From positions 905,226-969,225 of the forward strand of contig BPJB01000001.1 in the NCBI GenBank assembly GCA_026004395.1: a stretch of 64,000 bases of DNA. The letters run 5' to 3'. The notes beneath the pieces were generated by a model. That model was not told the origin of the DNA. It saw only the letters and a program-made list of their open reading frames with translations, and searched no databases. The translations under genes were made by a program, and so were the position numbers. Positions 1 to 64,000 of the stretch are shown in pieces. Source of the stretch: Patescibacteria group bacterium. GTDB lineage: Bacteria; Patescibacteriota; Microgenomatia; Levybacterales; UBA12049. Numbering within the stretch: the first letter of the stretch is position 1; every line of letters begins with the position of its first letter.

Positions 1-204
1 ACATCTCTTTGCACAGGAACTGCCAATAGATTTTCATCCAATAAATGGGCTGGCACTACGACAACTGGTGAAGAAGTCATCTGCAGTACTACAGGAGTCA
101 GCAGTCAAACTACGCGCGTAGGGTGGCAAGTTGAAGTCAATAATCTTCAACCTGCGGGAAGTTATACAGGAACAGTTATTCTCATTGCAACACCTACTTA
201 TTAA
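1..204 (+). CDS. C-terminal end of a secreted WxL-like surface protein (5' part lies outside the window)
   Basis: Frame 1 is open from the window edge to TAA at 202-204. The product ends ...NLQPAGSYTGTVILIATPTY. This is the same C-terminal motif as the 26267..27019 product (...QPAGTYTNVITYIATPTF) and the 28447..29925 product (...PSGEYQTAITYVATPTF). Confidence 0.5.
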   Translation, partial: TSLCTGTANRFSSNKWAGTTTTGEEVICSTTGVSSQTTRVGWQVEVNNLQPAGSYTGTVILIATPTY

Positions 205-211
205 CAAAATC

Positions 212-1156
212 ATGAAGCGGGTATATCCTCTTTCAGTATCAAGAAAATTAAGCCTTTTATTTTTTTTATTGGTTATTATAACTGTTCTGAGTTTATCAAT
301 CTCAGTCATTAAAACTTTAGTTAAAGCACAAAATGCCGGACAGTCTCTTGAGGTTTCTCCTCCTTCTCAAGATATCGAGGCTGACCCCGGAGATACAATT
401 ACAATCAAAGCCAAAATACGCAATCCAAGCAACCAAACTCTTCCTATCTCAGTACATCTTGAAGACTTCACTGCAGTTGGAGAGGAAGGACAGGTGGCAC
501 TCACTCAAGGAGGCAAATATAGTGTGGTGAGTTGGGCAAAAATAAATCCTACAAGATTTAATCTCAAACCCGGCGAGCAGAAAGAAGTAACTGCAACAAT
601 CAATATCCCTCAGAATGCAGCAGGTGGACGATATGGATCATTTATTTTTGCTGTAACTCCCGAGAATAACGAAAATCTCAATACAGCTAGTGTCTCCCAA
701 CAGGTGGCATCACTTTTTCTACTGAGAATTTCAGGTCCTGTAAAGGAAAAATTAGAGCTTAAAGATATTACTGCTCCACGATTTAGTGAATTTGGACCTA
801 TTCCCTTTAGGTTGAAGTTCGAAAACAAAGGCAATGTACATGTTAAAACTTACGGACTTATTAATGTTACTGATATCTTTGGCAGAAAGGTAGCTGATAT
901 AGTGGTCACAGGAACAAATGTCTTTCCTGAAGCAAGTAGAATCATTCAGGCACAGTTAAATAAAACATTGCTTATTGGACCTTTTACAGCTACAGCAATT
1001 ATGTATTATGGCACATCGAATGAGGTGCTCAATGCTACAACTACATTTTATGTCTTCCCTGTCAGAATCGCATTATTGATTATTGTACTTCTTATTATTC
1101 TCTATCTTCTGCGCAAACGCATAACACGAGCTTTTAAAGTGCTCTTTCGAAGCTAA
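212..1156 (+). CDS. DUF916/CscA-like cell-surface protein with signal peptide and C-terminal TM anchor plus basic tail
   Basis: The ORF track gives 131..1156. The more likely start is ATG at 212 (MKRVYPLSV...), just after the upstream stop at 204, so that start is used. N-terminal hydrophobic segment, a beta-rich body (LEVSPPSQDIEADPGDTITIKAKIRN...), and a C-terminal hydrophobic span followed by LLRKRITRAFKVLFRS. It is a paralog of 27034..28131 and 29936..30925. Confidence 0.55.
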   Translation: MKRVYPLSVSRKLSLLFFLLVIITVLSLSISVIKTLVKAQNAGQSLEVSPPSQDIEADPGDTITIKAKIRNPSNQTLPISVHLEDFTAVGEEGQVALTQGGKYSVVSWAKINPTRFNLKPGEQKEVTATINIPQNAAGGRYGSFIFAVTPENNENLNTASVSQQVASLFLLRISGPVKEKLELKDITAPRFSEFGPIPFRLKFENKGNVHVKTYGLINVTDIFGRKVADIVVTGTNVFPEASRIIQAQLNKTLLIGPFTATAIMYYGTSNEVLNATTTFYVFPVRIALLIIVLLIILYLLRKRITRAFKVLFRS

Positions 1157-1576
1157 ATGAAAAGAACTGTACTAATTGCTTCCATAGGCTTTATTGGCGG
1201 TTTTTTGCTCCACTCATTATTCTTACCTGATTTCCTGACCAACGGAGTTATCTTTCTTCCTCGCGCACCTGTGCAGTCAATTCAAAAAGATAGAATTAAT
1301 GATTCTGAACAAACAGATCCTCTTTTAACTAAAATAGCATTCAATGGATCATCCTTTGAGAGGACAAATGTAACTATTGAATCTTCACGCTACATTGCAA
1401 TTGTCAATATGAGTGAGAACGAAACTATGGATCTTAGATCAGACCTTGCCAATCTCCAAACACCCCGACCTTATGGATATGGTGAGGAGTTAAGGACAAG
1501 ACTTGATAAAAAAGGTCAATTTCTTATCTGGAGTGCCAAAAATCCTCAAGTGCGCATGCTGGTGACAGTCAGATAG
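1157..1576 (+). CDS. small membrane-anchored or secreted hypothetical protein
   Basis: ATG immediately follows the preceding stop. N-terminal hydrophobic segment MKRTVLIASIGFIGGFLLHSLFL. No recognisable domain. Confidence 0.35.
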   Translation: MKRTVLIASIGFIGGFLLHSLFLPDFLTNGVIFLPRAPVQSIQKDRINDSEQTDPLLTKIAFNGSSFERTNVTIESSRYIAIVNMSENETMDLRSDLANLQTPRPYGYGEELRTRLDKKGQFLIWSAKNPQVRMLVTVR

Positions 1577-1816
1577 TCATCCTAGATTTCCCAAAAATAA
1601 TTAAGCAGGATAGATGATCATCATTAATAATCTAGTGTAAAAACTATTAAAGCAACTTGATTATCTTAATAAAGCATTGTTGAATCTTTTCTATGACCTA
1701 AGATGTCTTCTAGTTGTTTACTGTATTGTAAAATCGAGGTTATCTTTAAGTGATTTAAAGTAAAAAGTAATAATTCTCTTCCAAATATTCAAATAGTTGT
1801 AATAATCTTCATAAAT

Positions 1817-1852
1817 GAGGTGAAGGCTTTGTGAGGCCAAAGCTTTCACCTC
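1817..1852. terminator. 15-bp-stem hairpin (possible transcription terminator or REP-like element)
   Basis: The stem GAGGTGAAGGCTTTG (1817-1831) pairs with CAAAGCTTTCACCTC (1838-1852) with one mismatch, around the loop TGAGGC (1832-1837). There is no clear U-tract after it, and it lies 240 bp downstream of the 1576 stop. Confidence 0.25.
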
Positions 1853-2472
1853 TTGCAGTCAGATCAGTCCTAATTCATAGTTGTGACATTTGTAGAAGCG
1901 CAAAAACTGCTTTTAGATTTTTAACTGCTTTTTGCAATGATTTATTTAATGATTTGTAAAGATTATTAAGAATTAACATGAGCATACTTTTCTTTCTACA
2001 ATTTGCCTCTTCTCTTTTTTAGAGATCGCAGAAGAAGCCGCAAATGTTTCTCACACACACCATGAGTATATTCCTCATCTTCTCTAAGAAGTGTGTATGT
2101 ATCTTTGGGACACCAGGCACAAGCAAAAATAAGCCTGACCTTATCGCCTGTCGTATACCTGATCATTGATCCAACCATCCTATTTTTTGATAAAAGTTAT
2201 CAAAAAGAGAACATCTTCTTCAATTGAAATTGAAGATTAATCTTATTTAAGAAAGAGACTGTACTTCTTCTACTTCTTCCAAAAAAAATCAAGTCTCTTT
2301 TTCTCTTTCTGTTTTCACTCTGTGAAAACAGATTAGCAAGTATCTCATAATTAGTCAAATTTTTCACAAATTTGCATAGAGATATATATCCAAGCATAAA
2401 ATTGTATATTGACAAACTCCAAACTATTTTTGAAAATAAAAATAGCGACAGTTCTTAAAAATTAACTTTTCT

Positions 2473-2757
2473 ATGGACAACCTATTTAATGTCAACCAAG
2501 CAGCATTCATACTCAAGGTGCATCCTCTGACTGTACGCCGCTATATCAAAGAAGGACGCCTTAAGGCAATAAAAGCAGGCGGCAATGTGAGAATTCGCGA
2601 AAAAGATTTAATGGAGTTTAACAGAGACTACACTCCCTCACAACGATCAACCAACTCACCATTTAAGATAAAACTCAATCCTGCCAAAACTTTCAGTATG
2701 GACGATCCTTTCCTAAGACTTAACGGCAGAGGAGCAAGTATCAAGCTGTCGTCTTAA
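2473..2757 (+). CDS. helix-turn-helix DNA-binding protein, excisionase/MerR-like family
   Basis: N-terminal NQAAFILKVHPLTVRRYIKEGRLKAIKAGGNVRIREKDL matches the Xis-type HTH_17 pattern (L.V....T.RR...G.L...K.G...RI...DL). Confidence 0.6.
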   Translation: MDNLFNVNQAAFILKVHPLTVRRYIKEGRLKAIKAGGNVRIREKDLMEFNRDYTPSQRSTNSPFKIKLNPAKTFSMDDPFLRLNGRGASIKLSS

Positions 2758-2780
2758 TTTAAAATTATCCAATATTTTCT

Positions 2781-3206
2781 ATGCCTGTTCAAAGCAAAAA
2801 AGTTTATTTGGATGCTAGCAGCTTTGTTGCTTTTATTGACCGCGCGCATGTGAAATATGAGCAAGCAACAGCGTATTTCCGTTACTTTGGTATTGAAGAA
2901 TACCAGCTTTTTACAGACCCAATAACACTCACAGAAGCTTATAACAGACTATATAATGATATTAGTCCCTCTCTTGCCAAGGATTTTTTGCGTGTAATGT
3001 CACTCTCCAATATCAACATGATCTATCCTGACGAATCAGATAACAAAGCAGCTCTGAAGGCTATGATTAATTTTAAATCAACTGATCTTACTTATCCAAA
3101 AGCTATTCTCTCTGTGCTTGCAAATCGGCGTGGAGTGCCACAGGTATGTACATTTGAGTATCTGCCGCAGCTTTTTGGACTGACAATTTTTTATCTACCT
3201 CTCTAG
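2781..3206 (+). CDS. putative PIN-domain (VapC-like) protein
   Basis: 141 aa. The N-terminal VYLDASSFVAFID, with acidic residues spaced through the protein (E~52, D~85/102), fits a PIN fold. It lies 24 bp downstream of the HTH gene, as in a two-gene toxin-antitoxin cassette. The assignment is weak. Confidence 0.35.
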   Translation: MPVQSKKVYLDASSFVAFIDRAHVKYEQATAYFRYFGIEEYQLFTDPITLTEAYNRLYNDISPSLAKDFLRVMSLSNINMIYPDESDNKAALKAMINFKSTDLTYPKAILSVLANRRGVPQVCTFEYLPQLFGLTIFYLPL

Positions 3207-3337
3207 ACTGTCTATTAATTTATTTAGAGTAAAAAGAGACAGTGAATTTCATCAAATTAAAACTAAATTCAAACAGCAGATTTAATCATAATATATATCA
3301 ATCTATATATTAAGATGATTTAATATATCGTAAATAT

Positions 3338-4405
3338 TCACTTTTGGTGTTGTTTGATCACTTCTTCGTATACCTGAAGATATCCCTCAATCATCTGATC
3401 TAAATTGAATTTTTTAATTGCGTACTCGCGAATTAGTCCCCTATCAAGCTTATCCACCTTTGCCACTGCCTTAGCCATCTCTTCTGCATCTTGTACGAGA
3501 AAACCTGTTCTACCATCTTGGATAACCTCTGATGCCGAACCAAACGGAAAGGCGATTACCGGCGTACCTGATGCCATGGACTCCACCATCACTAATCCAA
3601 ACGGCTCATTCCAGCGAATTGGGAAAAGTGTAGCTACGGCATCAGCTAAAAATTTAGCCTTTTCTTTAGGATCAAAAAGTTCTCCTAAAAATTCTATATT
3701 CTTCCCTAACAAAGGTTTTATCTCATTCTCAAAATATTCTCTATCTCCAGGATCAATAAATGCCGCAATTTTAAGCTGCAATCCTGTCTTTTGGGCAACT
3801 CTGATAGCAGTATCCAGTCCTTTAGTCGGGGTTATTCTTCCAATCCAGGCAAGATAGCCTCCCTTTCCTTCTCCTAAATAAAAATCATCTGTTTTGATAC
3901 CATTATAGACTGTCCTGATGTAATTAAGATGAGGCATTGCTTGACGCTGATTATCTGAGATACTTACAAAAGCATGGTGAGCAAATCTGTTCAGAGTATC
4001 GCGAATATCATCAATATATCCTGATACAAGCTTTTCTTTCTTATACATTGATCCATGAAGCGTATGGACAAAAGGAGTAGAGAAAAGGTCAAGAAAATAC
4101 ATTGTTTGGTATTGACTGTGATTATGTAGAATATCAAACTGCTCCTGAGCAACAATTTTCATAAAACCATGAATATGTCTTAAAAGATTATAGGGATTAT
4201 TTTTGAGTAAAAGGTTATTGCCTAAGGCTCGAGAGTAAGTATAGGCAAGTCGTGCGGAAGTCTGAGAATCTCCTGTTGCAAAAAGGAGCACATCATGACC
4301 TCTCTTGACTAATCCTTCTGTAAGGTTGGCAACAACTGCCTCTATCCCTCCATAACCTTTTGGAGGGATAGCAATCCACGGTGGCGCAATAAGAGCAATC
4401 TTCAT
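3338..4405 (-). CDS. glycosyltransferase family 4 (GT-B fold)
   Basis: MKIALIAPPWIAIPPKGYGGIEAVVANLTEGLVKRGHDVLLFA at the N-terminus, and the EX7E-type motif NEPFGLVMVESMASGTPVIAF. Confidence 0.8.
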   Translation of the reverse strand: MKIALIAPPWIAIPPKGYGGIEAVVANLTEGLVKRGHDVLLFATGDSQTSARLAYTYSRALGNNLLLKNNPYNLLRHIHGFMKIVAQEQFDILHNHSQYQTMYFLDLFSTPFVHTLHGSMYKKEKLVSGYIDDIRDTLNRFAHHAFVSISDNQRQAMPHLNYIRTVYNGIKTDDFYLGEGKGGYLAWIGRITPTKGLDTAIRVAQKTGLQLKIAAFIDPGDREYFENEIKPLLGKNIEFLGELFDPKEKAKFLADAVATLFPIRWNEPFGLVMVESMASGTPVIAFPFGSASEVIQDGRTGFLVQDAEEMAKAVAKVDKLDRGLIREYAIKKFNLDQMIEGYLQVYEEVIKQHQK

Positions 4406-4437
4406 ATTCTACCTTCTAAAATTTTTAAACTCTACTG

Positions 4438-5532
4438 CTACTCTACTAGCGAGAGTAAAGCTTGTTCATAGCCATCAACCATCTTCTGAATTGTAAAATG
4501 CTCCTCAACAAATCTGCGACAGTTCCTTCTCTCGATTGATTCTACTTTTTTTACTGCCTCAACCATCTCCTCTTCTGTATTAACGACAAATCCGCTCCAA
4601 CCATCTTTTACTACTTCCGGAACTGCTCCTCTATTAAAAGCTATAACAGGTGTACCACAACTCATTGCCTCAATCATGACCAAGCCGAATGGCTCCTCCC
4701 AAACTATTGGGAAGATAAAAGCTTTGGCTTGCTGATAGAGCTTGAGTTTCTGCTCAAAGGGTATCTCTCCAAAATATTGAATTTGTTTGCCATCAATATC
4801 GCTCTTAAGCTCTTCAAAATAATCTTGATCTCGAATCTTTCCAGCAATCACAAGAGGCATACCAAGTTTTTTGGCAATGCGAATTGCTGCTCCCTGATTT
4901 TTGTGCCTCCCAATCGTCCCCATCATTAAAAGATAATCTTTGGGAGTAGAATTAAATGTGTATCTCTCAACATCCACACCGTTATAGACGGTAGCAAGAT
5001 AATTAAGATCCGGATATTCTTTTCTCTGTGCGTTACTTATGGTAATTATACTCGTATTATACTCTCTAAAAAGCTGTGCAAGCTCTTGAAAAAGAGTAAG
5101 ATGCATAACATTTACTAATGGTTTTCCTAAAAGTTGAGCAACAGGCAGAAATACACCTTCTCCGCGCATATTATTTAAGATAAGATCATATTCATCTTTA
5201 TAAGCAATAAGTTTATGAGCTGCTTGTGAAAGATAGACTATTTCTTTTCTAAGTGTTCGTGATGACTCTATCTGAGAAAGATCCTCTTCACCGGCAAGAT
5301 AACTGCCAGCGACAACATCTCCTCGACCTACCTCAATTACATGCACTTTCAAATCCTCAAAAGCAGCGGCACTACCTCTTGCTGCCACCAGAAATACGCT
5401 GTGTCCTCTCTCAGCTAGTCCAGTTGCTTGATGATAAGCAATCCATTCAGTACCCCCTTGACCGGGAGGAGGTACTGGAAGAGCAACAGAACCAAGAATC
5501 ATTATTCGCATAGTATAAAAAGTATTGTACAC
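4438..5532 (-). CDS. glycosyltransferase family 4
   Basis: MRIMILGSVALPVPPPGQGGTEW...GHSVFLVA and EEPFGLVMIEAMSCGTPVIAFNRGAVPEVV. Confidence 0.8.
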   Translation of the reverse strand: MYNTFYTMRIMILGSVALPVPPPGQGGTEWIAYHQATGLAERGHSVFLVAARGSAAAFEDLKVHVIEVGRGDVVAGSYLAGEEDLSQIESSRTLRKEIVYLSQAAHKLIAYKDEYDLILNNMRGEGVFLPVAQLLGKPLVNVMHLTLFQELAQLFREYNTSIITISNAQRKEYPDLNYLATVYNGVDVERYTFNSTPKDYLLMMGTIGRHKNQGAAIRIAKKLGMPLVIAGKIRDQDYFEELKSDIDGKQIQYFGEIPFEQKLKLYQQAKAFIFPIVWEEPFGLVMIEAMSCGTPVIAFNRGAVPEVVKDGWSGFVVNTEEEMVEAVKKVESIERRNCRRFVEEHFTIQKMVDGYEQALLSLVE

Positions 5533-5535
5533 TAA

Positions 5536-6738
5536 TCAGTGAGAAATACTAGATGAGCGAGATTGCTCTTTTTTGCGAAATTGTTGATACATTCGTTCAA
5601 ATTTATGGGCGATCTTTTCCCATGTAAAGCGCTCTTTAATTGTCTGTCTAGCTCTCTCACCCATTCTAGCTCTAAGTGCATCATCTGAGAGAAGTTTATT
5701 AACCTTCTCAGCAATTTCCCTGGCATTACGCGGTCGTACAAAAAATCCATTTACTCCTTCCTTTACAGCCAGTGGAATACCTCCTTTTCTAGTAACTACA
5801 ACTGGTGTCTTGGTCGCCATTGCTTCAAGAACAACAAGCCCTAAAGGCTCATCCCATACGCTTGGCACCACACAAACATCAGCTCTATAGTAAAGCTTTA
5901 TAAGGCTACTATCGCTGATATGACCAAAAAATTTAACGTTACTTAACTTAAGATCTTTGACTAATCTTTCAAGATTTTCTCTTTCCGGCCCATCACCCAC
6001 AATACCAACTAGTGCATTAATTTTGCGCGCTGCCTGTATGAGATACTTAACTCCTTTATATTTGGTAAGCTTACCTGAAAAAAGTACCAGCCTTTTCCCC
6101 TCCAAAGCATATTTTTTATCTATATCACTTGTATCCATCTTCTCTGGAAAAAGCGAGAAATCTATTCCTCCGGGTATGACTCTTGTCTTCTTGGCAAACT
6201 CATCTGCGAAGACTTTTCTCATCCACTCTTTCGTCCAATTACTATTTGGTACAATACGCGCAGCTCTTCTTAACGCCTCAGCAGTGAGTTGAGGATAACG
6301 TTTATCTTCTTGAAGAGTGGGAAGTTCTGAACCATGAGCAGTAACAATAAAATTCAAACCATATGCTATTTTGACAAAACGAGCAATCCAAGTAAGAGGC
6401 ATAAGATGGTGCACATGCAGAATATCTGGTTGGAATTGATCAACAGCCTGAGCAACTGCTTGAAAGTAGGCAAGGTAATTTCTTGTCAGATCTTTTCCTG
6501 AGACTCTGGTATAAAGTTGACAGTCTGGCCATTCAGGATGTCCTGTAAAAGCAATCTTTACAGGCAGTTTGACTGGATATACTTTAACTCCTTTAAGTTT
6601 TCTCTCATCCGGTGCGACGATTGCAACTTTGTGCCATTTGGCAATCTGTTGTGCCAGCTCACGGCTATATGTTCCCGATCCTGAGCCATAAAAAGGAAAT
6701 GTCTGAAGATAAAGTATTCTCATATTTTGCAATCGCAA
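5536..6738 (-). CDS. glycosyltransferase family 4
   Basis: MRILYLQTFPFYGSGSGTYSRELAQQIAKWHKVAIVAP and DEPLGLVVLEAMATKTPVVVTRKGGIPLAV. Confidence 0.8.
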   Translation of the reverse strand: MRLQNMRILYLQTFPFYGSGSGTYSRELAQQIAKWHKVAIVAPDERKLKGVKVYPVKLPVKIAFTGHPEWPDCQLYTRVSGKDLTRNYLAYFQAVAQAVDQFQPDILHVHHLMPLTWIARFVKIAYGLNFIVTAHGSELPTLQEDKRYPQLTAEALRRAARIVPNSNWTKEWMRKVFADEFAKKTRVIPGGIDFSLFPEKMDTSDIDKKYALEGKRLVLFSGKLTKYKGVKYLIQAARKINALVGIVGDGPERENLERLVKDLKLSNVKFFGHISDSSLIKLYYRADVCVVPSVWDEPLGLVVLEAMATKTPVVVTRKGGIPLAVKEGVNGFFVRPRNAREIAEKVNKLLSDDALRARMGERARQTIKERFTWEKIAHKFERMYQQFRKKEQSRSSSISH

Positions 6739-6753
6739 AATTATACCACAGAC

Positions 6754-7470
6754 TTAGTTGATCTTTACAATGCGCATTTTTTGCTTAAGAACAAGGTAGA
6801 GAAACTGAGGAAGTACCACTTGACGCTTGATGCGCCATGGTTGATGGATAAGTCTATATAGCCACTCAAGACCAAGGCTACGAATGAAAAAAGGAGCACG
6901 TTTTACTCTACCACTGAGGTAATCAAAAGCCCCTCCAACACCCATTGCTACTTTGATAGGAAGCATGGGCAAATATTTTGCAATCCATTCTTCCTGCTTG
7001 GGAAAACCAAAAGCCACAAAAAGGATATCCACTCCTTCCTTTGGAAAAGTCTTTACATCCCATTCCTCCCCACTAAATTTGATAATTAATCCTGGATATT
7101 TTTTTCTCAAGCACTCAGCCGTCTTCTCTGCTACTCCATGTCTTCCTCCCAAAAAGCCTACTGTTACAGCATTTTCGGAAGCTTTGGCACAGAGCTTATC
7201 CATGAAATCCACACCTGTTATCCGCTCTCTAAAGGGCTTACCCAAGATACTTCCTGCCAGAAAAAGACCTATCCCATCGCACAAAGCCAAATCAGCCTCA
7301 TTAATAATTCTTTTATAAATTGGATGGGAGAGAGCATACATGACAATTTCAGGATTGGGAGTGACAATCATGCATTTTTTTTTGCCATTTTTAACTCTTT
7401 TTAATACCAACTCTAGGGCATTTTCTTCAGTTATATTAGAAACACCAATTCCAAAAATGTAATTTTTCAC
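6754..7470 (-). CDS. WecB/TagA/CpsF-family (GT26) glycosyltransferase
   Basis: IFGIGVSNITEENALELV...MIVTPNPEIVMYA...GFPKQEEWIAKY matches the GT26 signature. It is the first gene of the minus-strand GT operon. Confidence 0.75.
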   Translation of the reverse strand: MKNYIFGIGVSNITEENALELVLKRVKNGKKKCMIVTPNPEIVMYALSHPIYKRIINEADLALCDGIGLFLAGSILGKPFRERITGVDFMDKLCAKASENAVTVGFLGGRHGVAEKTAECLRKKYPGLIIKFSGEEWDVKTFPKEGVDILFVAFGFPKQEEWIAKYLPMLPIKVAMGVGGAFDYLSGRVKRAPFFIRSLGLEWLYRLIHQPWRIKRQVVLPQFLYLVLKQKMRIVKIN

Positions 7471-7755
7471 GATCTACCTCCTTATATATTATAGGATTTT
7501 TTAGTTTTCATTTTATTTTCCTATAGACAGATTATTGATCATTCTCATTATTCATTTATTCTGCCTAATTATGAAGATTTATACTTAATTTTCTGCAATA
7601 AACAGTAAAATATATATTTTTTAGCTATAAGTTATAGTATATTTTTACTTTAATTTTATAAACATACTCTTTTTTATGAAAAATAAAAAATATTTCTCAT
7701 AACTATAAGACAAATAATGTAGCGTTGCTGATATAAGCATATGCGTGGACAGTCC

Positions 7756-8784
7756 CTATTTTCTAGCAATGCTGCGTTTGTACAACTCAATATTCTCCAT
7801 AGCAACACCTGTTCCCTTCACTACACAAAGCAGTGCATCCTCTGCCACATGGCAGGGCACACCGGTAATCTGTGTCATTAGCTTATCAAGATTTTTAAGA
7901 AGAGATGTCCCACCACTCATCACAATACCTTTATCAATAATATCGCTTGCAAGCTCAGGCGGACATTGTTCGAGAACTTGCTTGGGACCTGAGATAATCT
8001 CCATCAGTACAGGTTTTATAGCCTCATTAATCTGAGCTTCATCAAGCTCAACACTGCGTGGAAGACCTGTTATATTGTCTCTACCCCGTATCTCCATTTT
8101 TTTCAGATCTTTTTTTTCTTTTTCTTCAACAACTGCGTTACCTAATTCTATTTTTATCTGCTCGGCTGTTGTTTCACCAATTAAAAGATTAAATTTCTTT
8201 TTGATATAGACAGCAATCGCCTCATCTATTTTATTACCAGCTACCCTCACTGAGCTATGGACGACAACTCCTCCTAGAGAAATAACAGCTGACTCTGTTG
8301 AACCTCCACCAATATTAACAATCATATGTCCAGCAGGCTGTGCAATTGGAATCTTCGCACCAATAGCCGCTGCCAAAGGTTCATCGATAAGATAGGCTAC
8401 CTTAGCACCAGCTGACATAGTTGCATCCAAAACCGCACGCCTTTCAACTTGGGTAACACCCGATGGTATGCAAACCATCACCTCAGGCTTAAAAAAACGT
8501 GACTGACCACAAGCTTTGTCTATAAAATAGGAGAGCATTGCTTCAGTAATAGTGTAATCTGCTATCACCCCATCCTTAAGAGGCCTCAAGGCAACTACAT
8601 TGCCCGGAGTACGACCCAGCATCTCTTTAGCTTCTTTACCAACAGCGACTACCCTATTTTCTTCTGCTGTGACAGCAACGACTGTTGGTTCATTCAGGAC
8701 AATACCCTCACCTACTAGATAAACAAGCGTGTTAGCTGTTCCAAGATCAATGCCTATACGTTTGGATGTGGGAATATTAAACAT
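7756..8784 (-). CDS. mreB: rod-shape determining actin homolog MreB
   Basis: IGIDLGTANTLVYLVGEGIVLNEPTVVAV...IGGGSTESAVISLGGVV..., a canonical MreB/actin-fold sequence. Confidence 0.9.
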   Translation of the reverse strand: MFNIPTSKRIGIDLGTANTLVYLVGEGIVLNEPTVVAVTAEENRVVAVGKEAKEMLGRTPGNVVALRPLKDGVIADYTITEAMLSYFIDKACGQSRFFKPEVMVCIPSGVTQVERRAVLDATMSAGAKVAYLIDEPLAAAIGAKIPIAQPAGHMIVNIGGGSTESAVISLGGVVVHSSVRVAGNKIDEAIAVYIKKKFNLLIGETTAEQIKIELGNAVVEEKEKKDLKKMEIRGRDNITGLPRSVELDEAQINEAIKPVLMEIISGPKQVLEQCPPELASDIIDKGIVMSGGTSLLKNLDKLMTQITGVPCHVAEDALLCVVKGTGVAMENIELYKRSIARK

Positions 8785-9042
8785 AGAGCTTTTCAGTATT
8801 TTGTTTTAAGTTTTTCAAAACACCAACGAACTGCAAATCACAACTTAAATCCAGAGATTAACTCCAATTCCCAAAATATATCAAAATATCTACTTTCTCT
8901 ATCAATTTTGTTTTCAGGCTTGTATAGACCCATTATAAAGAGAGCATATTTTGCTTGCAAGTATTATTTTGCAAAGAGTATAATTGTTGTATCTGATTAA
9001 ATTCAAAAACTAATAGAAGATAGCTGTATACTTTAGTTTAAT

Positions 9043-10260
9043 ATGCGTAAACAACTTCTCTTCTCTCTTTTGATATTGCTTTTTATTCTGACAGGAACTT
9101 TTCTTGTTGTTCTTTACGGCAAAGGATATCGACTAAATATTGGTGAGGGAAAACCCAAAGTTTCCAAAACAGGTCTTTTAGTTGCAACCAGCATACCTAA
9201 TGGAGCACAGGTGTTGATTAATGGCAACCTAACAACTGCAACTGACAGCACAATAGATCTCACACCTGGCATGTATGAAATTGAGATTAAAAAAGATGGT
9301 TATTTCCCTTGGAAAAAACGATTAGAAATTAAAGAAGAGATTGTGACCAAGGCAGATGCACTTCTTTATCCTATTGCTCCAAAACTGGAGAGTATTACAA
9401 CAACTGGCGTACAGAATCCTGTGCTTGATCCTTCTGGCACCAAAATCGCTTTTACAGTGGCATCTCAATCCGCAAGAAGCAACGGTGTATATGTTTATGA
9501 CATGAATGCACGCACTGTACTATCACTGCAATCAGCAGCTAAGTTAATTGCCAATGATACTGTAGCACCTTTTTCAGAAGCCACGTTATCTTGGACACCT
9601 GATGGCGAACAAATAATCGCAACTATTAACACTTCCTCTGGACCAGTCACCTATCTCTTGAATAGTAGTCAGTTCAACGAAAACCCACGCAATGTTACGG
9701 CAACACTTCCAACTCTTAAAGAACAGTGGGAGATTGAGAAAGCAGAAAAAGACGAGGCTCAGGTCGTTGGATTAAAATCAGCATTAAGAAAAATGATCTC
9801 TGATAATTTTCATATTCTCTCTTGGTCACCTGATGACACTAAGATTCTTTATATTGCATCTAAATCTGCCGATCTACCACTAATTATCAAACCTCGAATT
9901 ATAGGAATTGATACACTCAGAGAAGTAAGAAAGATCGAGAAAGGCGGAGTATATGTTTATGATCTTAAGGAAGATAGAAATACCAAAATTCTAGACTCAG
10001 TTCCTGATACTTGTCGTGAAGATATCACAACGTGTGAATTACCCCTTCGCTGGTTCCCAGATTCTAAGCATCTTGTTTATGTACATGATTCAGAAATTCA
10101 CATGTTGGAGATAGATGGCACAAATGATACTATCATCTATGCAGGACCTTTTATTGATAGCTTTGTTTTTCCTTGGCCAACAGGTGAAAAAATGGTTATT
10201 CTGACTGATCTTAACAACCGCCAAATCCTCCCCAACCTCTACACGATAAGCTTAAAATAA
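9043..10260 (+). CDS. membrane-anchored PEGA-domain protein with C-terminal beta-propeller (TolB/WD40-like) region
   Basis: N-terminal TM. PEGA motif in SIPNGAQVLINGNLTTATDSTIDLTPGMYEIEIKKDGYFPWKKRLEIK. Repeated SWTPDG / SWSPDD propeller-like segments. Confidence 0.6.
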   Translation: MRKQLLFSLLILLFILTGTFLVVLYGKGYRLNIGEGKPKVSKTGLLVATSIPNGAQVLINGNLTTATDSTIDLTPGMYEIEIKKDGYFPWKKRLEIKEEIVTKADALLYPIAPKLESITTTGVQNPVLDPSGTKIAFTVASQSARSNGVYVYDMNARTVLSLQSAAKLIANDTVAPFSEATLSWTPDGEQIIATINTSSGPVTYLLNSSQFNENPRNVTATLPTLKEQWEIEKAEKDEAQVVGLKSALRKMISDNFHILSWSPDDTKILYIASKSADLPLIIKPRIIGIDTLREVRKIEKGGVYVYDLKEDRNTKILDSVPDTCREDITTCELPLRWFPDSKHLVYVHDSEIHMLEIDGTNDTIIYAGPFIDSFVFPWPTGEKMVILTDLNNRQILPNLYTISLK

Positions 10261-10284
10261 CCTCAAATGTATACTTATTGAATG

Positions 10285-10314
10285 ACAAGTATACAGGTAT
10301 ACCTGTATACTTGT
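10285..10314. repeat. 30-nt perfect palindrome ACAAGTATACAGGTATACCTGTATACTTGT (family 1)
   Basis: The sequence is its own reverse complement. It sits between convergent genes (9043..10260 plus strand, 10353..11276 minus strand). An identical copy is at 11915-11944. Confidence 0.85.
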
Positions 10315-10352
10315 TAACTACATCTATCAATCAAATAGCTTAATTTATTCCT

Positions 10353-11276
10353 TTAACGTCTTTGCGGGGTTGCGATTACAAAAAGCCTCTTCCACGTGGT
10401 CCCCGGAGGCCAACAGGTTTGCAGAATGAGTTTTTGAACTCCTGTGTGCTGACTATTCACCAGCAGATCAACATCATCTGCATCTTTAATCTCTATATGA
10501 TCTACTACATAGTTATATCTTCTGCCCTCAAAAAAAATGATTACCTCATCTCCTTTTTGCAGCTCCTTAAGAAGATAAAACACAGCATTATATCTGCCAA
10601 CATTCCAAAAATTATCTGTAGAATGAGCAAAGATATAAGTATTGCCCTCAAATCCTGGAAAAACAGTCCCCTTTGCATGAGCAACACCTGTTTGAAGTAG
10701 TGGCAAAAATTCCTTCTCATTAGTTGGATCAACATTCGGATATACCTTTGAGGTTGCGCCGATTTTGGGAATAACAATACTAAACTGCGTATCTGGAGGA
10801 ACAAGTATTTGCTGCTTGGCTCCTATGAGTGCCTCACCAAAACCCGGAGCTGTCGTTTGTACGGCAGAAGATGTATTAACCTCGACAGTATATTTGATAT
10901 CTCTCATTTTGATGATTTGATATTTGACTTCATAGACAAGTACGGGTCCAAAAGTTGCACCTACACCATAGAGACTGAAAAGCACAAGAAAGTTACCAAT
11001 ACTGCGAAGAATTACAAATCGTATTTTCTCTCTTCTACTCATATAGTGATCAGTGGCAGCTGATGAAGAACTGTGATTAACAGTTGCATTTTTCAAAACT
11101 AGTTCTGAAATGGAATTGTTTTCTGTTTTACTACTAAATATAGATTTGGGAGATGATGTTTTCTGTACTTTTAAGGGGTAAAAACTCTCACCTTTATACT
11201 CATCATTATATGCACTACGACTGTTTTCTCGCTTACGTGTTTTTTGCAGGAAGTCCTTGCCATGTGTATAACTCAT
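10353..11276 (-). CDS. sortase-family transpeptidase with a Ser-rich cytoplasmic N-terminal extension and a TM anchor
   Basis: IVIPKIGATSKVYP... YIFAHSTDNFWN ... GDEVIIFFEGRRYNYVV ... KLILQTCWPPGTTWKRLFVIA. These give a TLxTC-type catalytic Cys context plus the His and Arg positions of the sortase fold. Confidence 0.65.
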   Translation of the reverse strand: MSYTHGKDFLQKTRKRENSRSAYNDEYKGESFYPLKVQKTSSPKSIFSSKTENNSISELVLKNATVNHSSSSAATDHYMSRREKIRFVILRSIGNFLVLFSLYGVGATFGPVLVYEVKYQIIKMRDIKYTVEVNTSSAVQTTAPGFGEALIGAKQQILVPPDTQFSIVIPKIGATSKVYPNVDPTNEKEFLPLLQTGVAHAKGTVFPGFEGNTYIFAHSTDNFWNVGRYNAVFYLLKELQKGDEVIIFFEGRRYNYVVDHIEIKDADDVDLLVNSQHTGVQKLILQTCWPPGTTWKRLFVIATPQRR

Positions 11277-11434
11277 GAGTATATTGTACTCTAAATCAAA
11301 ATTAGGTTAAATTCCTTCAATAATTTTTAAAAAAAACTTAAACTTAATAGACTACTAAAAACCTAATTCAAACAAACAGTTTGCCACTCTTTACATCCTT
11401 TTGTAAAAAATTAAAATTTGCAGCAATGTTATTG

Positions 11435-11507
11435 TACCCCTGGAGGGAATTGCACCCCCGACCAACCCCTTAGGACGGGGCTGCTCTATCTACTGAGCTA
11501 CAGGGGC
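11435..11507 (-). tRNA. tRNA-Arg (anticodon CCT)
   Basis: The reverse complement folds as GCCCCTG-TA-GCTC-AGTAGAT-AGAGC-A-GCCCC-GTCCTAA-GGGGT-TGGTC-GGGGG-TGCAATT-CCCTC-CAGGGGT-A. Anticodon loop is GT-CCT-AA. CCA is not encoded. Confidence 0.7.
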
Positions 11508-11770
11508 ATATTATCTATCATAATATTACTTTTAATATAAAAGTTATAAAAAATACATCAAGATTTGCATCTTATCTTGATCTATTCTATACTCATTTGC
11601 TCTTAAAGTAAAATATTTTGCGACCAAATTAAAACTAAGGATTAACACATCAGTTGTTATTCTAGAAAACATGTGAATGATAGTTAGGTAGGTTTTCCTG
11701 CACAATACAATATAGAAATAGAATAATAAAAATCAAATAAGGATTAAAAAGATATTAAAATTTCTCTTTG

Positions 11771-11845
11771 CGGAGTGTAGCGCAGTTGGTAGCGCGCAGC
11801 GTTCGGGACGCTGAGGTCGGCGGTTCGAGTCCGCCCACTCCGACC
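11771..11845 (+). tRNA. tRNA-Pro (anticodon CGG)
   Basis: CGGAGTG-TA-GCGC-AGTTGGTA-GCGC-G-CAGCG-TTCGGGA-CGCTG-AGGTC-GGCGG-TTCGAGT-CCGCC-CACTCCG-A-CC. The T-loop TTCGAGT and the D-loop are canonical. Confidence 0.75.
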
Positions 11846-11914
11846 TTCTATTTTATTTCACTTTTTCTAATCTCTCTGAGTTCTGAGACTATAAAAGTAG
11901 AAAAGATTAACCCT

Positions 11915-11944
11915 ACAAGTATACAGGTATACCTGTATACTTGT
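11915..11944. repeat. 30-nt perfect palindrome, family 1 (identical to 10285-10314)
   Basis: ACAAGTATACAGGTATACCTGTATACTTGT, between tRNA-Pro and the convergent gene 11967..12398. Confidence 0.85.
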
Positions 11945-11966
11945 TAATCTAAACTTATATTTGAAA

Positions 11967-12398
11967 CTAAGTTATATCTCCTTGATAAAGTTTTGCCCTG
12001 GATTGCATATCGTTCTTTGCTTGAAGTGCTAGATCCAAGGGTTTGAGTAACTCTGTTATATGCTCCCATAACTTACCCTTTTCACTCTGCTTTATCACTT
12101 GTCTTATTAAATCCTTAAATTGATTATCCTTCTCTGCCCAAGAAAGTTCAGAAACGCGAACCATCTCTTTACTTACTCCTATCAAATTTGCTATCTGAGA
12201 TGTTGTATATCCTTTCTCAAGTAGCATAAATACCATCAATCGTTTGGAGATCATTGTTTGTTCTTCTTTGGTAAAAAACTCGCGATACACTACCTGAGCG
12301 TTATCTTTTGAACTCAAAGAAGAAAAAAGATTAAAAATATTCTCCATCATCTCTTTTGCAAGAATAGATGGAATAGGAAATCTCGATGCTCTTGGCAT
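11967..12398 (-). CDS. small HTH DNA-binding protein (TrpR/YerC-like)
   Basis: 143 aa. RLMVFMLLEKGYTTSQIANLIGVSKEMVRVSE resembles a TrpR/sigma-region-4-type HTH. Weak. Confidence 0.35.
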   Translation of the reverse strand: MPRASRFPIPSILAKEMMENIFNLFSSLSSKDNAQVVYREFFTKEEQTMISKRLMVFMLLEKGYTTSQIANLIGVSKEMVRVSELSWAEKDNQFKDLIRQVIKQSEKGKLWEHITELLKPLDLALQAKNDMQSRAKLYQGDIT

Positions 12399-12433
12399 AT
12401 ATACAGGTATACATGTATACCTGTATACTTGTC
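12399..12433. repeat. family-1 palindrome variant (TATACAGGTATACATGTATACCTGTATACTTGT)
   Basis: An extended copy carrying an extra TACATGTATA unit. It lies in the divergent promoter region between 11967..12398 (minus) and 12532..13275 (plus). Confidence 0.7.
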
Positions 12434-12531
12434 AAGAAGAAGTAAGAATACTCCTAAGATTAGTAGTGCCTTATCTTAAAAGTAAATAATTAGAATCAAT
12501 TTAGATCAGATAACAGTGCTATACTATCAGC

Positions 12532-13275
12532 ATGAAACTTCTCTCACTTGCTCCATCTTGCACAGAGATACTTTATGCATTAGGTCTGGGTGATCAAATT
12601 GTTGGGACAACTGTTTACTGCGATTATCCTCCTGATGCCCAAAAAAAGCTAAAAATAGGATCGTGGATCACCACACAACCTGAAAAAATCAAAGCACTTA
12701 AGCCCGATCTTATCTTTACCTCCTATTTTCTCCCGGAACCACTTATTGGATGGACTGGACCCGGAGAAATAATTCATATTGTACCTCGCACACTTGATGA
12801 TATCCAAGAAAGTTTTAAAATCATCGGTAGAGTCACCAAACAATATTGTAGAGCTTTAGAACTTGTTCAGAGATTTAAATATCAGCTTGAACAAATTCGC
12901 CTTTCTCAACCGACTACACGACCTAAGGTTTATATGGAAGAATGGCCATCACCTCCTATGGTAAGCGGCAACTGGATACCCGAAATAGTCGCAATAGCAG
13001 GAGGTATTCCTGTCATCGCTAAAAAGGGACTGCCAAGTTGTGAATTTAATTTCCAAGAATTAGCAAGAGAAGATCCTGATGTTATGATTTTTCACTGGTG
13101 CGGCTTTGGAGATCGCTGGAATAAATCTATCATAATAAATCGCAATGGTTGGAAAGATCTCAAAGCAATTCAAAAAAATACATTATTTGTTATCCACGAC
13201 TCATTGCTTAACCGCCCATCACCAAGATTGGTTATTGGTGCACAAAAACTCCAACAGATATTTGCAAATCTTTAG
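12532..13275 (+). CDS. periplasmic-binding-protein fold (BtuF/FhuD-like, Peripla_BP_2) protein
   Basis: LLSLAPSCTEILYALGLGDQIVGTTVYCDYPPDAQKKLKIGSW...KIKALKPDLIFTS matches the cobalamin/siderophore-binding PBP signature. No obvious signal peptide. Confidence 0.55.
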   Translation: MKLLSLAPSCTEILYALGLGDQIVGTTVYCDYPPDAQKKLKIGSWITTQPEKIKALKPDLIFTSYFLPEPLIGWTGPGEIIHIVPRTLDDIQESFKIIGRVTKQYCRALELVQRFKYQLEQIRLSQPTTRPKVYMEEWPSPPMVSGNWIPEIVAIAGGIPVIAKKGLPSCEFNFQELAREDPDVMIFHWCGFGDRWNKSIIINRNGWKDLKAIQKNTLFVIHDSLLNRPSPRLVIGAQKLQQIFANL

Positions 13276-13303
13276 TATTTTGTTATAAGTAAATTAACAG
13301 TTC

Positions 13304-13771
13304 ATGAAACAAGAACCCAAATTAATTATTTTTCTTTTGCGTTTAAGTCTTGCTTGGATTTTCCTCTACTCAAGTATAAGTAAGATAATTGCAAGTGATT
13401 GGACCTCAGCTGATTTTCTTAAAGGAGCATCAAGCTTAAAACCGCTTTTTGACTGGTTTGCTAGCCCTCAAAATATTGGGTGGGTTGATTTTCTCAATAT
13501 TTATGGTCAACTGGCTTTAGGTATTGCACTTCTCTTAGGAATTTTTTTACCAATTGCAGCAATCGGTGGAGTAGCAATGATGTCACTTTATTATTTAGCA
13601 CAAATTCATTTTCCTTACGTAGGACGTGGAACGCTTTTTCTGCTTATTGATGATCATGTGATTTATTCATTATGTCTGCTACTTCTTTGGAAGTTTGATG
13701 CGGGTAGATACTTAGGTCTTAAAACACAAGTTGCGCAACTATTAGGAAACAGATTACAAAAACTTAACTAA
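13304..13771 (+). CDS. DoxX-like small membrane protein
   Basis: LLRLSLAWIFLYSSISKI... with 3-4 predicted TM helices. Confidence 0.45.
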   Translation: MKQEPKLIIFLLRLSLAWIFLYSSISKIIASDWTSADFLKGASSLKPLFDWFASPQNIGWVDFLNIYGQLALGIALLLGIFLPIAAIGGVAMMSLYYLAQIHFPYVGRGTLFLLIDDHVIYSLCLLLLWKFDAGRYLGLKTQVAQLLGNRLQKLN

Positions 13772-13798
13772 ACAAAATAGAATTAATGCTTTAAGAGC

Positions 13799-14371
13799 TT
13801 AAATCTTCTCCTCAGCTCTTTCGTAGCTGTGAATTTCCTCAGGTGTAAACCAAAGCATTTTTTCAAAGTTAGCTTCCTCTAGAGATCCTGAGATATGAAT
13901 CAAATTACTCACTCCTCGCCTTTCAACATTGGCATATGCTGCTGAATCTGTTGAGAAATCACCGCGTATTGTACCTGCCGGAGCTGCAACAGGCATTGTT
14001 GGCCCTGCTAGACGAATTACATTATCAACTGCATGACGTCCTTCAAGAAGAATTGCGATCACAGGTCCTGACTGCATATAATCCATAAGCCATCCCACTA
14101 CTAATTTGCCTAATTCTTTAGGATCATCTGTACCAAAATCTTTTTTTGCATCCTTGCCGTATTTTTGATAAGTATCAAGGGTTTTCCTACCGAGTCTCTC
14201 AATAGTTGCTTCTTTCTCAGTTCCATAATGCTTGTGGAAGTGTTCACGACTAGGCTTTGTCATTTTCATGGCAACAATTTTGAGTCCACATCTCTCAAAA
14301 CGATGAAGGATTTCTCCAACAACTCCTCTTTTTACTGCATCTGGTTTCATCAAGACAACTGTTTGTTCCAT
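13799..14371 (-). CDS. ndk: nucleoside diphosphate kinase
   Basis: EQTVVLMKPDAVKRGVVGEILHRFERCGLKIVAMKM ... NLIHISGSLEEA (active-site His region). It carries an internal insertion of about 40 aa compared with typical Ndk proteins of about 140-150 aa. Confidence 0.85.
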   Translation of the reverse strand: MEQTVVLMKPDAVKRGVVGEILHRFERCGLKIVAMKMTKPSREHFHKHYGTEKEATIERLGRKTLDTYQKYGKDAKKDFGTDDPKELGKLVVGWLMDYMQSGPVIAILLEGRHAVDNVIRLAGPTMPVAAPAGTIRGDFSTDSAAYANVERRGVSNLIHISGSLEEANFEKMLWFTPEEIHSYERAEEKI

Positions 14372-14443
14372 ATCTATCTAATATTTAAAAATAAAACTCC
14401 TCTCTAAATGAGTATAATTCTTTGGTCACTTAATCTCAACCTT

Positions 14444-15718
14444 TTAGAATTGTACCACTTCTTCAAGTGCTTGTCTATCTTCAAAATTGCCAATAAGGGC
14501 AAGATTAAGACCACGATTGACAAAATATTTTTTCCCTACTTCCTCAATCTCTTCTATTGTTACTGCATCAACTTTTGCAAGCACATCATCAGGATTAAGT
14601 ACCTCTTTTTCTAAAAGCTCTTGGTGGGCATAGAAAGTACAAACAGATCGTGAGTCTTCAAGCTCAAGCACCAAATGACCTTTAATATATTCTTTGGCTT
14701 TTCTAAGCTCTGCTTCAGTGATCTGCATTTTACCTTCGGCTACTTTTCTATACTCGTGCATCATAACCTCAACTGCTTCTTTTACTCTCTTAGGATCAAT
14801 ACCAGCAAGAGAGACAAGACTTCCACAATCCAGATACTCATCTGAGTGCGATTTAACGTAGTATGCAAGACCTCTTTTTTCCCGCACCTCACTAAAAAGG
14901 CGTGAAGACATTCCCCCACCCAAGATTGACGCCAGTACAGATAAAGGATATTTCTCAGGATTATTAATGGATACTGTGCGCACACCAAGAGCGATATGTA
15001 TCTGTTCAGTTTTTTTCAAGCGGATGAGAATCTGAGGTTTTTCTTGTTTTTCAATAACGCCAACTGGTTTTTTTGTCTCAAATTTTTTCATCTTGCCGAA
15101 ATAATCTTCTACCAACTCGACAATTTTTTGCTCCTCTATTCCACCAGCGACGACAACGGTCATATTATGAGGGCTATAAAAAGATGAGAGATACTCTACA
15201 AAATCATCACGTGTAATTGAGCGAATAACATCCTTCTCTCCAGCAATATCCCAACCCATTGGCGTATCATCGTACAGCAACTGTTCATAGACGTCGCTGA
15301 TTTTACGCATGGGCATATCCTCGTAGAGATTGATCTCTTCAATAATTACACCTTTTTCTTTCTCTATCTCTGCGGGATCAAGCCTGCTGTTCTGAAGCAT
15401 ATCTGAGAGAACATCTAGCGTTATTTCGACATTATTTTTTCCTGCTTTCACATAGTAACCTGTGTATTCCTTACCTGTAAAAGCGTTAAACTCCCCACCA
15501 ATTCCATCAATAAGGCTGGAAATGTCCATGGCTGTTGGACGCTTTTTGGTACCTTTAAAAGCCATATGTTCCAAAAAATGAGATATGCCATTATTTTTCT
15601 TGGTTTCATATCTAGATCCGGCACCCACCATCACCAAAGCCGTAGCAGATTCGAAAGAAGGCATGGGAATTGTTAAAATTCTTAAACCATTAGAAAGTAA
15701 GTGTTTGTTGTACTTCAT
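14444..15718 (-). CDS. M16-family zinc peptidase (insulinase/pitrilysin-like)
   Basis: Inverted zinc motif HxxEH in GISHFLEHMAFKGT, followed by ...EY... for the downstream Glu. 424 aa. Confidence 0.8.
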   Translation of the reverse strand: MKYNKHLLSNGLRILTIPMPSFESATALVMVGAGSRYETKKNNGISHFLEHMAFKGTKKRPTAMDISSLIDGIGGEFNAFTGKEYTGYYVKAGKNNVEITLDVLSDMLQNSRLDPAEIEKEKGVIIEEINLYEDMPMRKISDVYEQLLYDDTPMGWDIAGEKDVIRSITRDDFVEYLSSFYSPHNMTVVVAGGIEEQKIVELVEDYFGKMKKFETKKPVGVIEKQEKPQILIRLKKTEQIHIALGVRTVSINNPEKYPLSVLASILGGGMSSRLFSEVREKRGLAYYVKSHSDEYLDCGSLVSLAGIDPKRVKEAVEVMMHEYRKVAEGKMQITEAELRKAKEYIKGHLVLELEDSRSVCTFYAHQELLEKEVLNPDDVLAKVDAVTIEEIEEVGKKYFVNRGLNLALIGNFEDRQALEEVVQF

Positions 15719-15943
15719 AAGATCATTGAGATTAAAACAACAGTTGAAATTTGCTCATTTTGCTTAAAATCTAAATTATTTTGTTCTGCTATTTTAGCAT
15801 TATCTTCTTAAGTTGCCAACCCTATTAATTCCTCAACAGCATATGCTTTCTCTCAGTGTCCATTTACAATCTATCACTATCAAAATATGAATTAATATAT
15901 ATTATAATATCAGTATCTTTAAGGTTTTCTATTGTATATGTAA

Positions 15944-15970
15944 GGTATACAAGTATACCTGTATACCTGC
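15944..15970. repeat. family-1 palindromic repeat variant (GGTATACAAGTATACCTGTATACCTGC)
   Basis: Shares the GTATACCTGTATAC core. Downstream of argS and upstream of the M16 peptidase gene. Confidence 0.7.
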
Positions 15971-16034
15971 AAAAGTTAGTTTGAATCTGCTGATGAGTCA
16001 AATAAGTTGTCTGACTCAGATCAATATTGAATAT

Positions 16035-17834
16035 TTACATTTTTTCAGGAGATTGTATACCAAGAAGCCAAAGACCTTCTTTAATAGTCTCTCCAACTCT
16101 CTGAGTCAAAAGAAGTCTAAATTCCCGAATATTTTCCGATGCTGTGAGAATTGGGTATTTTTGGTAAAAGAGATTGAAATGTTGCGCAAGCTCAAAAAGA
16201 TAGGTACAAATATCACTTGGACTGTACTTCTCAGCAGCTTCTTTCTTGACATCAGACCAGCGTATTAGATCAATAAGAAGCTGTCGCTCATCTTTTGATA
16301 AAGAATGCAAACACTCCACCTTATTAAGAAAAACTTTTTTTTCTGTTAAACCTGACTTCTCCAACACACTCCTTGTCCTAACATATGTATATTGTAGATA
16401 AGGTCCAGAGTTACCTTCAAATGAGATTGATTCCTCGAATCGAAATTCAATATCTTTTCCTATACTACTTCGCAGCAGTGCATACTTTACAGCACCCACT
16501 CCTACGATCTCTGCTATCTGATCTTGTTCCCAAGAAGCCACCTTGTAATGAGAGGTTTCACCTCTTATCTGTTTTTTTACTTCATCAAGTTTTGCTTTTG
16601 CCCGTGCAACAGCCTCATCCAAAAGCCACTCTCCTGTAATAATGTTCCCCATCCTGCTACTCATTTTCCCCTCAGGAAGTCTGACCATACCATGACCTAT
16701 ATGCAGAGTTTTTTCTGCAAGGTAAGGCTTGATAAGAGAAAGGACTTGCAAAAGAACGCGAAAGTACTCATTTATTTCATTTCCAGTGACGATTATAGAA
16801 AGATCATAAGGAAAATCGTGATATTTACTGATAGCAAGCCCTAGCTCTTTTGCCTCATATGTAGGAAGACCAAGTGAGTTAATAAAAACACGGTTATGCA
16901 AACCATATTTTTCACCTTTAAAAATAATCGCATTTTCACTTTCCTCAAAAACACCTTTCTTCAGATACTCTTTCACCAATGCAAGACCCACAGGACTAGC
17001 CTGACTCTCAAAATAATACTTCCAAAACTTTGTTCCTAATCGTTTATAAATAGTCTCAAAATACTCCAAGCTCCAAGATCTACCCTTGTAATAAAGTTGT
17101 TTGATATCAGGATATTTTTCACTCTCAGGTGCTTCTACTATGGTGTATATTTTTTTATTAAGTTCTATAATCTCTTTTTTCGCAGCCTCATCTTCTTCAT
17201 AACTTTTCGCACCTAAAGCGTAGGCTTCACCCAAAAATTTTGCTTTTTCTTTTAATGTTCTTTTATCAATATCATTAAGATCTATATTTTCCTCTTTAAG
17301 CTTGATGATCAGACCATAAATAGCCTTCGCCACATGCAAACCTACATCGCCTTGATAGTTTACTCTTCTGACCTCTGCTCCTTGCGATTCAATAAGTCGT
17401 GCCAAAGCTTCTCCAACAATATTGCTATAGAGATGACCTATATGAAATTCTTTGAAAGGATTGGGGTCTGTGAACTCAATCATAATTTTTTTCCCATTGA
17501 ACTTTTTTGATTTTTCCTCTGATACAGGTTCTATTAATTGAGAGCAAAGAAAAGTATTTTTCAAAGTGAAGTTAATAAAGCCCGGTTTGGCTATATCTAT
17601 TCTTTCAATCATCTCAGATTTTTCTTCTTGTAACTCGTCAACCAACAAAGATGCTGCCTCAAGCGGAGACTTTTTAAGCTTCTTTGCGATTACAAAAGCT
17701 ACATTGGTTGCGTAATCTCCAAAAGAGGGATCTTCTGTAGGAGTCACAGATACTTGAATATCTGAAATTTGCATCTTTTCAAGAGCATTCTTAAGTAATG
17801 CTGCAATTTGAGAAATCATACTCACATTATACAC
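16035..17834 (-). CDS. argS: arginyl-tRNA synthetase
   Basis: NPFKEFHIGHLYSNIVGEALARL...RRVNYQGDVGLHV (class I HIGH plus the ArgS signature). GKMSSRMG as the KMSKS-like loop. 599 aa. Confidence 0.9.
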   Translation of the reverse strand: MYNVSMISQIAALLKNALEKMQISDIQVSVTPTEDPSFGDYATNVAFVIAKKLKKSPLEAASLLVDELQEEKSEMIERIDIAKPGFINFTLKNTFLCSQLIEPVSEEKSKKFNGKKIMIEFTDPNPFKEFHIGHLYSNIVGEALARLIESQGAEVRRVNYQGDVGLHVAKAIYGLIIKLKEENIDLNDIDKRTLKEKAKFLGEAYALGAKSYEEDEAAKKEIIELNKKIYTIVEAPESEKYPDIKQLYYKGRSWSLEYFETIYKRLGTKFWKYYFESQASPVGLALVKEYLKKGVFEESENAIIFKGEKYGLHNRVFINSLGLPTYEAKELGLAISKYHDFPYDLSIIVTGNEINEYFRVLLQVLSLIKPYLAEKTLHIGHGMVRLPEGKMSSRMGNIITGEWLLDEAVARAKAKLDEVKKQIRGETSHYKVASWEQDQIAEIVGVGAVKYALLRSSIGKDIEFRFEESISFEGNSGPYLQYTYVRTRSVLEKSGLTEKKVFLNKVECLHSLSKDERQLLIDLIRWSDVKKEAAEKYSPSDICTYLFELAQHFNLFYQKYPILTASENIREFRLLLTQRVGETIKEGLWLLGIQSPEKM

Positions 17835-18074
17835 TAGACTTATGCAAAAGTTTTCAAATAAATTGATATTACAAAATCAATAATTCAAAACTTTAATCTA
17901 AGTAGATATCGATTTTGAATTCTCAGACTGCCAGAAAGACTGGATGCATGCAGATCTCACCCTCAAGATTAACACTTGCATTTTTTGCTAATACTTGCTA
18001 GCCTCATAAGTAGGAGCTATTGCTAGCGTTTTTGTAAAATATATATTACCTGTAAACGCTGCAACTGAACAATT

Positions 18075-18494
18075 ATGTCACCACATTCTGACCAAGAGTA
18101 TAAAAAGCTACTAACAGACGTTATACAAAGGCAAATTATGCTTCTTGGACCAACAATTGCTGTCACCAAAGCCAGACAAGTACCAGGAATTACTGTGGCA
18201 GATGATGGAACAGTAGTCAGCTTCACAGGTGATCCGCAACAGCTTACGCAACAGTTGATCGAACAGTTTGTGGAGCTCTCAGGACTTATTGTTAGAAAAA
18301 CAATGGAGCCTCTCCTTGCAAGCTATCCAGGATTAACAAATATTGTTCAAATGAATTCTAAAGTTTCTGACTCAAATACAGCGCAGCCTCCCCAACCACT
18401 CACATCATCCAATCAGACCACTGCACAACCAATACAAAATGCAACATCAAATCAGCAAACAGCAGAACAACCAATGCCAAAAATTGTAAACTGA
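18075..18494 (+). CDS. hypothetical protein with Gln/Thr-rich C-terminus
   Basis: ORF only. No recognisable domain. Confidence 0.3.
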   Translation: MSPHSDQEYKKLLTDVIQRQIMLLGPTIAVTKARQVPGITVADDGTVVSFTGDPQQLTQQLIEQFVELSGLIVRKTMEPLLASYPGLTNIVQMNSKVSDSNTAQPPQPLTSSNQTTAQPIQNATSNQQTAEQPMPKIVN

Positions 18495-18578
18495 TAATAT
18501 GCGGGAATAAACAGCGAAAGATCGTATCAATATTTCTCGCCTTAGCAAACTAGGTCATTTGAAATAAAAACTGATAAA

Positions 18579-18920
18579 ATGGACACAGAAAAATTAATAA
18601 TCATTTTAATTCAGGCAGGATCGTTTATATCAGCATTTGCTGCAATTGCCGCTGGTGTGATGATGGCATCAGTACGCAAGAAATTCGGGACAGGTATCCT
18701 AGCTTCAGGATTTAAGTCAATCTCTATTGGTGTCTTTTTTATAGCAGGAGGAATTTTAGCAGATGCTGTTCAATCCTATATCTCACTCAACTTCCCTACC
18801 TTCATAATGGGAATTGTAGGTGTGCTAATCATAAAAGAAATACTCTTTGTCGTTGGGACATACATTATTGTCATCGGCAGCAAAAAAACAGGCGATAAGC
18901 TTGAATCTCTCACCAAATAA
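18579..18920 (+). CDS. small hypothetical membrane protein
   Basis: Three to four hydrophobic helices (IIILIQAGSFISAFAAIAAGVMMA, ISIGVFFIAGGILADAV, IMGIVGVLIIKEILFVVGTYIIVIG). Confidence 0.35.
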   Translation: MDTEKLIIILIQAGSFISAFAAIAAGVMMASVRKKFGTGILASGFKSISIGVFFIAGGILADAVQSYISLNFPTFIMGIVGVLIIKEILFVVGTYIIVIGSKKTGDKLESLTK

Positions 18921-19643
18921 TCCTCTTTTTCAGAATTTATATTTTCTAAAGTCCAAAATCAATATACAATTTTATGTAATTTTAAATAATTGAATATCTA
19001 TAGTAAAAAATTAGTTGCTAGCAAATATTATTTAGGTTCGCTAATGTTTTACCACCCTGATAATCTTGGACTATCTGTTGAAAAACTGAAAGCTTTTCTT
19101 AACTCTGAGATTTATCAGACATCAAACTTTTGCCAATTGTTGAAGCAAGATAAAGCGAATAGAATAACTAATTTTCTTTCATTGAAAAAGATCAGGAATA
19201 AAGATTAATTTCTTAAAATACAAAGTTGCATTATGACTTCCTTAGATTCAACTACTCAAGTTCAATATACTCTCTCCTGCAAATCATATTCAAAAAAAGA
19301 TAATTAAATATTTTCAAAATCGAAAGATTACTGAAAAATAACATTCGCTAGTCAATACTAGAGTCCTTAACCGAAAAAATCTCAGACTAATATTTTCTAA
19401 CATGACTTTCATAAAATAGAAAATACAAAGATAATTCTGATCAAATCTGAGAGCAAACAAAAAAATATAACTTTCACAATAATCAACTTAACTTTTTTAT
19501 ATTACTAGCCTCACTATTACTAAATACTAAGCTACAATCCTATAGTCATAATTCTAAAAAACCTCGCTATATTTTGATATATTCTGATAATTTTTTATAC
19601 TTATATCAAACTATAGGGGGATAAATGAATACTATAGGAGTTA

Positions 19644-20525
19644 TTACTTTATGCTATAAGTTTCACCATTAGTTTTTATTGTAATATCAGCATCTTTGTC
19701 TGTGCGATAGACGAGAATTCCTCTCTCAGATAAAAGACTTAAAGTAAAAGACGCAGGATGCTTATACTTATTATTGCTCCCCACTGAGATTGTAGCCACT
19801 TGTGGATCAAGCAATTTGAGAATCTCCCTTGTCAAACCTGTACGCGAACCATGATGAGGAACTTGTAAGACCTCAATATGGGGAATCTCTTTCTTAAAAC
19901 TGGACTCTAATGCATCTTGCAGTTGAGCTGCTTGCGTATCACCTGTAAGTAGAAAATCAAAATTTTTGTAGGAGAGAAGTATGATTAGAGAAGCAAACTC
20001 ACCTGTTTCTCTAATAATGCCATTATCAGATGTTCTCTTAAGAAACTCTGAGGAAGGACTCAGTACACGTAGTAAAATTCCATCAGACGTTCGCAAAACG
20101 TAAGAATCATCTATGATAATACGCCTGAGACCCTTTTTTTGGATAGTTCTTATCAAGGTTTTATAGCCCTCAGTATTATTAATTAAATCCTCTGTAACAA
20201 ACTGTTTTACTTTATAAGCACCCAAAACCTCAATAAGCCCATCCAGATGATCTGCATGAGGATGGCTAAGGATTACTAACTCAATTGTTCTATCCCAGAA
20301 AGGCATAAATTTAAAAAGACAGTTTAATACTTTTTTATCCGGTCCACCATCAAAAAGAATATCCTGCCCTTTTGGTGTTCGAATATAGATAGCATCTCCC
20401 TGACCCACATCACAAACGTTGATATGCAGTCTCCCATCGCCTACCTCGACCATATAGTAAATAAAAAGCAAGATAAAAAAGAGTATTGGAAAAAAGATAA
20501 AAAGGACAAATTTCATAAACTTCAT
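19644..20525 (-). CDS. MBL-fold metallo-hydrolase, ComEC C-terminal-domain-like (separate ORF)
   Basis: N-terminal TM, then VCDVGQGDAIYIRTPKGQDILFDGGP...VILSHPHADHLDGL (HxHxDH metallo-beta-lactamase motif). Lies 40 bp downstream of the comEC competence-domain ORF. Confidence 0.7.
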   Translation of the reverse strand: MKFMKFVLFIFFPILFFILLFIYYMVEVGDGRLHINVCDVGQGDAIYIRTPKGQDILFDGGPDKKVLNCLFKFMPFWDRTIELVILSHPHADHLDGLIEVLGAYKVKQFVTEDLINNTEGYKTLIRTIQKKGLRRIIIDDSYVLRTSDGILLRVLSPSSEFLKRTSDNGIIRETGEFASLIILLSYKNFDFLLTGDTQAAQLQDALESSFKKEIPHIEVLQVPHHGSRTGLTREILKLLDPQVATISVGSNNKYKHPASFTLSLLSERGILVYRTDKDADITIKTNGETYSIK

Positions 20526-20565
20526 TAAGTTTTGATTATGCGACTAAGATAAAGACTTTACTAAG

Positions 20566-21819
20566 TTAGCTAATTGTTCTGTGCTTTTTAGAAATCAAAA
20601 ACGCAATAATAAGAATATAATAACCAATAATAATTGGCCATGGCAGAAAGTTGATCGAAAAAATAGGTGTTATAGGAGCAAAAATCCGAACCATTGTCTC
20701 AAAATAGAATAAAAATGGCAGGCTCAAAAGCGCTACAAGACCTCCCAGAGGTGGTAGAATAAGCCCTAACAAAGATGCCACTCCTCCAATGATCATTAAA
20801 GGAGGTATCGTCCAAAGTACTAATGCATTGACTACAACAGAAAGTAAGCCATAACTATGAAAATAAGCCAAAAGAAGCGGTACTGTTGCCAACTGTGCTG
20901 CAATCGTAGCTGCTAAATCATCTTGAATAAGAAATGACAAATTCTTACTGGATCCTTTCCCATCTTGCTTGGAAATAGCAAGATGTGGACGAAGGAAGAT
21001 CATCCCTGCCGTTGCTGCAAATGAAAGCTGGAAACCAATATCTTCTATAAGATCAGGATTTAACAAAAGCATCAGAGATGCTGTCAGAAACAAAGTCACA
21101 AAAGCAGTATTCTGACGGCCTAAAAGGTAGGCTGAAAAAGTAATTACAGCCATGATACCAGCTCGCATAATTGATGGCTCAAGACCAGCAATTATTGTAT
21201 AAAAAGCTATTCCTAAAATACTTAGTTTGATAGCTAATGATCTATTAAAGTAATGATTAAGAAATGTCATGAGAAATCCAGCAACTAGGGCTACATTCAT
21301 CCCCGATGCTGCAACCACATGCATAAGGCCAGTTGATTGAAGATCTTTCACAAATTCATCAGGTAATGACTTCTGACCCAAAACAATTCCTAAGAGAAGA
21401 GAGCTTGCTGTTGGAGGCAAACTAGCGCTGAAAGTCTCTCTTATTCTCTCTCTAATCCAAGTGGCTGAAATAAATAAAAGATTGATATCATTTTGTATGA
21501 TTTGAATCTGAGGAAATGACATGGTTGTAATTATTTTTCCATTATCGAGAACATAATGATCTACTGTTCCTCTGACTTGAAGCAGTTGACCATAAAGATA
21601 GCGGGGATACTTTGTCGTCCTTACCAAAATAGACTCTCCGTTGGGTGCTTTGAGGAAGAATTGTTGCGTATGATTTTTTTCTTTGGGTGTTGTTACTAGT
21701 CGCGTCGTGAATGAGATCTCCTCTCCCTCTGCTAGAGGCGAGGGATTCCCATGGAGGACAACTCTTAAAATAACGATTAGTAAAACAGTGCTATACAAAA
21801 TTAGGAGTCTGGAGGTCAT
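20566..21819 (-). CDS. comEC: DNA internalisation channel protein ComEC (competence domain only)
   Basis: GLMHVVAASGMNVALVAGF...IMRAGIMAVITFSAYLLGR...FQLSFAATAG matches the ComEC/Rec2 competence domain. Multi-TM. Confidence 0.75.
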   Translation of the reverse strand: MTSRLLILYSTVLLIVILRVVLHGNPSPLAEGEEISFTTRLVTTPKEKNHTQQFFLKAPNGESILVRTTKYPRYLYGQLLQVRGTVDHYVLDNGKIITTMSFPQIQIIQNDINLLFISATWIRERIRETFSASLPPTASSLLLGIVLGQKSLPDEFVKDLQSTGLMHVVAASGMNVALVAGFLMTFLNHYFNRSLAIKLSILGIAFYTIIAGLEPSIMRAGIMAVITFSAYLLGRQNTAFVTLFLTASLMLLLNPDLIEDIGFQLSFAATAGMIFLRPHLAISKQDGKGSSKNLSFLIQDDLAATIAAQLATVPLLLAYFHSYGLLSVVVNALVLWTIPPLMIIGGVASLLGLILPPLGGLVALLSLPFLFYFETMVRIFAPITPIFSINFLPWPIIIGYYILIIAFLISKKHRTIS

Positions 21820-21825
21820 AATTAT

Positions 21826-22443
21826 TTATAATGAAAGTTGGTTTTTGATCTTCTCAAAGAGCTTTTCTGAAATCACTTTTTTGGTAATTAACTCCTCAAT
21901 AGCCGAATAAGGACGATTATCAATGATCTTTTTTGCTGTAATTTGACCAATTCCAGGAAGCTTATCTAGCTCACTTTCTGTGGCATTATTTATACTGATA
22001 AAGCCTTGTGCGTAAGATGATGAGTCAACATCTACCCCTTTAAAGCTTTCTTTAAATGAAGTATCTCCCATCACATCTTCCCCTTCAAAAGGAAAATAAA
22101 GCTTCATCCCATCATTAAGAAGAGCTGCTAGATTAATTGTTTTGGCAATCCGCAGATCATCTGCCTCATCTACTAGACCCCCAGCCTTTTTTAGCGCATC
22201 GCTGACTCTATCTCCTTTTGAGAGTTCATAAACCCCTGGATTTTTGACAGCACCCTGAATATCAACTACCAGCTTCTCACGTGAAATTGAATTATTTTCA
22301 TCTTTTTCAATAACAATTTCTTCTTTAGTATCTTGATTTGCAATATACAGAAATCCCCCATAAGCAATTAATACTATTCCCAAAAAACTAAGAATAATTA
22401 CCATCTTACGCTCTTTAATGAAAGTGAAAACAAACTCTTCCAT
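21826..22443 (-). CDS. comEA: competence protein ComEA (SLBB + helix-hairpin-helix DNA-binding)
   Basis: N-terminal TM. VDIQGAVKNPGVYELSKGDRVSDALKKAGG (SLBB). ININNATESELDKLPGIGQITAKKIIDNRPYSAIEEL (HhH). Confidence 0.8.
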   Translation of the reverse strand: MEEFVFTFIKERKMVIILSFLGIVLIAYGGFLYIANQDTKEEIVIEKDENNSISREKLVVDIQGAVKNPGVYELSKGDRVSDALKKAGGLVDEADDLRIAKTINLAALLNDGMKLYFPFEGEDVMGDTSFKESFKGVDVDSSSYAQGFISINNATESELDKLPGIGQITAKKIIDNRPYSAIEELITKKVISEKLFEKIKNQLSL

Positions 22444-22485
22444 TCTCTTTTTAGATTATAAATAATTTAACAGACAGTAAAGTGA

Positions 22486-22513
22486 CAGGTATACAGGTAT
22501 ACCTGTATACCTG
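22486..22513. repeat. family-1 palindromic repeat (CAGGTATACAGGTATACCTGTATACCTG)
   Basis: Downstream of leuS and upstream of comEA. Confidence 0.7.
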
Positions 22514-22524
22514 CAAAATGAGGA

Positions 22525-25287
22525 TTAGTGGGTGACAAAGTTTATTATTTTACCTGGTATGTAGATAGTCTTTTGGATTGTCTTTCCTTTGAGGTGGCGC
22601 TTTATACTCTCCTCTCTTTTCACAAGATCAATAATTTCCTCCTCTGTAATTTTTTTGACTGAGGGTACAGATAAAGTACCACGCAGCTTGCCATTCACTT
22701 GAACTGCAATTACTATCTCTTCCTCTTTTATAGCAGATGGATCAAACTTAGGCCATGAAGAGGTATGAATTGACTCAAAGAGTTGAGAATCTGAAGTATT
22801 AGTTCCTTTCGCATTTGCTTTTCTGCCTGATAATCTGATCTTTTGCATATTTAATCTTTGATAAAGCTCTTCTGTCAGATGCGGAGCAAAAGGGGCCAAT
22901 AATTTTAAAAGCACCTCCAACTCCTGCTTCATTATCTCTCTCTTCTTGCTTAAAAAATTATAGTAAGTCATTATCTTGGCAATGGCTGTGTTATAGTGAA
23001 ATGCCTCAAGGTCTGCGGTCACTTCTTTAATTGTTTTGTGCATTTTGGAGAGATCTGATTGAGTTAAGCGATCATTCTGTTTATAAGACATTGCATTTTG
23101 TCCATCAATTTGAGACACAACAAGTGTCCAAACACGTTTGAGGAAGCGATGAATACCTTCAATACCATTATCACGAAAATCCCCTCCTTGGCTAAAGGGT
23201 CCAATAAACATCAGATATGTTCTTAGCGTATCAGCGCCAAATTTCTTAATATATTGATCTGGGACAACTACATTTCCTTTACTTTTACTCATCTTAGCAC
23301 CATCTTTGATGATGAGTCCATGAGCAAAAAAGCGCGGGAAGGGTTCATCGTCTCCGGTCATGTATCCCAAATCGTATAATACTTTGTATAAAAATCGTGT
23401 GTACAAAAGGTGAAGTACTGCATGCTCAGCACCACCAGTGTAGAGGGTCACTGGAAGCCATTTGACTCGCTTCTTGGCTTTTGACACTTCCTCTGTCAGA
23501 CTGCCAATCTCCTCACGTGTTCTTGCTGGATGAAGCTCTGTCATTATTTCATCTCGATCAAATGCAAGAGATGGGAAAGGAAGGTGCTTTAAATCAGTAG
23601 CAAGATAACGCAAAAAGTACCAACTGGAGTCAAGAAATGTATCTGAGACATCTGTTTCTCTTCTAGCTTGTGATCCACACTCAGGGCAAACTGTTTCAAA
23701 AAACTCCAGATGATTTGCCAAAGGAGAAGCCTCTGTACCCAAAGGTTTATAATCCTCAATCCTTGGCAGAAGCACTGGAAGATTCTCCTCAGGATACCAT
23801 CCAGCAGAATTCCATTCTTTATAATTGGAAATAGCTTCAACTTGTAGTTTTTCCCTCTGTTTCTTATTCTGAGTAAACCACGATTTACCCTCCCTAGCGC
23901 ATTTTTCACAATAAATCATCGGTATCGGCGGTCCCCAATAACGCTGACGAGAGATAATCCAATCTCTAAGGTGATAATGGACTTCTTTCTTGCCAAATCC
24001 TTTTTTCTCAATATCCTCAATAATCTGTGAAATACTCTCGGGAACTTTTAATCCCTCCCAATCTCCTGAGTTAATAACTATTCCCCCTCCTTGATAAGCT
24101 TGTTTGGTGATATCTCCTCCTGATACAACCTCAACTATAGGAAGATCATATTTCTTAGCAAACTCAAAATCTCGCTGATCATGAGCTGGAACTGCCATAA
24201 TCGCACCCGTACCATAACTTATTAAGACATAATCAGCAATCCAGATAGGAATTTTTTGCCTGTTAGCAGGATTGATCGCATAAATCTGAGAAAATACCCC
24301 TGTTTTTTCCCTACCCTCTGCCACTCTCTCCTGTTCTGTTTTATTTTTGGCAGATAGAACATATTCGCGGATTGCCGCTTTAGCATCAATAGATGCTTCT
24401 TCAAGAAGCTCATCAACAAGAGGATGTTCAGGAGAAATTACCAAAAATGTCGCTCCATAGAGAGTATCCGGTCTTGTTGTAAATACTTCAATGAATTTAG
24501 TCTGCAACTCTTTATTCTCTAATTCAAACCTTATTCTTGCTCCTTCACTTTTACCAATCCAACTTTTCTGTGCAATCTTAACTTTTTCAGTCCAGTCAAT
24601 TTTTTGCAACCCTTCAAGAAGACGCTCAGCATATGCTGTGATACGAAAAAACCACTGCTCAAGCTCTTTCTTCTCAACCTGTGTACCACAGCGCTCACAG
24701 ACACGAAGAGTAATTTCTTGACCATCCTTAGATTCTGTTTTGGGGATTACCTGTTCATCTGCCAAGACTGTTTTACAGGATGGACAGAAATTAACAGGAG
24801 CTTTTTCTCTATAGGCAAGACCTGCTTTAAAAAGCTGGATAAAAATCCACTGTGTCCATCTGTAGTATTCAGGTTTCCAGGTTTCAACTTTGTTCTCCCA
24901 GGCAAAAGAACTTCCCGTTGATCTCATCTGGCGATAAAAATTCTCCTCACTTTTCTCAGCCTGATCCATCGGGTGAGTTCCAACTTTCAGAGCGTAGTTT
25001 TCAGAATGGATACCAAACCCATCAAGACCGATAGGCTCAAATACATCAAATCCCTGCATTCTTTTAAACCGCCCATAAATATCAGCTCCTGTTTGAGCAT
25101 ACATATTGCCAACATGCAATCCCTCGGCTGAGGGATAGGGGAACATCATGAGATTATAAAATGGTGTTTTAGCAGTATCCAAATCCGGCTGATATATCCT
25201 TTTGGATTGCCAAATAGATTGCCAATAAGGCTCAATCGTTTGAGGATCATATTTTATTGTTTTTTCCTGTTTCCTATCCTGCTTCAT
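22525..25287 (-). CDS. leuS: leucyl-tRNA synthetase
   Basis: PYPSAEGLHVGNMY... (HIGH-like region, present as HVGN). GAKMSKSKGNVVVP (KMSKS). ...GADTLRTYLMFIGP. 920 aa, with editing-domain-sized insert. Confidence 0.9.
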   Translation of the reverse strand: MKQDRKQEKTIKYDPQTIEPYWQSIWQSKRIYQPDLDTAKTPFYNLMMFPYPSAEGLHVGNMYAQTGADIYGRFKRMQGFDVFEPIGLDGFGIHSENYALKVGTHPMDQAEKSEENFYRQMRSTGSSFAWENKVETWKPEYYRWTQWIFIQLFKAGLAYREKAPVNFCPSCKTVLADEQVIPKTESKDGQEITLRVCERCGTQVEKKELEQWFFRITAYAERLLEGLQKIDWTEKVKIAQKSWIGKSEGARIRFELENKELQTKFIEVFTTRPDTLYGATFLVISPEHPLVDELLEEASIDAKAAIREYVLSAKNKTEQERVAEGREKTGVFSQIYAINPANRQKIPIWIADYVLISYGTGAIMAVPAHDQRDFEFAKKYDLPIVEVVSGGDITKQAYQGGGIVINSGDWEGLKVPESISQIIEDIEKKGFGKKEVHYHLRDWIISRQRYWGPPIPMIYCEKCAREGKSWFTQNKKQREKLQVEAISNYKEWNSAGWYPEENLPVLLPRIEDYKPLGTEASPLANHLEFFETVCPECGSQARRETDVSDTFLDSSWYFLRYLATDLKHLPFPSLAFDRDEIMTELHPARTREEIGSLTEEVSKAKKRVKWLPVTLYTGGAEHAVLHLLYTRFLYKVLYDLGYMTGDDEPFPRFFAHGLIIKDGAKMSKSKGNVVVPDQYIKKFGADTLRTYLMFIGPFSQGGDFRDNGIEGIHRFLKRVWTLVVSQIDGQNAMSYKQNDRLTQSDLSKMHKTIKEVTADLEAFHYNTAIAKIMTYYNFLSKKREIMKQELEVLLKLLAPFAPHLTEELYQRLNMQKIRLSGRKANAKGTNTSDSQLFESIHTSSWPKFDPSAIKEEEIVIAVQVNGKLRGTLSVPSVKKITEEEIIDLVKREESIKRHLKGKTIQKTIYIPGKIINFVTH

Positions 25288-25493
25288 ATTCTGGAGTATA
25301 TCACAGAGCGGTTATAGTGATCTAGTATAAAATATTGGGATTTAAAGAAAAAAACTTTTTGATGATGTTTGATATATCTAGATATACTTTTGATTAATCC
25401 TAATAATCTTTCATAAATTAGTCAAAACTTATATTAAGAAAATGTGAAAAAATAAACCTGCAACATCTGAACATTTGTTGTATAGTAAAGAGT

Positions 25494-26171
25494 ATGAGCC
25501 AACTCCTAAAACAGGCATTATTTCTTTTTACATCATTTGGAGTTGTCTTTTTATGGAAAGAATCTACTTTTGTTGAATTTACAATACCCTTACTAGGATT
25601 TTTGGTCTTTCTCTACCTGCTACTTGCAAGCAAAAAGCCTCTTCTCTGGAAAAAATCTCAGTCAGTTGAGAATACACAACAACATTCCCTAGAGCAAAAT
25701 AAGAAAAAAATTTTTAATAAGGATGAGATCAATATTTTTATTCTTAATACCATTGTATTTCTTCTTATCTTCTCTACAGGATCTCTGAAATCTCCTCTTT
25801 TTTTCCTTCTCTACTTTATATCTTTTGGTATCGCTTTTGTACTTCTGCCACAGATAGTATTTGTCTTTATCTTAGGATCTATTTTGATCTTTATTCCTGA
25901 CGCTCTCTCTAATCAAACCCCCTCAGACACAAAATTGCTCAGCGAAAATCTTGTGAAATTAGCTTCCTTAGGACTAATCTCTCCACTTGCCTATTTTTTT
26001 GGCAAAGAATATCAGGAAAGGCTTATTCATCAAGAAAAAGATAAAGAGGTGGCAGAAATCATCAGCAACGAAGCAGCGAATGTTCTCAATAATGAGGAAG
26101 AAAAACTAAGTGAGGAAGATAAAGAACAACTGGTTGATATCATAGAAGAGAGTGAAAAACTCAAAGAATAA
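25494..26171 (+). CDS. hypothetical polytopic membrane protein with acidic coiled-coil-like tail
   Basis: Four or more hydrophobic helices, then an EEEKLSEEDKEQLVDIIEESEKLKE tail. Confidence 0.4.
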   Translation: MSQLLKQALFLFTSFGVVFLWKESTFVEFTIPLLGFLVFLYLLLASKKPLLWKKSQSVENTQQHSLEQNKKKIFNKDEINIFILNTIVFLLIFSTGSLKSPLFFLLYFISFGIAFVLLPQIVFVFILGSILIFIPDALSNQTPSDTKLLSENLVKLASLGLISPLAYFFGKEYQERLIHQEKDKEVAEIISNEAANVLNNEEEKLSEEDKEQLVDIIEESEKLKE

Positions 26172-26266
26172 CCTTGTTACACTATACTATTGCTTCAGGA
26201 CTTTAAACTCTTCTGATGTTAAGAAGAGAGTGGAGCCAAAAATAAAACAAATGTAATTAGGCAATT

Positions 26267-27019
26267 ATGAAAAGCGCTACTATCATTACACTAAGCATTT
26301 TTATTATCTTATTCTTACTAGGTCAAAAGCTGCCTCCTGTTAATCATGTATTAGCCTTTACAATGATTGGTGATAACTGGAAAATTGACTTTGCCAATCT
26401 GAATATGGGAGGGGCAACTCAACTGGGATCAGGCAAAAAACTGACATTTACCACAGGTCAAACTGCACCCGGACTCTATACAGGCACTAATTATAAAGTA
26501 CGCGCTGGATTTCAGTATGTCTATACTCTTATTCCTTTCCGCTTTAGTATCTCCCAAACTCAAATTGACTTTGGCACCCTCACACCGACTAACCCTGTTA
26601 CTAGAACGAATACGCTGACAATTTCTAATGGATCTGCCAATGGTTATCAAGTAACAGCTTTTGAAGATCATCAACTTCTCAATCCTGCCAATGGCATGTT
26701 GATACCTGATACTACCTGTGACAATGGACTCTGTACAGAAACAACGTCAGCACAATGGACTAATACACTCACCTATGGGTTTGGTTATCGCTGCGATAAT
26801 ATAACAGGAACCGATTGTGCAACAGGGTTTACAAATAGCAATTATTATAAACAGTTTGCAGACTCATCCCTCAACGAATCACCCCAATCAGTAATGTCCG
26901 GAACCAACGTTGGACGCAGTAAACAAGTTCAGATTACTTATAAAGTCAATATCTCAGGTACTCAGCCGGCAGGAACATATACGAACGTCATAACCTATAT
27001 TGCTACACCAACATTTTAA
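26267..27019 (+). CDS. secreted WxL-like surface protein (module 2, A component)
   Basis: Signal peptide. Gly/Thr/Asn-rich beta-type sequence with conserved Cys pairs. C-terminus ...GTQPAGTYTNVITYIATPTF. Homologous to the 28447..29925 product and to the fragment at 1..204. Confidence 0.5.
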   Translation: MKSATIITLSIFIILFLLGQKLPPVNHVLAFTMIGDNWKIDFANLNMGGATQLGSGKKLTFTTGQTAPGLYTGTNYKVRAGFQYVYTLIPFRFSISQTQIDFGTLTPTNPVTRTNTLTISNGSANGYQVTAFEDHQLLNPANGMLIPDTTCDNGLCTETTSAQWTNTLTYGFGYRCDNITGTDCATGFTNSNYYKQFADSSLNESPQSVMSGTNVGRSKQVQITYKVNISGTQPAGTYTNVITYIATPTF

Positions 27020-27033
27020 GAAAGGCAATTAAA

Positions 27034-28131
27034 ATGAAGATCTTGCAAAAAATAGTTTTATCTACTGGAATTTTTTGTCTCCTCTTCATTATTTTTCCAT
27101 CGGATATCAAAGCGGCAACTTTTGATCTTGCTGTCAATCCTTCAATTTTTCAGATAGAGCTTAATCCTCCTGCTATTATTGAAGCAAAAAAATCATTGAC
27201 TATAGAAAATCTCAGTGACACTCCACTAACTCTGTCTATCCAATACAGACCCTTTAAGCCGAAAGATGAGTCCGGAATAATAGAATATTTGCCACGGGAA
27301 GACAGTTTTGTTGGAGCTGATCCTCTTATCTTTCAGAGAATACATATTATTGAAAATAATAATCCGATTGAGCAAATTACTCTGGCACCCAAACAAACAA
27401 AAAAACTTGATCTTAAAATGACAATCCCTAAAGATGAGCCTCCATCTGATTACTATTTTGCCATTCTTTTTCTCAGCCAAGAAGAAACTTCAGACAGTCT
27501 GCAAAGCTCATATTCAAATTATGTTGGTGGTATCGGAGTTAGTGTACTTCTTTCAATAGGTCCCAAAAAAGAAACAACTGGAAAAATTGAGGAATTCTCA
27601 ACATCTTTTTTCCATGAGAAAAGCCCTGTACCCTTTACAGTACGTATCAGAAATACGAGTCAGCACTTCATCTACCCCAAAGGACAGATAACAATCAAAA
27701 ATATGTTTGGTCAGACAATCGGAATTGTTGATTTGTTGCCTGTTAATATTTTGGCAAACTCTATTCGCGCTCTGCCAAGTAAGGAGAATTTTATCTTTGC
27801 TGCACAAAAAAATAGATTAAACATTGCTGAAGAAGACTCAAAATCATTCTCCAAAGAAGAGTTGGAAATGATAAAGCAATATGAAAAAATAATGAAAAAC
27901 GAGCAATCAAATCTCTCAATCAGTCCGAAGGCTTTTTGGAACGGAGGGTTTTTGCTTGGACCCTACTCTGCCACTTTGACTGTAGCTCTGAGTGATCAAG
28001 GTCCTCTCCTTACACGAACTATTCATTTTTTTGCACTACCAATCTATCTTATAATTACTTTTTTTATTGTCATTGCTATTGTCTTGTTTATTCGTCAGAG
28101 ATTGAACAAGATTAGGACCAAAGTATCCTGA
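27034..28131 (+). CDS. DUF916/CscA-like anchored surface protein (module 2, B component)
   Basis: Signal peptide. AVNPSIFQIELNPPAIIEAKKSLTIENLSDTPLTL... The C-terminal hydrophobic helix is followed by the basic tail RQRLNKIRTKVS. Start is 15 bp after the A gene. Confidence 0.55.
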   Translation: MKILQKIVLSTGIFCLLFIIFPSDIKAATFDLAVNPSIFQIELNPPAIIEAKKSLTIENLSDTPLTLSIQYRPFKPKDESGIIEYLPREDSFVGADPLIFQRIHIIENNNPIEQITLAPKQTKKLDLKMTIPKDEPPSDYYFAILFLSQEETSDSLQSSYSNYVGGIGVSVLLSIGPKKETTGKIEEFSTSFFHEKSPVPFTVRIRNTSQHFIYPKGQITIKNMFGQTIGIVDLLPVNILANSIRALPSKENFIFAAQKNRLNIAEEDSKSFSKEELEMIKQYEKIMKNEQSNLSISPKAFWNGGFLLGPYSATLTVALSDQGPLLTRTIHFFALPIYLIITFFIVIAIVLFIRQRLNKIRTKVS

Positions 28132-28285
28132 TTAAAATCTTTCTTGCAAACTAAGATCAATATTTGCAACCTTAGCTAGAACAAAAACTCTCAATTTTTA
28201 AAAACTCTACTTTCTGCTGCTATATTTTTTACATGCAGTCAAAGGCTAACAAATTATAAAAATCAATATCAAATAGAATATTGCC

Positions 28286-28315
28286 AAGTATACCTGTATA
28301 CCTGTATACCTGTAT
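28286..28315. repeat. family-1 repeat variant (CAAGTATACCTGTATACCTGTATACCTGTATA; TATACCTG x3)
   Basis: Between module 2 and module 3. Confidence 0.7.
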
Positions 28316-28446
28316 AATGATTTAAAAATTGGATCTCAAACATTTTGCTTATTCAATGACCAAACTACTCTTTTATTTATTTTAACTATTGACAAGTTAA
28401 AAAATTTGTCTTCATACTAATAATACTCAATGATAAATACTCAAAG

Positions 28447-29925
28447 ATGAGAAAATACAGCTTTATTTTAACGTATTGTTTAGTGGCTTTAGTTGTCACA
28501 GTTTTTTTTGCGGCACAGGCACACGCTGCAACATTAACCGGAGCCAAAGATACGATTACTACCTCACGACCATCGCCCTCAACTCCTCTCTCTGCAAATG
28601 CTGCATCAGGAGCTTATCAGGTAAGCGTATATAATAACGGCTCCCGCTTTCTTGCATCAGATTCTGCCAAGCTCATAAGAGGCACAACGCTTATTGATCC
28701 TGTAATTACGATTGCATCCCAATCAGCTGGATTAACATCTGTTTATTTTTCTGACGCACTAGGTGCTGCTGGCCAAAATGGAACAGACGTGCTCTTTTTC
28801 CCAGTAACTGCAATGCATACTATTCAGTTTACCGTACAGAACACAATACCCACCAATGGAGATATCGTCATCACTTTCCCAACACTCTCTGCAACTGATG
28901 CCGATAACGATGCATCCCCATCTGCTACCACATTTCAGTTCAATAATCTAGTCAGCGGTACCGGTGGTAGAGACAACATAGATGTTTATGATGATTCAAC
29001 AGATATCTCAGCCAATGTGACAATTACTGAGACTGAGCCCTCACCGGGCAATCCCGGAATTATTAGTATAAATCTTGATTCTGGGACTATTGCAGCTGGC
29101 TCGGTAGTCAAAATCTATCTTGGCTGCACAGCATCGACCTCTGCATCCTGCACTACTCAGGCACCACGCATCATCAATCCTACCAAATCAGCAACAGCAG
29201 GAACAGCTGATATCTGGAAAATAAATATCAGCACCAAAGATAGTAGCGGTATATTACTCGATGAGGCTACAGTGGCAATTGGAACTATCGAAACTGTCGA
29301 AGTACGAGCAACAGTTGATGCAACACTTACTTTCTCAATCGGCGGGATTGCAAATGGATCAGCAGTTAACACAGGAAATACAACAGGTTGTGCAGCAACA
29401 GAGACAACTAGCGCAGGCAACCCATCAACAGCAACACTTGTTGATCTAGGTGTACTCGCTAACACACCAACCACAACAGGTACTCCAATCAGCAACATCG
29501 CAGCCCAACTTATAACCATTACTACAAACGCTGCCAATGGATATACCCTCACAGCAACATCCTCAGGCCAACTTCGCAACTTTCAGTCAGGATTCGCAAT
29601 TGCAAGCAGTACTACACCTCAGGCATTTCCCAATGGCACTCATTTCTTTGGGATTAATGCCTGTGGACTAGATGTCAATACCAGTACGTGGGGAAATAAT
29701 AACTGTAACACTTATATAACAGGATCATCAAATGCCTGCAAATATGGATGGCCAACACCCACAACAGCCATCACACTAGCATCTGACTCAACAGGTCCAG
29801 TCGGCAATACCATCACAGCAGGAAATGGATTAGTCACTGTCAGGTATGCAGCTAGTATTGATGCCAGTGTACCATCGGGTGAGTACCAAACAGCTATAAC
29901 TTATGTAGCAACACCAACATTCTAA
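28447..29925 (+). CDS. secreted WxL-like surface protein, large Thr/Ser/Ala-rich variant (module 3, A component)
   Basis: Signal peptide (MRKYSFILTYCLVALVVTVFFAAQAHA). The C-terminal ~200 aa aligns with the 26267..27019 product (..TNAANGYTLTA.., Cys pairs, ..GEYQTAITYVATPTF). Confidence 0.5.
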   Translation: MRKYSFILTYCLVALVVTVFFAAQAHAATLTGAKDTITTSRPSPSTPLSANAASGAYQVSVYNNGSRFLASDSAKLIRGTTLIDPVITIASQSAGLTSVYFSDALGAAGQNGTDVLFFPVTAMHTIQFTVQNTIPTNGDIVITFPTLSATDADNDASPSATTFQFNNLVSGTGGRDNIDVYDDSTDISANVTITETEPSPGNPGIISINLDSGTIAAGSVVKIYLGCTASTSASCTTQAPRIINPTKSATAGTADIWKINISTKDSSGILLDEATVAIGTIETVEVRATVDATLTFSIGGIANGSAVNTGNTTGCAATETTSAGNPSTATLVDLGVLANTPTTTGTPISNIAAQLITITTNAANGYTLTATSSGQLRNFQSGFAIASSTTPQAFPNGTHFFGINACGLDVNTSTWGNNNCNTYITGSSNACKYGWPTPTTAITLASDSTGPVGNTITAGNGLVTVRYAASIDASVPSGEYQTAITYVATPTF

Positions 29926-29935
29926 AAGGAGCATT

Positions 29936-30925
29936 ATGTATAAGGATTTAATTCTAATAAAACTAAAAGATAAAAAAATTTTTCTTTTGCTATCTATTAT
30001 TTTAGCTTTGTTACTATTCACCCTCTCACGACAAGCCAAAGCGCAAGAGATGCTGCGTACTTTTACTGTCTCTCCTCCTGTAATTGAAACCACAATTAAA
30101 CCCGGCGGCTATATGGAAGGCAAAATGAAGATTTTTAATGAAAGCTCTACTCCACTTACTTTTGATGCATCTTTACAAGACTTTATTGTTGACAATGATG
30201 AGGGACGCCCAACAATTCTCCAAGAAGATACACTCAGTAATAAATACTCAGCTAGTTCATGGATTGCAGTTTATCCTCATACTTTTACAGTGCAACCCAA
30301 AGAAAGATTTGAAGTAAGCTACTACATCAACGTACCTCAAAATGCACGTCCCGGAGGACGCTATGCTACAGTAGTCTTCAAACCACGCTCTTCTCTCTCT
30401 GTTGCGGGTACAGGAACTGCTGTTCAAACACAAATCGGAAGCCTTTTCTACATCAGTGTAGATGGACCAATCACAGAAAAAGCAGAAGTCACCAAGTTTG
30501 ATGCTAAAAGATTTGTCGAGAATGGACCTGTTACAGTATTCACCAGTATTAAAAATCTAGGTGATCTTCACATCAGACCAAAAGGATATATCAAAGTCAC
30601 CAATATGCTGGGCAAACAATCTTATGTAACTACTCTTGCAGAGTATAATATCTTTCCAGAGGCACAACGCAACTATGAGAACACATTTGGTAAAAAATTC
30701 ATGTTTGGCCGCTACAAGGCAGAACTTATCGCAAGCTATGGTAAAAACAATAATCTTCCATTAACAGCCACTATCTATTTCTGGGTGTTCCCATGGAAAG
30801 TTGCGCTTATCCTAATTGTTATAGTCATCACAGCAATACTTGGGTATCTCTACATGAGAAAGAATAAGAAAACTCATGGACATGTTCAACAGCCAACGGA
30901 TACTCCAACTTCTTCTGATAATTAA
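29936..30925 (+). CDS. DUF916/CscA-like anchored surface protein (module 3, B component)
   Basis: TFTVSPPVIETTIKPGGYMEGKMKIFNESSTPLTF... C-terminal TM plus YMRKNKKTHG. Confidence 0.55.
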   Translation: MYKDLILIKLKDKKIFLLLSIILALLLFTLSRQAKAQEMLRTFTVSPPVIETTIKPGGYMEGKMKIFNESSTPLTFDASLQDFIVDNDEGRPTILQEDTLSNKYSASSWIAVYPHTFTVQPKERFEVSYYINVPQNARPGGRYATVVFKPRSSLSVAGTGTAVQTQIGSLFYISVDGPITEKAEVTKFDAKRFVENGPVTVFTSIKNLGDLHIRPKGYIKVTNMLGKQSYVTTLAEYNIFPEAQRNYENTFGKKFMFGRYKAELIASYGKNNNLPLTATIYFWVFPWKVALILIVIVITAILGYLYMRKNKKTHGHVQQPTDTPTSSDN

Positions 30926-31361
30926 ACTCAAACGTATCTAGTATATTTTGCATCTTGCTTCTAGGATGAGTGTAACTAACATAGTATCAATAACTGCTTT
31001 GAGAAAATCATATCTTTTAATTTTTTATCTCAAAACTTACTGTCACCAAACAATAAACAGACTCACTGATAAATCAGATGATACAAGGTGATTTTCTAGC
31101 AATAATCTCGACTATATAAGACTTTTCTATGAATATTAAAATGGAAAAACTTCAACTCTCTTTTACAAAACAAACAAAATCTCTCAGACAGAATTAACAA
31201 TTTGCTGTTATACGCAGTGTATGTTTGGCACTGAAGACGACTTCCAGAATGCAGCATAAAAATCAGTGCTTGTGCATAATTTCTCAATGGTATCCAAAAC
31301 AGCAACAGCCAAACTTTATCTTTAGATACTAAACATTAAACACTAAAAACAAAATCCTATT

Positions 31362-32246
31362 CTAGTATCCAAACATCCACGCATGATGCAACTTCCTTTC
31401 ACGGCGTCTTAGAAGACCATACAGTTTGGAGTTATAAATAAAGGTAAATTTCTCAGGCCAAATTTTGAGAACAAAAAAGGTAATAAGAGGTATTAGAGGA
31501 AACACAAGCCACAATGGTCCCAAACCAAGCCCTGTAAACAGCTCTACAAGCCATTTCCAGAGTCTTTTTATCAAAACAATGATTTGCTGCCACCATGACA
31601 ACGCAATAAGCCTAACGCTATCTGATGGGTTTTCAGAAGGCTTCCTGTTGTACACTGCAGTCGCAAATAATTGATATACACCTGCTTTAAGATTGGTGAG
31701 CGTGTATTCGTAGTATCCATTTTGATCTGCTGTGATAGTAAAAATCATCCCATTATCCATATGGATGGTAACAGTAGCACCCGGCATCGTATAACCAAAA
31801 ACCAGAGCATTTCCTCCGGCTGCGATCTCTGATCTGAGAAGACCAATTGTTGGAGGGAGGAATATTCCATCCCGTCTTATATCCTGCACAGCCCCTCTCA
31901 CCTTAAAACATGTTTTGGAATCGCCAATACGTTTAAAATCAATATGTTCAAGACAATACTCTTTAATCGTTTTGCGAATGAGAACATCTAGTAGAGAAAA
32001 ATTGCCGCCTTTATCAGCTACTGTGGCGCGCACAAATACTCCATCAATCGTAAGCACAATTGATGCAAAAGGGGAAGCAAATCCGGAAATACTCAGATTA
32101 TTCTCTCCAACACGCGCCAAAACCTGAGTAGTAGCAGAATAATTTTTAAGACCAAGAATTTTGGCAAAATAATCTTTGCTTAAAAGCATGGAGAGAAGAA
32201 ATAAAAAAGATGTAATGCAACCGATGATAAATAACTTAGATTTCAT
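31362..32246 (-). CDS. membrane protein with carboxypeptidase-regulatory-like (CarbopepD_reg/Big-like) beta-sandwich domain
   Basis: Signal/TM at the N-terminus. ...GATVTIHMDNGMIFTITADQNGYYEYTLTNLKAGVYQLFATAV. C-terminal hydrophobic segments. Confidence 0.4.
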   Translation of the reverse strand: MKSKLFIIGCITSFLFLLSMLLSKDYFAKILGLKNYSATTQVLARVGENNLSISGFASPFASIVLTIDGVFVRATVADKGGNFSLLDVLIRKTIKEYCLEHIDFKRIGDSKTCFKVRGAVQDIRRDGIFLPPTIGLLRSEIAAGGNALVFGYTMPGATVTIHMDNGMIFTITADQNGYYEYTLTNLKAGVYQLFATAVYNRKPSENPSDSVRLIALSWWQQIIVLIKRLWKWLVELFTGLGLGPLWLVFPLIPLITFFVLKIWPEKFTFIYNSKLYGLLRRRERKLHHAWMFGY

Positions 32247-32277
32247 ATTTTAATCTTCAACTATCTTTAACTTCTAA

Positions 32278-32313
32278 CTTAGAGGTTTCACCTCTTTAGA
32301 GGTGAAACCTCTG
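32278..32313. repeat. REP doublet (REPIN-like), family 2: TAGAGGTTTCACCTCTTTAGAGGTGAAACCTCTGA
   Basis: Two AGAGGT-nnn-ACCTCT hairpins in inverted orientation, directly abutting. The same unit flanks the RAYT gene at 61055-61167. Confidence 0.75.
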
Positions 32314-34304
32314 ATATTCAGAATGCTCACCTCAAACACACATTTTCCTATAGTAGTTGATAAAAAATATCTCATAGTTAGAAAGTGGGCGTTGTCCAAT
32401 TTTTACTTTAGAATATCAATCTTAGCCTTTTTCTTGAGACTACTTTCTCTCTGATCTAAAACTATTCTCTTATCAGCTCAAGCAACTACTTATTTTCACA
32501 TTCCTTCCTTCTGTTATAGCCATTATATTTGTCATCTTAGTCTTGTATCTGTTCTTCCAAAATCATTGCCCTTCGTTAATTTGTTGATCATCCCAATCTT
32601 CTTACTTGTGATCTCAATTTCTGCTTTCCTTCTTAAGCTAGAATAAAGATCCGCCTCATAACTGAGAAAAGCCAAAGAGAACATCTCTAACTCATTGTTC
32701 AAATCACACTTTAAATGTACCTCGAAATAACAATTAATACACTGCCACAGATCAATTTAAAGATTTGTTCCAAAGACATTCTCAAAAACAATCAAAGTAC
32801 AATTAGCATTCCTAATATCATTGTATATTTTCAGATTGGACAAATACAACTTAGAAAGAAGGTATGCTCAAATTACATTAGCCAATAACTTCTAATTTAA
32901 AAGTGCTGAAAAGAGGGAAATTGCAATTCTTTCACTCACTTGAATAAGACAACTTCTCTATCGCAGGAATAATCAATCCTCTAATATTATCTCTTTGTGG
33001 GTAGAATAAAGTATAAAAACAAATAAATGATTGATAAATCAATCTAAATTGCTAAATAAAAAAACTTATCAATTAATAACTCTCTCTGACAATTTTCAAT
33101 TTGTTTAAAAATGTTAAATATCATTTTTTGCTTAAAATAGGTAAATGTAGTTATTAATCAACAGTAACTCTAGATAGAAGGATTGCATTGTGAAAAAGAA
33201 AAATTCATTATTACCATTTTTCATTATCAACAAAATAAAAAAAACTTAGATTTTTAAAAAAATGAAAAAATCACATCCCTAGAAATATATCAAAATATCT
33301 CAACACGAAAGAAAGTAGAATATGTATTATTTTGATATATTATATATCTGTACCGATAACGACGTTTTTTTATCACACAACGAAAAAAATGAGAAAATTA
33401 ATGATGTTTTCATAGAAATTAACAACTTTTCACAAAAACTATTATCTTTTTTCCATTTATAGAAAAAATATCACAAAACATCAAAATATATCAAGATTAT
33501 TTTACTCTAGGATATTGACAAGTAAACTTAACAATACCTAAGCTATTAATAGATGTATTTTTATAAGAAGTATGATGAATAATTGGTATAATCTGTATAA
33601 TCTTGAGGCTAAAAACCAAAATCAAACACAGTTTTTTCACGACTCAACAAACGAGTTTGTGAAAAGTAAGCTCTACTTTGCGTCTGGGCTGTCTATATTT
33701 AATTTGGATCCCCTATCTTTGTCATTTATAACCTTTTTATCCTCTCAATCTTCGTTTCTGTCCTCTTGGCCTTTTATTTCTTATCCTATGCGCAGCAATA
33801 AACCTTCATCACCACTACTAAAAAAGACAGAGGCAATCTATCGCTTCAAGCTCCAAAACAATCGTTTTATGCCTGATACAGAACATATACAAACAAATCC
33901 AAGAAAGGAAGGTGACACTTTATGCGAACTCACAAAGTAGGTCAAGATCTAGTTTTTATAGCTTCCAAAAAATTCCCAAGAAGCTTTTTGTCCCAAAGCA
34001 GAAAGAATTCGATAACTTTCAAGTTGGATCTAAAATTCGATCAAGAGATAAATAATCATGATCTCATCAAACATAATAGGCTGAAAATCGGACTGCCAAC
34101 CAACTATGGGTTTGTTTGGTTTTCAGCAGCACTTATACTTAGTTACTTCATCAGCCAGTTGTACTTAATTTTCACAGGTAACTAAATATACAAACTTTAT
34201 TCTAGTCTTGCAAACAGATGGACTATTTTGTCTTAAAAAAACAAACACTAAAAATGAATTTGTTATCAATTTATCAATCATAAGTAAAAAATCTTAAATC
34301 AAAT

Positions 34305-37300
34305 ATGGACTTACTTGCCCGGTTCAAAAAATACTTAGAAGCACAGAAAAATCCGCCATCATACCTGACGGTTAAAAATTACCTATCAGATATTCGTCAA
34401 TTCATCACGTGGTATGAAACTACCCAACAGCAGGAATTCAAACCAAAGCAAATCACAAAACTTTTGATTGATGCGTATATCAACTACCGCAAGAACTTAA
34501 ATTCAGCTTCTGTCAGATCAACAGAAAGATACTTATCATCGCTTCGGAAGTTTTTCGACTTTCTTAAAGAGAAAAAATATATCAGCTCTAATCCACTCAA
34601 AGACCAAAACAGACTTACCAATAATCCTGATCCGTGGAAACTAAAAGCATTTAAAGATTATCTTTATGTCTATAACGCATCCAATCTAACTATAAAAAAC
34701 TATATCAATGATGTTAAACAGTTTCTGGACTGGGTTGCCAAATCTTCGGGAATAAAAACTCCAGATCAAGATACTATAACTTTTTGGAGAAATACCAAAA
34801 TTAATATATTTTCCTTGATTAATAAGGAGCTCTTACAAAAATACCGCAGCTATCTTCTCTCACAACTCAAATTATCAGAGAATCTTTATCTTGAAAAGCA
34901 GAACAAAGACATAAACACTACAACAATACAGCAATCAGGCAATGCAATCTCTCTATCAGATTCCAAAGAAGCAACTGCAACCGATTTGAATACCAAACAA
35001 GGACTCTCTATTCTTTCTATCAACCGCAAACTCTCATCACTGCGCAAATTCCTTTCATGGGCACAAGATGAAGGACTGGTACAAATTGATCTCTCTTCCC
35101 TCTCCAACATCAGACGCACTGCAGAGGTGAAAGCTATATCATCTGAAGATGCACAGCGCACCTTCACTGGCCCAAGTGCTGCAGGTGAATCAGAAAAAAC
35201 ACAACTGATTTCTCATCTTGCACCCTTAGATGACAGTTCTAAAGATAATCAAAATGACAAGTATCCAAGTCGCCAAATTGAAACTCTTGATACTGAACAA
35301 AAACATAAATACTCCTCATTCCCCCCTCTAAGACTTATCCAAAAGTTAGTAAAAGCTACTCTGCTAGGTATAGATCTGACAATCATCGCTGGTATTGCCA
35401 AATTACTTGAACAGATAACGTACATCAAATGGCTTGCCTCAGGTAAGCAGATATTTATAAAGAGTGCTAAAAAACAATTAGACTTTATTGTCAATAAAAA
35501 CATCAAATCCACGCTTGATAATACTCAACCAGAAAACCGATTTTCTAGTATTGTGGATCTAGTATCTAAAGAAAATCCAAGATTGGAAAAGAACTCAAAT
35601 ACTCAATATCATATACCAAATATCAAATCTCGCTTTCACCCCGCTCATCCAGAATTTACTACCCTGCCTCTGCATTACAGAATCTTGGGGCATCTGCGTC
35701 ATACTAGACCACAATGGTACATAAAGTATCATCAGTATCCGATCGTCCACTATTTCCATTTCGCAGCTCTTATCATCTTTATGAGTGTGATTGGATTTGG
35801 ACTGTACCGATCTTTCTTTGAGCAGCCACAAAAGGAAAAAACTCTTGCTGCTCCTCCAACAGCTCCTCCTAGGATCCTCTCTTTTCAAGGAAGACTAACA
35901 GATATTTCAGATAATCCCATCACCTCAGCTACACCGCTGAGATTTGCGATTTATAATGATCTCACTGCGTCAGGCTCAGCGCTACTTTGGCAGGAGGTGC
36001 AAACAGTTACACCAGACACAGATGGTGTCTTCTCTGTGTTGCTGGGAACAAATACTACTATTCCCTCTAGTGTCTTTACAGACAACTCAAGTCTATATCT
36101 TGGTGTTACGGTACAGACAGACCCTGAGCTTACACCTAGACAACAGATCGCAACAGTGGCATTTGCAGCCAACTCTGAGACGTTGCAGGGACTTTATCCT
36201 ATCACAGCAGCTGGTGCTGGCACATCCAATGTAGTTCTTGCCCTTGATTCATCCGGTAATTTGACAATTGGAGGATCAGCAACACCTAAATTTTCAGCAA
36301 CAGGCGGCGAATTTACCCTATCAGGTAATGTTCTCTCTCTGACAACAAATGTAGGATCCAATACCAACATCAATATTAGCCCAGATGGTAAAGGCGTAGT
36401 AAATATTATCAAACCGTTACAAAATACATCACTCAATAATAACATTACTACAGCTGCTGGAGCTGTAGAAGTAGATGATCTCTTCGCAGTTTTAGCCACA
36501 TCAAGTGGTCAATCAGCCTTTACTATCAATCAAAACGGTGCAGGACCACTGATTAGCGCATCAAGTAGTGGAATTGCTAAATTTACAGTTAATAACGATG
36601 GCTCTGCTTATTTTGCAGGAAATGTAGGCATAGGTATTACTTCACCTACTGGTATATTATCTTTAGCCAATTCTGCAGCTGGTGTTGAGATACTTTTCTC
36701 AGGTGCAAATGCGGCTAATATATATCAAAGTACGTCAGGACAATCTCTATATATTAATACCAATACCGGTGATCTCAGATTAGGAGCTAACGGCTCAGGA
36801 TCAAATGACTTAGTAATAAAATCTACTGGCAACATTGGTATTGGCAATACTACAGCTTCCAACTTCAAACTAGAAGTGACAGGCAATATTGGTCCATCCG
36901 CTGACGTGACCTATAATCTAGGATCACCATCTCTCAGATGGAACAATGTCTATGCCAACAACTTCATCGGCAGCGGCACAGGAGGTACCGCAGGCTATTG
37001 GCAATTAAATAACGGTGCGCTCTCTCCTGCATACAGCACCAATGATGTACTCATAGGAGGAACTGCTACCTCCAGTGCCAAATTTGGATTTATCAACGTC
37101 ATCGGCAGCGGCACACCTACTGCGACAATCTCTGGTAATTTTTCTATTCAAGTCCCAACTGGAACAAATCCTGCCATTAAAATTAATGCTCTCAATGGAG
37201 GATCTATCAACTTCCAAACAGCGACAACAGGACAAGGAGACGCTGGACTCACTTCACGTCTATTCATCAATAATAACGGCAACGTCGGCATCGGGACAAC

Positions 37301-38885
37301 AGCACCAGTACACAAACTAGAACTAGCCTCACACACAACAGCAGCTGGCGGCATAGGTTTTGGCACTGATGTAGAACTCTACAGAGGAGCTGCTAACACA
37401 CTCTACCTTGCCTCTGGTGACTCCCTCAACTTAGTATCAGGCAATCTACAAGTTGCTGGTACAACAGTTATCACCAGTGGTAGGATTATCCAGGCTGCCA
37501 ATGGATCTGCTGCCTCACCCTCATTCACCTTCGCATCCGACACCAACACAGGCATATTTGGGACTGGTAGTGATGTACTCGCTCTCTCAACTGCTGGTGT
37601 AGAAAGACTAAGAGTTGATGCCAGTGGCAATGTGGGTATTGGGACGACTGCACCAACTTCCAAACTAGACATCACCTCAACTGGTACAACCACCAACGGA
37701 TTAAATATCACAGCCAACTCCCTAACAACTGGAACAGGTTTCTCCCTCTCCTCCACATCAACAACTCTCACATCAGGTGGACTCCTCTCTCTTGACTGGT
37801 CCCCAACATCAGCCACTACAGCAACAGGTGATCTTCTCTCCATCAACATCGGTACCAACGGCAACATCGGCAAACTTTTCAACATCAAAGACGCAGGATC
37901 AAGTATCTTCTCCGTCTCAGAATCAACATTTGAAACATCTCTCCCCGTCAACTTCACCTCTCCAGGTGACGTCTCCATTGCCTACGACCTACTCTTCACC
38001 AACCCAACAGCCTCCTACATCAAATCATCAGCTCCTCTCTACATCCAAGCTGGTGAAACATTCAACTCCTCAGACCTCACACTTCAGACCTACAATGCTG
38101 GCAACGTCATCATTGACTCCCAAGCTCTTGTTACCAATCAAGCAGCCACCATCTCAGGTCAACTAGTTATCGGAACAACAAACCCCAACTCCGCTCACAT
38201 AGGCAACTTTTATCTGACCAACTCATCAACCTTTGGCAAAGCTCTTGCCATACTCAACCAAACAGAATCCGCTGACATCTTCACTGCCTCCTCCTCCGGC
38301 ACCACAAGATTTACCATATCCAACAACGGCACCCTCACTGCCACAGCTTACACAATAAACAATGGCTTACTATATACCAATACATCAGGTGTCATCTCTC
38401 AAGTTTCTGACACACCTGCCACCAACGAATGTCTCATCTTCAACGGATCTACCATCCTCTGGGATGCATGCTCAACTGGTGGAGGTGTCACTGGATCAGG
38501 CACCACCAACTACATACCCAAATGGAACTCTTCCTCCTCACTCACAGACTCAACCATCTTTGACAACGGCAACGTGGGTATTGGCACAACAACACCAACT
38601 ACCAAGTTAGAACTAGGCAGTGGTCAATTAGCAGTACCACTAGGATCAGCTACAACTCCATCCTACACCTTCAGCGGAGATCTCAATACCGGTATCTGGT
38701 CATCAGGAGCAGACACTCTCAACTTCTCCACTGGAGGATCTGAAAGAATAAGAATTATCAGCAACGGCAACGTCGGCATCGGGACGACGAGTCCAGCAGT
38801 AAAGCTACATGTTATAGGAACAGGTAAATTCGAAACAGGTCCTAATACATGGAACTGGATAGAAATAAATAGAGGCGGGGGATAA
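34305..38885 (+). CDS. giant membrane-anchored fibre protein 1: N-terminal tandem XerD-type SAM-like/core-binding domains, TM, then GNVGIGTT..KL.V tail-fibre-like repeats
   Basis: aa 1-100: LLARFKKYLEAQKNPPSYLTVKNYLSDIRQFITWYE...IDAYINYRKNLNSASVRSTERYLSSLRKFFDFLKEKKYISSNPL matches the phage-integrase N-terminal SAM-like domain. Two further partial copies follow (LKAFKDYLYVYNASNLTIKNYINDVKQFLDWV; SINRKLSSLRKFLSWAQDEGLV). There is no R..HxxR..Y catalytic domain. Strong TM at about aa 480 (IVHYFHFAALIIFMSVIGFGLY). About 1000 aa of Gly/Thr/Ser/Asn-rich repeats with recurring NGNVGIGTTAPxxKLEL. Confidence 0.75.
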   Translation: MDLLARFKKYLEAQKNPPSYLTVKNYLSDIRQFITWYETTQQQEFKPKQITKLLIDAYINYRKNLNSASVRSTERYLSSLRKFFDFLKEKKYISSNPLKDQNRLTNNPDPWKLKAFKDYLYVYNASNLTIKNYINDVKQFLDWVAKSSGIKTPDQDTITFWRNTKINIFSLINKELLQKYRSYLLSQLKLSENLYLEKQNKDINTTTIQQSGNAISLSDSKEATATDLNTKQGLSILSINRKLSSLRKFLSWAQDEGLVQIDLSSLSNIRRTAEVKAISSEDAQRTFTGPSAAGESEKTQLISHLAPLDDSSKDNQNDKYPSRQIETLDTEQKHKYSSFPPLRLIQKLVKATLLGIDLTIIAGIAKLLEQITYIKWLASGKQIFIKSAKKQLDFIVNKNIKSTLDNTQPENRFSSIVDLVSKENPRLEKNSNTQYHIPNIKSRFHPAHPEFTTLPLHYRILGHLRHTRPQWYIKYHQYPIVHYFHFAALIIFMSVIGFGLYRSFFEQPQKEKTLAAPPTAPPRILSFQGRLTDISDNPITSATPLRFAIYNDLTASGSALLWQEVQTVTPDTDGVFSVLLGTNTTIPSSVFTDNSSLYLGVTVQTDPELTPRQQIATVAFAANSETLQGLYPITAAGAGTSNVVLALDSSGNLTIGGSATPKFSATGGEFTLSGNVLSLTTNVGSNTNINISPDGKGVVNIIKPLQNTSLNNNITTAAGAVEVDDLFAVLATSSGQSAFTINQNGAGPLISASSSGIAKFTVNNDGSAYFAGNVGIGITSPTGILSLANSAAGVEILFSGANAANIYQSTSGQSLYINTNTGDLRLGANGSGSNDLVIKSTGNIGIGNTTASNFKLEVTGNIGPSADVTYNLGSPSLRWNNVYANNFIGSGTGGTAGYWQLNNGALSPAYSTNDVLIGGTATSSAKFGFINVIGSGTPTATISGNFSIQVPTGTNPAIKINALNGGSINFQTATTGQGDAGLTSRLFINNNGNVGIGTTAPVHKLELASHTTAAGGIGFGTDVELYRGAANTLYLASGDSLNLVSGNLQVAGTTVITSGRIIQAANGSAASPSFTFASDTNTGIFGTGSDVLALSTAGVERLRVDASGNVGIGTTAPTSKLDITSTGTTTNGLNITANSLTTGTGFSLSSTSTTLTSGGLLSLDWSPTSATTATGDLLSINIGTNGNIGKLFNIKDAGSSIFSVSESTFETSLPVNFTSPGDVSIAYDLLFTNPTASYIKSSAPLYIQAGETFNSSDLTLQTYNAGNVIIDSQALVTNQAATISGQLVIGTTNPNSAHIGNFYLTNSSTFGKALAILNQTESADIFTASSSGTTRFTISNNGTLTATAYTINNGLLYTNTSGVISQVSDTPATNECLIFNGSTILWDACSTGGGVTGSGTTNYIPKWNSSSSLTDSTIFDNGNVGIGTTTPTTKLELGSGQLAVPLGSATTPSYTFSGDLNTGIWSSGADTLNFSTGGSERIRIISNGNVGIGTTSPAVKLHVIGTGKFETGPNTWNWIEINRGGG

Positions 38886-39070
38886 GATATACTTCTGGTA
38901 GTGATGACACAAACAGAGGAATATGGTCCAATGGCCAATACGCGATGTCGGTATTTACACAAATGGTGTTAATAGAATTTTAGTCAAAAGGAGATTCTGG
39001 CAACGTCGGCATCGGGACAACAACACCCCTTGGCAAACTCAATGTTGATGGTGCTGCCACCGGCAAAGCA

Positions 39071-42000
39071 TTGGTCATCCTCAATGAAACTGGTGATCAG
39101 GCCATACTCACTGCCAGTAAGTCAGGATCAACCAAGTTCCTCATTGACAACAACGGCAATGTTGGCATTGGCACCACTACTATCACCCCAGGCTTCACCT
39201 TCGACAATATCGGACGCGGCAGATTCTCAACAGGTCTATCAATCGGCACAACTGCCACCACCAACACACTCGAACTCTCAGGTACTCTCAACCAAACCTC
39301 AGGTCAAGTAACCTTCGGTGGAAACGTAGATGCTACATCAGGTCTTGACGTCACAGGTGCCTCCCTCACCGTTGGAGGATCAGCCTTCACAGTCACCACC
39401 GCTGGAGTCATAACTGGTACATCCCAAACACTCACCTCAACAGGCAACGCCCTCACACTCTCTGGTGCTGGTGCCAATATATCCTTCAGCGGTGCTGGTC
39501 TTGCCCAAATCACAACAGCTGCCTCCCAACACCTCGCCCTCATGCCAGGCGGCAACGTGGGTATTGGGACGACAACACCCCAAATGAAACTCGATGTAGC
39601 AGGAGCAATAGGAATATCAGGCACAACTGTCATTGATGCATCAAGAAACCTAACCAACATCGCAGGAGTATCAACACACCTTAACCCAACAACTGCCAAC
39701 ACCTACAACCTAGGAACAGGAACTGGCAATCAATACCTCAACCTCTACGCACAAAACATCTACCAAAATGGTATAGCAGTCTGTGACGCCAATGGCAACA
39801 ACTGCCCAACAGGTGGCAACGCTGGACCATGGACAGAAACAGCAGGCATTGTCTACCTAGACACCACCTCCAACAAAGTCTCAATAGGTGACACAACAAC
39901 AGAACACAAACTAGAAGTAGAAGGAGCAATCACCGGCAAAGCACTAGTCTCCCTCTGGGAAAAAGGTGATCAGGACATCTTAGTAGCCTCCAACTCTGCT
40001 ACCCCCACCAACGTCTTCAGAATTACCAATAACGGCTCAATTATCAGCAATGGCACTATTACCGCATCAACCACTAATACCATCAATAGTCTATCCATCA
40101 ACAATGCATCCATCACCAACGCAGTTAATCTAACAGCATCAGGAACAATCACCTTCTCAGGATTAACTCCCAACAGATTAGTCACCACTGATCCCTCATC
40201 CAATCTCACCACCTCCATCTCCTCAGCCAACGTCGCTGCATCAGTAACTGACGAAACAGGAACTGGCAATCTAGTCTTTAACACCTCACCCTCATTCACA
40301 ACCAGCATCACAACAGGATCAACCTCCTTCTCCCTCCTCAATACAACAGCAACTACCATCAACGCCTTCGGTGCAGCAACAACACTGAATATAGGAGCAA
40401 ACTCCGGAACCTTAACACTTGGCAATCCAACTGTTGTTGGCACTCAAACAACTCAAAATCTCTGGAATACCACTGCCACAACCATCAACTTTGCAGGAGC
40501 AGCAACTACTTTGAATATGGGAGCCTCTTCTGGAACAACAACCATCAACAATGCCACTCTCTCTCTACCTAATGCCACCTCAGTCAATATCGCAGGAGCA
40601 TCAGCTATCATCAACCTCTCCTCCTCAACTGGTGCCAAACAAATACAAACAGGTGGAACTACCAACTTAGCCCTCATGCCAGGCGGCAACGTCGGCATCG
40701 GGACGACGAATCCGGGGGCTAAACTTGAAGTTAACGGAACTAGTGATATTGTTCAACTGAAGGTAAAACCAAATGGAAGTCAAACAGCTAATCTTATCGA
40801 AGTTGGAACAGGTAACTTAACCTTTGCCATAAATGGATCCAATAATGTCGCTGTCTCTACTCTTCCTTCAACTGATACCTTCCTAAGAGTCGGTTCTACA
40901 GGATATATCTCATTTAACTCATCTTCTGCTGTCTATGGTATTACTACCACTCCTGTTAACTTTGGTTCAGGAAACGTAGTTGGTATCAGCGCAGGTCCTG
41001 TTACAAATAACTCAGGCGCTGTTTCTGCAATAACAAGTATCTATGGAAGTGTGCGCACAGCGGGTGGAGTATCCAATATTGTAGCAGCAGGAAAAATTTT
41101 TGAAGCTGGTTCCCCTACGATTTCATCAGGTGGTATTACTACTCTTACAGGACTTTATATCAATCAACAAAAAGTAAGTGGTGTGACAACTGGTTATGGT
41201 ATCTATCAAGTATCCTCTGCAGACCTGAATTACTTCGCTGGCAACGTCGGCATCGGGACGACAGCACCAGTCCACAAACTAGAACTAGCTACCCATACAA
41301 CAGCAGCTGGTGGTATAGGTTTTGGCACTGATGTAGAACTCTACAGAGGAGCTGCTAACACACTCTACCTTGCCTCTGGTGACTCTCTCAACTTAGTATC
41401 CGGCAATCTACAAGTTGCTGGTACAACAGTTATCACCAGTGGTAGGATCATCCAGGCTGCCAATGGATCTGCTGCCTCACCCTCATTCACCTTCGCCTCC
41501 GACACCAACACAGGCATATTTGGAACTGGCGCTGATGTACTTGCTCTCTCAACTGCTGGAGTAGAGAGACTAAGAGTTGATGCCAGCGGCAATGTGGGTA
41601 TAAACACCACCTCACCCTCCTATAAACTAGACGTCCAAGGTGGATCAGGCATAGTAGCTCAGTTTAGTGGCAGAGTCATAGGCGCTGATGCTATCAACAC
41701 CAATGAGTTCGTAACTCTAGGTCAACTCCAAGGAGGCAGTGGATCCCTCTGGCTTGATGGTGGAGATTATCTATATCCTAACTCCTCCTTTGCCACCAAT
41801 GTCATGGTACCATCAGGAAGACTAGGTATAGGTCTAACATCTACTCCTTTCAAATTAGAAATCAATGGCAATGATCCCGGCAAAGCCCTAGTCTCCCTCA
41901 ACTACACTGGCACTGATCAAAACATCTTAGTTGCCTCTCAATCTGGAAATCTAAAGTTTGCTGTAGGATACAATGGCAATATCACATCAGCAACTGGTAC

Positions 42001-45000
42001 CCAATGGCTTCCCACCTCAGATTCAACCACTGCTTTGAATATTGCCAATGCTGCAGGAACTTCATTCGTCACCTTTGACAGTACTAATCAACGTGTTGGA
42101 ATTGGGACTACAGCACCAACTACCAAGTTAGAACTAGGCAGTGGTCAATTAGCAGTACCACTAGGATCAGCTACAACTCCATCCTACACCTTCAGCGGAG
42201 ATCTCAATACCGGAATCTGGTCATCAGGAGCAGACACTCTCAACTTCTCCACAGGAGGATCTGAAAGAATAAGAATTATCAGCAACGGCAACGTCGGCAT
42301 CGGGACGACGGGACCTACGGCAAAACTACAAATTGAAGGCTCTGGGGCAAATATATTCCTTAGCAACACGACCTCAAAGTATATCACTTTTGGAGCAGCC
42401 GGCTTTGCTCCTCCTGCTATAGATAGTGCCGGAACCAAATTAATCCTTTACGGTAGTGCCAATAATAATACTAATAACCCAAGATATGCGATGGGGATTG
42501 CACCATCAGAATTGTGGTATTCAAGTGGAGGTGTGCATAGGTGGTATACAGAAAGCGCAGGAACATGGACACCAAGGATGACAATAGATACCTCCGGCAA
42601 CGTCGGCATCGGGACGACAGCTCCTCTTGAAAAACTAGATGTATCAGGAAATGCAACAGTCTCTGGCAATCTCACCTTCTCTGGAGCAAGAACAATCGCC
42701 TCAAGAGCATTCACTCAACTAACCATTGGTGATACCCAAACTGGAAATATCCTTTTCTCACCAGCATCTGGAAAACAAATAATGTTCTTCTCCTCATCCA
42801 ACTACATAGACTCCTCTGGAAACCTTGTTCTCGCTGGCACAACAGGCATCACAGCATCAGGAACAGGTGCTGGTCTTAATTTCTCAGGCACTGGAACCCA
42901 TATCATCCAAGCAAGCGCTGGCACTCTCCAAATCAACGCCTTCACTCTAGGAGGAGCCATAACAGGCAACAACCAAAACATCTCCAGCATCGGCAACATC
43001 ACAGCCAATACCAGTGCCAATACCATAACAGGATTTGGTACTATTGGAACATCAGGTACTACAGCATTCCAAGGTATAACAGCAACACTCAATGGTACTG
43101 GCAACGCTCTCACCCTCTCTGGTGCTGGCGCCAACATCGCCTTTACTGGTGCTGGTCTTGCACAGATCACAACAGCTGCCTCCCAACACCTCGCCCTCAT
43201 GCCAGGCGGCAACGTCGGTATAAACACCACCTCACCCTCCTACAAACTAGACGTCCAAGGTGGATCAGGCATAGTAGCTCAGTTTAGTGGCAGAGTCATA
43301 GGCGCTGATGCTATCAACACCAATGAGTTCGTAACTCTAGGTCAACTCCAAGGAGGCAGTGGATCCCTCTGGCTTGATGGTGGAGACTATCTCTACCCCA
43401 ACTCCTCCTTTGCCACCAATGTCATGGTACCATCAGGAAGACTAGGTGTTGGTCTCTCCTCCACTCCCTTCAAACTGGAAATAACAGGTGCTGATGCTGG
43501 CAAAGCTCTAGCTTCCTTCAACTACACAGGCACTGATCAGAACATCCTTGTTGCTTCACAATCTGGCACACTCAAATTTGCTGTTGGATACAATGGCAAC
43601 ATCACCTCTGCAACAGGTACCAAATGGCTACCTACCTCAGACTCAACCACTGCTTTGAATATAGCCAACTCCTCTGGTACCTCCTTCGTCACCTTTGACA
43701 CTACCAATCAGAGAGTTGGAATTGGGACGACGGCACCTGGAGCAACATTAGACGTATCTGGGACTGATACTTTATTGCAAGATATAAGGTTTGTAGAAGC
43801 AAGCGGAATTAACTATATCCAAAGTACTAACAATAGAGGAGCAAACACATGGCAACCTCTCCACATTGGTGCTGGTTACAGTGGAAGCGATATTAAATTA
43901 GCAATAGACTCTACAGGCAACGTCGGCATCGGGACAACGGGACCGGGACAAAGATTAGATGTACAAGCTTCTGGAACAAATGATGATAGTATAAGACTCA
44001 CCACTGGAAATGCAGATGGTGGTTTACGCTTGAAAAATACTGGCACCGGCGGAGTTGAGTGGTTTATTGATTCTACATCAGGCTCAAGTGGTTACGGACA
44101 AGGAAAACTTGCGTTCGTACCAAATGTTGGGAGCACTCCAACAATGACATTAAGTGGCAGCAACGTAGGTATAAGCACCACAGCTCCAGGGGCATTACTG
44201 GATGTTAGAGGCAACGTTAGATTTCTTTCACAGACCAATAATTATTATCGTACATTTTTTGAAGCTACTACTGAAGGCGGATGGAATTTTCCGTCAATGA
44301 TAGTAGGACAACAAAGAGGAATTGTTATAAAAGATCGATCTGGACTAAGCGGAGGATTATGGCTAAATGGAGGAGATTATAATGCCATTGGTTCAAGAGG
44401 CGGAATAGGAGTTGGTTTAGTTACTGATCTTGGAACATATTTTGCATTAACCTCTTCATCTTCATTCATTAGATTTCACGATGGACAAATTATATTTTAT
44501 GGTAATACAGGATTAACCCCAGGATCAACGTTTTCGCCAACAGAACGTATACGTATTGATGCAACCGGCAACGTCGGCATCGGGACGACGAATCCAACAG
44601 AAAAATTAGAAGTAGTCGGAGATGTGAGGCTTAGGTCTGATAGTGATGTAAATACAAGTGTAGGATCTGGAGTATTGCAAATTTTAAACTCTGGGGGCAC
44701 AGCTGGTATTCATCTTGATGCTAACGAAATCCAAGCTATAGGAAATGATCTCCATATCAACAATGATAATCAAGTTAATACACATATTAACAACTTAGTT
44801 CACATAACTACAGGCGGCAACGTCGGCATCGGGACGACGGGTCCGGTAGCGAAGTTGGATGTGGCAGGATTAATAAAAGGTTCAAGTGGTTTTAGCTCCG
44901 ATGGTACAGCGAAAGTATTAACATACAGGTTGTCGAATTCAACCACAAATAGTGGCGATAGGTATATTGGAAGATTTACCGGCTCTCAATCTAACAGAAT

Positions 45001-47911
45001 AAAAATTACTATCATTGGTCAGGACGGATATAGTGGCTCTTCGCTTGGTAGAGAAACGGTAATTTATGGACAGTTTAATAATAATAATGATTTAGAGGGT
45101 CAATGGTACAACCTTGGTGGTTCAAATGGGGGAGCAATAACAGATGTTAAAGTGGAAGATATGGGTGCCAATGATTTCAAAATATACATTACTCATGGAC
45201 AATATTTTGAAGCAGTAGTAACAGTTGAAATAAGCGGTGGAACATTTACACCAGCTGACTCTCTTACTTCACCAACTGCTTACACTTCGCTTACAAAGCA
45301 ATTTATAGTCTTAGCAAATACTGGTATTGGATATGAAAATCCAGGTACGGCGAAATTGGCAATAAATGGCAACGTCGGCATCGGGACGACGAATCCTTCT
45401 TACAAACTTGATGTTCAAGGAGGATCTGGAATTGTTGCTCAGTTCTCAGGAAGAGTCATAGGCGCTGATGCTGTCAACACCAATGAGTTTGTTACTCTAG
45501 GTCAACTCCAAGGTGGCAGTGGATCCCTCTGGCTTGATGGTGGAGACTATCTCTACCCCAACTCCTCCTTTGCCACCAATGTCATGGTACCATCAGGAAG
45601 ACTAGGTATAGGTCTAACATCTACTCCTTTCAAATTAGAGATCAGTGGCAATGATCCCGGCAAAGCCCTAGTCTCCCTCAACTACACTGGCACTGATCAA
45701 AACATCTTAGTTGCCTCTCAATCTGGAAATCTAAAGTTTGCTGTAGGATACAATGGCAATATCACATCAGCAACTGGTACCCAATGGCTTCCCACCTCAG
45801 ACTCAACCACTGCTTTGAATATTGCCAATGCTGCAGGAACTTCATTCGTCACCTTTGACAGTACTAATCAACGTGTTGGTATTGGGACTACAGCACCAAC
45901 TACCAAGTTAGAACTAGGCAGTGGTCAATTAGCAGTACCACTAGGATCAGCTACAACTCCATCCTACACCTTCAGCGGAGATCTCAATACCGGAATCTGG
46001 TCATCAGGAGCAGACACTCTCAACTTCTCCACAGGAGGATCTGAAAGAATAAGAATTATCAGCAACGGCAACGTCGGCATCGGGACGACAGCACCAGTCC
46101 ACAAACTAGAACTAGCTACCCATACAACAGCAGCTGGTGGTATAGGTTTTGGCACTGATGTAGAACTCTACAGAGGAGCTGCTAACACACTCTACCTTGC
46201 CTCTGGTGACTCTCTCAACTTAGTATCCGGCAATCTACAAGTTGCTGGTACAACAGTTATCACCAGTGGTAGGATCATCCAGGCTGCCAATGGATCTGCT
46301 GCCTCACCCTCATTCACCTTCGCCTCCGACACCAACACAGGCATATTTGGAACTGGCGCTGATGTACTTGCCATCTCAACTGCTGGAGTAGAGAGACTAA
46401 GAGTTGATGCCAGCGGCAATGTGGGTATAAACACCACCTCACCCTCCTATAAACTAGACGTCCAAGGTGGATCAGGCATAGTAGCTCAGTTTAGTGGCAG
46501 AGTCATAGGCGCTGATGCTATCAACACCAATGAGTTCGTAACTCTAGGTCAACTCCAAGGAGGCAGTGGATCCCTCTGGCTTGATGGTGGAGACTATCTC
46601 TACCCCAACTCCTCCTTTGCCACCAATGTCATGGTACCATCAGGAAGACTAGGTATAGGTCTAACATCTACTCCTTTCAAATTAGAAATCAATGGCAATG
46701 ATCCCGGCAAAGCCCTAGTCTCCCTCAACTACACTGGCACTGATCAAAACATCTTAGTTGCCTCTCAATCTGGAAATCTAAAGTTTGCTGTAGGATACAA
46801 TGGCAATATCACATCAGCAACTGGTACCCAATGGCTTCCCACCTCAGATTCAACCACTGCTTTGAATATTGCCAATGCTGCAGGAACTTCATTCGTCACC
46901 TTTGACAGTACTAATCAACGTGTTGGAATTGGGACTACAGCACCAACTACCAAGTTAGAACTAGGCAGTGGTCAATTAGCAGTACCACTAGGATCAGCTA
47001 CAACTCCATCCTACACCTTCAGCGGAGATCTCAATACCGGAATCTGGTCATCAGGAGCAGACACTCTCAACTTCTCCACAGGAGGATCTGAAAGAATAAG
47101 AATTATCAGCAACGGCAACGTCGGCATCGGGACGACGAATCCAGGGGCGAAACTAGAAATTTCAAATGGAACAATTGGTATACAAGTTGCTCCAGGACTA
47201 TATTGGAATGGTAGTTCTATGGTTTCAGATAATAACTGGGTTAATTTTGATATTCCAGGCACTAAAAACGTTAACTTTTCAGATAATTTTATAGTAACCG
47301 GTGGCAACGTCGGCATCGGGACGACGAGTCCTGAAGCCAAACTTAATGTCCAAGGTGGAAGTATAAGAGTTGGATCCTCTTCAGGAAATTATGAAGAGAT
47401 TACGGGTGGCGATATTGGTATAAGACATCGCTGGGTAAACGATCCTGCAGACAACTATAGATTTTGGCTAGCAGCTAACGCAGGTATTGCCCTCGGGCTT
47501 ACTGGTAATGACGGTGGCGCCCTACGACTTGCAGATAGCGGAGCAAATACAGTGACTTTCTATGTCAAACAAAGTGGTATAGGAATTCTAAGAGCTAGTA
47601 GCAATGATGTCCTTGCTTTTACCTCTTCCGGCAACGTCGGCATCGGGACAACAGTACCAGCGTATAAATTGGATGTTGTTGGAGAGATTAGGGCATTTGG
47701 TAGTGGAGATACAAGATACAGAGTATATTCTAGTGGGACTACTGGTTGGGTAGGTTACGAATTAAGATCAAGCGGTTTAGATGCATTTGCTGGTGGTATA
47801 TTTAGAAACAATGCTGATAATAACAGAGTATCTATTTGGTCTAAAAATCAAGAAGCAATAAGTATTTTAGATTCCGGCAACGTCGGCATCGGGACGACGG
47901 GACCGGGGTAG
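39071..47911 (+). CDS. giant fibre protein 2 (at least 2946 aa) built from tail-fibre-like repeats; the frame is open from 38984, has no ATG, and uses a TTG at 39071
   Basis: About 20 repeats containing GNVGIGTT(A/S/G/N)P..KL(D/E)V, long Gly/Thr/Ala/Ser-rich beta-strand-type sequence. The reading frame continues upstream of the annotated start to a TAG at 38981-38983, which suggests former continuity with ORF 1. Confidence 0.75.
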   Translation: MVILNETGDQAILTASKSGSTKFLIDNNGNVGIGTTTITPGFTFDNIGRGRFSTGLSIGTTATTNTLELSGTLNQTSGQVTFGGNVDATSGLDVTGASLTVGGSAFTVTTAGVITGTSQTLTSTGNALTLSGAGANISFSGAGLAQITTAASQHLALMPGGNVGIGTTTPQMKLDVAGAIGISGTTVIDASRNLTNIAGVSTHLNPTTANTYNLGTGTGNQYLNLYAQNIYQNGIAVCDANGNNCPTGGNAGPWTETAGIVYLDTTSNKVSIGDTTTEHKLEVEGAITGKALVSLWEKGDQDILVASNSATPTNVFRITNNGSIISNGTITASTTNTINSLSINNASITNAVNLTASGTITFSGLTPNRLVTTDPSSNLTTSISSANVAASVTDETGTGNLVFNTSPSFTTSITTGSTSFSLLNTTATTINAFGAATTLNIGANSGTLTLGNPTVVGTQTTQNLWNTTATTINFAGAATTLNMGASSGTTTINNATLSLPNATSVNIAGASAIINLSSSTGAKQIQTGGTTNLALMPGGNVGIGTTNPGAKLEVNGTSDIVQLKVKPNGSQTANLIEVGTGNLTFAINGSNNVAVSTLPSTDTFLRVGSTGYISFNSSSAVYGITTTPVNFGSGNVVGISAGPVTNNSGAVSAITSIYGSVRTAGGVSNIVAAGKIFEAGSPTISSGGITTLTGLYINQQKVSGVTTGYGIYQVSSADLNYFAGNVGIGTTAPVHKLELATHTTAAGGIGFGTDVELYRGAANTLYLASGDSLNLVSGNLQVAGTTVITSGRIIQAANGSAASPSFTFASDTNTGIFGTGADVLALSTAGVERLRVDASGNVGINTTSPSYKLDVQGGSGIVAQFSGRVIGADAINTNEFVTLGQLQGGSGSLWLDGGDYLYPNSSFATNVMVPSGRLGIGLTSTPFKLEINGNDPGKALVSLNYTGTDQNILVASQSGNLKFAVGYNGNITSATGTQWLPTSDSTTALNIANAAGTSFVTFDSTNQRVGIGTTAPTTKLELGSGQLAVPLGSATTPSYTFSGDLNTGIWSSGADTLNFSTGGSERIRIISNGNVGIGTTGPTAKLQIEGSGANIFLSNTTSKYITFGAAGFAPPAIDSAGTKLILYGSANNNTNNPRYAMGIAPSELWYSSGGVHRWYTESAGTWTPRMTIDTSGNVGIGTTAPLEKLDVSGNATVSGNLTFSGARTIASRAFTQLTIGDTQTGNILFSPASGKQIMFFSSSNYIDSSGNLVLAGTTGITASGTGAGLNFSGTGTHIIQASAGTLQINAFTLGGAITGNNQNISSIGNITANTSANTITGFGTIGTSGTTAFQGITATLNGTGNALTLSGAGANIAFTGAGLAQITTAASQHLALMPGGNVGINTTSPSYKLDVQGGSGIVAQFSGRVIGADAINTNEFVTLGQLQGGSGSLWLDGGDYLYPNSSFATNVMVPSGRLGVGLSSTPFKLEITGADAGKALASFNYTGTDQNILVASQSGTLKFAVGYNGNITSATGTKWLPTSDSTTALNIANSSGTSFVTFDTTNQRVGIGTTAPGATLDVSGTDTLLQDIRFVEASGINYIQSTNNRGANTWQPLHIGAGYSGSDIKLAIDSTGNVGIGTTGPGQRLDVQASGTNDDSIRLTTGNADGGLRLKNTGTGGVEWFIDSTSGSSGYGQGKLAFVPNVGSTPTMTLSGSNVGISTTAPGALLDVRGNVRFLSQTNNYYRTFFEATTEGGWNFPSMIVGQQRGIVIKDRSGLSGGLWLNGGDYNAIGSRGGIGVGLVTDLGTYFALTSSSSFIRFHDGQIIFYGNTGLTPGSTFSPTERIRIDATGNVGIGTTNPTEKLEVVGDVRLRSDSDVNTSVGSGVLQILNSGGTAGIHLDANEIQAIGNDLHINNDNQVNTHINNLVHITTGGNVGIGTTGPVAKLDVAGLIKGSSGFSSDGTAKVLTYRLSNSTTNSGDRYIGRFTGSQSNRIKITIIGQDGYSGSSLGRETVIYGQFNNNNDLEGQWYNLGGSNGGAITDVKVEDMGANDFKIYITHGQYFEAVVTVEISGGTFTPADSLTSPTAYTSLTKQFIVLANTGIGYENPGTAKLAINGNVGIGTTNPSYKLDVQGGSGIVAQFSGRVIGADAVNTNEFVTLGQLQGGSGSLWLDGGDYLYPNSSFATNVMVPSGRLGIGLTSTPFKLEISGNDPGKALVSLNYTGTDQNILVASQSGNLKFAVGYNGNITSATGTQWLPTSDSTTALNIANAAGTSFVTFDSTNQRVGIGTTAPTTKLELGSGQLAVPLGSATTPSYTFSGDLNTGIWSSGADTLNFSTGGSERIRIISNGNVGIGTTAPVHKLELATHTTAAGGIGFGTDVELYRGAANTLYLASGDSLNLVSGNLQVAGTTVITSGRIIQAANGSAASPSFTFASDTNTGIFGTGADVLAISTAGVERLRVDASGNVGINTTSPSYKLDVQGGSGIVAQFSGRVIGADAINTNEFVTLGQLQGGSGSLWLDGGDYLYPNSSFATNVMVPSGRLGIGLTSTPFKLEINGNDPGKALVSLNYTGTDQNILVASQSGNLKFAVGYNGNITSATGTQWLPTSDSTTALNIANAAGTSFVTFDSTNQRVGIGTTAPTTKLELGSGQLAVPLGSATTPSYTFSGDLNTGIWSSGADTLNFSTGGSERIRIISNGNVGIGTTNPGAKLEISNGTIGIQVAPGLYWNGSSMVSDNNWVNFDIPGTKNVNFSDNFIVTGGNVGIGTTSPEAKLNVQGGSIRVGSSSGNYEEITGGDIGIRHRWVNDPADNYRFWLAANAGIALGLTGNDGGALRLADSGANTVTFYVKQSGIGILRASSNDVLAFTSSGNVGIGTTVPAYKLDVVGEIRAFGSGDTRYRVYSSGTTGWVGYELRSSGLDAFAGGIFRNNADNNRVSIWSKNQEAISILDSGNVGIGTTGPG
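41240..42310 (+). repeat. 1.07-kb direct repeat inside giant gene 2 (copy A; copy B at 46066-47137, about 99% identical)
   Basis: Read directly: both copies begin GGCAACGTCGGCATCGGGACGACAGCACCAGTCCACAAACTAGAACTAGCTACCCATACAACAGCAGCTGG and end ...AGAATAAGAATTATCAGCAACGGCAACGTCGGCATCGGGACGACG. Only a handful of synonymous differences, for example GATTATCTATATCCTAAC versus GACTATCTCTACCCCAAC. Confidence 0.85.
45364..46088 (+). repeat. third copy (about 700 bp) of the distal part of the 1.07-kb repeat
   Basis: 45430-46076 matches 41650-42300 and 46475-47125 almost exactly (..GTCATAGGCGCTGATGCT[G/A]TCAACACCAATGAGTT..). Confidence 0.8.
46066..47137 (+). repeat. 1.07-kb direct repeat inside giant gene 2 (copy B)
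   Basis: See copy A at 41240-42310. Confidence 0.85.
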
Positions 47912-48575
47912 AAACTTCATGTAATCGGAAACTACAACAGATAACTAATGATTTAGAAGCTATTGACCCCAGCAACCGTATTCTTTGTAGCATCAAATGA
48001 TACTCTATCAACTACATGGCTCATCGGTAAAAACTCCAGGAATCAATTAATACTTAAAGATAAAGATCCAAATACTACTCTTACTGGTCAACGGCAGGCA
48101 CAGTTGCACTTTCAAACACACAACGGCACTGATTGATGGAACTGAATATAATTTTGCAACAGCTGCATTAACTAGTACAAGCGACTACTGTTGTGATTGA
48201 AATTACTAATCCCAATGGCCTTAACGCAGTTTACTCAAATGCAGCATGGTTTACGAGTGTTTTCTTTAGGAACAATTATGCCACAGCTCTATAACAGTTG
48301 ACGCACGTTATGATGGACATCCAGGATCCTATCAAACAATTTGGTCAACAACAACAAACGATCAAAGAACATGGCTAAGTTCAGCTGTCACGACCACGCT
48401 CACGGGATGACAGTCCCAGAAAATCACATCGTTGGTGGATCACTTACCTTGGTACCAGCGCTGGAGTCCACTTAACTACGGATGGACTCCAAACAGTAGA
48501 ACGGCAACTATCTCAGTATGCTCTTGAACTAGGAACAACATTTTATCGGTCATCAACTTTCCTACTGGTAGCTGC
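47912..48575 (+). pseudogene. degenerate, stop-riddled remnant of fibre-repeat coding sequence between giant ORFs 2 and 3
   Basis: Directly after the TAG at 47909-47911 the sequence still encodes KLHVIGNYNR, the same KLHVIG motif that ends ORF 1. It then gives protein-like translation interrupted by many stops in all frames. Confidence 0.4.
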
Positions 48576-50147
48576 TTGATACTCCCTACAGCGGAACAGA
48601 ATCACCTCGCACTCATGCCAGGTGGCAACGTGGGTATAAACACCACCACTCCAGTCTATACCCTTGATGTTAATGGCACATTTAGATCCTCATCGACATC
48701 AAACGCTGTTTTCGGCAATGGTACAACAGGTGGAATCCAACTAGGAGATGGTACTATTACAAAAACTACAGGCAATCCCTTTACTATGAATAGTGGACTA
48801 ACACTTAGCCAAAATCTCGCAGTCAATGGCGGTTCAATCACCTCAACTGTTGATCTGACTCTCAATCCATCAGGCGGTCAAGTCTTCCTCGCTGATACTG
48901 ATACCCTAGCTATAGGAGGCCATGCAGGAGCTGCCTACAACGCAATATCCAACGCAGGTGGAACTCCATCCAACCCCAACGTCACATCAGACAACGATCT
49001 CTACATCCAAGGCGATCTGGACATCGGAGGCACACTATATGTCGGTGGATCTCAAATTGCCAATTACTGGCAGCGCAATGGCACAACTCTTGCCCCAACA
49101 ACTACTACAGACAGTGTCGTACTAGGAGGCAATACATCAACTGTTCACCAGTTTGAAGTTAATGGAGCAGTAACAGGCAAGGCTCTTGTTGCCCTCACTG
49201 AGACTGGTGATCAAAATATCATCACTGCCTCCTCTTCTGCTACAACAACTGTCTTCAATCTCTCACGCACAGGCGCAATCAGCGTTGCCGCAGGACAAGG
49301 ATTGGATACGATCTCAGCTGGAGCACTTAATATAGGTACCACCACCCAAACAGCACTTACTCTTGGACAATCAGGAGCAACAACAACTATTAATGGCTCA
49401 TCTCTAACTGTTGGTCCCACCTCATGGACAGCAACACCTACTATCTCAGGACTGATCACAGCCACAAGCGGACTCACTGCCAACGGAGCACTCACCGCTA
49501 ACAACGTCTTTACACTAGGAGACGGTGGTGACACAGGATCAATCAACACCTCAGACTGGGATATCTCAACCACAGGCGTTATGACTGGTATCTCAGGCAT
49601 AACAACAGATGGAGGATACACTCAGTCAGGTACTGCCATCAATACCTTCACCGGTGATCTATCTCTTGGAACAGGTGTACAGGTAGACTTCGCAGATGAA
49701 GTCGGTGACAAATTGTATCTTTTCTCCAATACATATGGAATAGGCATTGAATCCTCAACACTCACCAACTGGTCAGCAAGTACATTCCGCTGGAGAATAG
49801 GTGGCACATCTGTCTCAACTGGCACTGAATACATGACACTAACAAGCAGTGCTCTTAACCTTGCCAACAACACTCTGACCTCAACTGTGATCTCACCCTC
49901 AATCCCTCAGGAGGCCAAGTCTTCCTCGCTGATACGATACCCTAGCTATTGGAGGCCATGCAGGAGCTGCCTACAACGCAATATCCAACGCAGGTGGAAC
50001 TCCATCCAACCCCAACGTCACATCAGACAACGATCTCTACATCCAAGGCGATCTGGACATCGGAGGCACACTATATGTCGGTGGATCTCAAATTGCCAAT
50101 TACTGGCAGCGCATCGCTGGCAACCTCTCACCAATAAATCTCAATGA
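48576..50147 (+). CDS. fibre-protein fragment 3 (523 aa as called); the last ~85 codons are out-of-frame read-through of a duplicated segment
   Basis: Starts ...QNHLALMPGGNVGINTTTPVYTLDVNG, the motif seen in gene 2. The C-terminal Arg-rich tail (RYPSYWRPCRSCLQRNIQRRWNSIQPQRHIRQRS...) is the +1 frame of a copy of 48860-49077. Confidence 0.5.
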   Translation: MILPTAEQNHLALMPGGNVGINTTTPVYTLDVNGTFRSSSTSNAVFGNGTTGGIQLGDGTITKTTGNPFTMNSGLTLSQNLAVNGGSITSTVDLTLNPSGGQVFLADTDTLAIGGHAGAAYNAISNAGGTPSNPNVTSDNDLYIQGDLDIGGTLYVGGSQIANYWQRNGTTLAPTTTTDSVVLGGNTSTVHQFEVNGAVTGKALVALTETGDQNIITASSSATTTVFNLSRTGAISVAAGQGLDTISAGALNIGTTTQTALTLGQSGATTTINGSSLTVGPTSWTATPTISGLITATSGLTANGALTANNVFTLGDGGDTGSINTSDWDISTTGVMTGISGITTDGGYTQSGTAINTFTGDLSLGTGVQVDFADEVGDKLYLFSNTYGIGIESSTLTNWSASTFRWRIGGTSVSTGTEYMTLTSSALNLANNTLTSTVISPSIPQEAKSSSLIRYPSYWRPCRSCLQRNIQRRWNSIQPQRHIRQRSLHPRRSGHRRHTICRWISNCQLLAAHRWQPLTNKSQ

Positions 50148-50181
50148 CACAATCTCTGCTACTACATCAGCATCTACAGCA

Positions 50182-50715
50182 TTGACTATAACTCAAACTG
50201 GTGCATTTGATGTCGTCAGATTTGAAGATCAAGCATCAGATACAACACCATTCGTAATCGATCAAAATGGGAATGTCGGTATTGGTACCACAGCACCAGG
50301 GTACAAACTAGATGTAGCTGGAAGTGTCAATATTGGTAGTAATAGTCACTTATATTTTGCCGGAGGTAATCCTCATATTGAAAGTATATATGATGACTTT
50401 ATTTTCCAAGTTGATACTGACAATAATGCCACAGGTAGATTTTTCTTCAAAGACACAAATACCGATGTTATGACAATCGTCAATGGCAACGTGGGTATTG
50501 GTACAACTGCACCTACAGCCAAACTTGATATTACTGGTGATGCTTCCTCCTCCGGCTCTCTAGTACTTCGAGGTACTTCACCAACTACATTAGATATCTT
50601 AAATGGAGGAAGATTTGATATCCAAACCTCTGTAGGAGGAGATGCAGGACTTACTCCAAGATTGACAATCACCAGCAACGGCAATGTAGGCATCGGGACA
50701 ACGGGACCAGCTTGA
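50182..50715 (+). CDS. fibre-protein fragment 4 (177 aa; TTG start as called). Its frame extends upstream through the duplicated segment and downstream, via a 1-nt shift, into ORF 5
   Basis: Contains DQNGNVGIGTTAPGYKLDVAG and NGNVGIGTTAPTAKLDITG, and ends GNVGIGTTGPA*. The upstream in-frame sequence reads ...GGSQIANYWQRIAGNLSPINLNDTISATTSAS with no stop. Confidence 0.5.
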   Translation: MTITQTGAFDVVRFEDQASDTTPFVIDQNGNVGIGTTAPGYKLDVAGSVNIGSNSHLYFAGGNPHIESIYDDFIFQVDTDNNATGRFFFKDTNTDVMTIVNGNVGIGTTAPTAKLDITGDASSSGSLVLRGTSPTTLDILNGGRFDIQTSVGGDAGLTPRLTITSNGNVGIGTTGPA

Positions 50716-50899
50716 TCTTCTGGACGTAAATGGTGGCGTCATCATTCGCGATCGAGCTGCAATTCAAGGGACAGGCGCAAGCTGTAGCGCTCCTGGTGCT
50801 GGAACTGCAGGCTGGTGGTATGCTGATGCAGGAGATTGTTCAACTGTCTTTGCCGGGATAAATACTGCTACCAACGGCTCTGAGGTCTTTGGAATATAC

Positions 50900-53800
50900 A
50901 TGGGCAGCTGGGACTGGACAATAGATATTAATGGCAATGTCACCAATGCTGGCAATCTCACAGTCCAGGGTACAACAGGTATAACTGCTTCTGGAACTGG
51001 TGCTGGTCTTAACTTCTCTGGCACAGGAACGCACACAATCCAAGCAAGCGCTGGAACTTTGCAAATCAACGCATTTACTCTGGGAGGAGCTATCACAGGC
51101 AACAACCAAAATATCTCCAGTATCGGCAACATCACAGCCAATACAAGTGCCAATACCATCACAGGATTTGGCACCATAGGAACATCAGGCACAACAGCAT
51201 TCCAAGGAATAACAGCTACCCTCAGTGGTACTGGCAACGCTCTCACCCTCTCTGGTGCTGGTGCCAACATCGCCTTCACTGGTGCAGGTCTAGCCCAAAT
51301 CACAACAGCCGCCTCCCAACACCTCGCCCTCATGCCAGGCGGCAACGTGGGTATAGGCACTACTACTCCAACACTGGGCAAACTCACAGTACTTGGCACA
51401 ACGGCAGCTCAAACATTTGCTGATTATGACAATACAGCCTACTTCTTGGATCCAGCAACAACAACTACCTCACTCAACATCGCAGGTGGTGCCAATATTG
51501 GTGGTTATGCAACAGTCTCTGCCTCTCTTGCTGTTGGCTACACCAACGCACCTGCTGGTCCTGGACATGCCATCTTCGCAGGCAACTTAGGCATAGGTAC
51601 TACAGCACCAGTCCACAAACTAGAACTAGCCTCCCACACAACAGCAACTGGTGGCATAGGATTTGGCACTGATGTAGAACTCTACAGATCTGCTGCTGAT
51701 ACCCTCTCCCTTGCATCAGGTGACTCCCTCAACCTAGTCTCTGGCAATCTACAGGTTGGTAGTACAACAGTTATCACCAGTGGTAGGATTATTCAAGCTA
51801 CCAATGGCAGTGCTACATCTCCCTCATTCACCTTCTCCTCTGACACCAACACTGGCATATTTGGAACAGGTGCTGATGTACTCGCTATCTCAACTGCTGG
51901 CACAGAGAGAGTACGAATTGCTGCCAATGGCAATGTAGGTATAGGGACAACAACAACTGATTTCCAAACCACTATTCAAGAAAGCACTAATAGTAAAGGT
52001 ATCTTAGCGCTTCTTGGCGATGGCAACCAAACATTATTCACTGCCTCAATCTCAGGATCAACTAAGTTCTTAGTTGATAAGACTGGTAACGTCGGCATCG
52101 GGACTATAGCACCTAGTACCCTTTTGCATGTTGCCATGGACAACGGCACCCTACCTACATTAAGCTCTAGTACAGGTTTTGTAATTAATAATAATAGTGC
52201 AACGACAGACGATGTAAGTTTGTCTCTGGTAGCAGGAACAGCGGCAATGGCATGGCTTAGAATGGGTGATAGCGCTGATGAAAGTGCAGGAGCTGTCATA
52301 TATGACAACTCAGAGGATAGTATGTCACTCAGAGTTAACTCTGGAACACGTATAAAGATTACAAGTACCGGAAAAATTTCTCTTGGTGCCAGCGGTGTTA
52401 CTGAGCTTGGAAGTTCTAACATTCCTGATGGATCAGTTATTCTTCCTAATGGAGCATTTTGTGTCGACGATGGTGCTCAAAACTGTGATGACGCAGCTCG
52501 CGTAGCTGGAAGAATTTATGCTGAGTCAACAACAATTACTGCGATAGACTTGGCAGAAAATTATCCATCTAAAGACTCTACTATGGAAGCTGGAGACCTA
52601 GTAGTTGCCGATCCGGACAATACAGAGTATGTGAAGAAATCAACTGGCGCGTACCAGCCGTCTCTTATAGGTGTCATCTCAACCAAACCTGGTATTCTCC
52701 TTGGAGGATTTGGCGAGGAGGCAAAGAGATTCCCAGATGACAAAAAATACCCAATAGCTCTTGCCGGAAGAATACCAGTAAAAGTTTCAACGATCAATGG
52801 ACCCATCAAACGAGGCGACTACCTCACCTCCTCTCCAATTCCAGGTGTGGCGATGAAAGCAACTAGAGCTGGACAAATAGTCGCAAAAGCACTTGAGGAT
52901 TATAACACTCCTGATACGAATACAGTTGGCAAAATAGTCGCATTGGTTAACGTCTCTTGGTACGACCCACAGGTCTATATTGCAGACTCAGGTGACTTGA
53001 ATATCACAAACAACGCTGGTGACTTTAAAGCATGGGTTGCCGGACAACCAGTTGAGAGAAAAGCAGCCTATGCAGATGCTGTTATTGCACGTCTTACAAC
53101 AGGTATTGTAAAGACCAAACAATTACTTGTTGAAGGCACTGCTACATTCCTTGGAAGTGTCCAGATGCAGACATTGAATGTAGCCAATACTCTTAAAGCA
53201 GCATCTATTGAGGTTGCCAATAATCTCCAGGCAGGCACGATCAATGCCACAACTATAGCGGTCAATAGCCTCTCCATTGCCGGTCAGAATCTGAGAGATT
53301 ATATACTTGCAGTTGTTGAACAAGCTGGATTCTCTAAGAATCAAAATAACATCACCTCACCCATAGCTGATATTGATAGAATCCATACCAGCGTCATATC
53401 ACCGCTTGCTTCTGACTCTGCAATCTTGGTAAACGGCAAACTTGTCATCAAGAGAGGTAACGAAGGATCTGATGATTCTTCGACTTCGTCTCAAAATAAC
53501 ATTGCACTAGAAGTTCAAGGTTCAGCCTCAATTAGTGGAAATCTATCAGTCAGTGATGCAAGTATTGCTGGTACTCTTCGCGCTGGTAAGATCATCGCTG
53601 ATCAGATAGAGGGACTCGATGCACGCATTGCAAGTCTTGCAGCCAACGCTATCACCGCAACCAACGCAGCTATTGCGACAAACTCTACTGCATCGGATTC
53701 AGGAATACTTGCATCAGGAAGTGCAACTCTTGCTTCTCTGATCTCATCTACAATCGTTAGTGACTATGCTTCTGTTGCTAGCTTCACAGCAAATCTAGCC

Positions 53801-54586
53801 TTTGTACCCAATCTTAATGCGCAATTTGGGACATTTGAACAAGGACTGATGGCATTTGGACCATCATCCCTTTCTGATGTCTCTATTGCGGGACAACTCT
53901 CAATCAATGGCTCTATGATCTTTGCTGATAATAGTATCAATACACTTGGCGCTGATCTTCAGATACAGCCACTCAGACAAGGCAATATCTCATTTATGGC
54001 AGGTCTTGTCACCATAGATATTGACGGGAATATATCTGTTGCAGGGAATGCTACATTTGCAAAGAATGTTCGAGTCAATGGAACACTTGCAGCAAAAGTT
54101 ATCTCACCTGTTCCAGATGAAGACCTGGTCTTCAAGCTTCCGGGTACATCCAATAGCACACAACTTGCTGTTGATAGACCAAGTATTGTTGTCCAGAACG
54201 CATCCGGTTCAGCAGTCCTGAAGATCACTGATGAGGGAGATATCATCGCATCAGGCGAGGCTAATTTCAAAAATATTGCCACCAATACATTCAAGATCGT
54301 CAGAGGCGCGCAAGCTGATACCTCCCTCACCCAAACTATTGCCACAGCAAGTGCCGGAACAGCAACAATCAAGGCGGGTCAATTCGAGCGCACAATTATC
54401 AGTCCATTTGTCTCTGAAAAATCACTGATTTATATCACACCTGTCACCAATACCAATGGAGTCACACCTTATATCGCTCGTCAGACAGCTGAAGATGCAG
54501 AAAATGGTATCAAAGGATCATTCACAATTCGTATCCCTGTACTACAGACATCAGATGTGAAAGTTAACTGGTGGATTATTAATTAA
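50900..54586 (+). CDS. giant fibre protein 5 (1228 aa): N-terminal fibre repeats homologous to gene 2 plus a distinct, non-repetitive C-terminal ~700-aa region
   Basis: aa 20-160 are near-identical to gene 2 residues encoded at 42840-43215 (GTTGITASGTGAGLNFSGTGTH.IQASAGTLQINAFTLGGAITGNNQNISSIGNITANTSANTITGFGTIGTSGTTAFQGITATL.GTGNALTLSGAGANIAFTGAGLAQITTAASQHLALMPGGNVGI). The C-terminal part (..IDLAENYPSKDSTMEAGDLVVADPDNTEYVKKS..PIALAGRIPVKVSTINGPIKRGDYLTSSPIPGVAMKATRAGQIVAKALE..) lacks the repeats. Confidence 0.7.
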   Translation: MGSWDWTIDINGNVTNAGNLTVQGTTGITASGTGAGLNFSGTGTHTIQASAGTLQINAFTLGGAITGNNQNISSIGNITANTSANTITGFGTIGTSGTTAFQGITATLSGTGNALTLSGAGANIAFTGAGLAQITTAASQHLALMPGGNVGIGTTTPTLGKLTVLGTTAAQTFADYDNTAYFLDPATTTTSLNIAGGANIGGYATVSASLAVGYTNAPAGPGHAIFAGNLGIGTTAPVHKLELASHTTATGGIGFGTDVELYRSAADTLSLASGDSLNLVSGNLQVGSTTVITSGRIIQATNGSATSPSFTFSSDTNTGIFGTGADVLAISTAGTERVRIAANGNVGIGTTTTDFQTTIQESTNSKGILALLGDGNQTLFTASISGSTKFLVDKTGNVGIGTIAPSTLLHVAMDNGTLPTLSSSTGFVINNNSATTDDVSLSLVAGTAAMAWLRMGDSADESAGAVIYDNSEDSMSLRVNSGTRIKITSTGKISLGASGVTELGSSNIPDGSVILPNGAFCVDDGAQNCDDAARVAGRIYAESTTITAIDLAENYPSKDSTMEAGDLVVADPDNTEYVKKSTGAYQPSLIGVISTKPGILLGGFGEEAKRFPDDKKYPIALAGRIPVKVSTINGPIKRGDYLTSSPIPGVAMKATRAGQIVAKALEDYNTPDTNTVGKIVALVNVSWYDPQVYIADSGDLNITNNAGDFKAWVAGQPVERKAAYADAVIARLTTGIVKTKQLLVEGTATFLGSVQMQTLNVANTLKAASIEVANNLQAGTINATTIAVNSLSIAGQNLRDYILAVVEQAGFSKNQNNITSPIADIDRIHTSVISPLASDSAILVNGKLVIKRGNEGSDDSSTSSQNNIALEVQGSASISGNLSVSDASIAGTLRAGKIIADQIEGLDARIASLAANAITATNAAIATNSTASDSGILASGSATLASLISSTIVSDYASVASFTANLAFVPNLNAQFGTFEQGLMAFGPSSLSDVSIAGQLSINGSMIFADNSINTLGADLQIQPLRQGNISFMAGLVTIDIDGNISVAGNATFAKNVRVNGTLAAKVISPVPDEDLVFKLPGTSNSTQLAVDRPSIVVQNASGSAVLKITDEGDIIASGEANFKNIATNTFKIVRGAQADTSLTQTIATASAGTATIKAGQFERTIISPFVSEKSLIYITPVTNTNGVTPYIARQTAEDAENGIKGSFTIRIPVLQTSDVKVNWWIIN

Positions 54587-54860
54587 CAAAAGATGGTTAG
54601 CATGTAAACTATCACCTGTTTTATCTTTTAAACTTGATAACTTTTATGAGTAGAGCAGAAATGCATTATTTTATTAACCTATCAAATATTATCAAAATAT
54701 CGCTTAATAGATACTAAAGTTCCCGTATATGTGTTTGATTGCAATAAATAGATTGTGGCTATATAAGCAAAAAGTAGGATTAAAGAAAATGTTTTGTGAA
54801 AATATTGGATACATTGTTAGATCTTCTATTTTAGAAATTATATTCTAGTAGATACTATTA

Positions 54861-54900
54861 TTAAAATATTAATAAAAGTATTAAAATATTAATAAAAGAG
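54861..54900. repeat. tandem 20-bp direct repeat (TTAAAATATTAATAAAAGTA x2, second copy 18/20)
   Basis: Read directly, in the AT-rich region about 110 bp upstream of the PA14/LamG gene start. Confidence 0.6.
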
Positions 54901-55008
54901 ATCTTTGATTTTCAAATTTTGATGTATGCAAATATCATGTATACTGATACTAAAAATAGCTATGTAAAGTTAGAGACTAAAAGCATATTAAGAATCTGAT
55001 CTTATCGT

Positions 55009-58000
55009 ATGAAAATTTATAAAAAATCTCCCTCACAACCAAACTCTTTTATCAATAAAAGTAAAGCATCCCAACTACCCCTAAAATGGTCAGAAAGTTT
55101 TATCTCCTATATCATCATCCTCCCATTTAGACTCCTCTTATTAGTTGCAAATATAGCGTGGCAAGCTCTAAATTTTCCTCTTAAACTCTTACCTCATCGT
55201 CTTATACATCGCCTTAACCCCATTCAGCGACTCTTTCTTAACGTCGTCACTGCTTCCATCTTCCTCATCTTTGGTATCTGGATCTATACTTCATTTTCTC
55301 AACCCGAACAATCAGAAGCGGTGTGGTTTAATGATCAATGGCTTTATAGACAAAAGGTAGATATTACCAATTCATCAGGATCAAACCTTACTGATTTCCA
55401 AGTTGCAATTACCTTAAATACAGCTCAAATGATTACAGATGGCAAACTCCAATCAGATTGTGATGATATCCGATTTGTTAATCAAAAAGGAGATATTCTT
55501 CATCATTGGCGTATACCTACAACTTTATGCAACACATCTACTACTAAATTTTTTGTACGTATTACCTCTATTCCAACAAACGGTACCACAATATTTGTAT
55601 ATTACGGTAATTCAACAGCACAAAATATCGAAGATGCAGGAAAAGTTTTTGATAGAGGAGGCATTAGAGGATTCTTCTATGCACATAACTCAGGATCACA
55701 TCCTACCACATCTGCAGCTTTTGACACATTCTTCACATCCAATATTGCAGGATTTCAGGGGCAACAACTTTATTCGCAGATCAATTGTGCTAATAATAAT
55801 TGCAATCCTTTTGATCCAGACGATGATAATTATGCCACTTATTTTGAGGGAATAATTTATATCCCAACCACGGGGACTTATTATTTTGCAACTGATTCTG
55901 ATGATGCATCAGATATTTATATAGATGGAGATTTCACAGCATCAAGTAGCGCTGGTACAAATGTCGCTAATTGGTACAATGGTCATGGTCTTGCTAATAA
56001 TTGGTCGCATAATGGATCTATAGTACTTACTAAAGGTTATCATACATTTCGCTATCGTATGGAAGAAGTATCTGGAGGTGATGGTTTTCGAGCAGCGTGG
56101 CAAAAACCTGGTGACACTTCATATTCATATATTACGGGAGAATATTTTTACTCCAAAAAATATGCATCTTCTGAGCCCACGATCTCTCTTGGCACAGAAG
56201 AACAATCCCCAGGACCTGTTGCCTATTGGAAATTTGATGAAGGAACCGGAACAACAGCCTATGATAGCTCTACGAATAAGTATCATGGAATAATCAGCGG
56301 AGCCACCTGGAAACAAGAAGGAGAGTGCTTAATTGGTAAATGTCTATATTTCGATGGGGTAAATGATTATATTGACCTTGGTAGCTCAAGTCGGTATGGA
56401 GCAACCAAAACAACAGGAGCATACACTATTGAAGCGTGGGTCAAACCAGTTGATGTTGCTAGATACAATATCCTAACGCTTCGTATTGGAGGATTTCACT
56501 ATTTTAGTACTGGAATTACAGGAGGTGAGGCTGGCGGCATGCGAACTATGGTACATGATGCAGTATCCAATGCCAATTATTGGCCAACTTCAAATTTGGG
56601 TATTTTGAAAGCTAATCAGTGGAATCACGTCGTTTTCATCTTTGAAGATGGTGTTGGCTATAAATATTATCTTAATGGAAAATTAGATAAAGAGGTAGCA
56701 AATTCCAACTTACAATTCTACAATTATGGGGGAAATGCATATATTGGCTATGGAACTGATAGTACAACTTTCTTCAAAGGATTTATTGACGAAGTAAAAG
56801 TCTATCCATATGTTCGTACACCAGAACAAATAAGAGCTGATTTTGGAAGTATAAAAGGATCCATCAAAGGTACATCTGTAGGTATAGGTGGATCGAGTCT
56901 CACCTCTTCTCTATCCAATGGACTTGTTGGCTACTGGAAGATGGATGAAACGACGTGGAGTGGCACAGCGGGAGAGGTAATTGATAGTTCGGGGAATGAG
57001 AATAACGGGACAGCAGTGAGTGGTGCTGAAGCTAGCCCTTCAGCAAAATTTGGCAGATCAGGTTATTTTGCAGGGATAGATGAAAACGTGGCTATAAATA
57101 ATTCTCCTTCAATAAGTAATTTTTCAAATGGGGTGACAGTATCTTTATGGTTTAAAACGAATTCTGTTAGCTCTGCGCAAAGCCAATTCGGATACAATGG
57201 GGGTGGATTTTTAAATTTTTGGATGAATTCAGGAGTCTCCTCAACAAATCTACGATGGGAGACAAACTCAGGACAATCAATAACTTCTACTACAGCTATT
57301 TATCCTAATACCTGGTACCATGCAGTAGGCGTTTATGATACAAAGACAGGAATTGCAAGCCTCTATATCAATGGAAGAATAGATGTTTCAGCAAATCGAA
57401 CATTTAACACAAGTAAAAGTGGTATTGTAACAATTGGATCATATTCAACCTCACAATATTTTTTTAATGGTAACATAGATGAAGTCCGTATTTACAATCG
57501 CGCACTCTCTCCAGCTGAAGTTCAAGAGCTTTATAATTTTGCTCCAGGACCTATTGCTTATTATGATTTTGAGGAAGGACAAGGAACATCACTCAATGAT
57601 AAGTCTGGCAATGGTAATAATAGCACTTCCTTTGGAGGTACTCCCACTTGGACAAAAGGATTTTATGGAAAGGGAATGAAATTTGATAATGCCAGCACGG
57701 ACCAAGTCACGATCCCTGGTTCAGAAATACTCAATTACAATAACTATACACTTGGTTTTTGGATTAATTTTACAGATGAATATGATGGAAGCTATCGGCA
57801 AATTATTGCCAGAGATCCGAATGGATCAGATAGGTCACCAGGCATATGGAGATATCCTAATATGCTTCGAATACACTGGAAACATCCTTATCCAGGAAAT
57901 GCTGGACCGGTAGCTATTGGTCCTAATGGGGAAAATACAAGCTTTGTTGCAAATAAATGGTATTACATGACTGGTGTTAAAAATGGCACATCATTTGATT

Positions 58001-59646
58001 ACTACTTAAATGGAGTAAAAATCGGTTCAACATATACCCTTACTGATCCTATGATTAATGATGCAGGAGGCAGCTTTTACATTGGCAAAAGCGCAGGCTA
58101 TAACTCTGCAGGATTTATTATTGACGAAATAAAACTTTACAACTACGCGCGTACACAAAAACAAATTATCGAGGATATGAACGCCGGCCATCCAATAGGT
58201 GGCTCCCCTGTTGGATCTCAAGCACTATATTTGAAATTTGATGAAGGATACGGGACAACCGCTTACGATTCGGGACCAAATCGCATTAACGGCACTATTA
58301 CCAGCTGTTCGTGGACATTGGCAGGTAAATTCAATAAAGGTATTAACTGTAATGGTGGGGGATATGTAACACTCGGATCGAACACAGCATTTGATTCTTC
58401 CAGTTTTACCTATACATTTTGGATTAAAACAGGCGTACTGGGAGCGGATCAATATAGTAATATTATCCTTGGGCGAGAAAACTATACCGTATCCGGCTTT
58501 CGAGCAGGATTGGACAACAGTGGTCGTGTCTATTTCTGGACCACACAATCAGGAGGAACACTTAGTCTTACTTCTAATCGTTCTGTTACCGGTGATTGGC
58601 ACTATGTAGCAGTTACTTACGACTCAACTTCATCAACAGGCACCATCTATATTGATGGCAAAAAAGATGTTACTGCAACAGGAACATATATTGTTCCAAC
58701 TGGTGTCTCATTGGTACTCAATGGTGGTATTGGGGGTACTACTCGAAGCAATAGCCTTTTCGACGAATTTAAATTCTACTCCTCTGCTCTATCACCAAGT
58801 GAAATTCAAAATGATTACAACCGCGGTGCATCACTGGTCATGGGTGCCACCTCAACAAGTGATGATGGCACGACTGCCAGTAGCTCTGCCTCTCGCGCAT
58901 ACTGTATCCCTGGTGACACGTCGGTACCTGCAATCCACCTAGTTGGAGAATGGAAATTTGAAGAAGGAAGCGGTGGGACTGTGAATGACACATCCGGCAA
59001 CGGAAATACTGGGACATGGAATGGTACAGGTACGCTGCACTGGACCAAAGGAAAGATAGGAAAGGCTGGTAATTTTGACGGGAGCAGTGATTATGTCAGC
59101 GTCAATAGCAGCGCCACAATCCCTACTGGAGGTACTGCCAGGACTTTAGAGATGTGGGTATATACTACTGATAATTCCTGGGCAGATAACGCCAACACAA
59201 TCTTCGAGTATGGCACTAATACAACAAGACAAGCTTTTGGCATAGATATGAATCCCTTCCCTAATATCGAGGTTTATACTTGGGCTGATGATGCCACCGT
59301 TAATACAGGATTGTCAAACAAAGCAGGATGGTGGCATTTGGCTGTTACTTATGATGGAAGTACTACCATAAAAACTTATATTAATGGTGTGTTAAAAAGT
59401 ACAAAAACATTAGCTGGAGTCCTTAATACAGCCTCTTCAACGGTAAATATAGGTAGATCGGCTCTTGTAAATGCCTATTTTGATGGCCGATTAGATCATA
59501 TTCAGCTCTACGACTATGCTCGAACACCTTCTCAAATTACCTGGGATTACAATCGTGGCAAGCCGGTATTGCACACTGGAAATTTGACGAGTGCCAAGGA
59601 TCAACTGTCAATGATTCATCAGGCAACGGCAATTCTGGGACGATAA
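55009..59646 (+). CDS. giant membrane-anchored lectin-like protein: N-terminal TM, PA14 domain, at least 5 Laminin-G_3 (ConA-like) domains
   Basis: TM at about aa 75-95. PA14-like segment YFEGIIYIPTTGTYYFATDSDDASDIYIDGDFTA...TKGYHTFRYRMEEVSGG. Repeated LamG hallmarks: ..YWKFDEGTGTTAYDSS.N...G.. ; (L/M/G)(Y/K)FDG(V/S)(N/S)DY(I/V) ; W(N/Y/H)H(V/A)(V/A)..YD....K.Y(L/I)NG. The last ~25 aa (HTGNLTSAKDQLSMIHQATAILGR) look out of frame. Confidence 0.75.
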   Translation: MKIYKKSPSQPNSFINKSKASQLPLKWSESFISYIIILPFRLLLLVANIAWQALNFPLKLLPHRLIHRLNPIQRLFLNVVTASIFLIFGIWIYTSFSQPEQSEAVWFNDQWLYRQKVDITNSSGSNLTDFQVAITLNTAQMITDGKLQSDCDDIRFVNQKGDILHHWRIPTTLCNTSTTKFFVRITSIPTNGTTIFVYYGNSTAQNIEDAGKVFDRGGIRGFFYAHNSGSHPTTSAAFDTFFTSNIAGFQGQQLYSQINCANNNCNPFDPDDDNYATYFEGIIYIPTTGTYYFATDSDDASDIYIDGDFTASSSAGTNVANWYNGHGLANNWSHNGSIVLTKGYHTFRYRMEEVSGGDGFRAAWQKPGDTSYSYITGEYFYSKKYASSEPTISLGTEEQSPGPVAYWKFDEGTGTTAYDSSTNKYHGIISGATWKQEGECLIGKCLYFDGVNDYIDLGSSSRYGATKTTGAYTIEAWVKPVDVARYNILTLRIGGFHYFSTGITGGEAGGMRTMVHDAVSNANYWPTSNLGILKANQWNHVVFIFEDGVGYKYYLNGKLDKEVANSNLQFYNYGGNAYIGYGTDSTTFFKGFIDEVKVYPYVRTPEQIRADFGSIKGSIKGTSVGIGGSSLTSSLSNGLVGYWKMDETTWSGTAGEVIDSSGNENNGTAVSGAEASPSAKFGRSGYFAGIDENVAINNSPSISNFSNGVTVSLWFKTNSVSSAQSQFGYNGGGFLNFWMNSGVSSTNLRWETNSGQSITSTTAIYPNTWYHAVGVYDTKTGIASLYINGRIDVSANRTFNTSKSGIVTIGSYSTSQYFFNGNIDEVRIYNRALSPAEVQELYNFAPGPIAYYDFEEGQGTSLNDKSGNGNNSTSFGGTPTWTKGFYGKGMKFDNASTDQVTIPGSEILNYNNYTLGFWINFTDEYDGSYRQIIARDPNGSDRSPGIWRYPNMLRIHWKHPYPGNAGPVAIGPNGENTSFVANKWYYMTGVKNGTSFDYYLNGVKIGSTYTLTDPMINDAGGSFYIGKSAGYNSAGFIIDEIKLYNYARTQKQIIEDMNAGHPIGGSPVGSQALYLKFDEGYGTTAYDSGPNRINGTITSCSWTLAGKFNKGINCNGGGYVTLGSNTAFDSSSFTYTFWIKTGVLGADQYSNIILGRENYTVSGFRAGLDNSGRVYFWTTQSGGTLSLTSNRSVTGDWHYVAVTYDSTSSTGTIYIDGKKDVTATGTYIVPTGVSLVLNGGIGGTTRSNSLFDEFKFYSSALSPSEIQNDYNRGASLVMGATSTSDDGTTASSSASRAYCIPGDTSVPAIHLVGEWKFEEGSGGTVNDTSGNGNTGTWNGTGTLHWTKGKIGKAGNFDGSSDYVSVNSSATIPTGGTARTLEMWVYTTDNSWADNANTIFEYGTNTTRQAFGIDMNPFPNIEVYTWADDATVNTGLSNKAGWWHLAVTYDGSTTIKTYINGVLKSTKTLAGVLNTASSTVNIGRSALVNAYFDGRLDHIQLYDYARTPSQITWDYNRGKPVLHTGNLTSAKDQLSMIHQATAILGR

Positions 59647-60272
59647 CTATTGGTGCAACAGGGAGTCAGACCTCAGTCGGCACCTGCTCCACCTCTGGTA
59701 CTGCTTGGGGCAACGGAGCAACAGGTAAATTTAACCACTCACTTAATTTTGACGGGACTGATGATTATATCAATTTTGGAGATAATAGCAATTTTGACTT
59801 TGGAACAAATGATTTCTCATATTGTTTCTGGATCAAGACCACAGATACAGCCGGTCAAGTTGTCGGAAAAGGCGTTTGGTCATACGATGCATGGGGTTCC
59901 TATATATCATCAGGTAAAGTACGTTTTGAGATGAAAATTGAAAATCCACCTGGAAACAATTATACAACTGACTCTGCTGTTATCAATGATGGTAATTGGC
60001 ATCATGTTTGTGGAGTATATGATAGAGATACCAGTCTGAATGCTTACACCGATGGACAATTAACAAGTAGCAATACTTCATTCTCATCCGCTGTAAATTA
60101 TGATATAAGCAATGCTTCTAATTTTGCTATAGGCAATGGATCACCTGGTTATCTTTCAGGACAACTGGATGAAATTCAAGTCTTCAACTATGCCTTAACA
60201 GCCAATCAAGTCAAATCTCTCTACAATCAAGGCAGTGCAATTCGTTTTGCACCCGCAACAGGTACACCATAA
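59571..60272 (+). CDS. frameshifted 3' continuation of the PA14/LamG gene encoding one more complete LamG domain (no ATG; frame open from about 59571)
   Basis: In this frame: AHWKFDECQGSTVNDSSGNGNSGTITIG...KFNHSLNFDGTDDYINFGDNS...FWIKTTD...GNWHHVCGVYDRDTSLNAYTDGQLTSS...GQLDEIQVFNYALTANQVKSLYNQG. It has every hallmark of the preceding LamG units. The ORF track only shows the Met-initiated tail, 59931..60272. Confidence 0.55.
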   Translation, partial: AHWKFDECQGSTVNDSSGNGNSGTITIGATGSQTSVGTCSTSGTAWGNGATGKFNHSLNFDGTDDYINFGDNSNFDFGTNDFSYCFWIKTTDTAGQVVGKGVWSYDAWGSYISSGKVRFEMKIENPPGNNYTTDSAVINDGNWHHVCGVYDRDTSLNAYTDGQLTSSNTSFSSAVNYDISNASNFAIGNGSPGYLSGQLDEIQVFNYALTANQVKSLYNQGSAIRFAPATGTP

Positions 60273-60396
60273 CATAATATTTTCTTGCAAATTATTTAAA
60301 TACTGTCTGAGATTTAGAGACTTTAATGAAATAAATAGCAAAGAACCATGACAAGTGATAAAGCATTTTCTTTATCTAGTATTCATCCCTTATTAT

Positions 60397-61041
60397 TTAT
60401 TCTAGAATAAGATGCTTAATCTCATGCAGTTTCTTAGCATAGTCCTTTTGATCATTGACAAATTTTTTATATGCGTAGACTGATGGAAAAAGATCCAAAA
60501 CAGTCTTGGTATTACAGAGTTTTAAGGAAGATTCATCTATATACTCTTTATAACTTGACCATTCATACTCAGGATCTTTGCTCAGATTTGCCACTAGAGG
60601 ATTAAGGTGAATATAACGCGAGGTATGCATCAAAAGTTCGTCTGTTGGAATGGGTACAGATTTAAAAGACCCTTCAAAAAGTGTTCCTGCTCTTTTATAC
60701 TTGTTGTTGAAGTAATGTGTATAGGCATTGGATAACTGTTTCATAAATTGAGATATACCATTTTTCTCCTTTGCACGGATTAAAAAATGAAAATGATTGG
60801 GCATCAGGCAATATGCCAAAAGATCAACCTTTTTGGAAACATTTTTATTAAATAAACGCAGAGGAAGATCATGATACCTTTTGAGCACTTTTTCTAGTGG
60901 TGTGAGATAAATATATAAATAATAAAGAAAAATTCGATAATCCTGTTCATCCAAAAATATAGCTCTCTTATCCACGCCTCTATTAAAAATATGGTAAATA
61001 CCACCTACTTCAAAATTACGAATATGATACTTTGACGGCAT
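60397..61041 (-). CDS. IS200-like Y1 transposase / REP-associated tyrosine transposase (RAYT, TnpA_REP)
   Basis: YHIFNRGVDKRAIFLDEQDYRIFLYYL...LLAYCLMPNHFHFLIRA (HuH motif H-F-H) ...QLSNAYTHYFNNKYKRAGTLFEGSFKS (catalytic Tyr region) ...YIHLNPL. Flanked by AGAGGT-nnn-ACCTCT hairpins. Confidence 0.75.
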   Translation of the reverse strand: MPSKYHIRNFEVGGIYHIFNRGVDKRAIFLDEQDYRIFLYYLYIYLTPLEKVLKRYHDLPLRLFNKNVSKKVDLLAYCLMPNHFHFLIRAKEKNGISQFMKQLSNAYTHYFNNKYKRAGTLFEGSFKSVPIPTDELLMHTSRYIHLNPLVANLSKDPEYEWSSYKEYIDESSLKLCNTKTVLDLFPSVYAYKKFVNDQKDYAKKLHEIKHLILE

Positions 61042-61054
61042 AAAATTATCCTAA

Positions 61055-61167
61055 TAGAGGTGAAACCTCTTTGTCAATCTTTTTAGAGGTTTCACCTCTA
61101 AAAAGATTGTTATTACAATAAAAAAATAATTTTTATATATGTATTTGAATTAGAGGTTTCACCTCTA
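61055..61167. mobile_element. REP/REPIN cluster (family 2) adjacent to the RAYT gene: inverted REP doublet at 61055-61100 plus a third REP at 61151-61167
   Basis: TAGAGGTGAAACCTCT-ttgtcaatcttt-TAGAGGTTTCACCTCTA, then 50 bp on TAGAGGTTTCACCTCTA. The segment 61084-61170 is repeated at 63414-63500 (hairpin, AAAAAGATTG.TA.TACAATA.AAA.ATAATTTTTAT, hairpin). Confidence 0.75.
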
Positions 61168-61213
61168 ATTTCTCTCCTTGACAAATACAAAATTCAACTG
61201 ATACTCTGGATTC

Positions 61214-63397
61214 ATGGCAAAAAATTCCAAACAAGAGATTCTCTCATATTTAGAAAACGTATCGCTTTTTATATTGGGAATCACTTTTTTAGCATTTCCT
61301 CTACTTTTTACTATTCTGACCACTGATGCATTTATTCTGCCCAAACAAATATTGCTTGCAGCAGCTGCTGCCATCTCAGTTATCGTATTGGGTCTTAGAA
61401 TGATTATTGAAGGAAAAGTTAGATTGCGAACTTCTCCTTTTGATCTACCAGTTTTCCTTTTCTTAGTCACACTTCTATTATCAGCATTATTTGCTGTCAA
61501 TAGATATGATGCCCTTATTAGTTTTGTTCCCATGTTTTTTGTTATCCTGCTCTATTTTGTAATTCAAAATCTTGTGCAAAATGAAAAATCTATTCTTTTT
61601 CTTGTATCAAGCTTGGTATTAGGAACTACGGCATCTACAATTCTTTCAGTACTCGCATTCTTCAAGATTTATCTATTGCCGTTTGATTACACTCATGTTC
61701 AAACATTTAGTACCTTAGGATCTCTCCTTGATCAAGCAATTTTTACCGCTCTCATCCTCCCGCTTGCTGGCTATATCGCATGGCCAATGATTAGCCCACT
61801 TTTTAACAAAAAAACATCTGAAATTTTTGGTGATTCTGAGCAAAGAAGAAATACAGTCACACCTCTTACCATTGTATTTTCAATTGCATCAGCAGTTCTT
61901 CTTATTGGATTAGGGGTAACGGTATATCAACTCGTTACATCAGCCAAACCTCTGATATTGCCCTTAACTACAGGGTTTCAGACGGCATTTGCAGCAATTT
62001 CACAAGATACTGGACGAGTCTTACAAGGTTTTCTTTTTGGCTCAGGATATGGAACATATTTCACAGATTTTACAAGGTTCAAGCAAGCTACCTACAATAG
62101 CAATCCTGATCTTTGGTCATTAACATTTTTCCGATCTAGTAGCTTTGTGTTGGAACTTCTCGCTACAACAGGAGTCTTGGGTCTAGGATCATTCCTCTTT
62201 ATTGTCTACAGATTTATCAAAGAACGATCTTTCTTCCTCCCTATGGTTTTGGCTATAGCTGCAGCCTTTTTGCTCCCCTTCACCTTCAATCTGCAGGCAC
62301 TTTTCTTCATCCTGTTGGCGATTTTTGTCGCACTCAGAGCTCTTCATGCACCATCTCGGTACGCTGATTTGGAGTTTTACTTTGTCGCACTTAAACACGG
62401 CCTAATTCTGGCTCAACCTGAGGGAGAGAGAGCGCCTCATGATAGAGTCAATACCAGATATGGCAAGATACTACCCTTTGCCTTTGTTTTTATACTGCTA
62501 GCTCTGATTGGATACGTTGGATTCTTTTCTGTACAATACGCAATCGCTAATGTCACGTTCCAGCGATCCTATGATGCAATCAGAAAAAATGATGCCCGAG
62601 CAGCACTTACTGCACAGGCTCAAGCTATTCAACGCTTTCCTTATGAAGACTTCTATCATGTAGAGTTTTCACGACTCAATCTAAGAATTGCCAATGCTAT
62701 TGCTGCCAATCAACCTCAAGGTGCATCACCCAGTGCTGAAGTTCAACAGGATATTATCAACTCAATTCAACGCGCTATAACAGCTGGAAGATCAGCGATC
62801 ACCATATCTCCTCAAACAGCTCTAAACTGGAATAACCTCTCTGAAATCTATCGCTCTTTAATCGGATTTGGACAAAATGCAGAACAGTTTGCTATCCTTA
62901 CTGCTCAGCAAGCAGTAACACTAGACCCATCAAATCCTCAACAATATATAAATCTTGGTGGAATTTATTATCAGCTTCAGTCTTGGGATGAAGCACAAAG
63001 ACAATTTCAGCTAGCAGTTAATCTCAAACCTGACTATGCTAATGCATACTACAACTTAGGACATGCTCTGGAAAATAAAGGTGATCTACAAAACGCACTT
63101 CAAGCATATCAAATAGTCCAGCAGTTAGTTGCGAATGATAAAGCCAACTCCGATCGCATCAAAAATGAAATTCAAGCTTTACAAAATAAAATTAAATCAG
63201 GACAAGCTGCTCAGCAACAAGCATCAAATCAATCCAATCAACAAAAACAAGAGGGTGATTTGAGTGTAAATCAACCAAGGACACAGCTTCCTGAGCAAAA
63301 AGAAAAAGCTGAAATACCAGCTCCTCCTAAAGCATTAATCACTCCTACACCAACACAAAATCCTTCTCCAACTCCCACCCCATCACCTACAGAGTAA
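61214..63397 (+). CDS. O-antigen-ligase/Wzy_C-like polytopic membrane protein with C-terminal TPR repeats and Pro/Thr-rich tail
   Basis: About 12 predicted TM helices in the first 430 aa. TPR-like repeats (..QQYINLGGIYYQLQSWDEAQRQFQLAVNLKPDYANAYYNLGHALENKGDLQNALQAYQ..). Ends PTPTQNPSPTPTPSPTE. Confidence 0.5.
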   Translation: MAKNSKQEILSYLENVSLFILGITFLAFPLLFTILTTDAFILPKQILLAAAAAISVIVLGLRMIIEGKVRLRTSPFDLPVFLFLVTLLLSALFAVNRYDALISFVPMFFVILLYFVIQNLVQNEKSILFLVSSLVLGTTASTILSVLAFFKIYLLPFDYTHVQTFSTLGSLLDQAIFTALILPLAGYIAWPMISPLFNKKTSEIFGDSEQRRNTVTPLTIVFSIASAVLLIGLGVTVYQLVTSAKPLILPLTTGFQTAFAAISQDTGRVLQGFLFGSGYGTYFTDFTRFKQATYNSNPDLWSLTFFRSSSFVLELLATTGVLGLGSFLFIVYRFIKERSFFLPMVLAIAAAFLLPFTFNLQALFFILLAIFVALRALHAPSRYADLEFYFVALKHGLILAQPEGERAPHDRVNTRYGKILPFAFVFILLALIGYVGFFSVQYAIANVTFQRSYDAIRKNDARAALTAQAQAIQRFPYEDFYHVEFSRLNLRIANAIAANQPQGASPSAEVQQDIINSIQRAITAGRSAITISPQTALNWNNLSEIYRSLIGFGQNAEQFAILTAQQAVTLDPSNPQQYINLGGIYYQLQSWDEAQRQFQLAVNLKPDYANAYYNLGHALENKGDLQNALQAYQIVQQLVANDKANSDRIKNEIQALQNKIKSGQAAQQQASNQSNQQKQEGDLSVNQPRTQLPEQKEKAEIPAPPKALITPTPTQNPSPTPTPSPTE

Positions 63398-63413
63398 AAA
63401 ATATTAAAGAGAG

Positions 63414-63500
63414 TATTAGAGGTTTCACCTCTAAAAAGATTGATAATACAATATAAACATAATTTTTATGTTGTCCTTGGATTAGGGGTTTCACCTCTGA
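63414..63500. repeat. second copy of the REP-spacer-REP element (family 2)
   Basis: TTAGAGGTTTCACCTCTAAAAAGATTGATAATACAATATAAACATAATTTTTATGTTGTCCTTGGATTAGGGGTTTCACCTCTGAGG. Compare 61084-61170. The distal hairpin is degenerate (AGGGGT/ACCTCT). Confidence 0.7.
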
Positions 63501-63707
63501 GGGAGTGTGGACTCGAGCGGAATCGAACCGCCTACTCTTTCATGGTATTAATCAGTATTGAATTTAATAATCTTTTAATAAATTTGTAGAGAGGAAACAA
63601 AAGTACTTTAGAAACAATAAACGTTTAAAACTAAGAAAATATATTTAAAATAAGAATTTAAATTCGATCTTCTATTTTAGAGACAATATCATTCCTCTTT
63701 ATAAGAA

Positions 63708-63986
63708 TTATTTTGTATTATAGCAGGTTTTTAATACACTTGATTTAGACCAAACACCATTTTTATCTATAGCATAAACCCAATAGCTTATTTTTTTATT
63801 GCAGGCAACAGGTATAGTGTAAGAATTAGTTATCACACTGTCATTCATCCAATCTCCGGGTTTCATGTTTGACTCACTCCATCCATTACTTCTATCATCA
63901 ACTCTTACTGCATAACGCACAGCACCCTCAACTGCTCTCCATTGTATTATTAAATTAGGGTATTTGTAAGAAGCGCTAAGATACAT
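63708..63986 (-). CDS. hypothetical protein (possibly N-terminally incomplete; gene may extend past the window end)
   Basis: ORF only. Beta-sandwich-like composition (..WRAVEGAVRYAVRVDDRSNGW..). No confident domain call. Confidence 0.3.
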   Translation of the reverse strand: MYLSASYKYPNLIIQWRAVEGAVRYAVRVDDRSNGWSESNMKPGDWMNDSVITNSYTIPVACNKKISYWVYAIDKNGVWSKSSVLKTCYNTK

Positions 63987-64000
63987 TGTGTCATTAAGGG

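What the first reader, a model, noticed from the sequence alone, without database searches (positions are those of the whole stretch)
48860..50112. About 220-bp segment duplicated 1 kb downstream, with a 1-nt slip in a GATAC-TGATAC micro-repeat that frameshifts ORF 3 and joins it to ORF 4
Seen directly: GGCCATGCAGGAGCTGCCTACAACGCAATATCCAACGCAGGTGGAACTCCATCCAACCCCAACGTCACATCAGACAACGATCTCTACATCCAAGGCGATCTGGACATCGGAGGCACACTATATGTCGGTGGATCTCAAATTGCCAATTACTGGCAGCGCA occurs at about 48918-49077 and again at about 49952-50112. About 60 bp of looser similarity lie upstream of each copy. In copy 1 the preceding sequence is GCTGATACTGATACCCTAGC. In copy 2 it is GCTGATACGATACCCTAGC, one T missing. That puts copy 2 out of frame with ORF 3, producing the Arg-rich tail, and in frame with ORF 4. 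The two small ORFs 48922..49125 and 49949..50137 in the track are the same alternate frame of the two copies. The pattern fits slipped-strand mutation at a short tandem repeat, either phase variation or decay.
Basis: seen in the sequence. Interest (0 to 1): 0.55.

Follow-up and report, generated by a model that had tools for sequence, protein, structure and literature searches.

The report
Repeated module in broken giant fibre gene
The duplicated 236-bp segment is a conserved building block of a giant tail-fibre-like surface protein gene of a tiny (CPR/Patescibacteria) bacterium, copied from one place in the gene to another, and the reading-frame break beside it comes from two single-base losses that are either assembly errors or a very recent gene death, not a genetic on/off switch.

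Summary
The repeat is real: 48840-49077 and 49878-50113 are 96.6% identical, with 163 nt exact. Copy 2 lacks two T's, not one: at 49888/49889 and at 49935/49936. Restoring either alone does not join ORF 3 to ORF 4; restoring both does.

The segment encodes a ~79-aa module (…LADTDTLAIGGHAGAAYNAISN…) of a giant tail-fibre-like protein gene (34305-54586) in a CPR bacterium. GATACTGATACC is simply the codons for a conserved Asp-Thr-Asp-Thr. Two relatives carry the homologous gene as one unbroken ORF (>5,545 and >3,600 aa).

The closest relative has a different, shorter module where copy 2 sits. Copy 2 is therefore a ~200-nt gene-conversion tract copied from copy 1. All six substitutions between the copies are synonymous.

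There is no simple-sequence tract, so slipped-strand phase variation is not supported.

The gene has other breaks. A 0.5-kb domain carries 12 small insertions and 1 deletion yet has a normal substitution pattern (omega 0.18), and there is a C insertion at 50711. Clustering, insertion bias and low dN/dS on both sides argue against ordinary decay. I put consensus errors in a strain-variable gene of a PacBio HiFi metagenome assembly at about 0.5 and very recent real inactivation at about 0.38. Interest is low.

The parts
34305..54586 (+). Giant tail-fibre-like / beta-strand-repeat surface protein gene (GNVGIGTTxP repeats), split here into five open stretches
   Evidence: ORF list and translations. 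PHROG tail-fibre hits. The homologous gene is a single ORF in L002 (>5,545 aa) and in L037 (open from the contig end to 10829), with the same C-terminus …VKVNWWIIN.
48840..49077 (+). Copy 1 of the module (…TSTVDLTLNPSGGQVFLADTDTLAIGGHAGAAYNAISNAGGTPSNPNVTSDNDLYIQGDLDIGGTLYVGGSQIANYWQR), in frame in ORF 3; donor of the tract
49878..50113 (+). Copy 2 of the module; 6 substitutions against copy 1, all synonymous third-position changes, plus 2 single-T gaps
   Evidence: P of all six being synonymous by chance about 2.4e-4
49915..50113 (+). Approximate gene-conversion tract: 1 difference from copy 1 in about 199 nt. L037 has a different, 22-aa shorter module variant here (…GVKIGTGTPNVVDLAGYDLYITGDLEVDGTIYDSAGNAITQYWKR)
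   Evidence: three-way comparison
49888..49889 (+). First missing T (gt[t]gatc); the module frame moves from frame 0 (ORF 3) to frame 2
   Evidence: L037 is also one base longer here; its aligner places the gap a few bases away.
49935..49936 (+). Second missing T (GATAC[T]GATACC, codons Asp-Thr-Asp-Thr); the frame moves from 2 to 1 (ORF 4 frame)
48576..50147 (+). 'ORF 3': genuine coding frame only to 49888; the last 86 codons are copy 2 read out of frame (Arg-rich tail)
   Evidence: dN/dS 0.05 against L037 for 49164-49880
49933..50715 (+). 'ORF 4' frame: open from 49933 (the listed start 50182 is only the first TTG); ends at a stop created by an extra C
50711..50711 (+). Single extra C (GTT to GCTT) relative to L037. 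It is the only indel in 4,113 aligned nt and separates ORF 4 from ORF 5
50690..54586 (+). 'ORF 5' frame with the unique C-terminal part of the fibre protein; 97.2% identical to L037, dN/dS 0.11
47909..48575 (+). Shredded unique domain: TAG at 47909 (TAT in L037), 12 small insertions (mostly single C, not in homopolymers) and 1 deletion within 47932-48397 relative to an intact ~230-aa domain in L037
38883..39070 (+). First break of the gene: TAA, a frame change, and TAG at 38981 inside module-like coding sequence

Best explanation
Shown:
- The repeated segment is a conserved ~79-aa structural module of a giant, modular, tail-fibre-like surface protein of a CPR/Patescibacteria bacterium.
- The gene is full of such modules, and two relatives encode it as one uninterrupted ORF.
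- Copy 2 arose when about 200 nt of copy 1 overwrote a diverged paralogous module 1 kb downstream. This is a non-reciprocal transfer, that is, intragenic gene conversion. The closest relative still has the other variant at that spot.
- The ORF 3 / ORF 4 split is caused by two independent-looking single-T gaps on either side of the 5' edge of that tract.

Inferred:
- These gaps, the C insertion at 50711 and the insertion-riddled domain at 47.9-48.6 kb are not a programmed mechanism.
- They are most likely consensus errors made where a long-read metagenome assembly collapsed strain variants of a hypervariable gene.
- The real gene is then one continuous, selected ORF of about 6,700 codons.
For: Module identity and frame:
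- The module occurs 3 times in frame in L002 and at least twice in L001. Only window copy 2 lacks a base at the two sites.
- All 6 substitutions between the copies are synonymous, including 5 lying between the two gaps (P about 2.4e-4).

Conversion:
- In L037 the gene is open throughout. It carries a different variant at the copy-2 position and has no ADTDT module in 12.4 kb.

Selection:
- dN/dS against L037 is 0.05 upstream and 0.11 downstream of the breaks.

Error signature:
- The 47932-48397 domain has 12 insertions and 1 deletion, mostly C and not in homopolymers. Its substitutions remain third-position biased (34 of 56, omega 0.18), and its dS of 0.38 equals that of the neighbouring intact gene at 0.40.
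- Indels cluster at 13 per 470 nt against 1 per 4,102 nt (Fisher p = 1.6e-12).
- Natural prokaryotic indels are deletion-biased (PMC2817411).

Provenance:
- The window is 100.000% identical over 22,763 nt to a contig built from DRR290133. That run is a PacBio HiFi hot-spring metagenome, originally assembled with metaFlye 2.8.3.
- That independent contig stops at about 36.2 kb, 1.1 kb before the first repeated 31-mer. This fits a strain branch at the start of the fibre region.
Against: - HiFi consensus is normally very accurate, and the flanking 22.7 kb shows no discrepancy at all.
- The two gaps are deletions of T outside long homopolymers, a different signature from the C insertions elsewhere.
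- About 8.8 kb of highly repetitive sequence (39071-47911) is open with no frameshift, so errors are not general to repeats.
- The gene also carries substitution-type stops: TAG at 47909 where L037 has TAT, and TAG at 38981. Indel-type consensus errors do not explain these.
- I could not see reads, and I do not know which assembler produced the window.
Confidence: 0.5

Rival explanations
1. Genuine, very recent inactivation. The giant fibre gene of this population is really broken. The two T deletions arose together with, or just after, the gene-conversion event, for example through error-prone repair synthesis at the tract edge. Only the N-terminal 1,526-aa product is still made.
For: - The lesions are absent from the intact orthologues L037 and L002.
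- Nonsense substitutions accompany the indels.
- The assembly is error-free where it can be checked.
- The two deletions sit within about 30 nt of the tract's 5' edge, as expected if a single repair event caused both.
- Recency would also explain the low dN/dS and the synonymous-only differences.
Against: - The indels are extremely clustered (p = 1.6e-12) and are 12:1 insertions in the shredded domain. This is opposite to the deletional bias of prokaryotic neutral DNA (PMC2817411).
- That domain shows no excess of substitutions (omega 0.18, dS equal to the neighbouring gene). Thirteen real indels without accompanying neutral substitutions is hard to obtain.
- More than 15 kb of downstream frames remain stop-free.
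Confidence: 0.38
2. Phase variation by slipped-strand mispairing at the GATAC-TGATAC micro-repeat: a reversible 1-nt change switches the ORF 3-4 fusion on and off.
For: The frameshift lies in a surface-protein gene, next to two adjacent GATAC pentamers.
Against: - There is no repeat tract: two imperfect hexamer units and no homopolymer.
- A 1-nt loss is not a unit change.
- A second deletion 47 nt upstream is also required.
- Three further break zones exist in the same gene.
- The motif is the conserved DTDT codons in all relatives.
Confidence: 0.04
3. Silent-cassette reservoir. The out-of-frame downstream pieces are real and are kept under selection, because their modules are copied by gene conversion into the expressed 5' gene. 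This would be adhesin or antigenic variation in the style of vls, MgPar or msp2.
For: - There is a demonstrable gene-conversion tract.
- Purifying selection acts on pieces that lie downstream of breaks.
- Many kb-scale near-identical repeats occur within the gene.
Against: - In both relatives the same pieces are colinear parts of one ORF.
- The observed conversion is between two downstream pieces, not into the 5' expressed part.
- No population data are available.
- The insertion-riddled domain looks technical rather than maintained.
Confidence: 0.05

Closest known systems
Tail-fibre-like 'beta strand repeat-containing' / 'tail fiber domain-containing' giant proteins of Patescibacteria and other uncultured lineages (PHROG tail-fibre families 9942, 18345, 28766)
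   Same: GNVGIGTTxP-type repeats, modular mosaic build and huge size. PHROG tail-fibre hits reach E 1.6e-12 to 4.6e-11. Homologues are named this way by NCBI.
   Different: No Pfam domain reaches threshold in ORFs 2-5. The C-terminal Peptidase_S74 chaperone domain (PF13884) seen in some homologues is not detected here. The N-terminus carries recombinase-type SAM-like domains.
Bdellovibrio mosaic adhesive trimer (MAT) chimeric fibre proteins (PMC10769870)
   Same: Fibre adhesins of a bacterium that lives on other bacteria, built by exchanging modules. There is a weak NCBIfam Bdello_MAT_N match in ORF 1 (aa 519-586, E 5e-6).
   Different: The score of 26 bits is below the 60-bit cut-off. This protein is about ten times larger. 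Trimer structure and host binding are untested.
Simple-sequence contingency loci (homopolymer or short tandem repeat phase variation in Neisseria, Haemophilus, Campylobacter; from my own knowledge)
   Same: A frameshift inside a surface-protein gene.
   Different: No hypermutable tract is present. The change is not a repeat-unit change. Two lesions are needed, and other breaks exist.
Intragenic gene conversion / concerted evolution of repeats in large bacterial adhesins (general knowledge)
   Same: A tract of near-identity with sharp edges between paralogous modules. The donor is in the same gene, and the orthologous site in a sister genome is unconverted.
   Different: Nothing unusual apart from the two single-base gaps at the tract edge.
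Indel consensus errors in long-read (meta)genome assemblies that split ORFs (general knowledge)
   Same: Isolated and clustered single-base indels that break an otherwise selected ORF, confined to a strain-variable region.
   Different: HiFi data normally give few such errors. The insertions here are not in homopolymers. Reads were not available to me.

Membership tests
SSR-mediated phase-variable (contingency) locus | A hypermutable tract: a homopolymer of about 7 or more, or at least 4-5 tandem copies of a short unit, at the frameshift site | tested here: not met
   Tandem Repeats Finder finds no array at 49888 or 49935. The contexts are ctgt|gatc and gatac|gatac.
SSR-mediated phase-variable (contingency) locus | The length change equals gain or loss of whole repeat units | tested here: not met
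   One T is lost, whereas the repeat unit GATACT/GATACC is 6 nt.
SSR-mediated phase-variable (contingency) locus | One reversible change restores the full ORF | tested here: not met
   Restoring either T alone gives a stop at codon 456, so both are needed. The gene also has breaks at 38883-39070, 47909-48575 and 50711.
SSR-mediated phase-variable (contingency) locus | Tract-length polymorphism among reads or strains | not testable with these tools
   No read data. No second assembly of this region was found.
Intragenic gene conversion tract | A block of near-identity between paralogous segments bounded by diverged flanks | tested here: met
   There is 1 difference in about 199 nt (49915-50113), and 163 nt are exact. 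The flanks are unalignable 3' and 86-90% identical 5'.
Intragenic gene conversion tract | The orthologous site in a close relative carries the unconverted sequence | tested here: met
   L037 has a different, 22-aa shorter variant between well-aligned flanks.
Bacterial pseudogene (neutral decay) | Inactivating lesions relative to intact orthologues | tested here: met
   L002 and L037 are open across all the sites they cover. The break at 38883-39070 has no directly comparable orthologous sequence.
Bacterial pseudogene (neutral decay) | Relaxed selection (dN/dS approaching 1) after inactivation | tested here: not met
   omega is 0.05, 0.11 and 0.18 in three segments, against 0.13 in the intact neighbouring gene. 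All 6 differences between the copies are synonymous.
Bacterial pseudogene (neutral decay) | Indels spread over the dead gene with a deletional bias | tested here: not met
   There are 12 insertions and 1 deletion. Density is 13 per 470 nt against 1 per 4,102 nt, p = 1.6e-12. The expected deletional bias is from PMC2817411.
Tail-fibre-like repeat protein | Sequence similarity to tail-fibre families | tested here: met
   PHROG 9942, 18345 and 28766 match at E 1.6e-12 to 4.6e-11.
Tail-fibre-like repeat protein | C-terminal intramolecular chaperone (Peptidase_S74, PF13884) | tested here: not met
   No Pfam hit in ORF 5. No PDB sequence match either.
Diversity-generating retroelement (TR/VR pair) | The two repeats differ at adenines of the template, with a reverse transcriptase nearby | tested here: not met
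   The differences are G>C, T>C, A>C, C>A, T>C and A>T, all synonymous. No RT domain appears among the ORFs scanned. Not every ORF of the window was scanned.
Silent-cassette antigenic variation (vls / MgPar / msp2 type) | One expression site plus promoterless partial copies that are not part of the expressed ORF | tested here: inconclusive
   The pieces are colinear parts of a single ORF in relatives. Population mosaics cannot be tested.

The most novel reading that the evidence does not exclude
The breaks are real and maintained. This epibiont-type bacterium would express only the 5' anchored part of the fibre gene. It would keep the downstream out-of-frame pieces under purifying selection as a module library, shuffled by gene conversion. 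The copy-2 tract would be one captured event, making this a cassette-style adhesin-variation system in CPR bacteria.
Probability: 0.05. Interest if true: 0.65.

Novelty: new member of a known kind. Interest (0 to 1): 0.15.

Why it matters
- If the breaks are assembly errors, this is a caution. Giant, strain-variable surface genes in long-read metagenome bins can be split into false ORFs, with out-of-frame 'Arg-rich tails' and spurious small ORFs.
- If the breaks are real, a host-attachment fibre of about 6,700 aa (about 2% of a ~1 Mb genome) has just been lost in one hot-spring population.
- Either way, the locus documents module exchange by gene conversion in a CPR fibre gene. It does not reveal a new mechanism.

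Tried and rejected
Searches that led nowhere:
- Exact-protein look-ups of ORF 5, the downstream 1,545-aa gene, and three guessed edge-truncated products of predicted 31-mer unitigs were all not on record. No second assembly of the frameshift region could be read.
- An exact-pattern scan of JGI metagenomes for either allele (with or without the T) gave 0 hits.
- A homologue search with the repaired ORF 3+4 found no near-identical protein.
- A search with L037's intact unique domain gave only GNVGIGTT-motif-level hits. Degenerate-codon patterns of that domain matched no other fetched locus, so the indels could not be polarised with an outgroup.
- Pfam and NCBIfam found nothing in ORFs 2-5. Pfam also found nothing in L037's unique domain. 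PDB sequence search and Rfam found nothing.

Readings considered and rejected:
- Tandem duplication of a 1,036-nt unit. The sequences after the two copies are different modules.
- A DGR TR/VR pair. The differences are not adenine-specific.
- Stop-codon recoding. TAA, TGA and TAG all terminate intact ORFs.
- Programmed -1 frameshifting. Neither site has a slippery heptamer (read directly).
- Promoter or terminator signals that would make ORFs 3-5 separate genes. Promoter-like sites are at shuffle level and no terminators were found.
- Uniform long-read error. 22.7 kb is identical to an independent contig.

Full report
**1. Observation**

The repeat finder and a global alignment confirm a direct repeat. 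Copy 1 is 48840-49077 and copy 2 is 49878-50113. They are 238 and 236 nt long, with 6 mismatches and 2 single-base gaps. A 163-nt exact run joins 48915-49077 to 49951-50113.

The 'looser' upstream part hides a second missing T at 49888/49889 (gt[t]gatc). ORF 3 (frame 0) leaves the module frame at that first gap. The 47 nt between the gaps are in frame 2. Everything after the second gap is in frame 1, which is ORF 4's frame.

- Restoring either T alone gives a stop at codon 456.
- Restoring both gives one open frame of 713 codons, ending at ORF 4's stop.

The two small ORFs and the Arg-rich tail are the other two frames of the same module.

**2. Context**

The window is a low-GC (36-38%) CPR/Patescibacteria-type genome. 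It carries LeuRS, ArgRS, ComEC and a weak CPR Pam-pilin match.

Positions 34305-54586 (GC 45-48%) form a giant repeat-protein gene with GNVGIGTTxP motifs. PHROG tail-fibre families match it. There is a weak Bdellovibrio MAT-fibre N-domain match. Homologues are annotated as 'beta strand repeat-containing' or 'tail fiber domain-containing' proteins.

The gene is interrupted at four places:
- 38883-39070
- 47909-48575
- 49888 and 49935
- 50711

It is full of internal repeats, up to 1,095 nt at 98.7% identity.

**3. Relatives**

L002 is a SPAdes MAG contig. It encodes the homologous gene as one ORF of more than 5,545 aa with the same C-terminus. It contains the …LADTDTL(A/S)IGG…AYxAxSNAGG…NPNVTADNDLYVQGDLDIGGTLY… module three times in frame.

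L001 is syntenic, with LeuRS upstream, and has the module at least twice.

An alignment of seven module copies shows third-codon-position variation. Only window copy 2 lacks a base at the two sites. GATACTGATACC is therefore the codons of a conserved Asp-Thr-Asp-Thr, not a mutable micro-repeat.

L037 (FWPU01008138.1) is the closest relative. Its gene is open from the contig end to the stop, more than 3,600 codons.
- Window 50485-54597 matches it at 97.2% with exactly one indel, an extra C in the window at 50711. That indel is the ORF 4/ORF 5 break.
- At the position of copy 2, L037 has a different module variant, 22 aa shorter, between well-aligned flanks. It has no ADTDT module anywhere in its 12.4 kb.

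Copy 2 is therefore a tract of about 200 nt (about 49915-50113) copied from copy 1 by gene conversion. The two T gaps lie about 27 nt outside and about 20 nt inside its 5' edge.

**4. Selection**

All six substitutions between copy 1 and repaired copy 2 are synonymous third-position changes, and five of them lie between the two gaps. The probability of that by chance is about 2.4e-4.

Codon comparison with L037:

| Segment | dS | dN/dS |
|---|---|---|
| ORF 3 middle (49164-49880) | 0.46 | 0.05 |
| End of ORF 4 plus ORF 5 (50485-54586) | 0.086 | 0.11 |
| Neighbouring intact gene (55262-55950) | 0.40 | 0.13 |

The sequence on both sides of, and across, the frameshifts has evolved as one translated frame.

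**5. Nature of the breaks**

The 'spacer' at 47912-48575 is not intergenic. It is homologous to an intact ~230-aa unique domain of L037.

Within 47932-48397 the window has 12 insertions and 1 deletion. The insertions are mostly single C's and not in homopolymers. The substitutions nevertheless remain third-position biased (34 of 56; omega 0.18). The dS of 0.38 equals that of the neighbouring gene.

The indel density is 13 per 470 nt, against 1 per 4,102 nt in ORF 5 (Fisher p = 1.6e-12). Neutral prokaryotic indels are deletion-biased (PMC2817411). They should also come with many unselected substitutions. This pattern is therefore hard to obtain by decay.

The window is 100.000% identical over 22,763 nt to a Logan contig of DRR290133. 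That run is a PacBio HiFi hot-spring metagenome, first assembled with metaFlye 2.8.3. metaFlye collapses strain variants (my own knowledge). The Logan contig ends at about 36.2 kb, 1.1 kb before the first repeated 31-mer in the window. That suggests a strain branch where the fibre region begins.

**6. Verdict on mechanism**

Phase variation by slippage is not supported. No tandem array or homopolymer is present, the change is not a repeat-unit change, two lesions are needed, and the gene has other breaks.

What is shown is a gene-conversion tract between modules of a giant fibre gene that is intact in relatives.

Whether the single-base breaks exist in the cells cannot be decided without reads. 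I weigh the options as follows:
- Consensus error, about 0.5. In favour: clustering, insertion bias, normal substitution pattern and strain-variable context.
- Genuine very recent inactivation, about 0.38. In favour: HiFi accuracy, perfect agreement in the unique flanks, accompanying nonsense substitutions, an 8.8-kb repetitive stretch without any frameshift, and both T deletions hugging the tract edge as a single error-prone repair event would produce.
- A cassette-type module library, about 0.05.
- Slippage-driven phase variation, about 0.04.

Recoding, programmed frameshifting, a DGR and a structured RNA were checked and rejected.

**7. Novelty and interest**

Intragenic repeat homogenisation, broken giant adhesin genes and long-read consensus indels are all known. 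This is a new example in a CPR fibre gene. Interest is low (0.15). The only reading that would raise it, a maintained out-of-frame module library, has little support.

Noticed in passing
window 34305-35800: The giant fibre protein starts with two or three tandem tyrosine-recombinase-type N-terminal SAM-like (core-binding) domains. Pfam PF02899 matches at E 5e-17, and the XerC/XerD N-terminal parts match in two stretches. There is no catalytic domain. A hydrophobic stretch follows (…YFHFAALIIFMSVIGFGLY…), then the extracellular repeats. This is an odd architecture for a surface fibre.
   Followed up: partly
window 47909-48575 vs L037 318-1070: A unique ~230-aa domain, intact in the sister contig, is shredded in the window. 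There are 12 small insertions (mostly single C, not in homopolymers), 1 deletion and a TAT-to-TAG change. Its substitutions still look selected (omega 0.18). This looks technical rather than biological.
   Followed up: yes
window 50485-54597 vs L037 6729-10840: The C-terminal 4.1 kb of the fibre gene is 97.2% identical between the two genomes (dS 0.086). Flanking sequence, including the next gene, is only 84-89% identical (dS about 0.4). The sharp edges lie at a module junction and at the stop codon. This suggests recent exchange of the fibre tip between lineages.
   Followed up: partly
window 50711: A single extra C (GTT to GCTT) is the only indel in 4,113 nt aligned to L037. It creates the ORF 4 stop and the ORF 4/ORF 5 split.
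   Followed up: yes
window 38883-39070: This is the first break of the giant gene. A TAA follows …EINRGGG, module-like coding sequence continues in another frame, and an in-frame TAG lies at 38981 before the 2,946-aa ORF. No sister sequence was available to polarise it.
   Followed up: partly
window 41240-42334 and 46067-47161: A 1,095-nt intragenic repeat at 98.7% identity (531 nt exact), plus several other 400-700-nt repeats at 84-97%. All lie inside the open 2,946-aa ORF.
   Followed up: no
window ~36200 (L036 contig end): The independent Logan contig of DRR290133 is identical to the window for 22.7 kb. It ends at about 36.2 kb, 1.1 kb before the first 31-mer repeated within the window. That is consistent with a strain-level branch at the start of the fibre's extracellular part.
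   Followed up: partly
L001 (ENA ERZ1286166 contig_5402) 5596-5964 and 9600-22226: The syntenic relative has a bAvd / 23S-rRNA-IVP four-helix-bundle gene next to its fibre gene. Its fibre gene is cut into at least 13 short same-strand ORFs. Upstream genes also look shortened, which suggests an error-prone long-read assembly. No bAvd or reverse transcriptase was seen in the window ORFs scanned.
   Followed up: no
window 55009-59646: A 1,545-aa protein with five Laminin_G_3 (concanavalin-like lectin) domains plus DUF2341 and PA14 lies directly downstream of the fibre gene. It is probably another surface or host-interaction protein.
   Followed up: no
window 60397-61041 (-): An IS200-like Y1 transposase (PF01797, E 8e-12) lies near the end of the surface-protein cluster.
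   Followed up: no
window 25494-30925: A run of five same-strand genes of unknown function sits between LeuRS and the fibre gene. One has a weak CPR Pam-pilin C-terminal match (33.5 bits, cut-off 55). Another has a weak WxL-interacting peptidoglycan-binding domain match.
   Followed up: no

What the first reader, a model, noticed from the sequence alone, without database searches (positions are those of the whole stretch)
55009..60272. PA14 + six LamG (ConA-like) lectin-type giant protein whose last LamG unit is displaced by a frameshift at about 59570
Seen directly: the 1545-aa ORF has an N-terminal TM, a PA14-like segment and five LamG_3 units, each with the ..W.FDEG.G....D.SGNGN.G, FDG..DY(I/V) and WHHVAVTYD......Y(I/L)NG landmarks. 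At CCGGTATTGCACACTGG the frame changes: PVLHTGNL... is read instead of PV-AHWKFDE.... The new frame encodes a complete sixth LamG unit through 60272. PA14 plus LamG arrays are carbohydrate-binding adhesin or agglutinin architectures. Its position next to the fibre island and the RAYT element suggests an accessory adhesion toolkit. The frameshift may be a real on/off switch or a sequencing error.
Basis: partly seen in the sequence, partly recalled or inferred. Interest (0 to 1): 0.55.

Follow-up and report, generated by a model that had tools for sequence, protein, structure and literature searches.

The report
Six-LamG surface protein, probably false frameshift
This is an ordinary giant lectin-like surface protein of an ultrasmall (Patescibacteria) bacterium, and the two extra bases that cut off its last domain are most likely a metagenome-assembly error, not a genetic switch.

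Summary
A complete sixth unit lies in another frame, 59571-60272.

The break is two extra bases at 59569-59570 (CCG GTA TT GCA). All five positional orthologues found are intact ORFs of 1736-1768 aa. They carry one codon there: GTA in four, ATT in one. The window's GTATT is the two alleles merged.

The same "both alleles kept" pattern occurs at 58942, and partly at 58920-21. An extra base also breaks the neighbouring fibre gene at 50711. The out-of-frame unit shows dN/dS 0.17, like the in-frame units.

The source is MAG mg089, assembled from PacBio HiFi reads with metaFlye, which collapses strains. There is no repeat tract at the site and no stimulatory RNA structure.

- **Most likely (about 0.7):** a consensus artefact in an intact gene of about 1753 aa.
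- **Rival (about 0.2):** a very recent real insertion.
- **Switch:** not supported.

The family (DUF2341 plus six LamG) is widespread in Patescibacteria.

One by-product may be of real interest. Each LamG position has 2-4 sharply distinct allele classes, reassorted among six related genomes.

The parts
55009..59646 (+). ORF as it stands in the sequence. 1545 aa, identical to GenBank GIW62072.1 (KatS3mg089_0924). Its last 26 codons (59569-59643) are out-of-frame tail VLHTGNL...AILGR.
55231..55293 (+). Conserved hydrophobic segment, aa 75-95 (LFLNVVTASIFLIFGIWIYTS), followed by SQPEQSEA|VW. It is either a signal anchor or a cleavable signal peptide.
   Evidence: hydropathy. Conserved in orthologues. 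Distant relatives show A-x-A-like sites just before the conserved W. Cleavage is inferred.
55318..55653 (+). DUF2341 domain. The Pfam best stretch is aa 150-215. The confident beta-sandwich model covers about aa 104-215.
   Evidence: 45.7 bits against 23.4. (pLDDT about 90 for this part).
55651..56235 (+). PA14 domain segment, aa 215-409 (Pfam core aa 267-369). It is an insertion found only in this small clade of the family.
   Evidence: 23.4 bits against cut-off 24. (9 of 10 homologues above cut-off). (the roughly 1530-aa relatives lack it).
56215..56847 (+). LamG unit 1 (aa 403-613).
56923..57537 (+). LamG unit 2 (aa 639-843).
57550..58182 (+). LamG unit 3 (aa 848-1058).
58222..58821 (+). 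LamG unit 4 (aa 1072-1271).
58918..58947 (+). Local 22-nt frame excursion in the unit 4-5 linker. The window has +2 nt (about 58920-21) and +1 nt (58942) relative to all five orthologues. It reads TSVPAIHLVGEW in place of T[SGN][TV]CNPP[VI]GEW and loses a family-invariant Cys.
   Evidence: Family consensus.
58939..59553 (+). LamG unit 5 (aa 1311-1515).
59566..59570 (+). The frameshift. The window reads GTATT where the orthologues have a single codon: GTA in L002-L005, ATT in L001. Two bases (59569-59570) are extra.
59580..59586 (+). Heptamer A_AAT_TTG, in register for a -1 slip back into the true frame. It is simply the K-F codons AAA TTT of the canonical frame. No stimulatory structure lies downstream.
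59571..60272 (+). LamG unit 6 plus the conserved C-terminus ...RFAPATGTP and stop, in the other frame. It is complete, has no internal stop, and has no start codon before 59931.
60397..61041 (-). Context: Y1 (IS200-like) transposase-family gene, 214 aa. It holds the same position in three related contigs.
50711..50711 (+). Context: one extra base (AGCTTGA against AGTTGA) breaks the neighbouring fibre gene. The near-identical orthologue L004 is intact there.

Best explanation
**What the gene is.** It encodes a secreted or N-terminally anchored surface protein of about 1753 aa from a Patescibacteria (CPR) bacterium. The layout is a hydrophobic leader, DUF2341, a PA14 lectin-type domain, then six position-specific LamG (concanavalin-A-like) domains, ending in a conserved ...RFxPxxGxP tail.

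**What it probably does (inferred).** By analogy with PA14 and LamG domains elsewhere, it most likely binds glycans or other surface ligands of a host cell or substrate.

**What the frameshift is.** The two extra bases at 59569-59570 are most likely not in the organism's DNA.
- The contig is a metaFlye consensus of HiFi reads from a natural population.
- Where two co-occurring strain alleles differ by clustered substitutions (GTA against ATT), a strain-collapsed consensus can keep bases of both (GTATT).
- The same appears to have happened at 58942, perhaps at 58920-21, and in the fibre gene at 50711.

**Shown:** the architecture; the intact orthologues; the merged-allele pattern; purifying selection on unit 6; the assembly method.

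**Inferred:** that reads would split into two in-frame haplotypes; the ligand-binding role.
For: 1. **Orthologues are intact.** Five of five syntenic orthologues are intact ORFs of 1736-1768 aa with one codon at the site. L005 is 100% identical to the window over 2.4 kb just upstream.
2. **The window reads as two alleles joined.** CCGGTATTGCA equals the left part of the L002-L005 allele (CCGGTA) joined to the right part of the L001 allele (TATTGCA) at a shared TA. GTA travels with unit-5 class a. ATT travels with the only other unit-6 class a carrier. The window has both classes.
3. **The pattern recurs.** The same union occurs at 58942: CCT-A-GTT equals L005's ATT plus the others' GTT. It occurs in part at 58920-21. 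All four lesions that can be compared with orthologues are insertions in the window.
4. **An invariant feature is destroyed.** The 58920/58942 pair removes a Cys that is invariant across the family.
5. **Unit 6 is still under selection.** dN/dS against L001 is 0.17 (8 synonymous, 5 non-synonymous), within the 0.06-0.29 range of the in-frame units. It has no stop in 262 codons. All four window-private substitutions downstream of the shift are synonymous in the canonical frame.
6. **Frame breaks cluster.** A codon-score scan found breaks only in the polymorphic surface-protein island and none in the other 48 kb.
7. **Assembly method.** The source MAG mg089 was assembled from Q20+ HiFi reads with metaFlye 2.8.3 (PMC9671151). 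metaFlye gives a strain-collapsed consensus (bioRxiv 10.1101/2023.01.31.526521).
8. **Six units are the family norm.** Six LamG units with this exact junction motif (DYNRGxPVxHWKxDECQG) are standard across the family.
Against: - No reads were available, so the artefact is not demonstrated.
- HiFi consensus errors are usually homopolymer indels, and these are not. The explanation needs strain mixing, which I infer but did not observe.
- The +2 and +1 lesions at 58920/58942 add up to a whole codon. Selection on a real sequence would favour that. Chance gives it 1 time in 3.
- Window-private substitutions lie on both sides of 59569 (59541, 59606). The site is therefore inside a private haplotype tract, not exactly at a haplotype switch.
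- Three SNPs just to the right (GAG TGC CAA) match L002, not L001.
- For 58920 and 50711, one of the two supposed parent alleles was not observed.
- Two further breaks in the fibre gene look like 1-nt deletions relative to an internal repeat copy. They do not fit the insertion-only pattern.
Confidence: 0.68

Rival explanations
1. **Genuine, very recent 2-nt insertion.** This strain really carries GTATT. It makes a 1545-aa protein with five LamG units and a 26-residue nonsense tail. Unit 6 is a fresh, not yet decayed remnant. The cause would be a loss-of-function or tip-loss variant in a fast-evolving surface gene, possibly created by an imprecise exchange in the unit 5-6 linker.
For: - The sequence as deposited contains it, and GenBank annotates the 1545-aa product.
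- The lesion sits in the linker where the window switches from L005-like to L001-like cassettes, so a recombination-associated error is conceivable.
- The neighbouring fibre gene is also broken, as expected if the whole surface module is being lost.
- HiFi consensus is normally accurate at sites that are not homopolymers.
Against: - There is no sign of relaxed constraint in unit 6: dN/dS 0.17, and all private downstream changes are synonymous in the canonical frame.
- Several independent lesions in genes 98-100% identical to intact orthologues leave very little time for real decay.
- The lesions look like unions of observed alleles and are all insertions. Random mutation would rarely produce that.
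- Homologous exchange between 95%-identical flanks should stay in register.
Confidence: 0.24
2. **Reversible or programmed switch.** The frameshift regulates whether the sixth LamG unit is made. This would work either by phase variation at the DNA level or by ribosomal frameshifting at A_AAT_TTG (59580).
For: - A formally correct X_XXY_YYZ heptamer lies 10 nt downstream, in the right register.
- A -1 slip there would give a full-length protein with LHTGNL in place of AHWKF.
Against: - There is no homopolymer of 4 or more and no tandem repeat at or near the site.
- The heptamer is just AAA TTT (K F) of the canonical frame. It is present in all in-frame orthologues, so its register is automatic.
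- The 94 nt downstream fold worse than shuffles (z +1.15).
- The frameshift is absent in 5 of 5 orthologues.
- The slip product would destroy the conserved W-K-F-D-E start of the domain.
Confidence: 0.03
3. **Natural five-unit isoform.** The gene is meant to stop at 59646, and the downstream LamG sequence is a separate or vestigial element.
For: Some relatives are about 1520-1547 aa long.
Against: - Those shorter relatives lack the PA14 insert, not a LamG unit. They still have six units and the conserved C-terminus.
- The closest orthologues all read through.
- The downstream frame has no start codon for 149 codons.
Confidence: 0.02

Closest known systems
DUF2341 domain-containing LamG-repeat proteins of Patescibacteria / Microgenomates (NCBI annotation; Pfam PF10102 + PF13385)
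   Same: - Same overall build: short hydrophobic leader, DUF2341, six LamG units with position-specific conserved linkers, and a conserved C-terminal ...RFGPxxGxP.
- 825 relatives at E<=1e-10 among the 8000 candidates scored, typically 1500-2000 aa.
- Large patescibacterial proteins with DUF2341 have been suggested to act in adhesion or host interaction (PMC11809585).
   Different: - This clade (window, L001, L002, L004, L005) has a PA14 domain inserted after DUF2341. Most relatives lack it, and L003 has another module there.
- No member has an experimentally known function.
PA14 / GLEYA lectin domains of surface adhesins (Pfam PF07691, PF10528; for example yeast Flo/Epa adhesins and bacterial giant adhesins; from general knowledge)
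   Same: - A PA14 beta-barrel with the DD-x-x-[LIV]-x-[LIV]-DG motif (SDDASDIYIDG), sited near the N-terminus of a giant surface protein.
- Homologues of the segment score for both PA14 and GLEYA.
   Different: - Its own score is just under Pfam's cut-off.
- The second calcium- and sugar-binding loop could not be checked.
- The structure model of this part was poor (pLDDT below 55).
- The rest of the protein is unrelated to those adhesins.
LamG / concanavalin-A-like jelly-roll lectin modules (pentraxins, sialidase N-terminal lectin domain, clostridial neurotoxin Hc-N)
   Same: Weak Pfam cross-hits to Pentaxin, Sialidase and Toxin_R_bind_N reflect the shared fold.
   Different: These are fold-level resemblances only. 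Most scores are at or below family cut-offs, and nothing can be inferred about ligand.
Mosaic receptor-binding genes with reassorting cassettes (phage tail fibres, mosaic surface antigens; from general knowledge)
   Same: Divergent domain bodies (25-48% aa identity between classes) sit between conserved linkers (86-100%). They are reassorted so that all six related genomes differ.
   Different: - No silent cassette store was seen, and no diversity-generating retroelement. No other LamG gene was found among the large ORFs of the window that were scanned.
- Exchange appears to be between genomes, not within one.
- Some partner contigs are short-read assemblies that could themselves be chimeric.
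TafC family fimbrial protein (NCBIfam NF052521)
   Same: It shares LamG-type sequence similarity (79 bits for the ORF, 55 bits for unit 6).
   Different: The score is far below the 410-bit equivalog cut-off. This protein is not a member.

Membership tests
Laminin_G_3 / concanavalin-A-like lectin superfamily (PF13385) | Profile match above the gathering score for each unit. | tested here: met
   Five stretches in the ORF (364 bits in total, cut-off 27.6). The sixth unit in the other frame scores 87.4 bits and covers profile positions 1-151 of 151.
DUF2341 (PF10102) LamG-repeat proteins of Patescibacteria | DUF2341 domain directly after the N-terminal hydrophobic leader. | tested here: met
   45.7 bits against a cut-off of 23.4, at aa 150-215. 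The model is confident for this part.
DUF2341 (PF10102) LamG-repeat proteins of Patescibacteria | Six LamG units in a single reading frame, ending in the conserved C-terminal motif. | tested here: not met
   All six units and the motif are present, but unit 6 is out of frame because of 2 extra nt at 59569-70. With those two bases removed, the ORF is 1753 aa with no stop.
PA14 domain (PF07691) | Profile match above the gathering score. | tested here: inconclusive
   Its own score is 23.4 against 24. Nine of ten homologues of the segment (E<=1e-17 to the window) score 26.8-47.5 bits over the same region. The DD...DG motif is present by eye.
PA14 lectin adhesins | Calcium-dependent sugar-binding loops and demonstrated ligand binding. 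| not testable with these tools
   The structure model of this part had pLDDT below 55. No biochemical data exist.
Programmed -1 ribosomal frameshift site | Slippery heptamer X_XXY_YYZ in register. | tested here: met
   A_AAT_TTG at 59580. It is the canonical-frame AAA TTT and is present in all in-frame orthologues, so it carries no weight.
Programmed -1 ribosomal frameshift site | Stable stimulatory structure a few nucleotides downstream. | tested here: not met
   59587-59680 folds at -17.3 kcal/mol, against a shuffle mean of -21.1 (z +1.15).
Programmed -1 ribosomal frameshift site | The two-frame arrangement is conserved in relatives. | tested here: not met
   None of the five orthologues has it. 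All are single ORFs.
Phase-variable contingency locus | Homopolymer or short tandem repeat at the indel site. | tested here: not met
   No run of 4 or more and no simple repeat in 59500-59650. Tandem Repeats Finder found nothing in 59300-59900.
TafC family fimbrial protein (NF052521) | Equivalog score of at least 410 bits. | tested here: not met
   79.1 bits.
RAYT / IS200-like Y1 transposase (neighbour gene 60397-61041) | Y1_Tnp domain. | tested here: met
   PF01797, 45.8 bits against a cut-off of 23.
RAYT / IS200-like Y1 transposase (neighbour gene 60397-61041) | Flanking REP palindromes or multiple genomic REP copies. | not tested
   What is known is that the gene holds the same position in L001, L002 and L005, at 91-94% nt identity.

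The most novel reading that the evidence does not exclude
The LamG array may be a modular specificity organ.

- **Discrete allele classes.** Each of the six positions holds one of several classes. Identity is at least 85% within a class and 23-48% between classes. No similarity above 39% was seen across positions.
- **Reassortment.** The classes are exchanged between related Patescibacteria genomes by recombination in the conserved linkers. Every one of six genomes carries a different combination.
- **Recent exchange.** One 2.4-kb block is 100% identical between the window and L005, whose flanking genes are only about 91-92% identical.
- **Analogy.** This would parallel tail-fibre mosaicism in phages and would point to the determinants of host or substrate range in CPR bacteria.

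On this reading, the lesion at 59569 could even be a real scar of such an exchange.
Probability: 0.45. Interest if true: 0.55.

Novelty: new member of a known kind. Interest (0 to 1): 0.25.

Why it matters
**For annotation.** KatS3mg089_0924 should probably be read as one protein of about 1753 aa. It is likely neither a truncated gene nor a pseudogene. The neighbouring fibre genes of this MAG need the same caution.

**For method.** Merged-allele insertions at polymorphic codons may be a recognisable fingerprint of strain-collapsed long-read consensus. Scans that flag frameshifts as possible switches should test for this fingerprint first.

**For biology.** The frameshift itself is of little interest. 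The cassette-like polymorphism of the LamG units may matter more. It is a plausible handle on how ultrasmall episymbiotic bacteria vary their surface-binding specificity.

Tried and rejected
- **Exact-protein look-ups.** Looking up the 1545-aa ORF and the Y1 gene found nothing. The identical protein surfaced only through the homology search.
- **Genome collection.** A DNA-pattern scan found no copy of the junction. A protein scan with the TPR neighbour found only an unrelated hit. The lineage is not among those species representatives, so no taxon name below 'Patescibacteria group' was obtained.
- **PDB sequence search.** A search with the DUF2341+PA14 region gave nothing significant.
- **Structure prediction.** AlphaFold2 on aa 95-430 with 29 sequences modelled DUF2341 well but not PA14. 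No fold search was run on it. PA14 was settled instead through homologues.
- **Junction-spanning search.** The second homology search used a junction-spanning query. It returned only distant proteins of 620 aa or less and no near-identical fragment from the same strain.
- **Paper supplements.** They gave no coverage or strain information for mg089.
- **Ideas considered and rejected:**
  - Homopolymer slip: there is no homopolymer.
  - A 1-nt deletion giving ...KPGIAHW: the orthologues show exactly one residue between P and A.
  - A natural five-unit isoform: refuted.
  - Gene conversion from a paralogue in the window: no other LamG gene was found among the large ORFs scanned.
Full report
**1. 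The observation**

The window holds an ORF at 55009-59646 (+, 1545 aa). Translating all three frames shows a second frame open from 59484 to 60272. It encodes a full LamG-type unit: AHWKFDECQGS..., FDGTDDYINF, WHHVCGVYD, LDEIQVFNYALT, ending RFAPATGTP*.

Pfam gives the following:
- Five Laminin_G_3 stretches in the ORF, E 8.7e-110.
- One complete Laminin_G_3 in the downstream frame, E 1.4e-24, profile 1-151/151.
- PA14 at aa 267-369, scoring 23.4 bits against a cut-off of 24.

PA14 is supported indirectly. The segment aa 215-409 has 2288 relatives at E<=0.001 in the representative library. Nine of ten short relatives score 26.8-47.5 bits for PA14 over the same region.

A 19-21-residue hydrophobic stretch lies at aa 75-95. 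The downstream frame has no start codon for 149 codons, so unit 6 cannot be made alone.

**2. Where the sequence comes from**

The 1545-aa product is identical to GenBank GIW62072.1, KatS3mg089_0924. It sits on a 1,084,101-bp contig of a 'Patescibacteria group bacterium'.

That MAG (mg089) comes from Katase hot-spring sediment. It was sequenced as PacBio HiFi reads (>Q20) and assembled with metaFlye 2.8.3. No separate polishing or strain resolution is described (PMC9671151).

**3. What relatives look like**

The homology search found 825 relatives at E<=1e-10 among the 8000 candidates scored. Those named by their source are 'DUF2341 domain-containing protein' of Levy-, Davies-, Shapiro-, Roizman- and Gottesmanbacteria.

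The family consensus has six LamG units. Its linkers are position-specific and conserved, including ...IYNYARTPAQIAWDYNRGxPVxHWKxDECQG... before unit 6. The C-terminus is a conserved ...RFGPxxGxP. Relatives of about 1530 aa lack the PA14 insert, not a LamG unit.

Five positional orthologues were recovered with their DNA:
- L001 (P0003, 1736 aa).
- L002 (P0002, 1768 aa).
- L003 (P0004, 1765 aa).
- L004 (1743 aa), found with a DNA pattern across the junction.
- L005 (P0390, 1740 aa), the other member of the window protein's own 90% cluster.

The contigs that reach far enough downstream (L001, L002, L005) show the same neighbours: a 214-aa Y1 transposase-like gene on the minus strand, then a TPR gene. 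The fibre gene lies upstream in L001, L004 and L005. All five genes are single intact ORFs.

**4. The lesion at base level**

| Source | Sequence at the site | Reading |
|---|---|---|
| L001 | AAA CCT ATT GCA CAC TGG | K P I A H W |
| L002-L005 | AAG CCG GTA GCA CAC/T TGG | K P V A H W |
| Window | AAG CCG GTA TT GCA CAC TGG | frame lost |

The window therefore has two extra bases, at 59569-59570.

The string CCGGTATTGCA equals the left part of the GTA allele joined to the right part of the ATT allele through a shared TA. GTA is the allele of every genome with unit-5 class a. ATT is the allele of the only other genome with unit-6 class a. The window has both classes.

L005 is 100% identical to the window over 56481-58880. 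Inside the gene the window differs from it by only three indels: 58920 (2 nt), 58942 (1 nt) and 59569 (2 nt).

The first two are also extra bases relative to all five orthologues. At 58942 the window reads CCT A GTT GGA, against L005's CCT ATT GGA and the others' CC. GTT GG.. Again both allelic bases sit side by side.

Together the 58920 and 58942 insertions replace T[SGN][TV]CNPP[VI]GEW with TSVPAIHLVGEW. That removes a Cys that is invariant in the family.

**5. Is unit 6 decaying?**

No.
- Against L001, the unit-6 body has 8 synonymous and 5 non-synonymous differences, dN/dS 0.17. The in-frame units give 0.06-0.29 against their nearest alleles.
- It has no stop in 262 codons.
- The four substitutions private to the window downstream of the shift (59606, 59627, 59663, 59759) are all synonymous in the canonical frame.

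**6. Base rate of frame breaks**

I scanned the window for coding-like sequence lying upstream of the first start codon of every stop-to-stop segment. Only four strong cases emerged: the LamG site and sites in the fibre gene(s) at 48576-54586.

In the fibre gene, the window has one extra base at 50711 (AGCTTGA against L004's AGTTGA). The two sequences are otherwise 85-100% identical (mostly 93-100%) over 3.9 kb with no other indel, and L004 reads straight through.

Two more breaks, near 49870 and 49930, flank a 226-nt internal repeat. They look like 1-nt deletions relative to the other repeat copy. The other 48 kb gave no strong signal, though this scan has limited sensitivity.

**7. Switch hypotheses**

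- The site has no homopolymer of 4 or more and no tandem repeat.
- One X_XXY_YYZ heptamer (A_AAT_TTG, 59580) lies in the right register. It is simply the AAA TTT of the canonical frame, so its register is automatic.
- The 94 nt after it fold worse than shuffled controls (z +1.15).
- A slip there would replace the conserved AHWKF with LHTGNL.
- None of the orthologues shares the arrangement.

**8. Best explanation**

The gene is most likely intact in nature: about 1753 aa once 59569-70 are removed, with no stop. The extra bases are most likely a consensus artefact.

metaFlye produces a strain-collapsed, species-level consensus. I infer the following from how indel-tolerant consensus methods work; I did not test it. 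Where two abundant haplotypes differ by clustered substitutions, a sequence carrying bases of both can score better than either haplotype alone.

This accounts for five features:
- The union-of-alleles pattern at 58942 and 59569.
- The fact that all four lesions comparable with orthologues are insertions.
- Their location in conserved linkers, where reads of strains with different cassettes still align.
- The loss of invariant features without any sign of relaxed selection.
- Their restriction to the polymorphic surface-protein island.

I put this at about 0.68. A genuine, very recent insertion, possibly tied to an exchange in the unit 5-6 linker, stays at about 0.24. My reasons for keeping it that high:
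- I have no reads.
- The 58920/58942 pair restores the frame.
- The site lies inside a tract of window-private SNPs rather than exactly at a haplotype switch.

A switch stands at 0.03 or less.

**9. Function**

Function is inferred only. A leader peptide, DUF2341, a PA14 lectin-type domain and six LamG jelly-rolls suggest an extracellular binding protein.

Large patescibacterial proteins with DUF2341 have been proposed to act in adhesion or host interaction (PMC11809585). The TafC fimbrial family hit is far below its cut-off.

**10. By-product: cassette mosaic**

| Position | Allele classes among the six genomes |
|---|---|
| U1 | 3 |
| U2 | 3 |
| U3 | 3 |
| U4 | 3 |
| U5 | 2 |
| U6 | 4 |

- Identity is at least 85% within a class and 23-48% between classes. 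Cross-position similarity never exceeds 39%.
- The last three linkers are 86-100% identical in all six genomes.
- Every genome has a unique combination.
- The window shares U1-U5 with L005 at 94-100% nt identity (mostly 96-100%). Their Y1 and TPR flanks are only 91-92% identical. This points to recent lateral exchange.
- Some partner contigs are short-read assemblies and could be chimeric. The window-L005 comparison does not depend on that.

**11. Verdict**

- The protein is a new member of a known, widespread, functionally uncharacterised family.
- The frameshift is probably not biological.
- Interest is low for the finding as stated and moderate for the cassette polymorphism.

Noticed in passing
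window 48576-54586: The 'fibre' ORFs look like one gene of about 2000 aa with GNVGIGTT-P..KLDV repeats, broken by at least three frame changes. The pieces are 48576-50147, stop-to-stop 49933-50715, and stop-to-stop 50690-54586. The breaks lie near 49870, 49930 and 50711. The one at 50711 is a single extra base relative to the intact orthologue L004.
   Followed up: partly
window 48851-49077 and 49888-50113: A 226-nt direct repeat inside the fibre gene, 99% identical in its 178-nt core (90% over the first 48 nt), with spacing of 1037/1036 nt. The copies differ by a 1-nt indel (GATAC[T]GATACC). It could be a real internal duplication or an assembly problem.
   Followed up: partly
window 34305-38885: A 1526-aa ORF starts with a phage-integrase SAM-like N-terminal domain (aa 5-90, E 5e-17). 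By eye, further similar helical segments follow, then a hydrophobic segment and fibre-like repeats. There is no integrase catalytic domain. This is an odd fusion.
   Followed up: no
window 38885-39071 and 47909-48576: The ends of the giant fibre ORFs fall in mid-motif. ORF 39071 begins inside ...GKA|LVILNETGDQ..., with coding-looking pieces in other frames just upstream. ORF 39071-47911 ends at an in-frame stop inside GNVGIGTTGPG*KLHVIG. The 34-55 kb island may be one or two giant genes with many breaks.
   Followed up: partly
window 56481-58880 versus L005: These 2.4 kb (LamG units 1-4) are 100% identical to a Logan contig from SRR22372591. The flanking Y1 and TPR genes of that contig are only 91-92% identical to the window. 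This suggests recent lateral exchange of the adhesin gene between diverged genomes.
   Followed up: partly
window 60397-61041 (-): The Y1 (IS200-like, 'RAYT') gene is 214 aa long and holds the same position in L001, L002 and L005 at 91-94% nt identity. It looks like a fixed, possibly domesticated gene and not a recently mobile element. REP repeats were not searched for.
   Followed up: partly
L001 (GCA_038893955.1, JAWAQI010000015.1): This contig is labelled 'Nitrososphaeria archaeon' in NCBI. Yet it carries the syntenic patescibacterial fibre/LamG/Y1/TPR block at 90-96% nt identity to the window. It is probably a mis-binned contig.
   Followed up: no
window 55009-55230 (aa 1-74): The region upstream of the conserved hydrophobic segment is highly variable among orthologues (6-40% identity) and contains a second hydrophobic stretch (aa 31-52). 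The true start codon and the topology are uncertain.
   Followed up: no
L003 gene 329-5626, region aligned to window aa 160-400: In L003, the tail of DUF2341 and the whole PA14 segment are replaced by an unrelated module of similar length (about 20-35% identity). The N-terminal module therefore also exists in alternative forms.
   Followed up: no

What the first reader, a model, noticed from the sequence alone, without database searches (positions are those of the whole stretch)
60397..63500. RAYT transposase with its cognate REP/REPIN hairpins; REP-spacer-REP elements also bracket the adjacent Wzy_C/TPR gene
The 214-aa minus-strand product carries the HuH (NHFHFLI) and catalytic-Tyr (SNAYTHYFN) motifs of IS200-like Y1 transposases. 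It is immediately flanked by AGAGGT-ttc/gaa-ACCTCT hairpins arranged as an inverted doublet (61055-61100, a REPIN) plus a single REP (61151-61167). The 87-bp REP-spacer-REP unit at 61084-61170 recurs at 63414-63500 on the other side of the 61214..63397 membrane-protein gene. A further REPIN sits at 32278-32313. REP-associated tyrosine transposases and REPINs are well known in Proteobacteria. A matched RAYT and REPIN set in a genome with this reduced, Gram-positive-like (possibly CPR) gene content, bracketing a cell-envelope gene, is worth documenting.
Basis: partly seen in the sequence, partly recalled or inferred. Interest (0 to 1): 0.65.

Follow-up and report, generated by a model that had tools for sequence, protein, structure and literature searches.

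The report
RAYT-like nuclease gene with cognate hairpins
A single-copy gene for a tyrosine "HUH" DNA-cutting enzyme sits next to several copies of one short DNA hairpin that also occurs elsewhere in the window. This is a member of the known transposase-plus-repeat systems (RAYT/TIRYT), here in an ultra-small candidate-phyla-radiation (CPR/Patescibacteria) bacterium, and is interesting mainly as an extension of that kind.

Summary
The 15-mer hairpin AGAGGT-TTC-ACCTCT occurs 7 times exactly and once with one mismatch in 64 kb, against 0.15 expected.

The protein is a Y1_Tnp member and its best structural match is E. coli TnpAREP. By its motifs (NHFH, YIHLNP, WSSY) it belongs with TnpA-Y1 subclass 2.1 (Group 1 RAYT, TIRYT) rather than with canonical RAYTs.

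The gene is single-copy and syntenic, has no TnpB, and is under strong purifying selection. In 64 of 77 CPR relatives both flanks of the gene share a lineage-specific repeat, against 2% of control placements. Copies away from the gene are few.

Not confirmed:
- a Wzy_C domain in the neighbouring gene;
- a hairpin on the 3' side of the gene;
- a genome-wide census.

Verdict: a new (CPR) member of a known kind, the REPtron/TIRtron. Two features hint at a regulatory role: the hairpins sit in the divergent promoters, and one clade lacks the catalytic Tyr. Neither proves such a role.

The parts
60397..61041 (-). Y1/HUH tyrosine nuclease gene (214 aa). HUH is H83/H85 in NHFHF. The Tyr aligned with the catalytic Tyr of solved relatives is Y143 in SRYIHLNP. 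A WSSY tail motif is present.
   Evidence: ORF. Pfam Y1_Tnp 8e-12. NCBIfam REP_Tyr_transpos 50.9 bits, below the cut-off of 80. Profile alignment to 2xm3 and 4er8. AlphaFold model pLDDT 90; best PDB match 4er8 at E 6.8e-6.
61048..61077 (-). Promoter-like site TTGACA-18-TAGGAT. It ends 6 nt before the ATG of the Y1 gene, so the mRNA is probably leaderless.
   Evidence: Consensus scan, 10/12 matches. TTGACA and TAGNAT-N6-ATG are conserved in five syntenic relatives.
61056..61070 (-). Hairpin copy 'site 3' (AGAGGT-TTC-ACCTCT read on the - strand). It lies inside the -35/-10 spacer of the Y1 gene promoter.
61075..61109 (+). Hairpin copy 'site 2'. The core is 61085-61099, and flanking CAATCTTTTT/AAAAAGATTG extend it to a 16-bp stem.
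   Evidence: DNA fold of 61050-61112 gives -19.2 kcal/mol, z -8.2.
61152..61166 (+). Hairpin copy 'site 1', 11 nt upstream of the -35 box of the TPR gene promoter.
61084..61170 (+). 87-bp composite unit A: hairpin, 52-nt spacer, hairpin, with both hairpins in the same orientation.
61178..61205 (+). Promoter-like site TTGACA-16-GATACT for the TPR membrane gene (ATG at 61214).
   Evidence: The -35 box is invariant in five relatives.
61214..63397 (+). Neighbouring gene: a multi-pass membrane protein with C-terminal TPR repeats. It is divergent from the Y1 gene and bracketed by units A and B. It is context, not shown to be part of the system.
   Evidence: Pfam finds TPR only and no Wzy_C. The pairing with the Y1 gene is conserved down to 62-64% identity of the Y1 protein.
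63417..63500 (+). Composite unit B, a diverged copy of unit A. Its hairpins are at 63418-63432 (exact) and 63484-63498 (AGGGGT..ACCTCT, a G-T mismatch in the stem). The corresponding spacer in relatives lacks it.
   Evidence: 74/87 identical; 88% over 84 nt. No hairpins downstream of the TPR gene in L002, L003 or L125.
32281..32312 (.). Dispersed inverted doublet: two exact copies head to head, 2 nt apart (REPIN-like), 35 nt upstream of the gene 31362-32246 (-).
   Evidence: DNA fold -14.8 kcal/mol, z -6.3.
16551..16565 (+). Dispersed single exact copy, in frame inside the arginyl-tRNA synthetase gene, where it encodes RGETS (aa 424-428).

Best explanation
This is a REPtron/TIRtron-type system. 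It consists of a single-copy, vertically inherited Y1/HUH tyrosine nuclease of the RAYT superfamily, together with the short hairpin repeat it recognises. By its motifs the protein is TnpA-Y1 class 2, subclass 2.1-like, which corresponds to Group 1 RAYT or TIRYT.

Shown here:
- the protein family, its fold and the conserved HUH and Tyr residues;
- the hairpin is a true repeat family in the window;
- across CPR relatives the gene is flanked at fixed distances by a hairpin whose sequence differs from lineage to lineage while the stem stays paired;
- the gene is under strong purifying selection at a fixed locus;
- an 87-bp segment bounded by two hairpins has been copied to a second site, 2.3 kb away, that lacks it in three more distant relatives.

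Inferred from the solved relatives (E. coli TnpAREP, IS608 and ISDra2 TnpA):
- the protein binds the hairpin in single-stranded DNA and cuts and rejoins next to it, using the HUH-bound metal and Tyr143;
- this occasionally copies hairpins or hairpin-bounded segments to new sites, which would account for the doublet at 32.3 kb, the copy in argS and unit B.

A further inference concerns regulation. One hairpin lies in the -35/-10 spacer of the gene's own promoter, and another lies just upstream of the divergent TPR gene promoter. Binding therefore probably also represses or tunes these promoters.
For: Protein:
- Pfam Y1_Tnp 8e-12.
- HUH and the Y..NP motif align with ISDra2 Y132 and TnpAREP Y115.
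- Model pLDDT 90; top PDB hit 4er8 (TnpAREP bound to a REP hairpin) at E 6.8e-6, TM 0.66, ahead of the IS608 and ISDra2 transposases.
- Motifs NH[YF]H / FQ / Y[IV]HLNP / SS match subclass 2.1 in Table 1 of PMC6006769.

Repeat:
- 8 copies against 0.15 expected.
- It is the only multi-copy hairpin family in the window.

Association between gene and hairpin:
- The same three sites occur upstream of the gene in relatives of 97% and 78% identity.
- In the 77% relative the hairpin is AGGGGT-CTC-ACCCCT, a change on both sides of the stem.
- Relatives of 54-57% identity carry TAGGGGTTnAACCCCTA on both sides of the gene.
- In 64 of 77 metagenome loci the two flanks share an 11-mer or longer, against 18 of 816 control placements.
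- 38 of the 64 shared repeats contain a hairpin of 5 bp or more, against 2.7% of shuffles. Positions are fixed: median 26 nt before the start codon and 10 nt after the stop.
- A Rhodospirillum rubrum plasmid homologue is flanked by AAGGGGTCAGACCCCTT, the same hairpin type, which fits the published TIRYT consensus GGGGWSAS.

Domestication:
- One locus per lineage, no TnpB, conserved neighbours.
- dN/dS 0.038 against the 97% relative.

Mobility trace:
- Unit B is absent from the corresponding spacer of three relatives.
Against: - No biochemical step was tested.
- In this window the gene has hairpins only on its 5' side, unlike most relatives.
- Copies away from the gene are few: 3 copies at 2 sites in about 60 kb here, and about 29 per Mb in relatives. 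Canonical REPs number in the hundreds.
- The three upstream sites are positionally conserved within the promoter region. This fits a regulatory role at least as well as a transposition role.
- A clade of homologues lacks the catalytic Tyr yet is conserved, so the family's selected function need not be DNA cleavage.
- The protein scores below the NCBIfam RAYT cut-off.
Confidence: 0.7

Rival explanations
1. The protein is an exapted regulator. In this reading it no longer moves DNA but acts as a sequence- or structure-specific DNA-binding protein. The three hairpin sites between the Y1 gene and the TPR membrane gene would then be operators controlling the two divergent, probably leaderless, promoters. 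The few dispersed copies would be relics or additional operators.
For: - Sites 1 and 2 and both -35 boxes are positionally conserved across five relatives of 64-97% identity. Site 3 lies exactly in the 17-18-nt promoter spacer in four of the five.
- The Y1-TPR gene pairing is conserved.
- 9 of 120 homologues have F or H at the catalytic Tyr position. Three members of that clade show pN 0.13-0.14 against saturated pS 0.81-0.86, which indicates purifying selection.
- In that clade the half-site GGGGTG[AG]AACC is kept even where the stem is imperfect.
- Dispersal is low.
Against: - HUH and Tyr143 are intact in the window protein and in 111 of 120 homologues.
- More distant relatives have the hairpin on both sides of the gene, including overlapping the stop codon. 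That is a transposon-end layout rather than an operator layout.
- Unit B and the doublet at 32.3 kb look like copying events.
- No regulatory effect was tested.
Confidence: 0.17
2. It is an ordinary IS200/IS605-type insertion sequence, with a TnpA gene and subterminal hairpins, that happens to sit here.
For: - There is a Pfam Y1_Tnp match, and the profile hits ISDra2 TnpA at E 3e-4.
- In many distant relatives the two flanking hairpins are in the same orientation, like IS200 left and right ends (41 direct against 23 inverted).
Against: - There is no TnpB and no second copy in the window.
- Every homologue looked up sits at one fixed locus across samples (22 contigs, all with the same neighbours).
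- Synteny is conserved to 62-64% identity, and dN/dS is 0.04.
- The Y motif is Y...NP (class 2), not Y...Q (subclass 1.1).
- The protein has a roughly 70-aa C-terminal extension, and the best fold match is TnpAREP.
Confidence: 0.03
3. The hairpins are generic transcript-level signals, such as terminators or mRNA-stabilising stem-loops, and are unrelated to the neighbouring Y1 protein.
For: - Some copies in relatives lie directly after stop codons, and one is followed by a T-run (L130 9952).
- The scan lists 63434-63416 (-) as terminator-like.
Against: - The window copies on the coding strand of the upstream gene have no T-run.
- One copy lies inside a promoter spacer and one inside a coding region.
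- Independent terminators would not share an exact 15-mer, and they would not track the Y1 gene on both flanks in 83% of relatives against 2% of controls.
Confidence: 0.05

Closest known systems
TIRYT / 'TIRtron' (Di Nocera et al. 2013, PMC3733652). This is TnpA-Y1 subclass 2.1 of Quentin et al. 2018 (PMC6006769) and Group 1 RAYT of Bertels et al. 2017 (PMC5581495).
   Same: - Motif signature: NH[YF]H, FQ/FE, Y[IV]HLNP and an SS tail.
- Low copy number.
- The flanking repeat has a G-rich arm. GGGGTGAG in the 77% relative fits GGGGWSAS 8/8; the window's GAGGTGAA fits 6/8.
- The repeats are partly self-complementary and form small families arranged as singles, dimers or clusters.
- A checked proteobacterial member (R. 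rubrum plasmid) carries the same hairpin type on both flanks.
   Different: - The host is CPR/Patescibacteria, which those surveys did not sample.
- The protein is shorter (214 aa against a median of 238) and no C-terminal HTH domain is detected.
- Quentin et al. report no REP-like structures for subclass 2.1, whereas here and in CPR relatives the flanking repeat is a clear 6-7-bp stem with a 3-nt loop.
- In this window the repeat is on the 5' side only, in three copies.
Canonical RAYT/TnpAREP with REP/BIME/REPIN (E. coli YafM, PDB 4er8; Pseudomonas Groups 2/3)
   Same: - Single-copy, vertically inherited Y1/HUH gene next to its own palindromic repeat.
- The repeat also occurs as inverted doublets and as composite REP-spacer-REP units.
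- Best structural match.
- The repeat sequence co-varies with the protein lineage.
   Different: - Sequence similarity is weak: profile E 0.08 to 4er8, and NCBIfam 50.9 bits against a cut-off of 80.
- There is no GT[AG]G guide; most window copies have TTAG.
- The hairpin is much shorter (15-17 nt).
- Copy number is far lower, probably tens per Mb rather than hundreds per genome.
IS200/IS605 TnpA (IS608, ISDra2)
   Same: - HUH/Tyr fold.
- Recognition of short hairpins, inferred for this protein.
- Flanking hairpins in the same orientation in many relatives.
   Different: - No TnpB, not multi-copy, fixed locus.
- Y...NP rather than Y...Q motif.
- Extra C-terminal domain.

Membership tests
Y1/HUH transposase superfamily (Pfam PF01797) | Match to the family profile above the curated cut-off, with the HUH motif and a C-terminal-helix Tyr | tested here: met
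   45.8 bits against a cut-off of 23. H83/H85 and Y143 align with the ISDra2 and TnpAREP catalytic residues.
Canonical RAYT (NCBIfam NF047646 REP_Tyr_transpos; TnpA-Y1 subclasses 2.2/2.5) | Score at or above the curated equivalog cut-off | tested here: not met
   50.9 bits against a cut-off of 80.
Canonical RAYT / REPtron | Flanking repeats are REPs: a GT[AG]G tetranucleotide 0-2 nt 5' of the foot of the hairpin | tested here: not met
   The bases 5' of the eight window copies are TTAG (5 copies), TCAG, AAAG and TGAG. The definition is from PMC6006769.
Canonical RAYT / REPtron | The repeat is highly abundant genome-wide (tens to hundreds of copies) | tested here: inconclusive
   There are 8 copies in 64 kb, of which 3 at 2 sites lie outside the gene's neighbourhood. 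Relatives show about 29 extra copies per Mb.
RAYT superfamily in the broad sense (TnpA-Y1 class 2) | Y---NP motif; low copy number; not associated with TnpB; vertical inheritance | tested here: met
   YIHLNP motif. One copy in the window. One locus per lineage, with no TnpB in any neighbourhood. dN/dS 0.038.
TnpA-Y1 subclass 2.1 / Group 1 RAYT / TIRYT | Motif signature NH[YF]H or NHVH; FQ or W[EQ]; Y[IV]HLNP or YIELNP; SS motif in the proximal tail | tested here: met
   The window protein has NHFH, LFEG (LFQG/LMQG in most homologues), YIHLNP and WSSY, compared with Table 1 of PMC6006769. This is a comparison of motifs only. No tree with reference members was built.
TnpA-Y1 subclass 2.1 / TIRYT | C-terminal helix-turn-helix extension (Bac_DnaA_C, HTH_23 or HTH_28) | tested here: not met
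   Pfam reports only Y1_Tnp on the 214-aa protein at E <= 0.01. The model shows short helices at 164-205 but no domain was identified.
TIRtron | Gene flanked on both sides by inverted repeats, many fitting GGGGWSAS | tested here: inconclusive
   In the window, repeats lie on the 5' side only, and the arm GAGGTGAA fits 6/8. In the wider family, 64 of 77 loci share a repeat on both flanks, L003 has GGGGTGAG at 8/8, and the R. rubrum member has GGGGTCAG at 8/8.
IS200/IS605 insertion sequence | Multi-copy mobile unit, often with tnpB; Y---Q motif | tested here: not met
   No TnpB in any of the loci examined.

The most novel reading that the evidence does not exclude
In this Microgenomates-like CPR lineage the Y1/HUH protein may have been co-opted as a hairpin- or sequence-specific regulator of two divergent leaderless promoters: its own and that of the conserved neighbouring TPR envelope protein. 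A sister clade has lost the catalytic tyrosine but remains under purifying selection, which would show that the selected function does not need DNA cleavage. That would be a domesticated transposase turned transcription factor, kept in genomes that shed almost everything non-essential.
Probability: 0.17. Interest if true: 0.6.

Novelty: new member of a known kind. Interest (0 to 1): 0.38.

Why it matters
RAYT/REP and TIRYT/TIR systems have been described almost entirely from Proteobacteria, Cyanobacteria, Bacteroidetes and Acidobacteria. A full-text search found no paper that links them to Patescibacteria.

Three results here extend that picture:
- It is under strong purifying selection in roughly 1-Mb genomes.
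- It is almost always flanked by a lineage-specific hairpin.

Subclass 2.1 had been reported as having no REP-like structure. The published TIR consensus GGGGWSAS turns out to be one arm plus the loop of a short hairpin, which ties the TIRYT and REP concepts together.

The Tyr-less clade and the hairpins placed in promoters give a concrete way to ask what domesticated Y1 nucleases are kept for.

Tried and rejected
- Genome-wide census of the 15-mer in genome contigs. The scan stopped at 120 rows, mostly single chance hits, and never reached the source genome. It did show that the same core is a high-copy repeat in some Acidobacteriota and Dehalococcoidales.
- Exact-protein look-up of the window's Y1 protein: not on record.
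- Rfam search of 60000-64000: nothing above the gathering score. The hits on ohsC, MIR9486 and similar families only reflect the palindromes.
- Pfam search for Wzy_C in the membrane domain: no hit even at E 10.
- Intrinsic-terminator reading of the hairpins: rejected, because there are no T-runs and the copies lie in a promoter spacer and in a coding region.
- Idea that hairpins decay where the catalytic Tyr is lost. It is suggested by L125 but not upheld, because L224 of the same clade keeps a perfect ATGGGT-GGA-ACCCAT hairpin.
- Search for the relatives' downstream genes (zf_Tbcl, beta-lactamase, LysM-M23, rho) elsewhere in the window, to test whether hairpins mark a rearrangement: none was found, so the question is unresolved.
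- Phage and plasmid collections gave only distant homologues of about 30% identity, so there is no sign of recent horizontal origin.


Full report
**What is in the sequence**

The minus-strand ORF 60397-61041 encodes 214 aa. It matches Pfam Y1_Tnp at E 8e-12, well above the cut-off. The 15-mer AGAGGTTTCACCTCT has a 6-bp stem and a 3-nt loop. It occurs exactly at 16551 (+), 32281 (+), 32298 (-), 61056 (-), 61085 (+), 61152 (+) and 63418 (+), and with one mismatch at 63484 (+). With up to 2 mismatches, 0.15 matches are expected, and none of 100 shuffles reaches the observed number. An unbiased scan for perfect hairpins shows this is the only multi-copy hairpin family in the window.

As single-stranded DNA the copies fold well. 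The region 61050-61112 gives -19.2 kcal/mol (z -8.2), because the 61085 copy is extended to a 16-bp stem. The doublet at 32281-32312 gives -14.8 kcal/mol. The 63484 copy, which has a G-T mismatch, folds no better than shuffled sequence.

The unit 61084-61170 (hairpin, spacer, hairpin, both in the same orientation) recurs at 63417-63500. The two are 74/87 identical in a global alignment and 88% identical over 84 nt by blastn.

The corrections are these. The gene has hairpins on its 5' side only. The 'Wzy_C' label for the neighbouring gene is not supported: Pfam finds TPR repeats only, and nothing in the first 509 residues even at E 10.

**What the protein is**

NCBIfam's REP-associated tyrosine transposase model matches at 50.9 bits, below its cut-off of 80. 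A profile of 26 homologues finds ISDra2 TnpA (E 3e-4) and E. coli TnpAREP 4er8 (E 0.08) among solved structures. Y107 is nevertheless conserved in 90% or more of homologues, and its role is unknown.

An AlphaFold model built on 73 homologues is confident (pLDDT 90, pTM 0.88). Its best PDB match is 4er8, TnpAREP bound to a REP hairpin, at E 6.8e-6 and TM 0.66 over the whole target. This is ahead of the IS608 and ISDra2 transposases.

The motif set is NHFH, LFEG (LFQG or LMQG in most homologues), YIHLNP and WSSY. It matches the signature that Quentin et al. give for TnpA-Y1 subclass 2.1 (NH[YF]H, FQ, Y[IV]HLNP, SS tail; PMC6006769 Table 1). Those authors equate subclass 2.1 with Bertels' Group 1 RAYTs and with Di Nocera's TIRYTs. 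This placement rests on motifs only. The C-terminal HTH domain typical of subclass 2.1 was not detected.

**Is it a mobile IS or a resident gene?**

More than 7,900 homologous clusters were scored, and every named one among the best 120 listed comes from Patescibacteria (Curtiss-, Davies- and Levybacteria and 'Patescibacteria group'). Every homologue looked up sits at one locus with the same neighbours across samples. For P0094 that was 22 contigs, all in one context.

No TnpB is adjacent in any locus. Down to 62-64% protein identity the gene remains divergently paired with the TPR membrane gene and is followed by a giant LamG protein gene. The window holds no second copy or fragment. Against the 97% relative dN/dS is 0.038, and in deeper comparisons pN is 0.13-0.23 with synonymous sites saturated. 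Phage and plasmid collections hold only relatives of about 30% identity. This is the behaviour of a domesticated gene, not of an insertion sequence.

**Does the hairpin belong to the protein?**

In the syntenic relatives the spacer between the TPR gene and the Y1 gene carries hairpin sites at matching positions:
- In the 97% and 78% relatives the sequence is the same as here.
- In the 77% relative it is AGGGGT-CTC-ACCCCT, a change on both sides of the stem.
- In 62-64% relatives the stems are partly imperfect, although one site is a perfect ATGGGT-GGA-ACCCAT.

Relatives of 54-57% identity, which sit in other genomic contexts, carry TAGGGGTTnAACCCCTA on both sides of the gene, with the downstream copy overlapping the stop codon. 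They also have a few more copies within 20 kb.

I then fetched 80 further loci of 35-58% identity and tested them without assuming any sequence. In 64 of 77 loci with both flanks available, the 150 nt upstream and the 100 nt downstream share an exact 11-mer or longer. Only 18 of 816 control placements in the same loci do so. Of the 64 shared stretches, 38 contain a hairpin of 5 bp or more, against 2.7% of shuffles. The repeats lie at fixed distances: a median of 26 nt before the start codon and 10 nt after the stop. The sequences differ widely between lineages, for example TCCACCTTTAAGGTGGA, ACAGGGTTCCACCCTGT and GCAGGGCCAGGCCCTGC.

A proteobacterial homologue on a Rhodospirillum rubrum plasmid (motifs NHIH, WQ, YIELNP, WSSY) is flanked on both sides by AAGGGGTCAGACCCCTT. 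This is the same hairpin type, and it fits the published TIRYT terminal-repeat consensus GGGGWSAS. That consensus is therefore one arm plus the loop of a short hairpin. The association between gene and hairpin is a property of the whole family.

**How abundant are the repeats?**

They are not very abundant. Outside the gene's flanks, the relatives have 13 extra 12-mer matches in 446 kb, about 29 per Mb. About 0.05 would be expected by chance, my own estimate from the 12-mer length and the bases searched. Many 20-kb loci have none.

The window is somewhat richer. Besides the three upstream sites it has unit B, the doublet at 32.3 kb and the copy in argS. Unit B is missing from the corresponding spacer of three relatives. 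It was therefore probably added after the window's lineage split from the 78%-identical relative L002; the spacer of the closest relative, L001, is not covered by its contig. The 15% divergence between units A and B shows the event is not recent.

**Placement relative to promoters**

The consensus scan finds TTGACA-18-TAGGAT at 61077-61048 (-), ending 6 nt before the Y1 gene's ATG. It also finds TTGACA-16-GATACT at 61178-61205 (+), ending 8 nt before the TPR gene's ATG. Both -35 boxes and the TAGNAT-N6-ATG arrangement are conserved in the five-way alignment, which suggests leaderless transcripts.

The hairpin at 61056-61070 fills the promoter spacer of the Y1 gene in four of the five relatives. 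The hairpin at 61152-61166 lies 11 nt upstream of the other -35 box. The 'REPIN' next to the gene is therefore a conserved piece of promoter architecture. Binding of the protein there would be expected to affect transcription. This is an inference and was not tested.

**The Tyr-less clade**

Nine of the 120 best homologues have Phe or His at the position of Y143. Eight of them form a clade at 62-69% identity to the window protein, and one, P0076, also lacks the first His of the HUH motif. Three members of that clade from different samples keep the same synteny and show pN 0.13-0.14 against pS 0.81-0.86. The protein is thus maintained without the canonical nucleophile. This is the strongest hint that at least part of the family's selected function is not DNA cleavage.

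**Verdict**

The best-supported reading is a REPtron/TIRtron-type system: a domesticated Y1/HUH nuclease of the RAYT superfamily with its cognate hairpin repeats (confidence about 0.7). The protein probably acts on the hairpin in single-stranded DNA, as its solved relatives do, and has a probable side role in regulating itself or its neighbour.

The main rival is that in this lineage the protein is purely a regulator (about 0.17). An ordinary IS200 element (about 0.03) and unrelated terminator hairpins (about 0.05) are poorly supported.

The system fails two defining tests of canonical RAYT/REP: the family cut-off and the GT[AG]G tag. It meets the motif test of subclass 2.1/TIRYT. It is therefore best filed as a CPR member of the TIRYT/Group 1 branch that works like a RAYT. 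No paper in the searchable library links RAYTs or REPINs with Patescibacteria. The finding is a taxonomic and structural extension of a known kind, not a new kind.

Noticed in passing
window 16551-16565: An exact hairpin copy lies in frame inside the arginyl-tRNA synthetase gene. It encodes RGETS (aa 424-428) in what looks like a variable linker after the KMSSR motif. Whether it is an insertion relative to homologous ArgRS proteins was not checked.
   Followed up: partly
window 63501-63545 (-): A tRNA-like 3' fragment (T-arm plus acceptor: GGCGGTTCGATTCCGCTCGAGTCCA) directly abuts the last hairpin. ARAGORN finds no complete tRNA, and Rfam gives only a weak tmRNA-like hit. Synteny with relatives (zf_Tbcl, beta-lactamase, LysM-M23 and rho genes) ends here, and none of those genes is in the window. 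This may be an integration or rearrangement scar.
   Followed up: partly
window 32313-33570: A stretch of about 1.25 kb, AT-rich and without any ORF of 90 aa or more, lies immediately next to the hairpin doublet. Its nature is unknown.
   Followed up: no
window 55009-60272: The giant LamG/DUF2341 surface-protein gene is split into three ORFs. It changes reading frame near 59570 relative to the intact 1768-aa homologue in L001. This is either a frameshift or pseudogene, or an assembly error.
   Followed up: partly
L007, L026, L040, L083, L124 (one Blastocatellia MAG); L008, L009, L029, L049, L073 (Acidobacteriota MAG146); L012, L021, L042, L080, L094, L114 (Dehalococcoidales): The identical 15-mer is the core of a longer high-copy repeat, CCAGAGGTTTCACCTCTGGCTACCTTCT, in Blastocatellia, Pyrinomonadaceae and Chloracidobacterium genomes. 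In places it is tandem with a 29-nt period and sits between conserved CAACGCGGGA and GCCGCTTCGCGGCA motifs. In Dehalococcoidales it occurs as AGAGAGGTTTCACCTCTCT. Whether these repeats are tied to Y1 genes there was not tested.
   Followed up: partly
P0020, P0022-P0024, P0026-P0028, P0076, P0098; loci L125, L222, L224: A clade of homologues has Phe or His in place of the tyrosine aligned with the catalytic Tyr. It keeps full length, synteny and strong purifying selection.
   Followed up: partly
L226 (Rhodospirillum rubrum plasmid NC_007641, 32481-33188): The annotated 'transposase' (236 aa, subclass 2.1 motifs) is flanked by inverted copies of AAGGGGTCAGACCCCTT. This shows that the published TIRYT consensus GGGGWSAS is one arm plus the loop of a short hairpin.
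   Followed up: partly
L202 about 7940-8710 and 10001-10702: Extra copies of the flank repeat and a second tblastn segment about 2 kb upstream suggest two Y1 genes in tandem in this metagenome contig.
   Followed up: no
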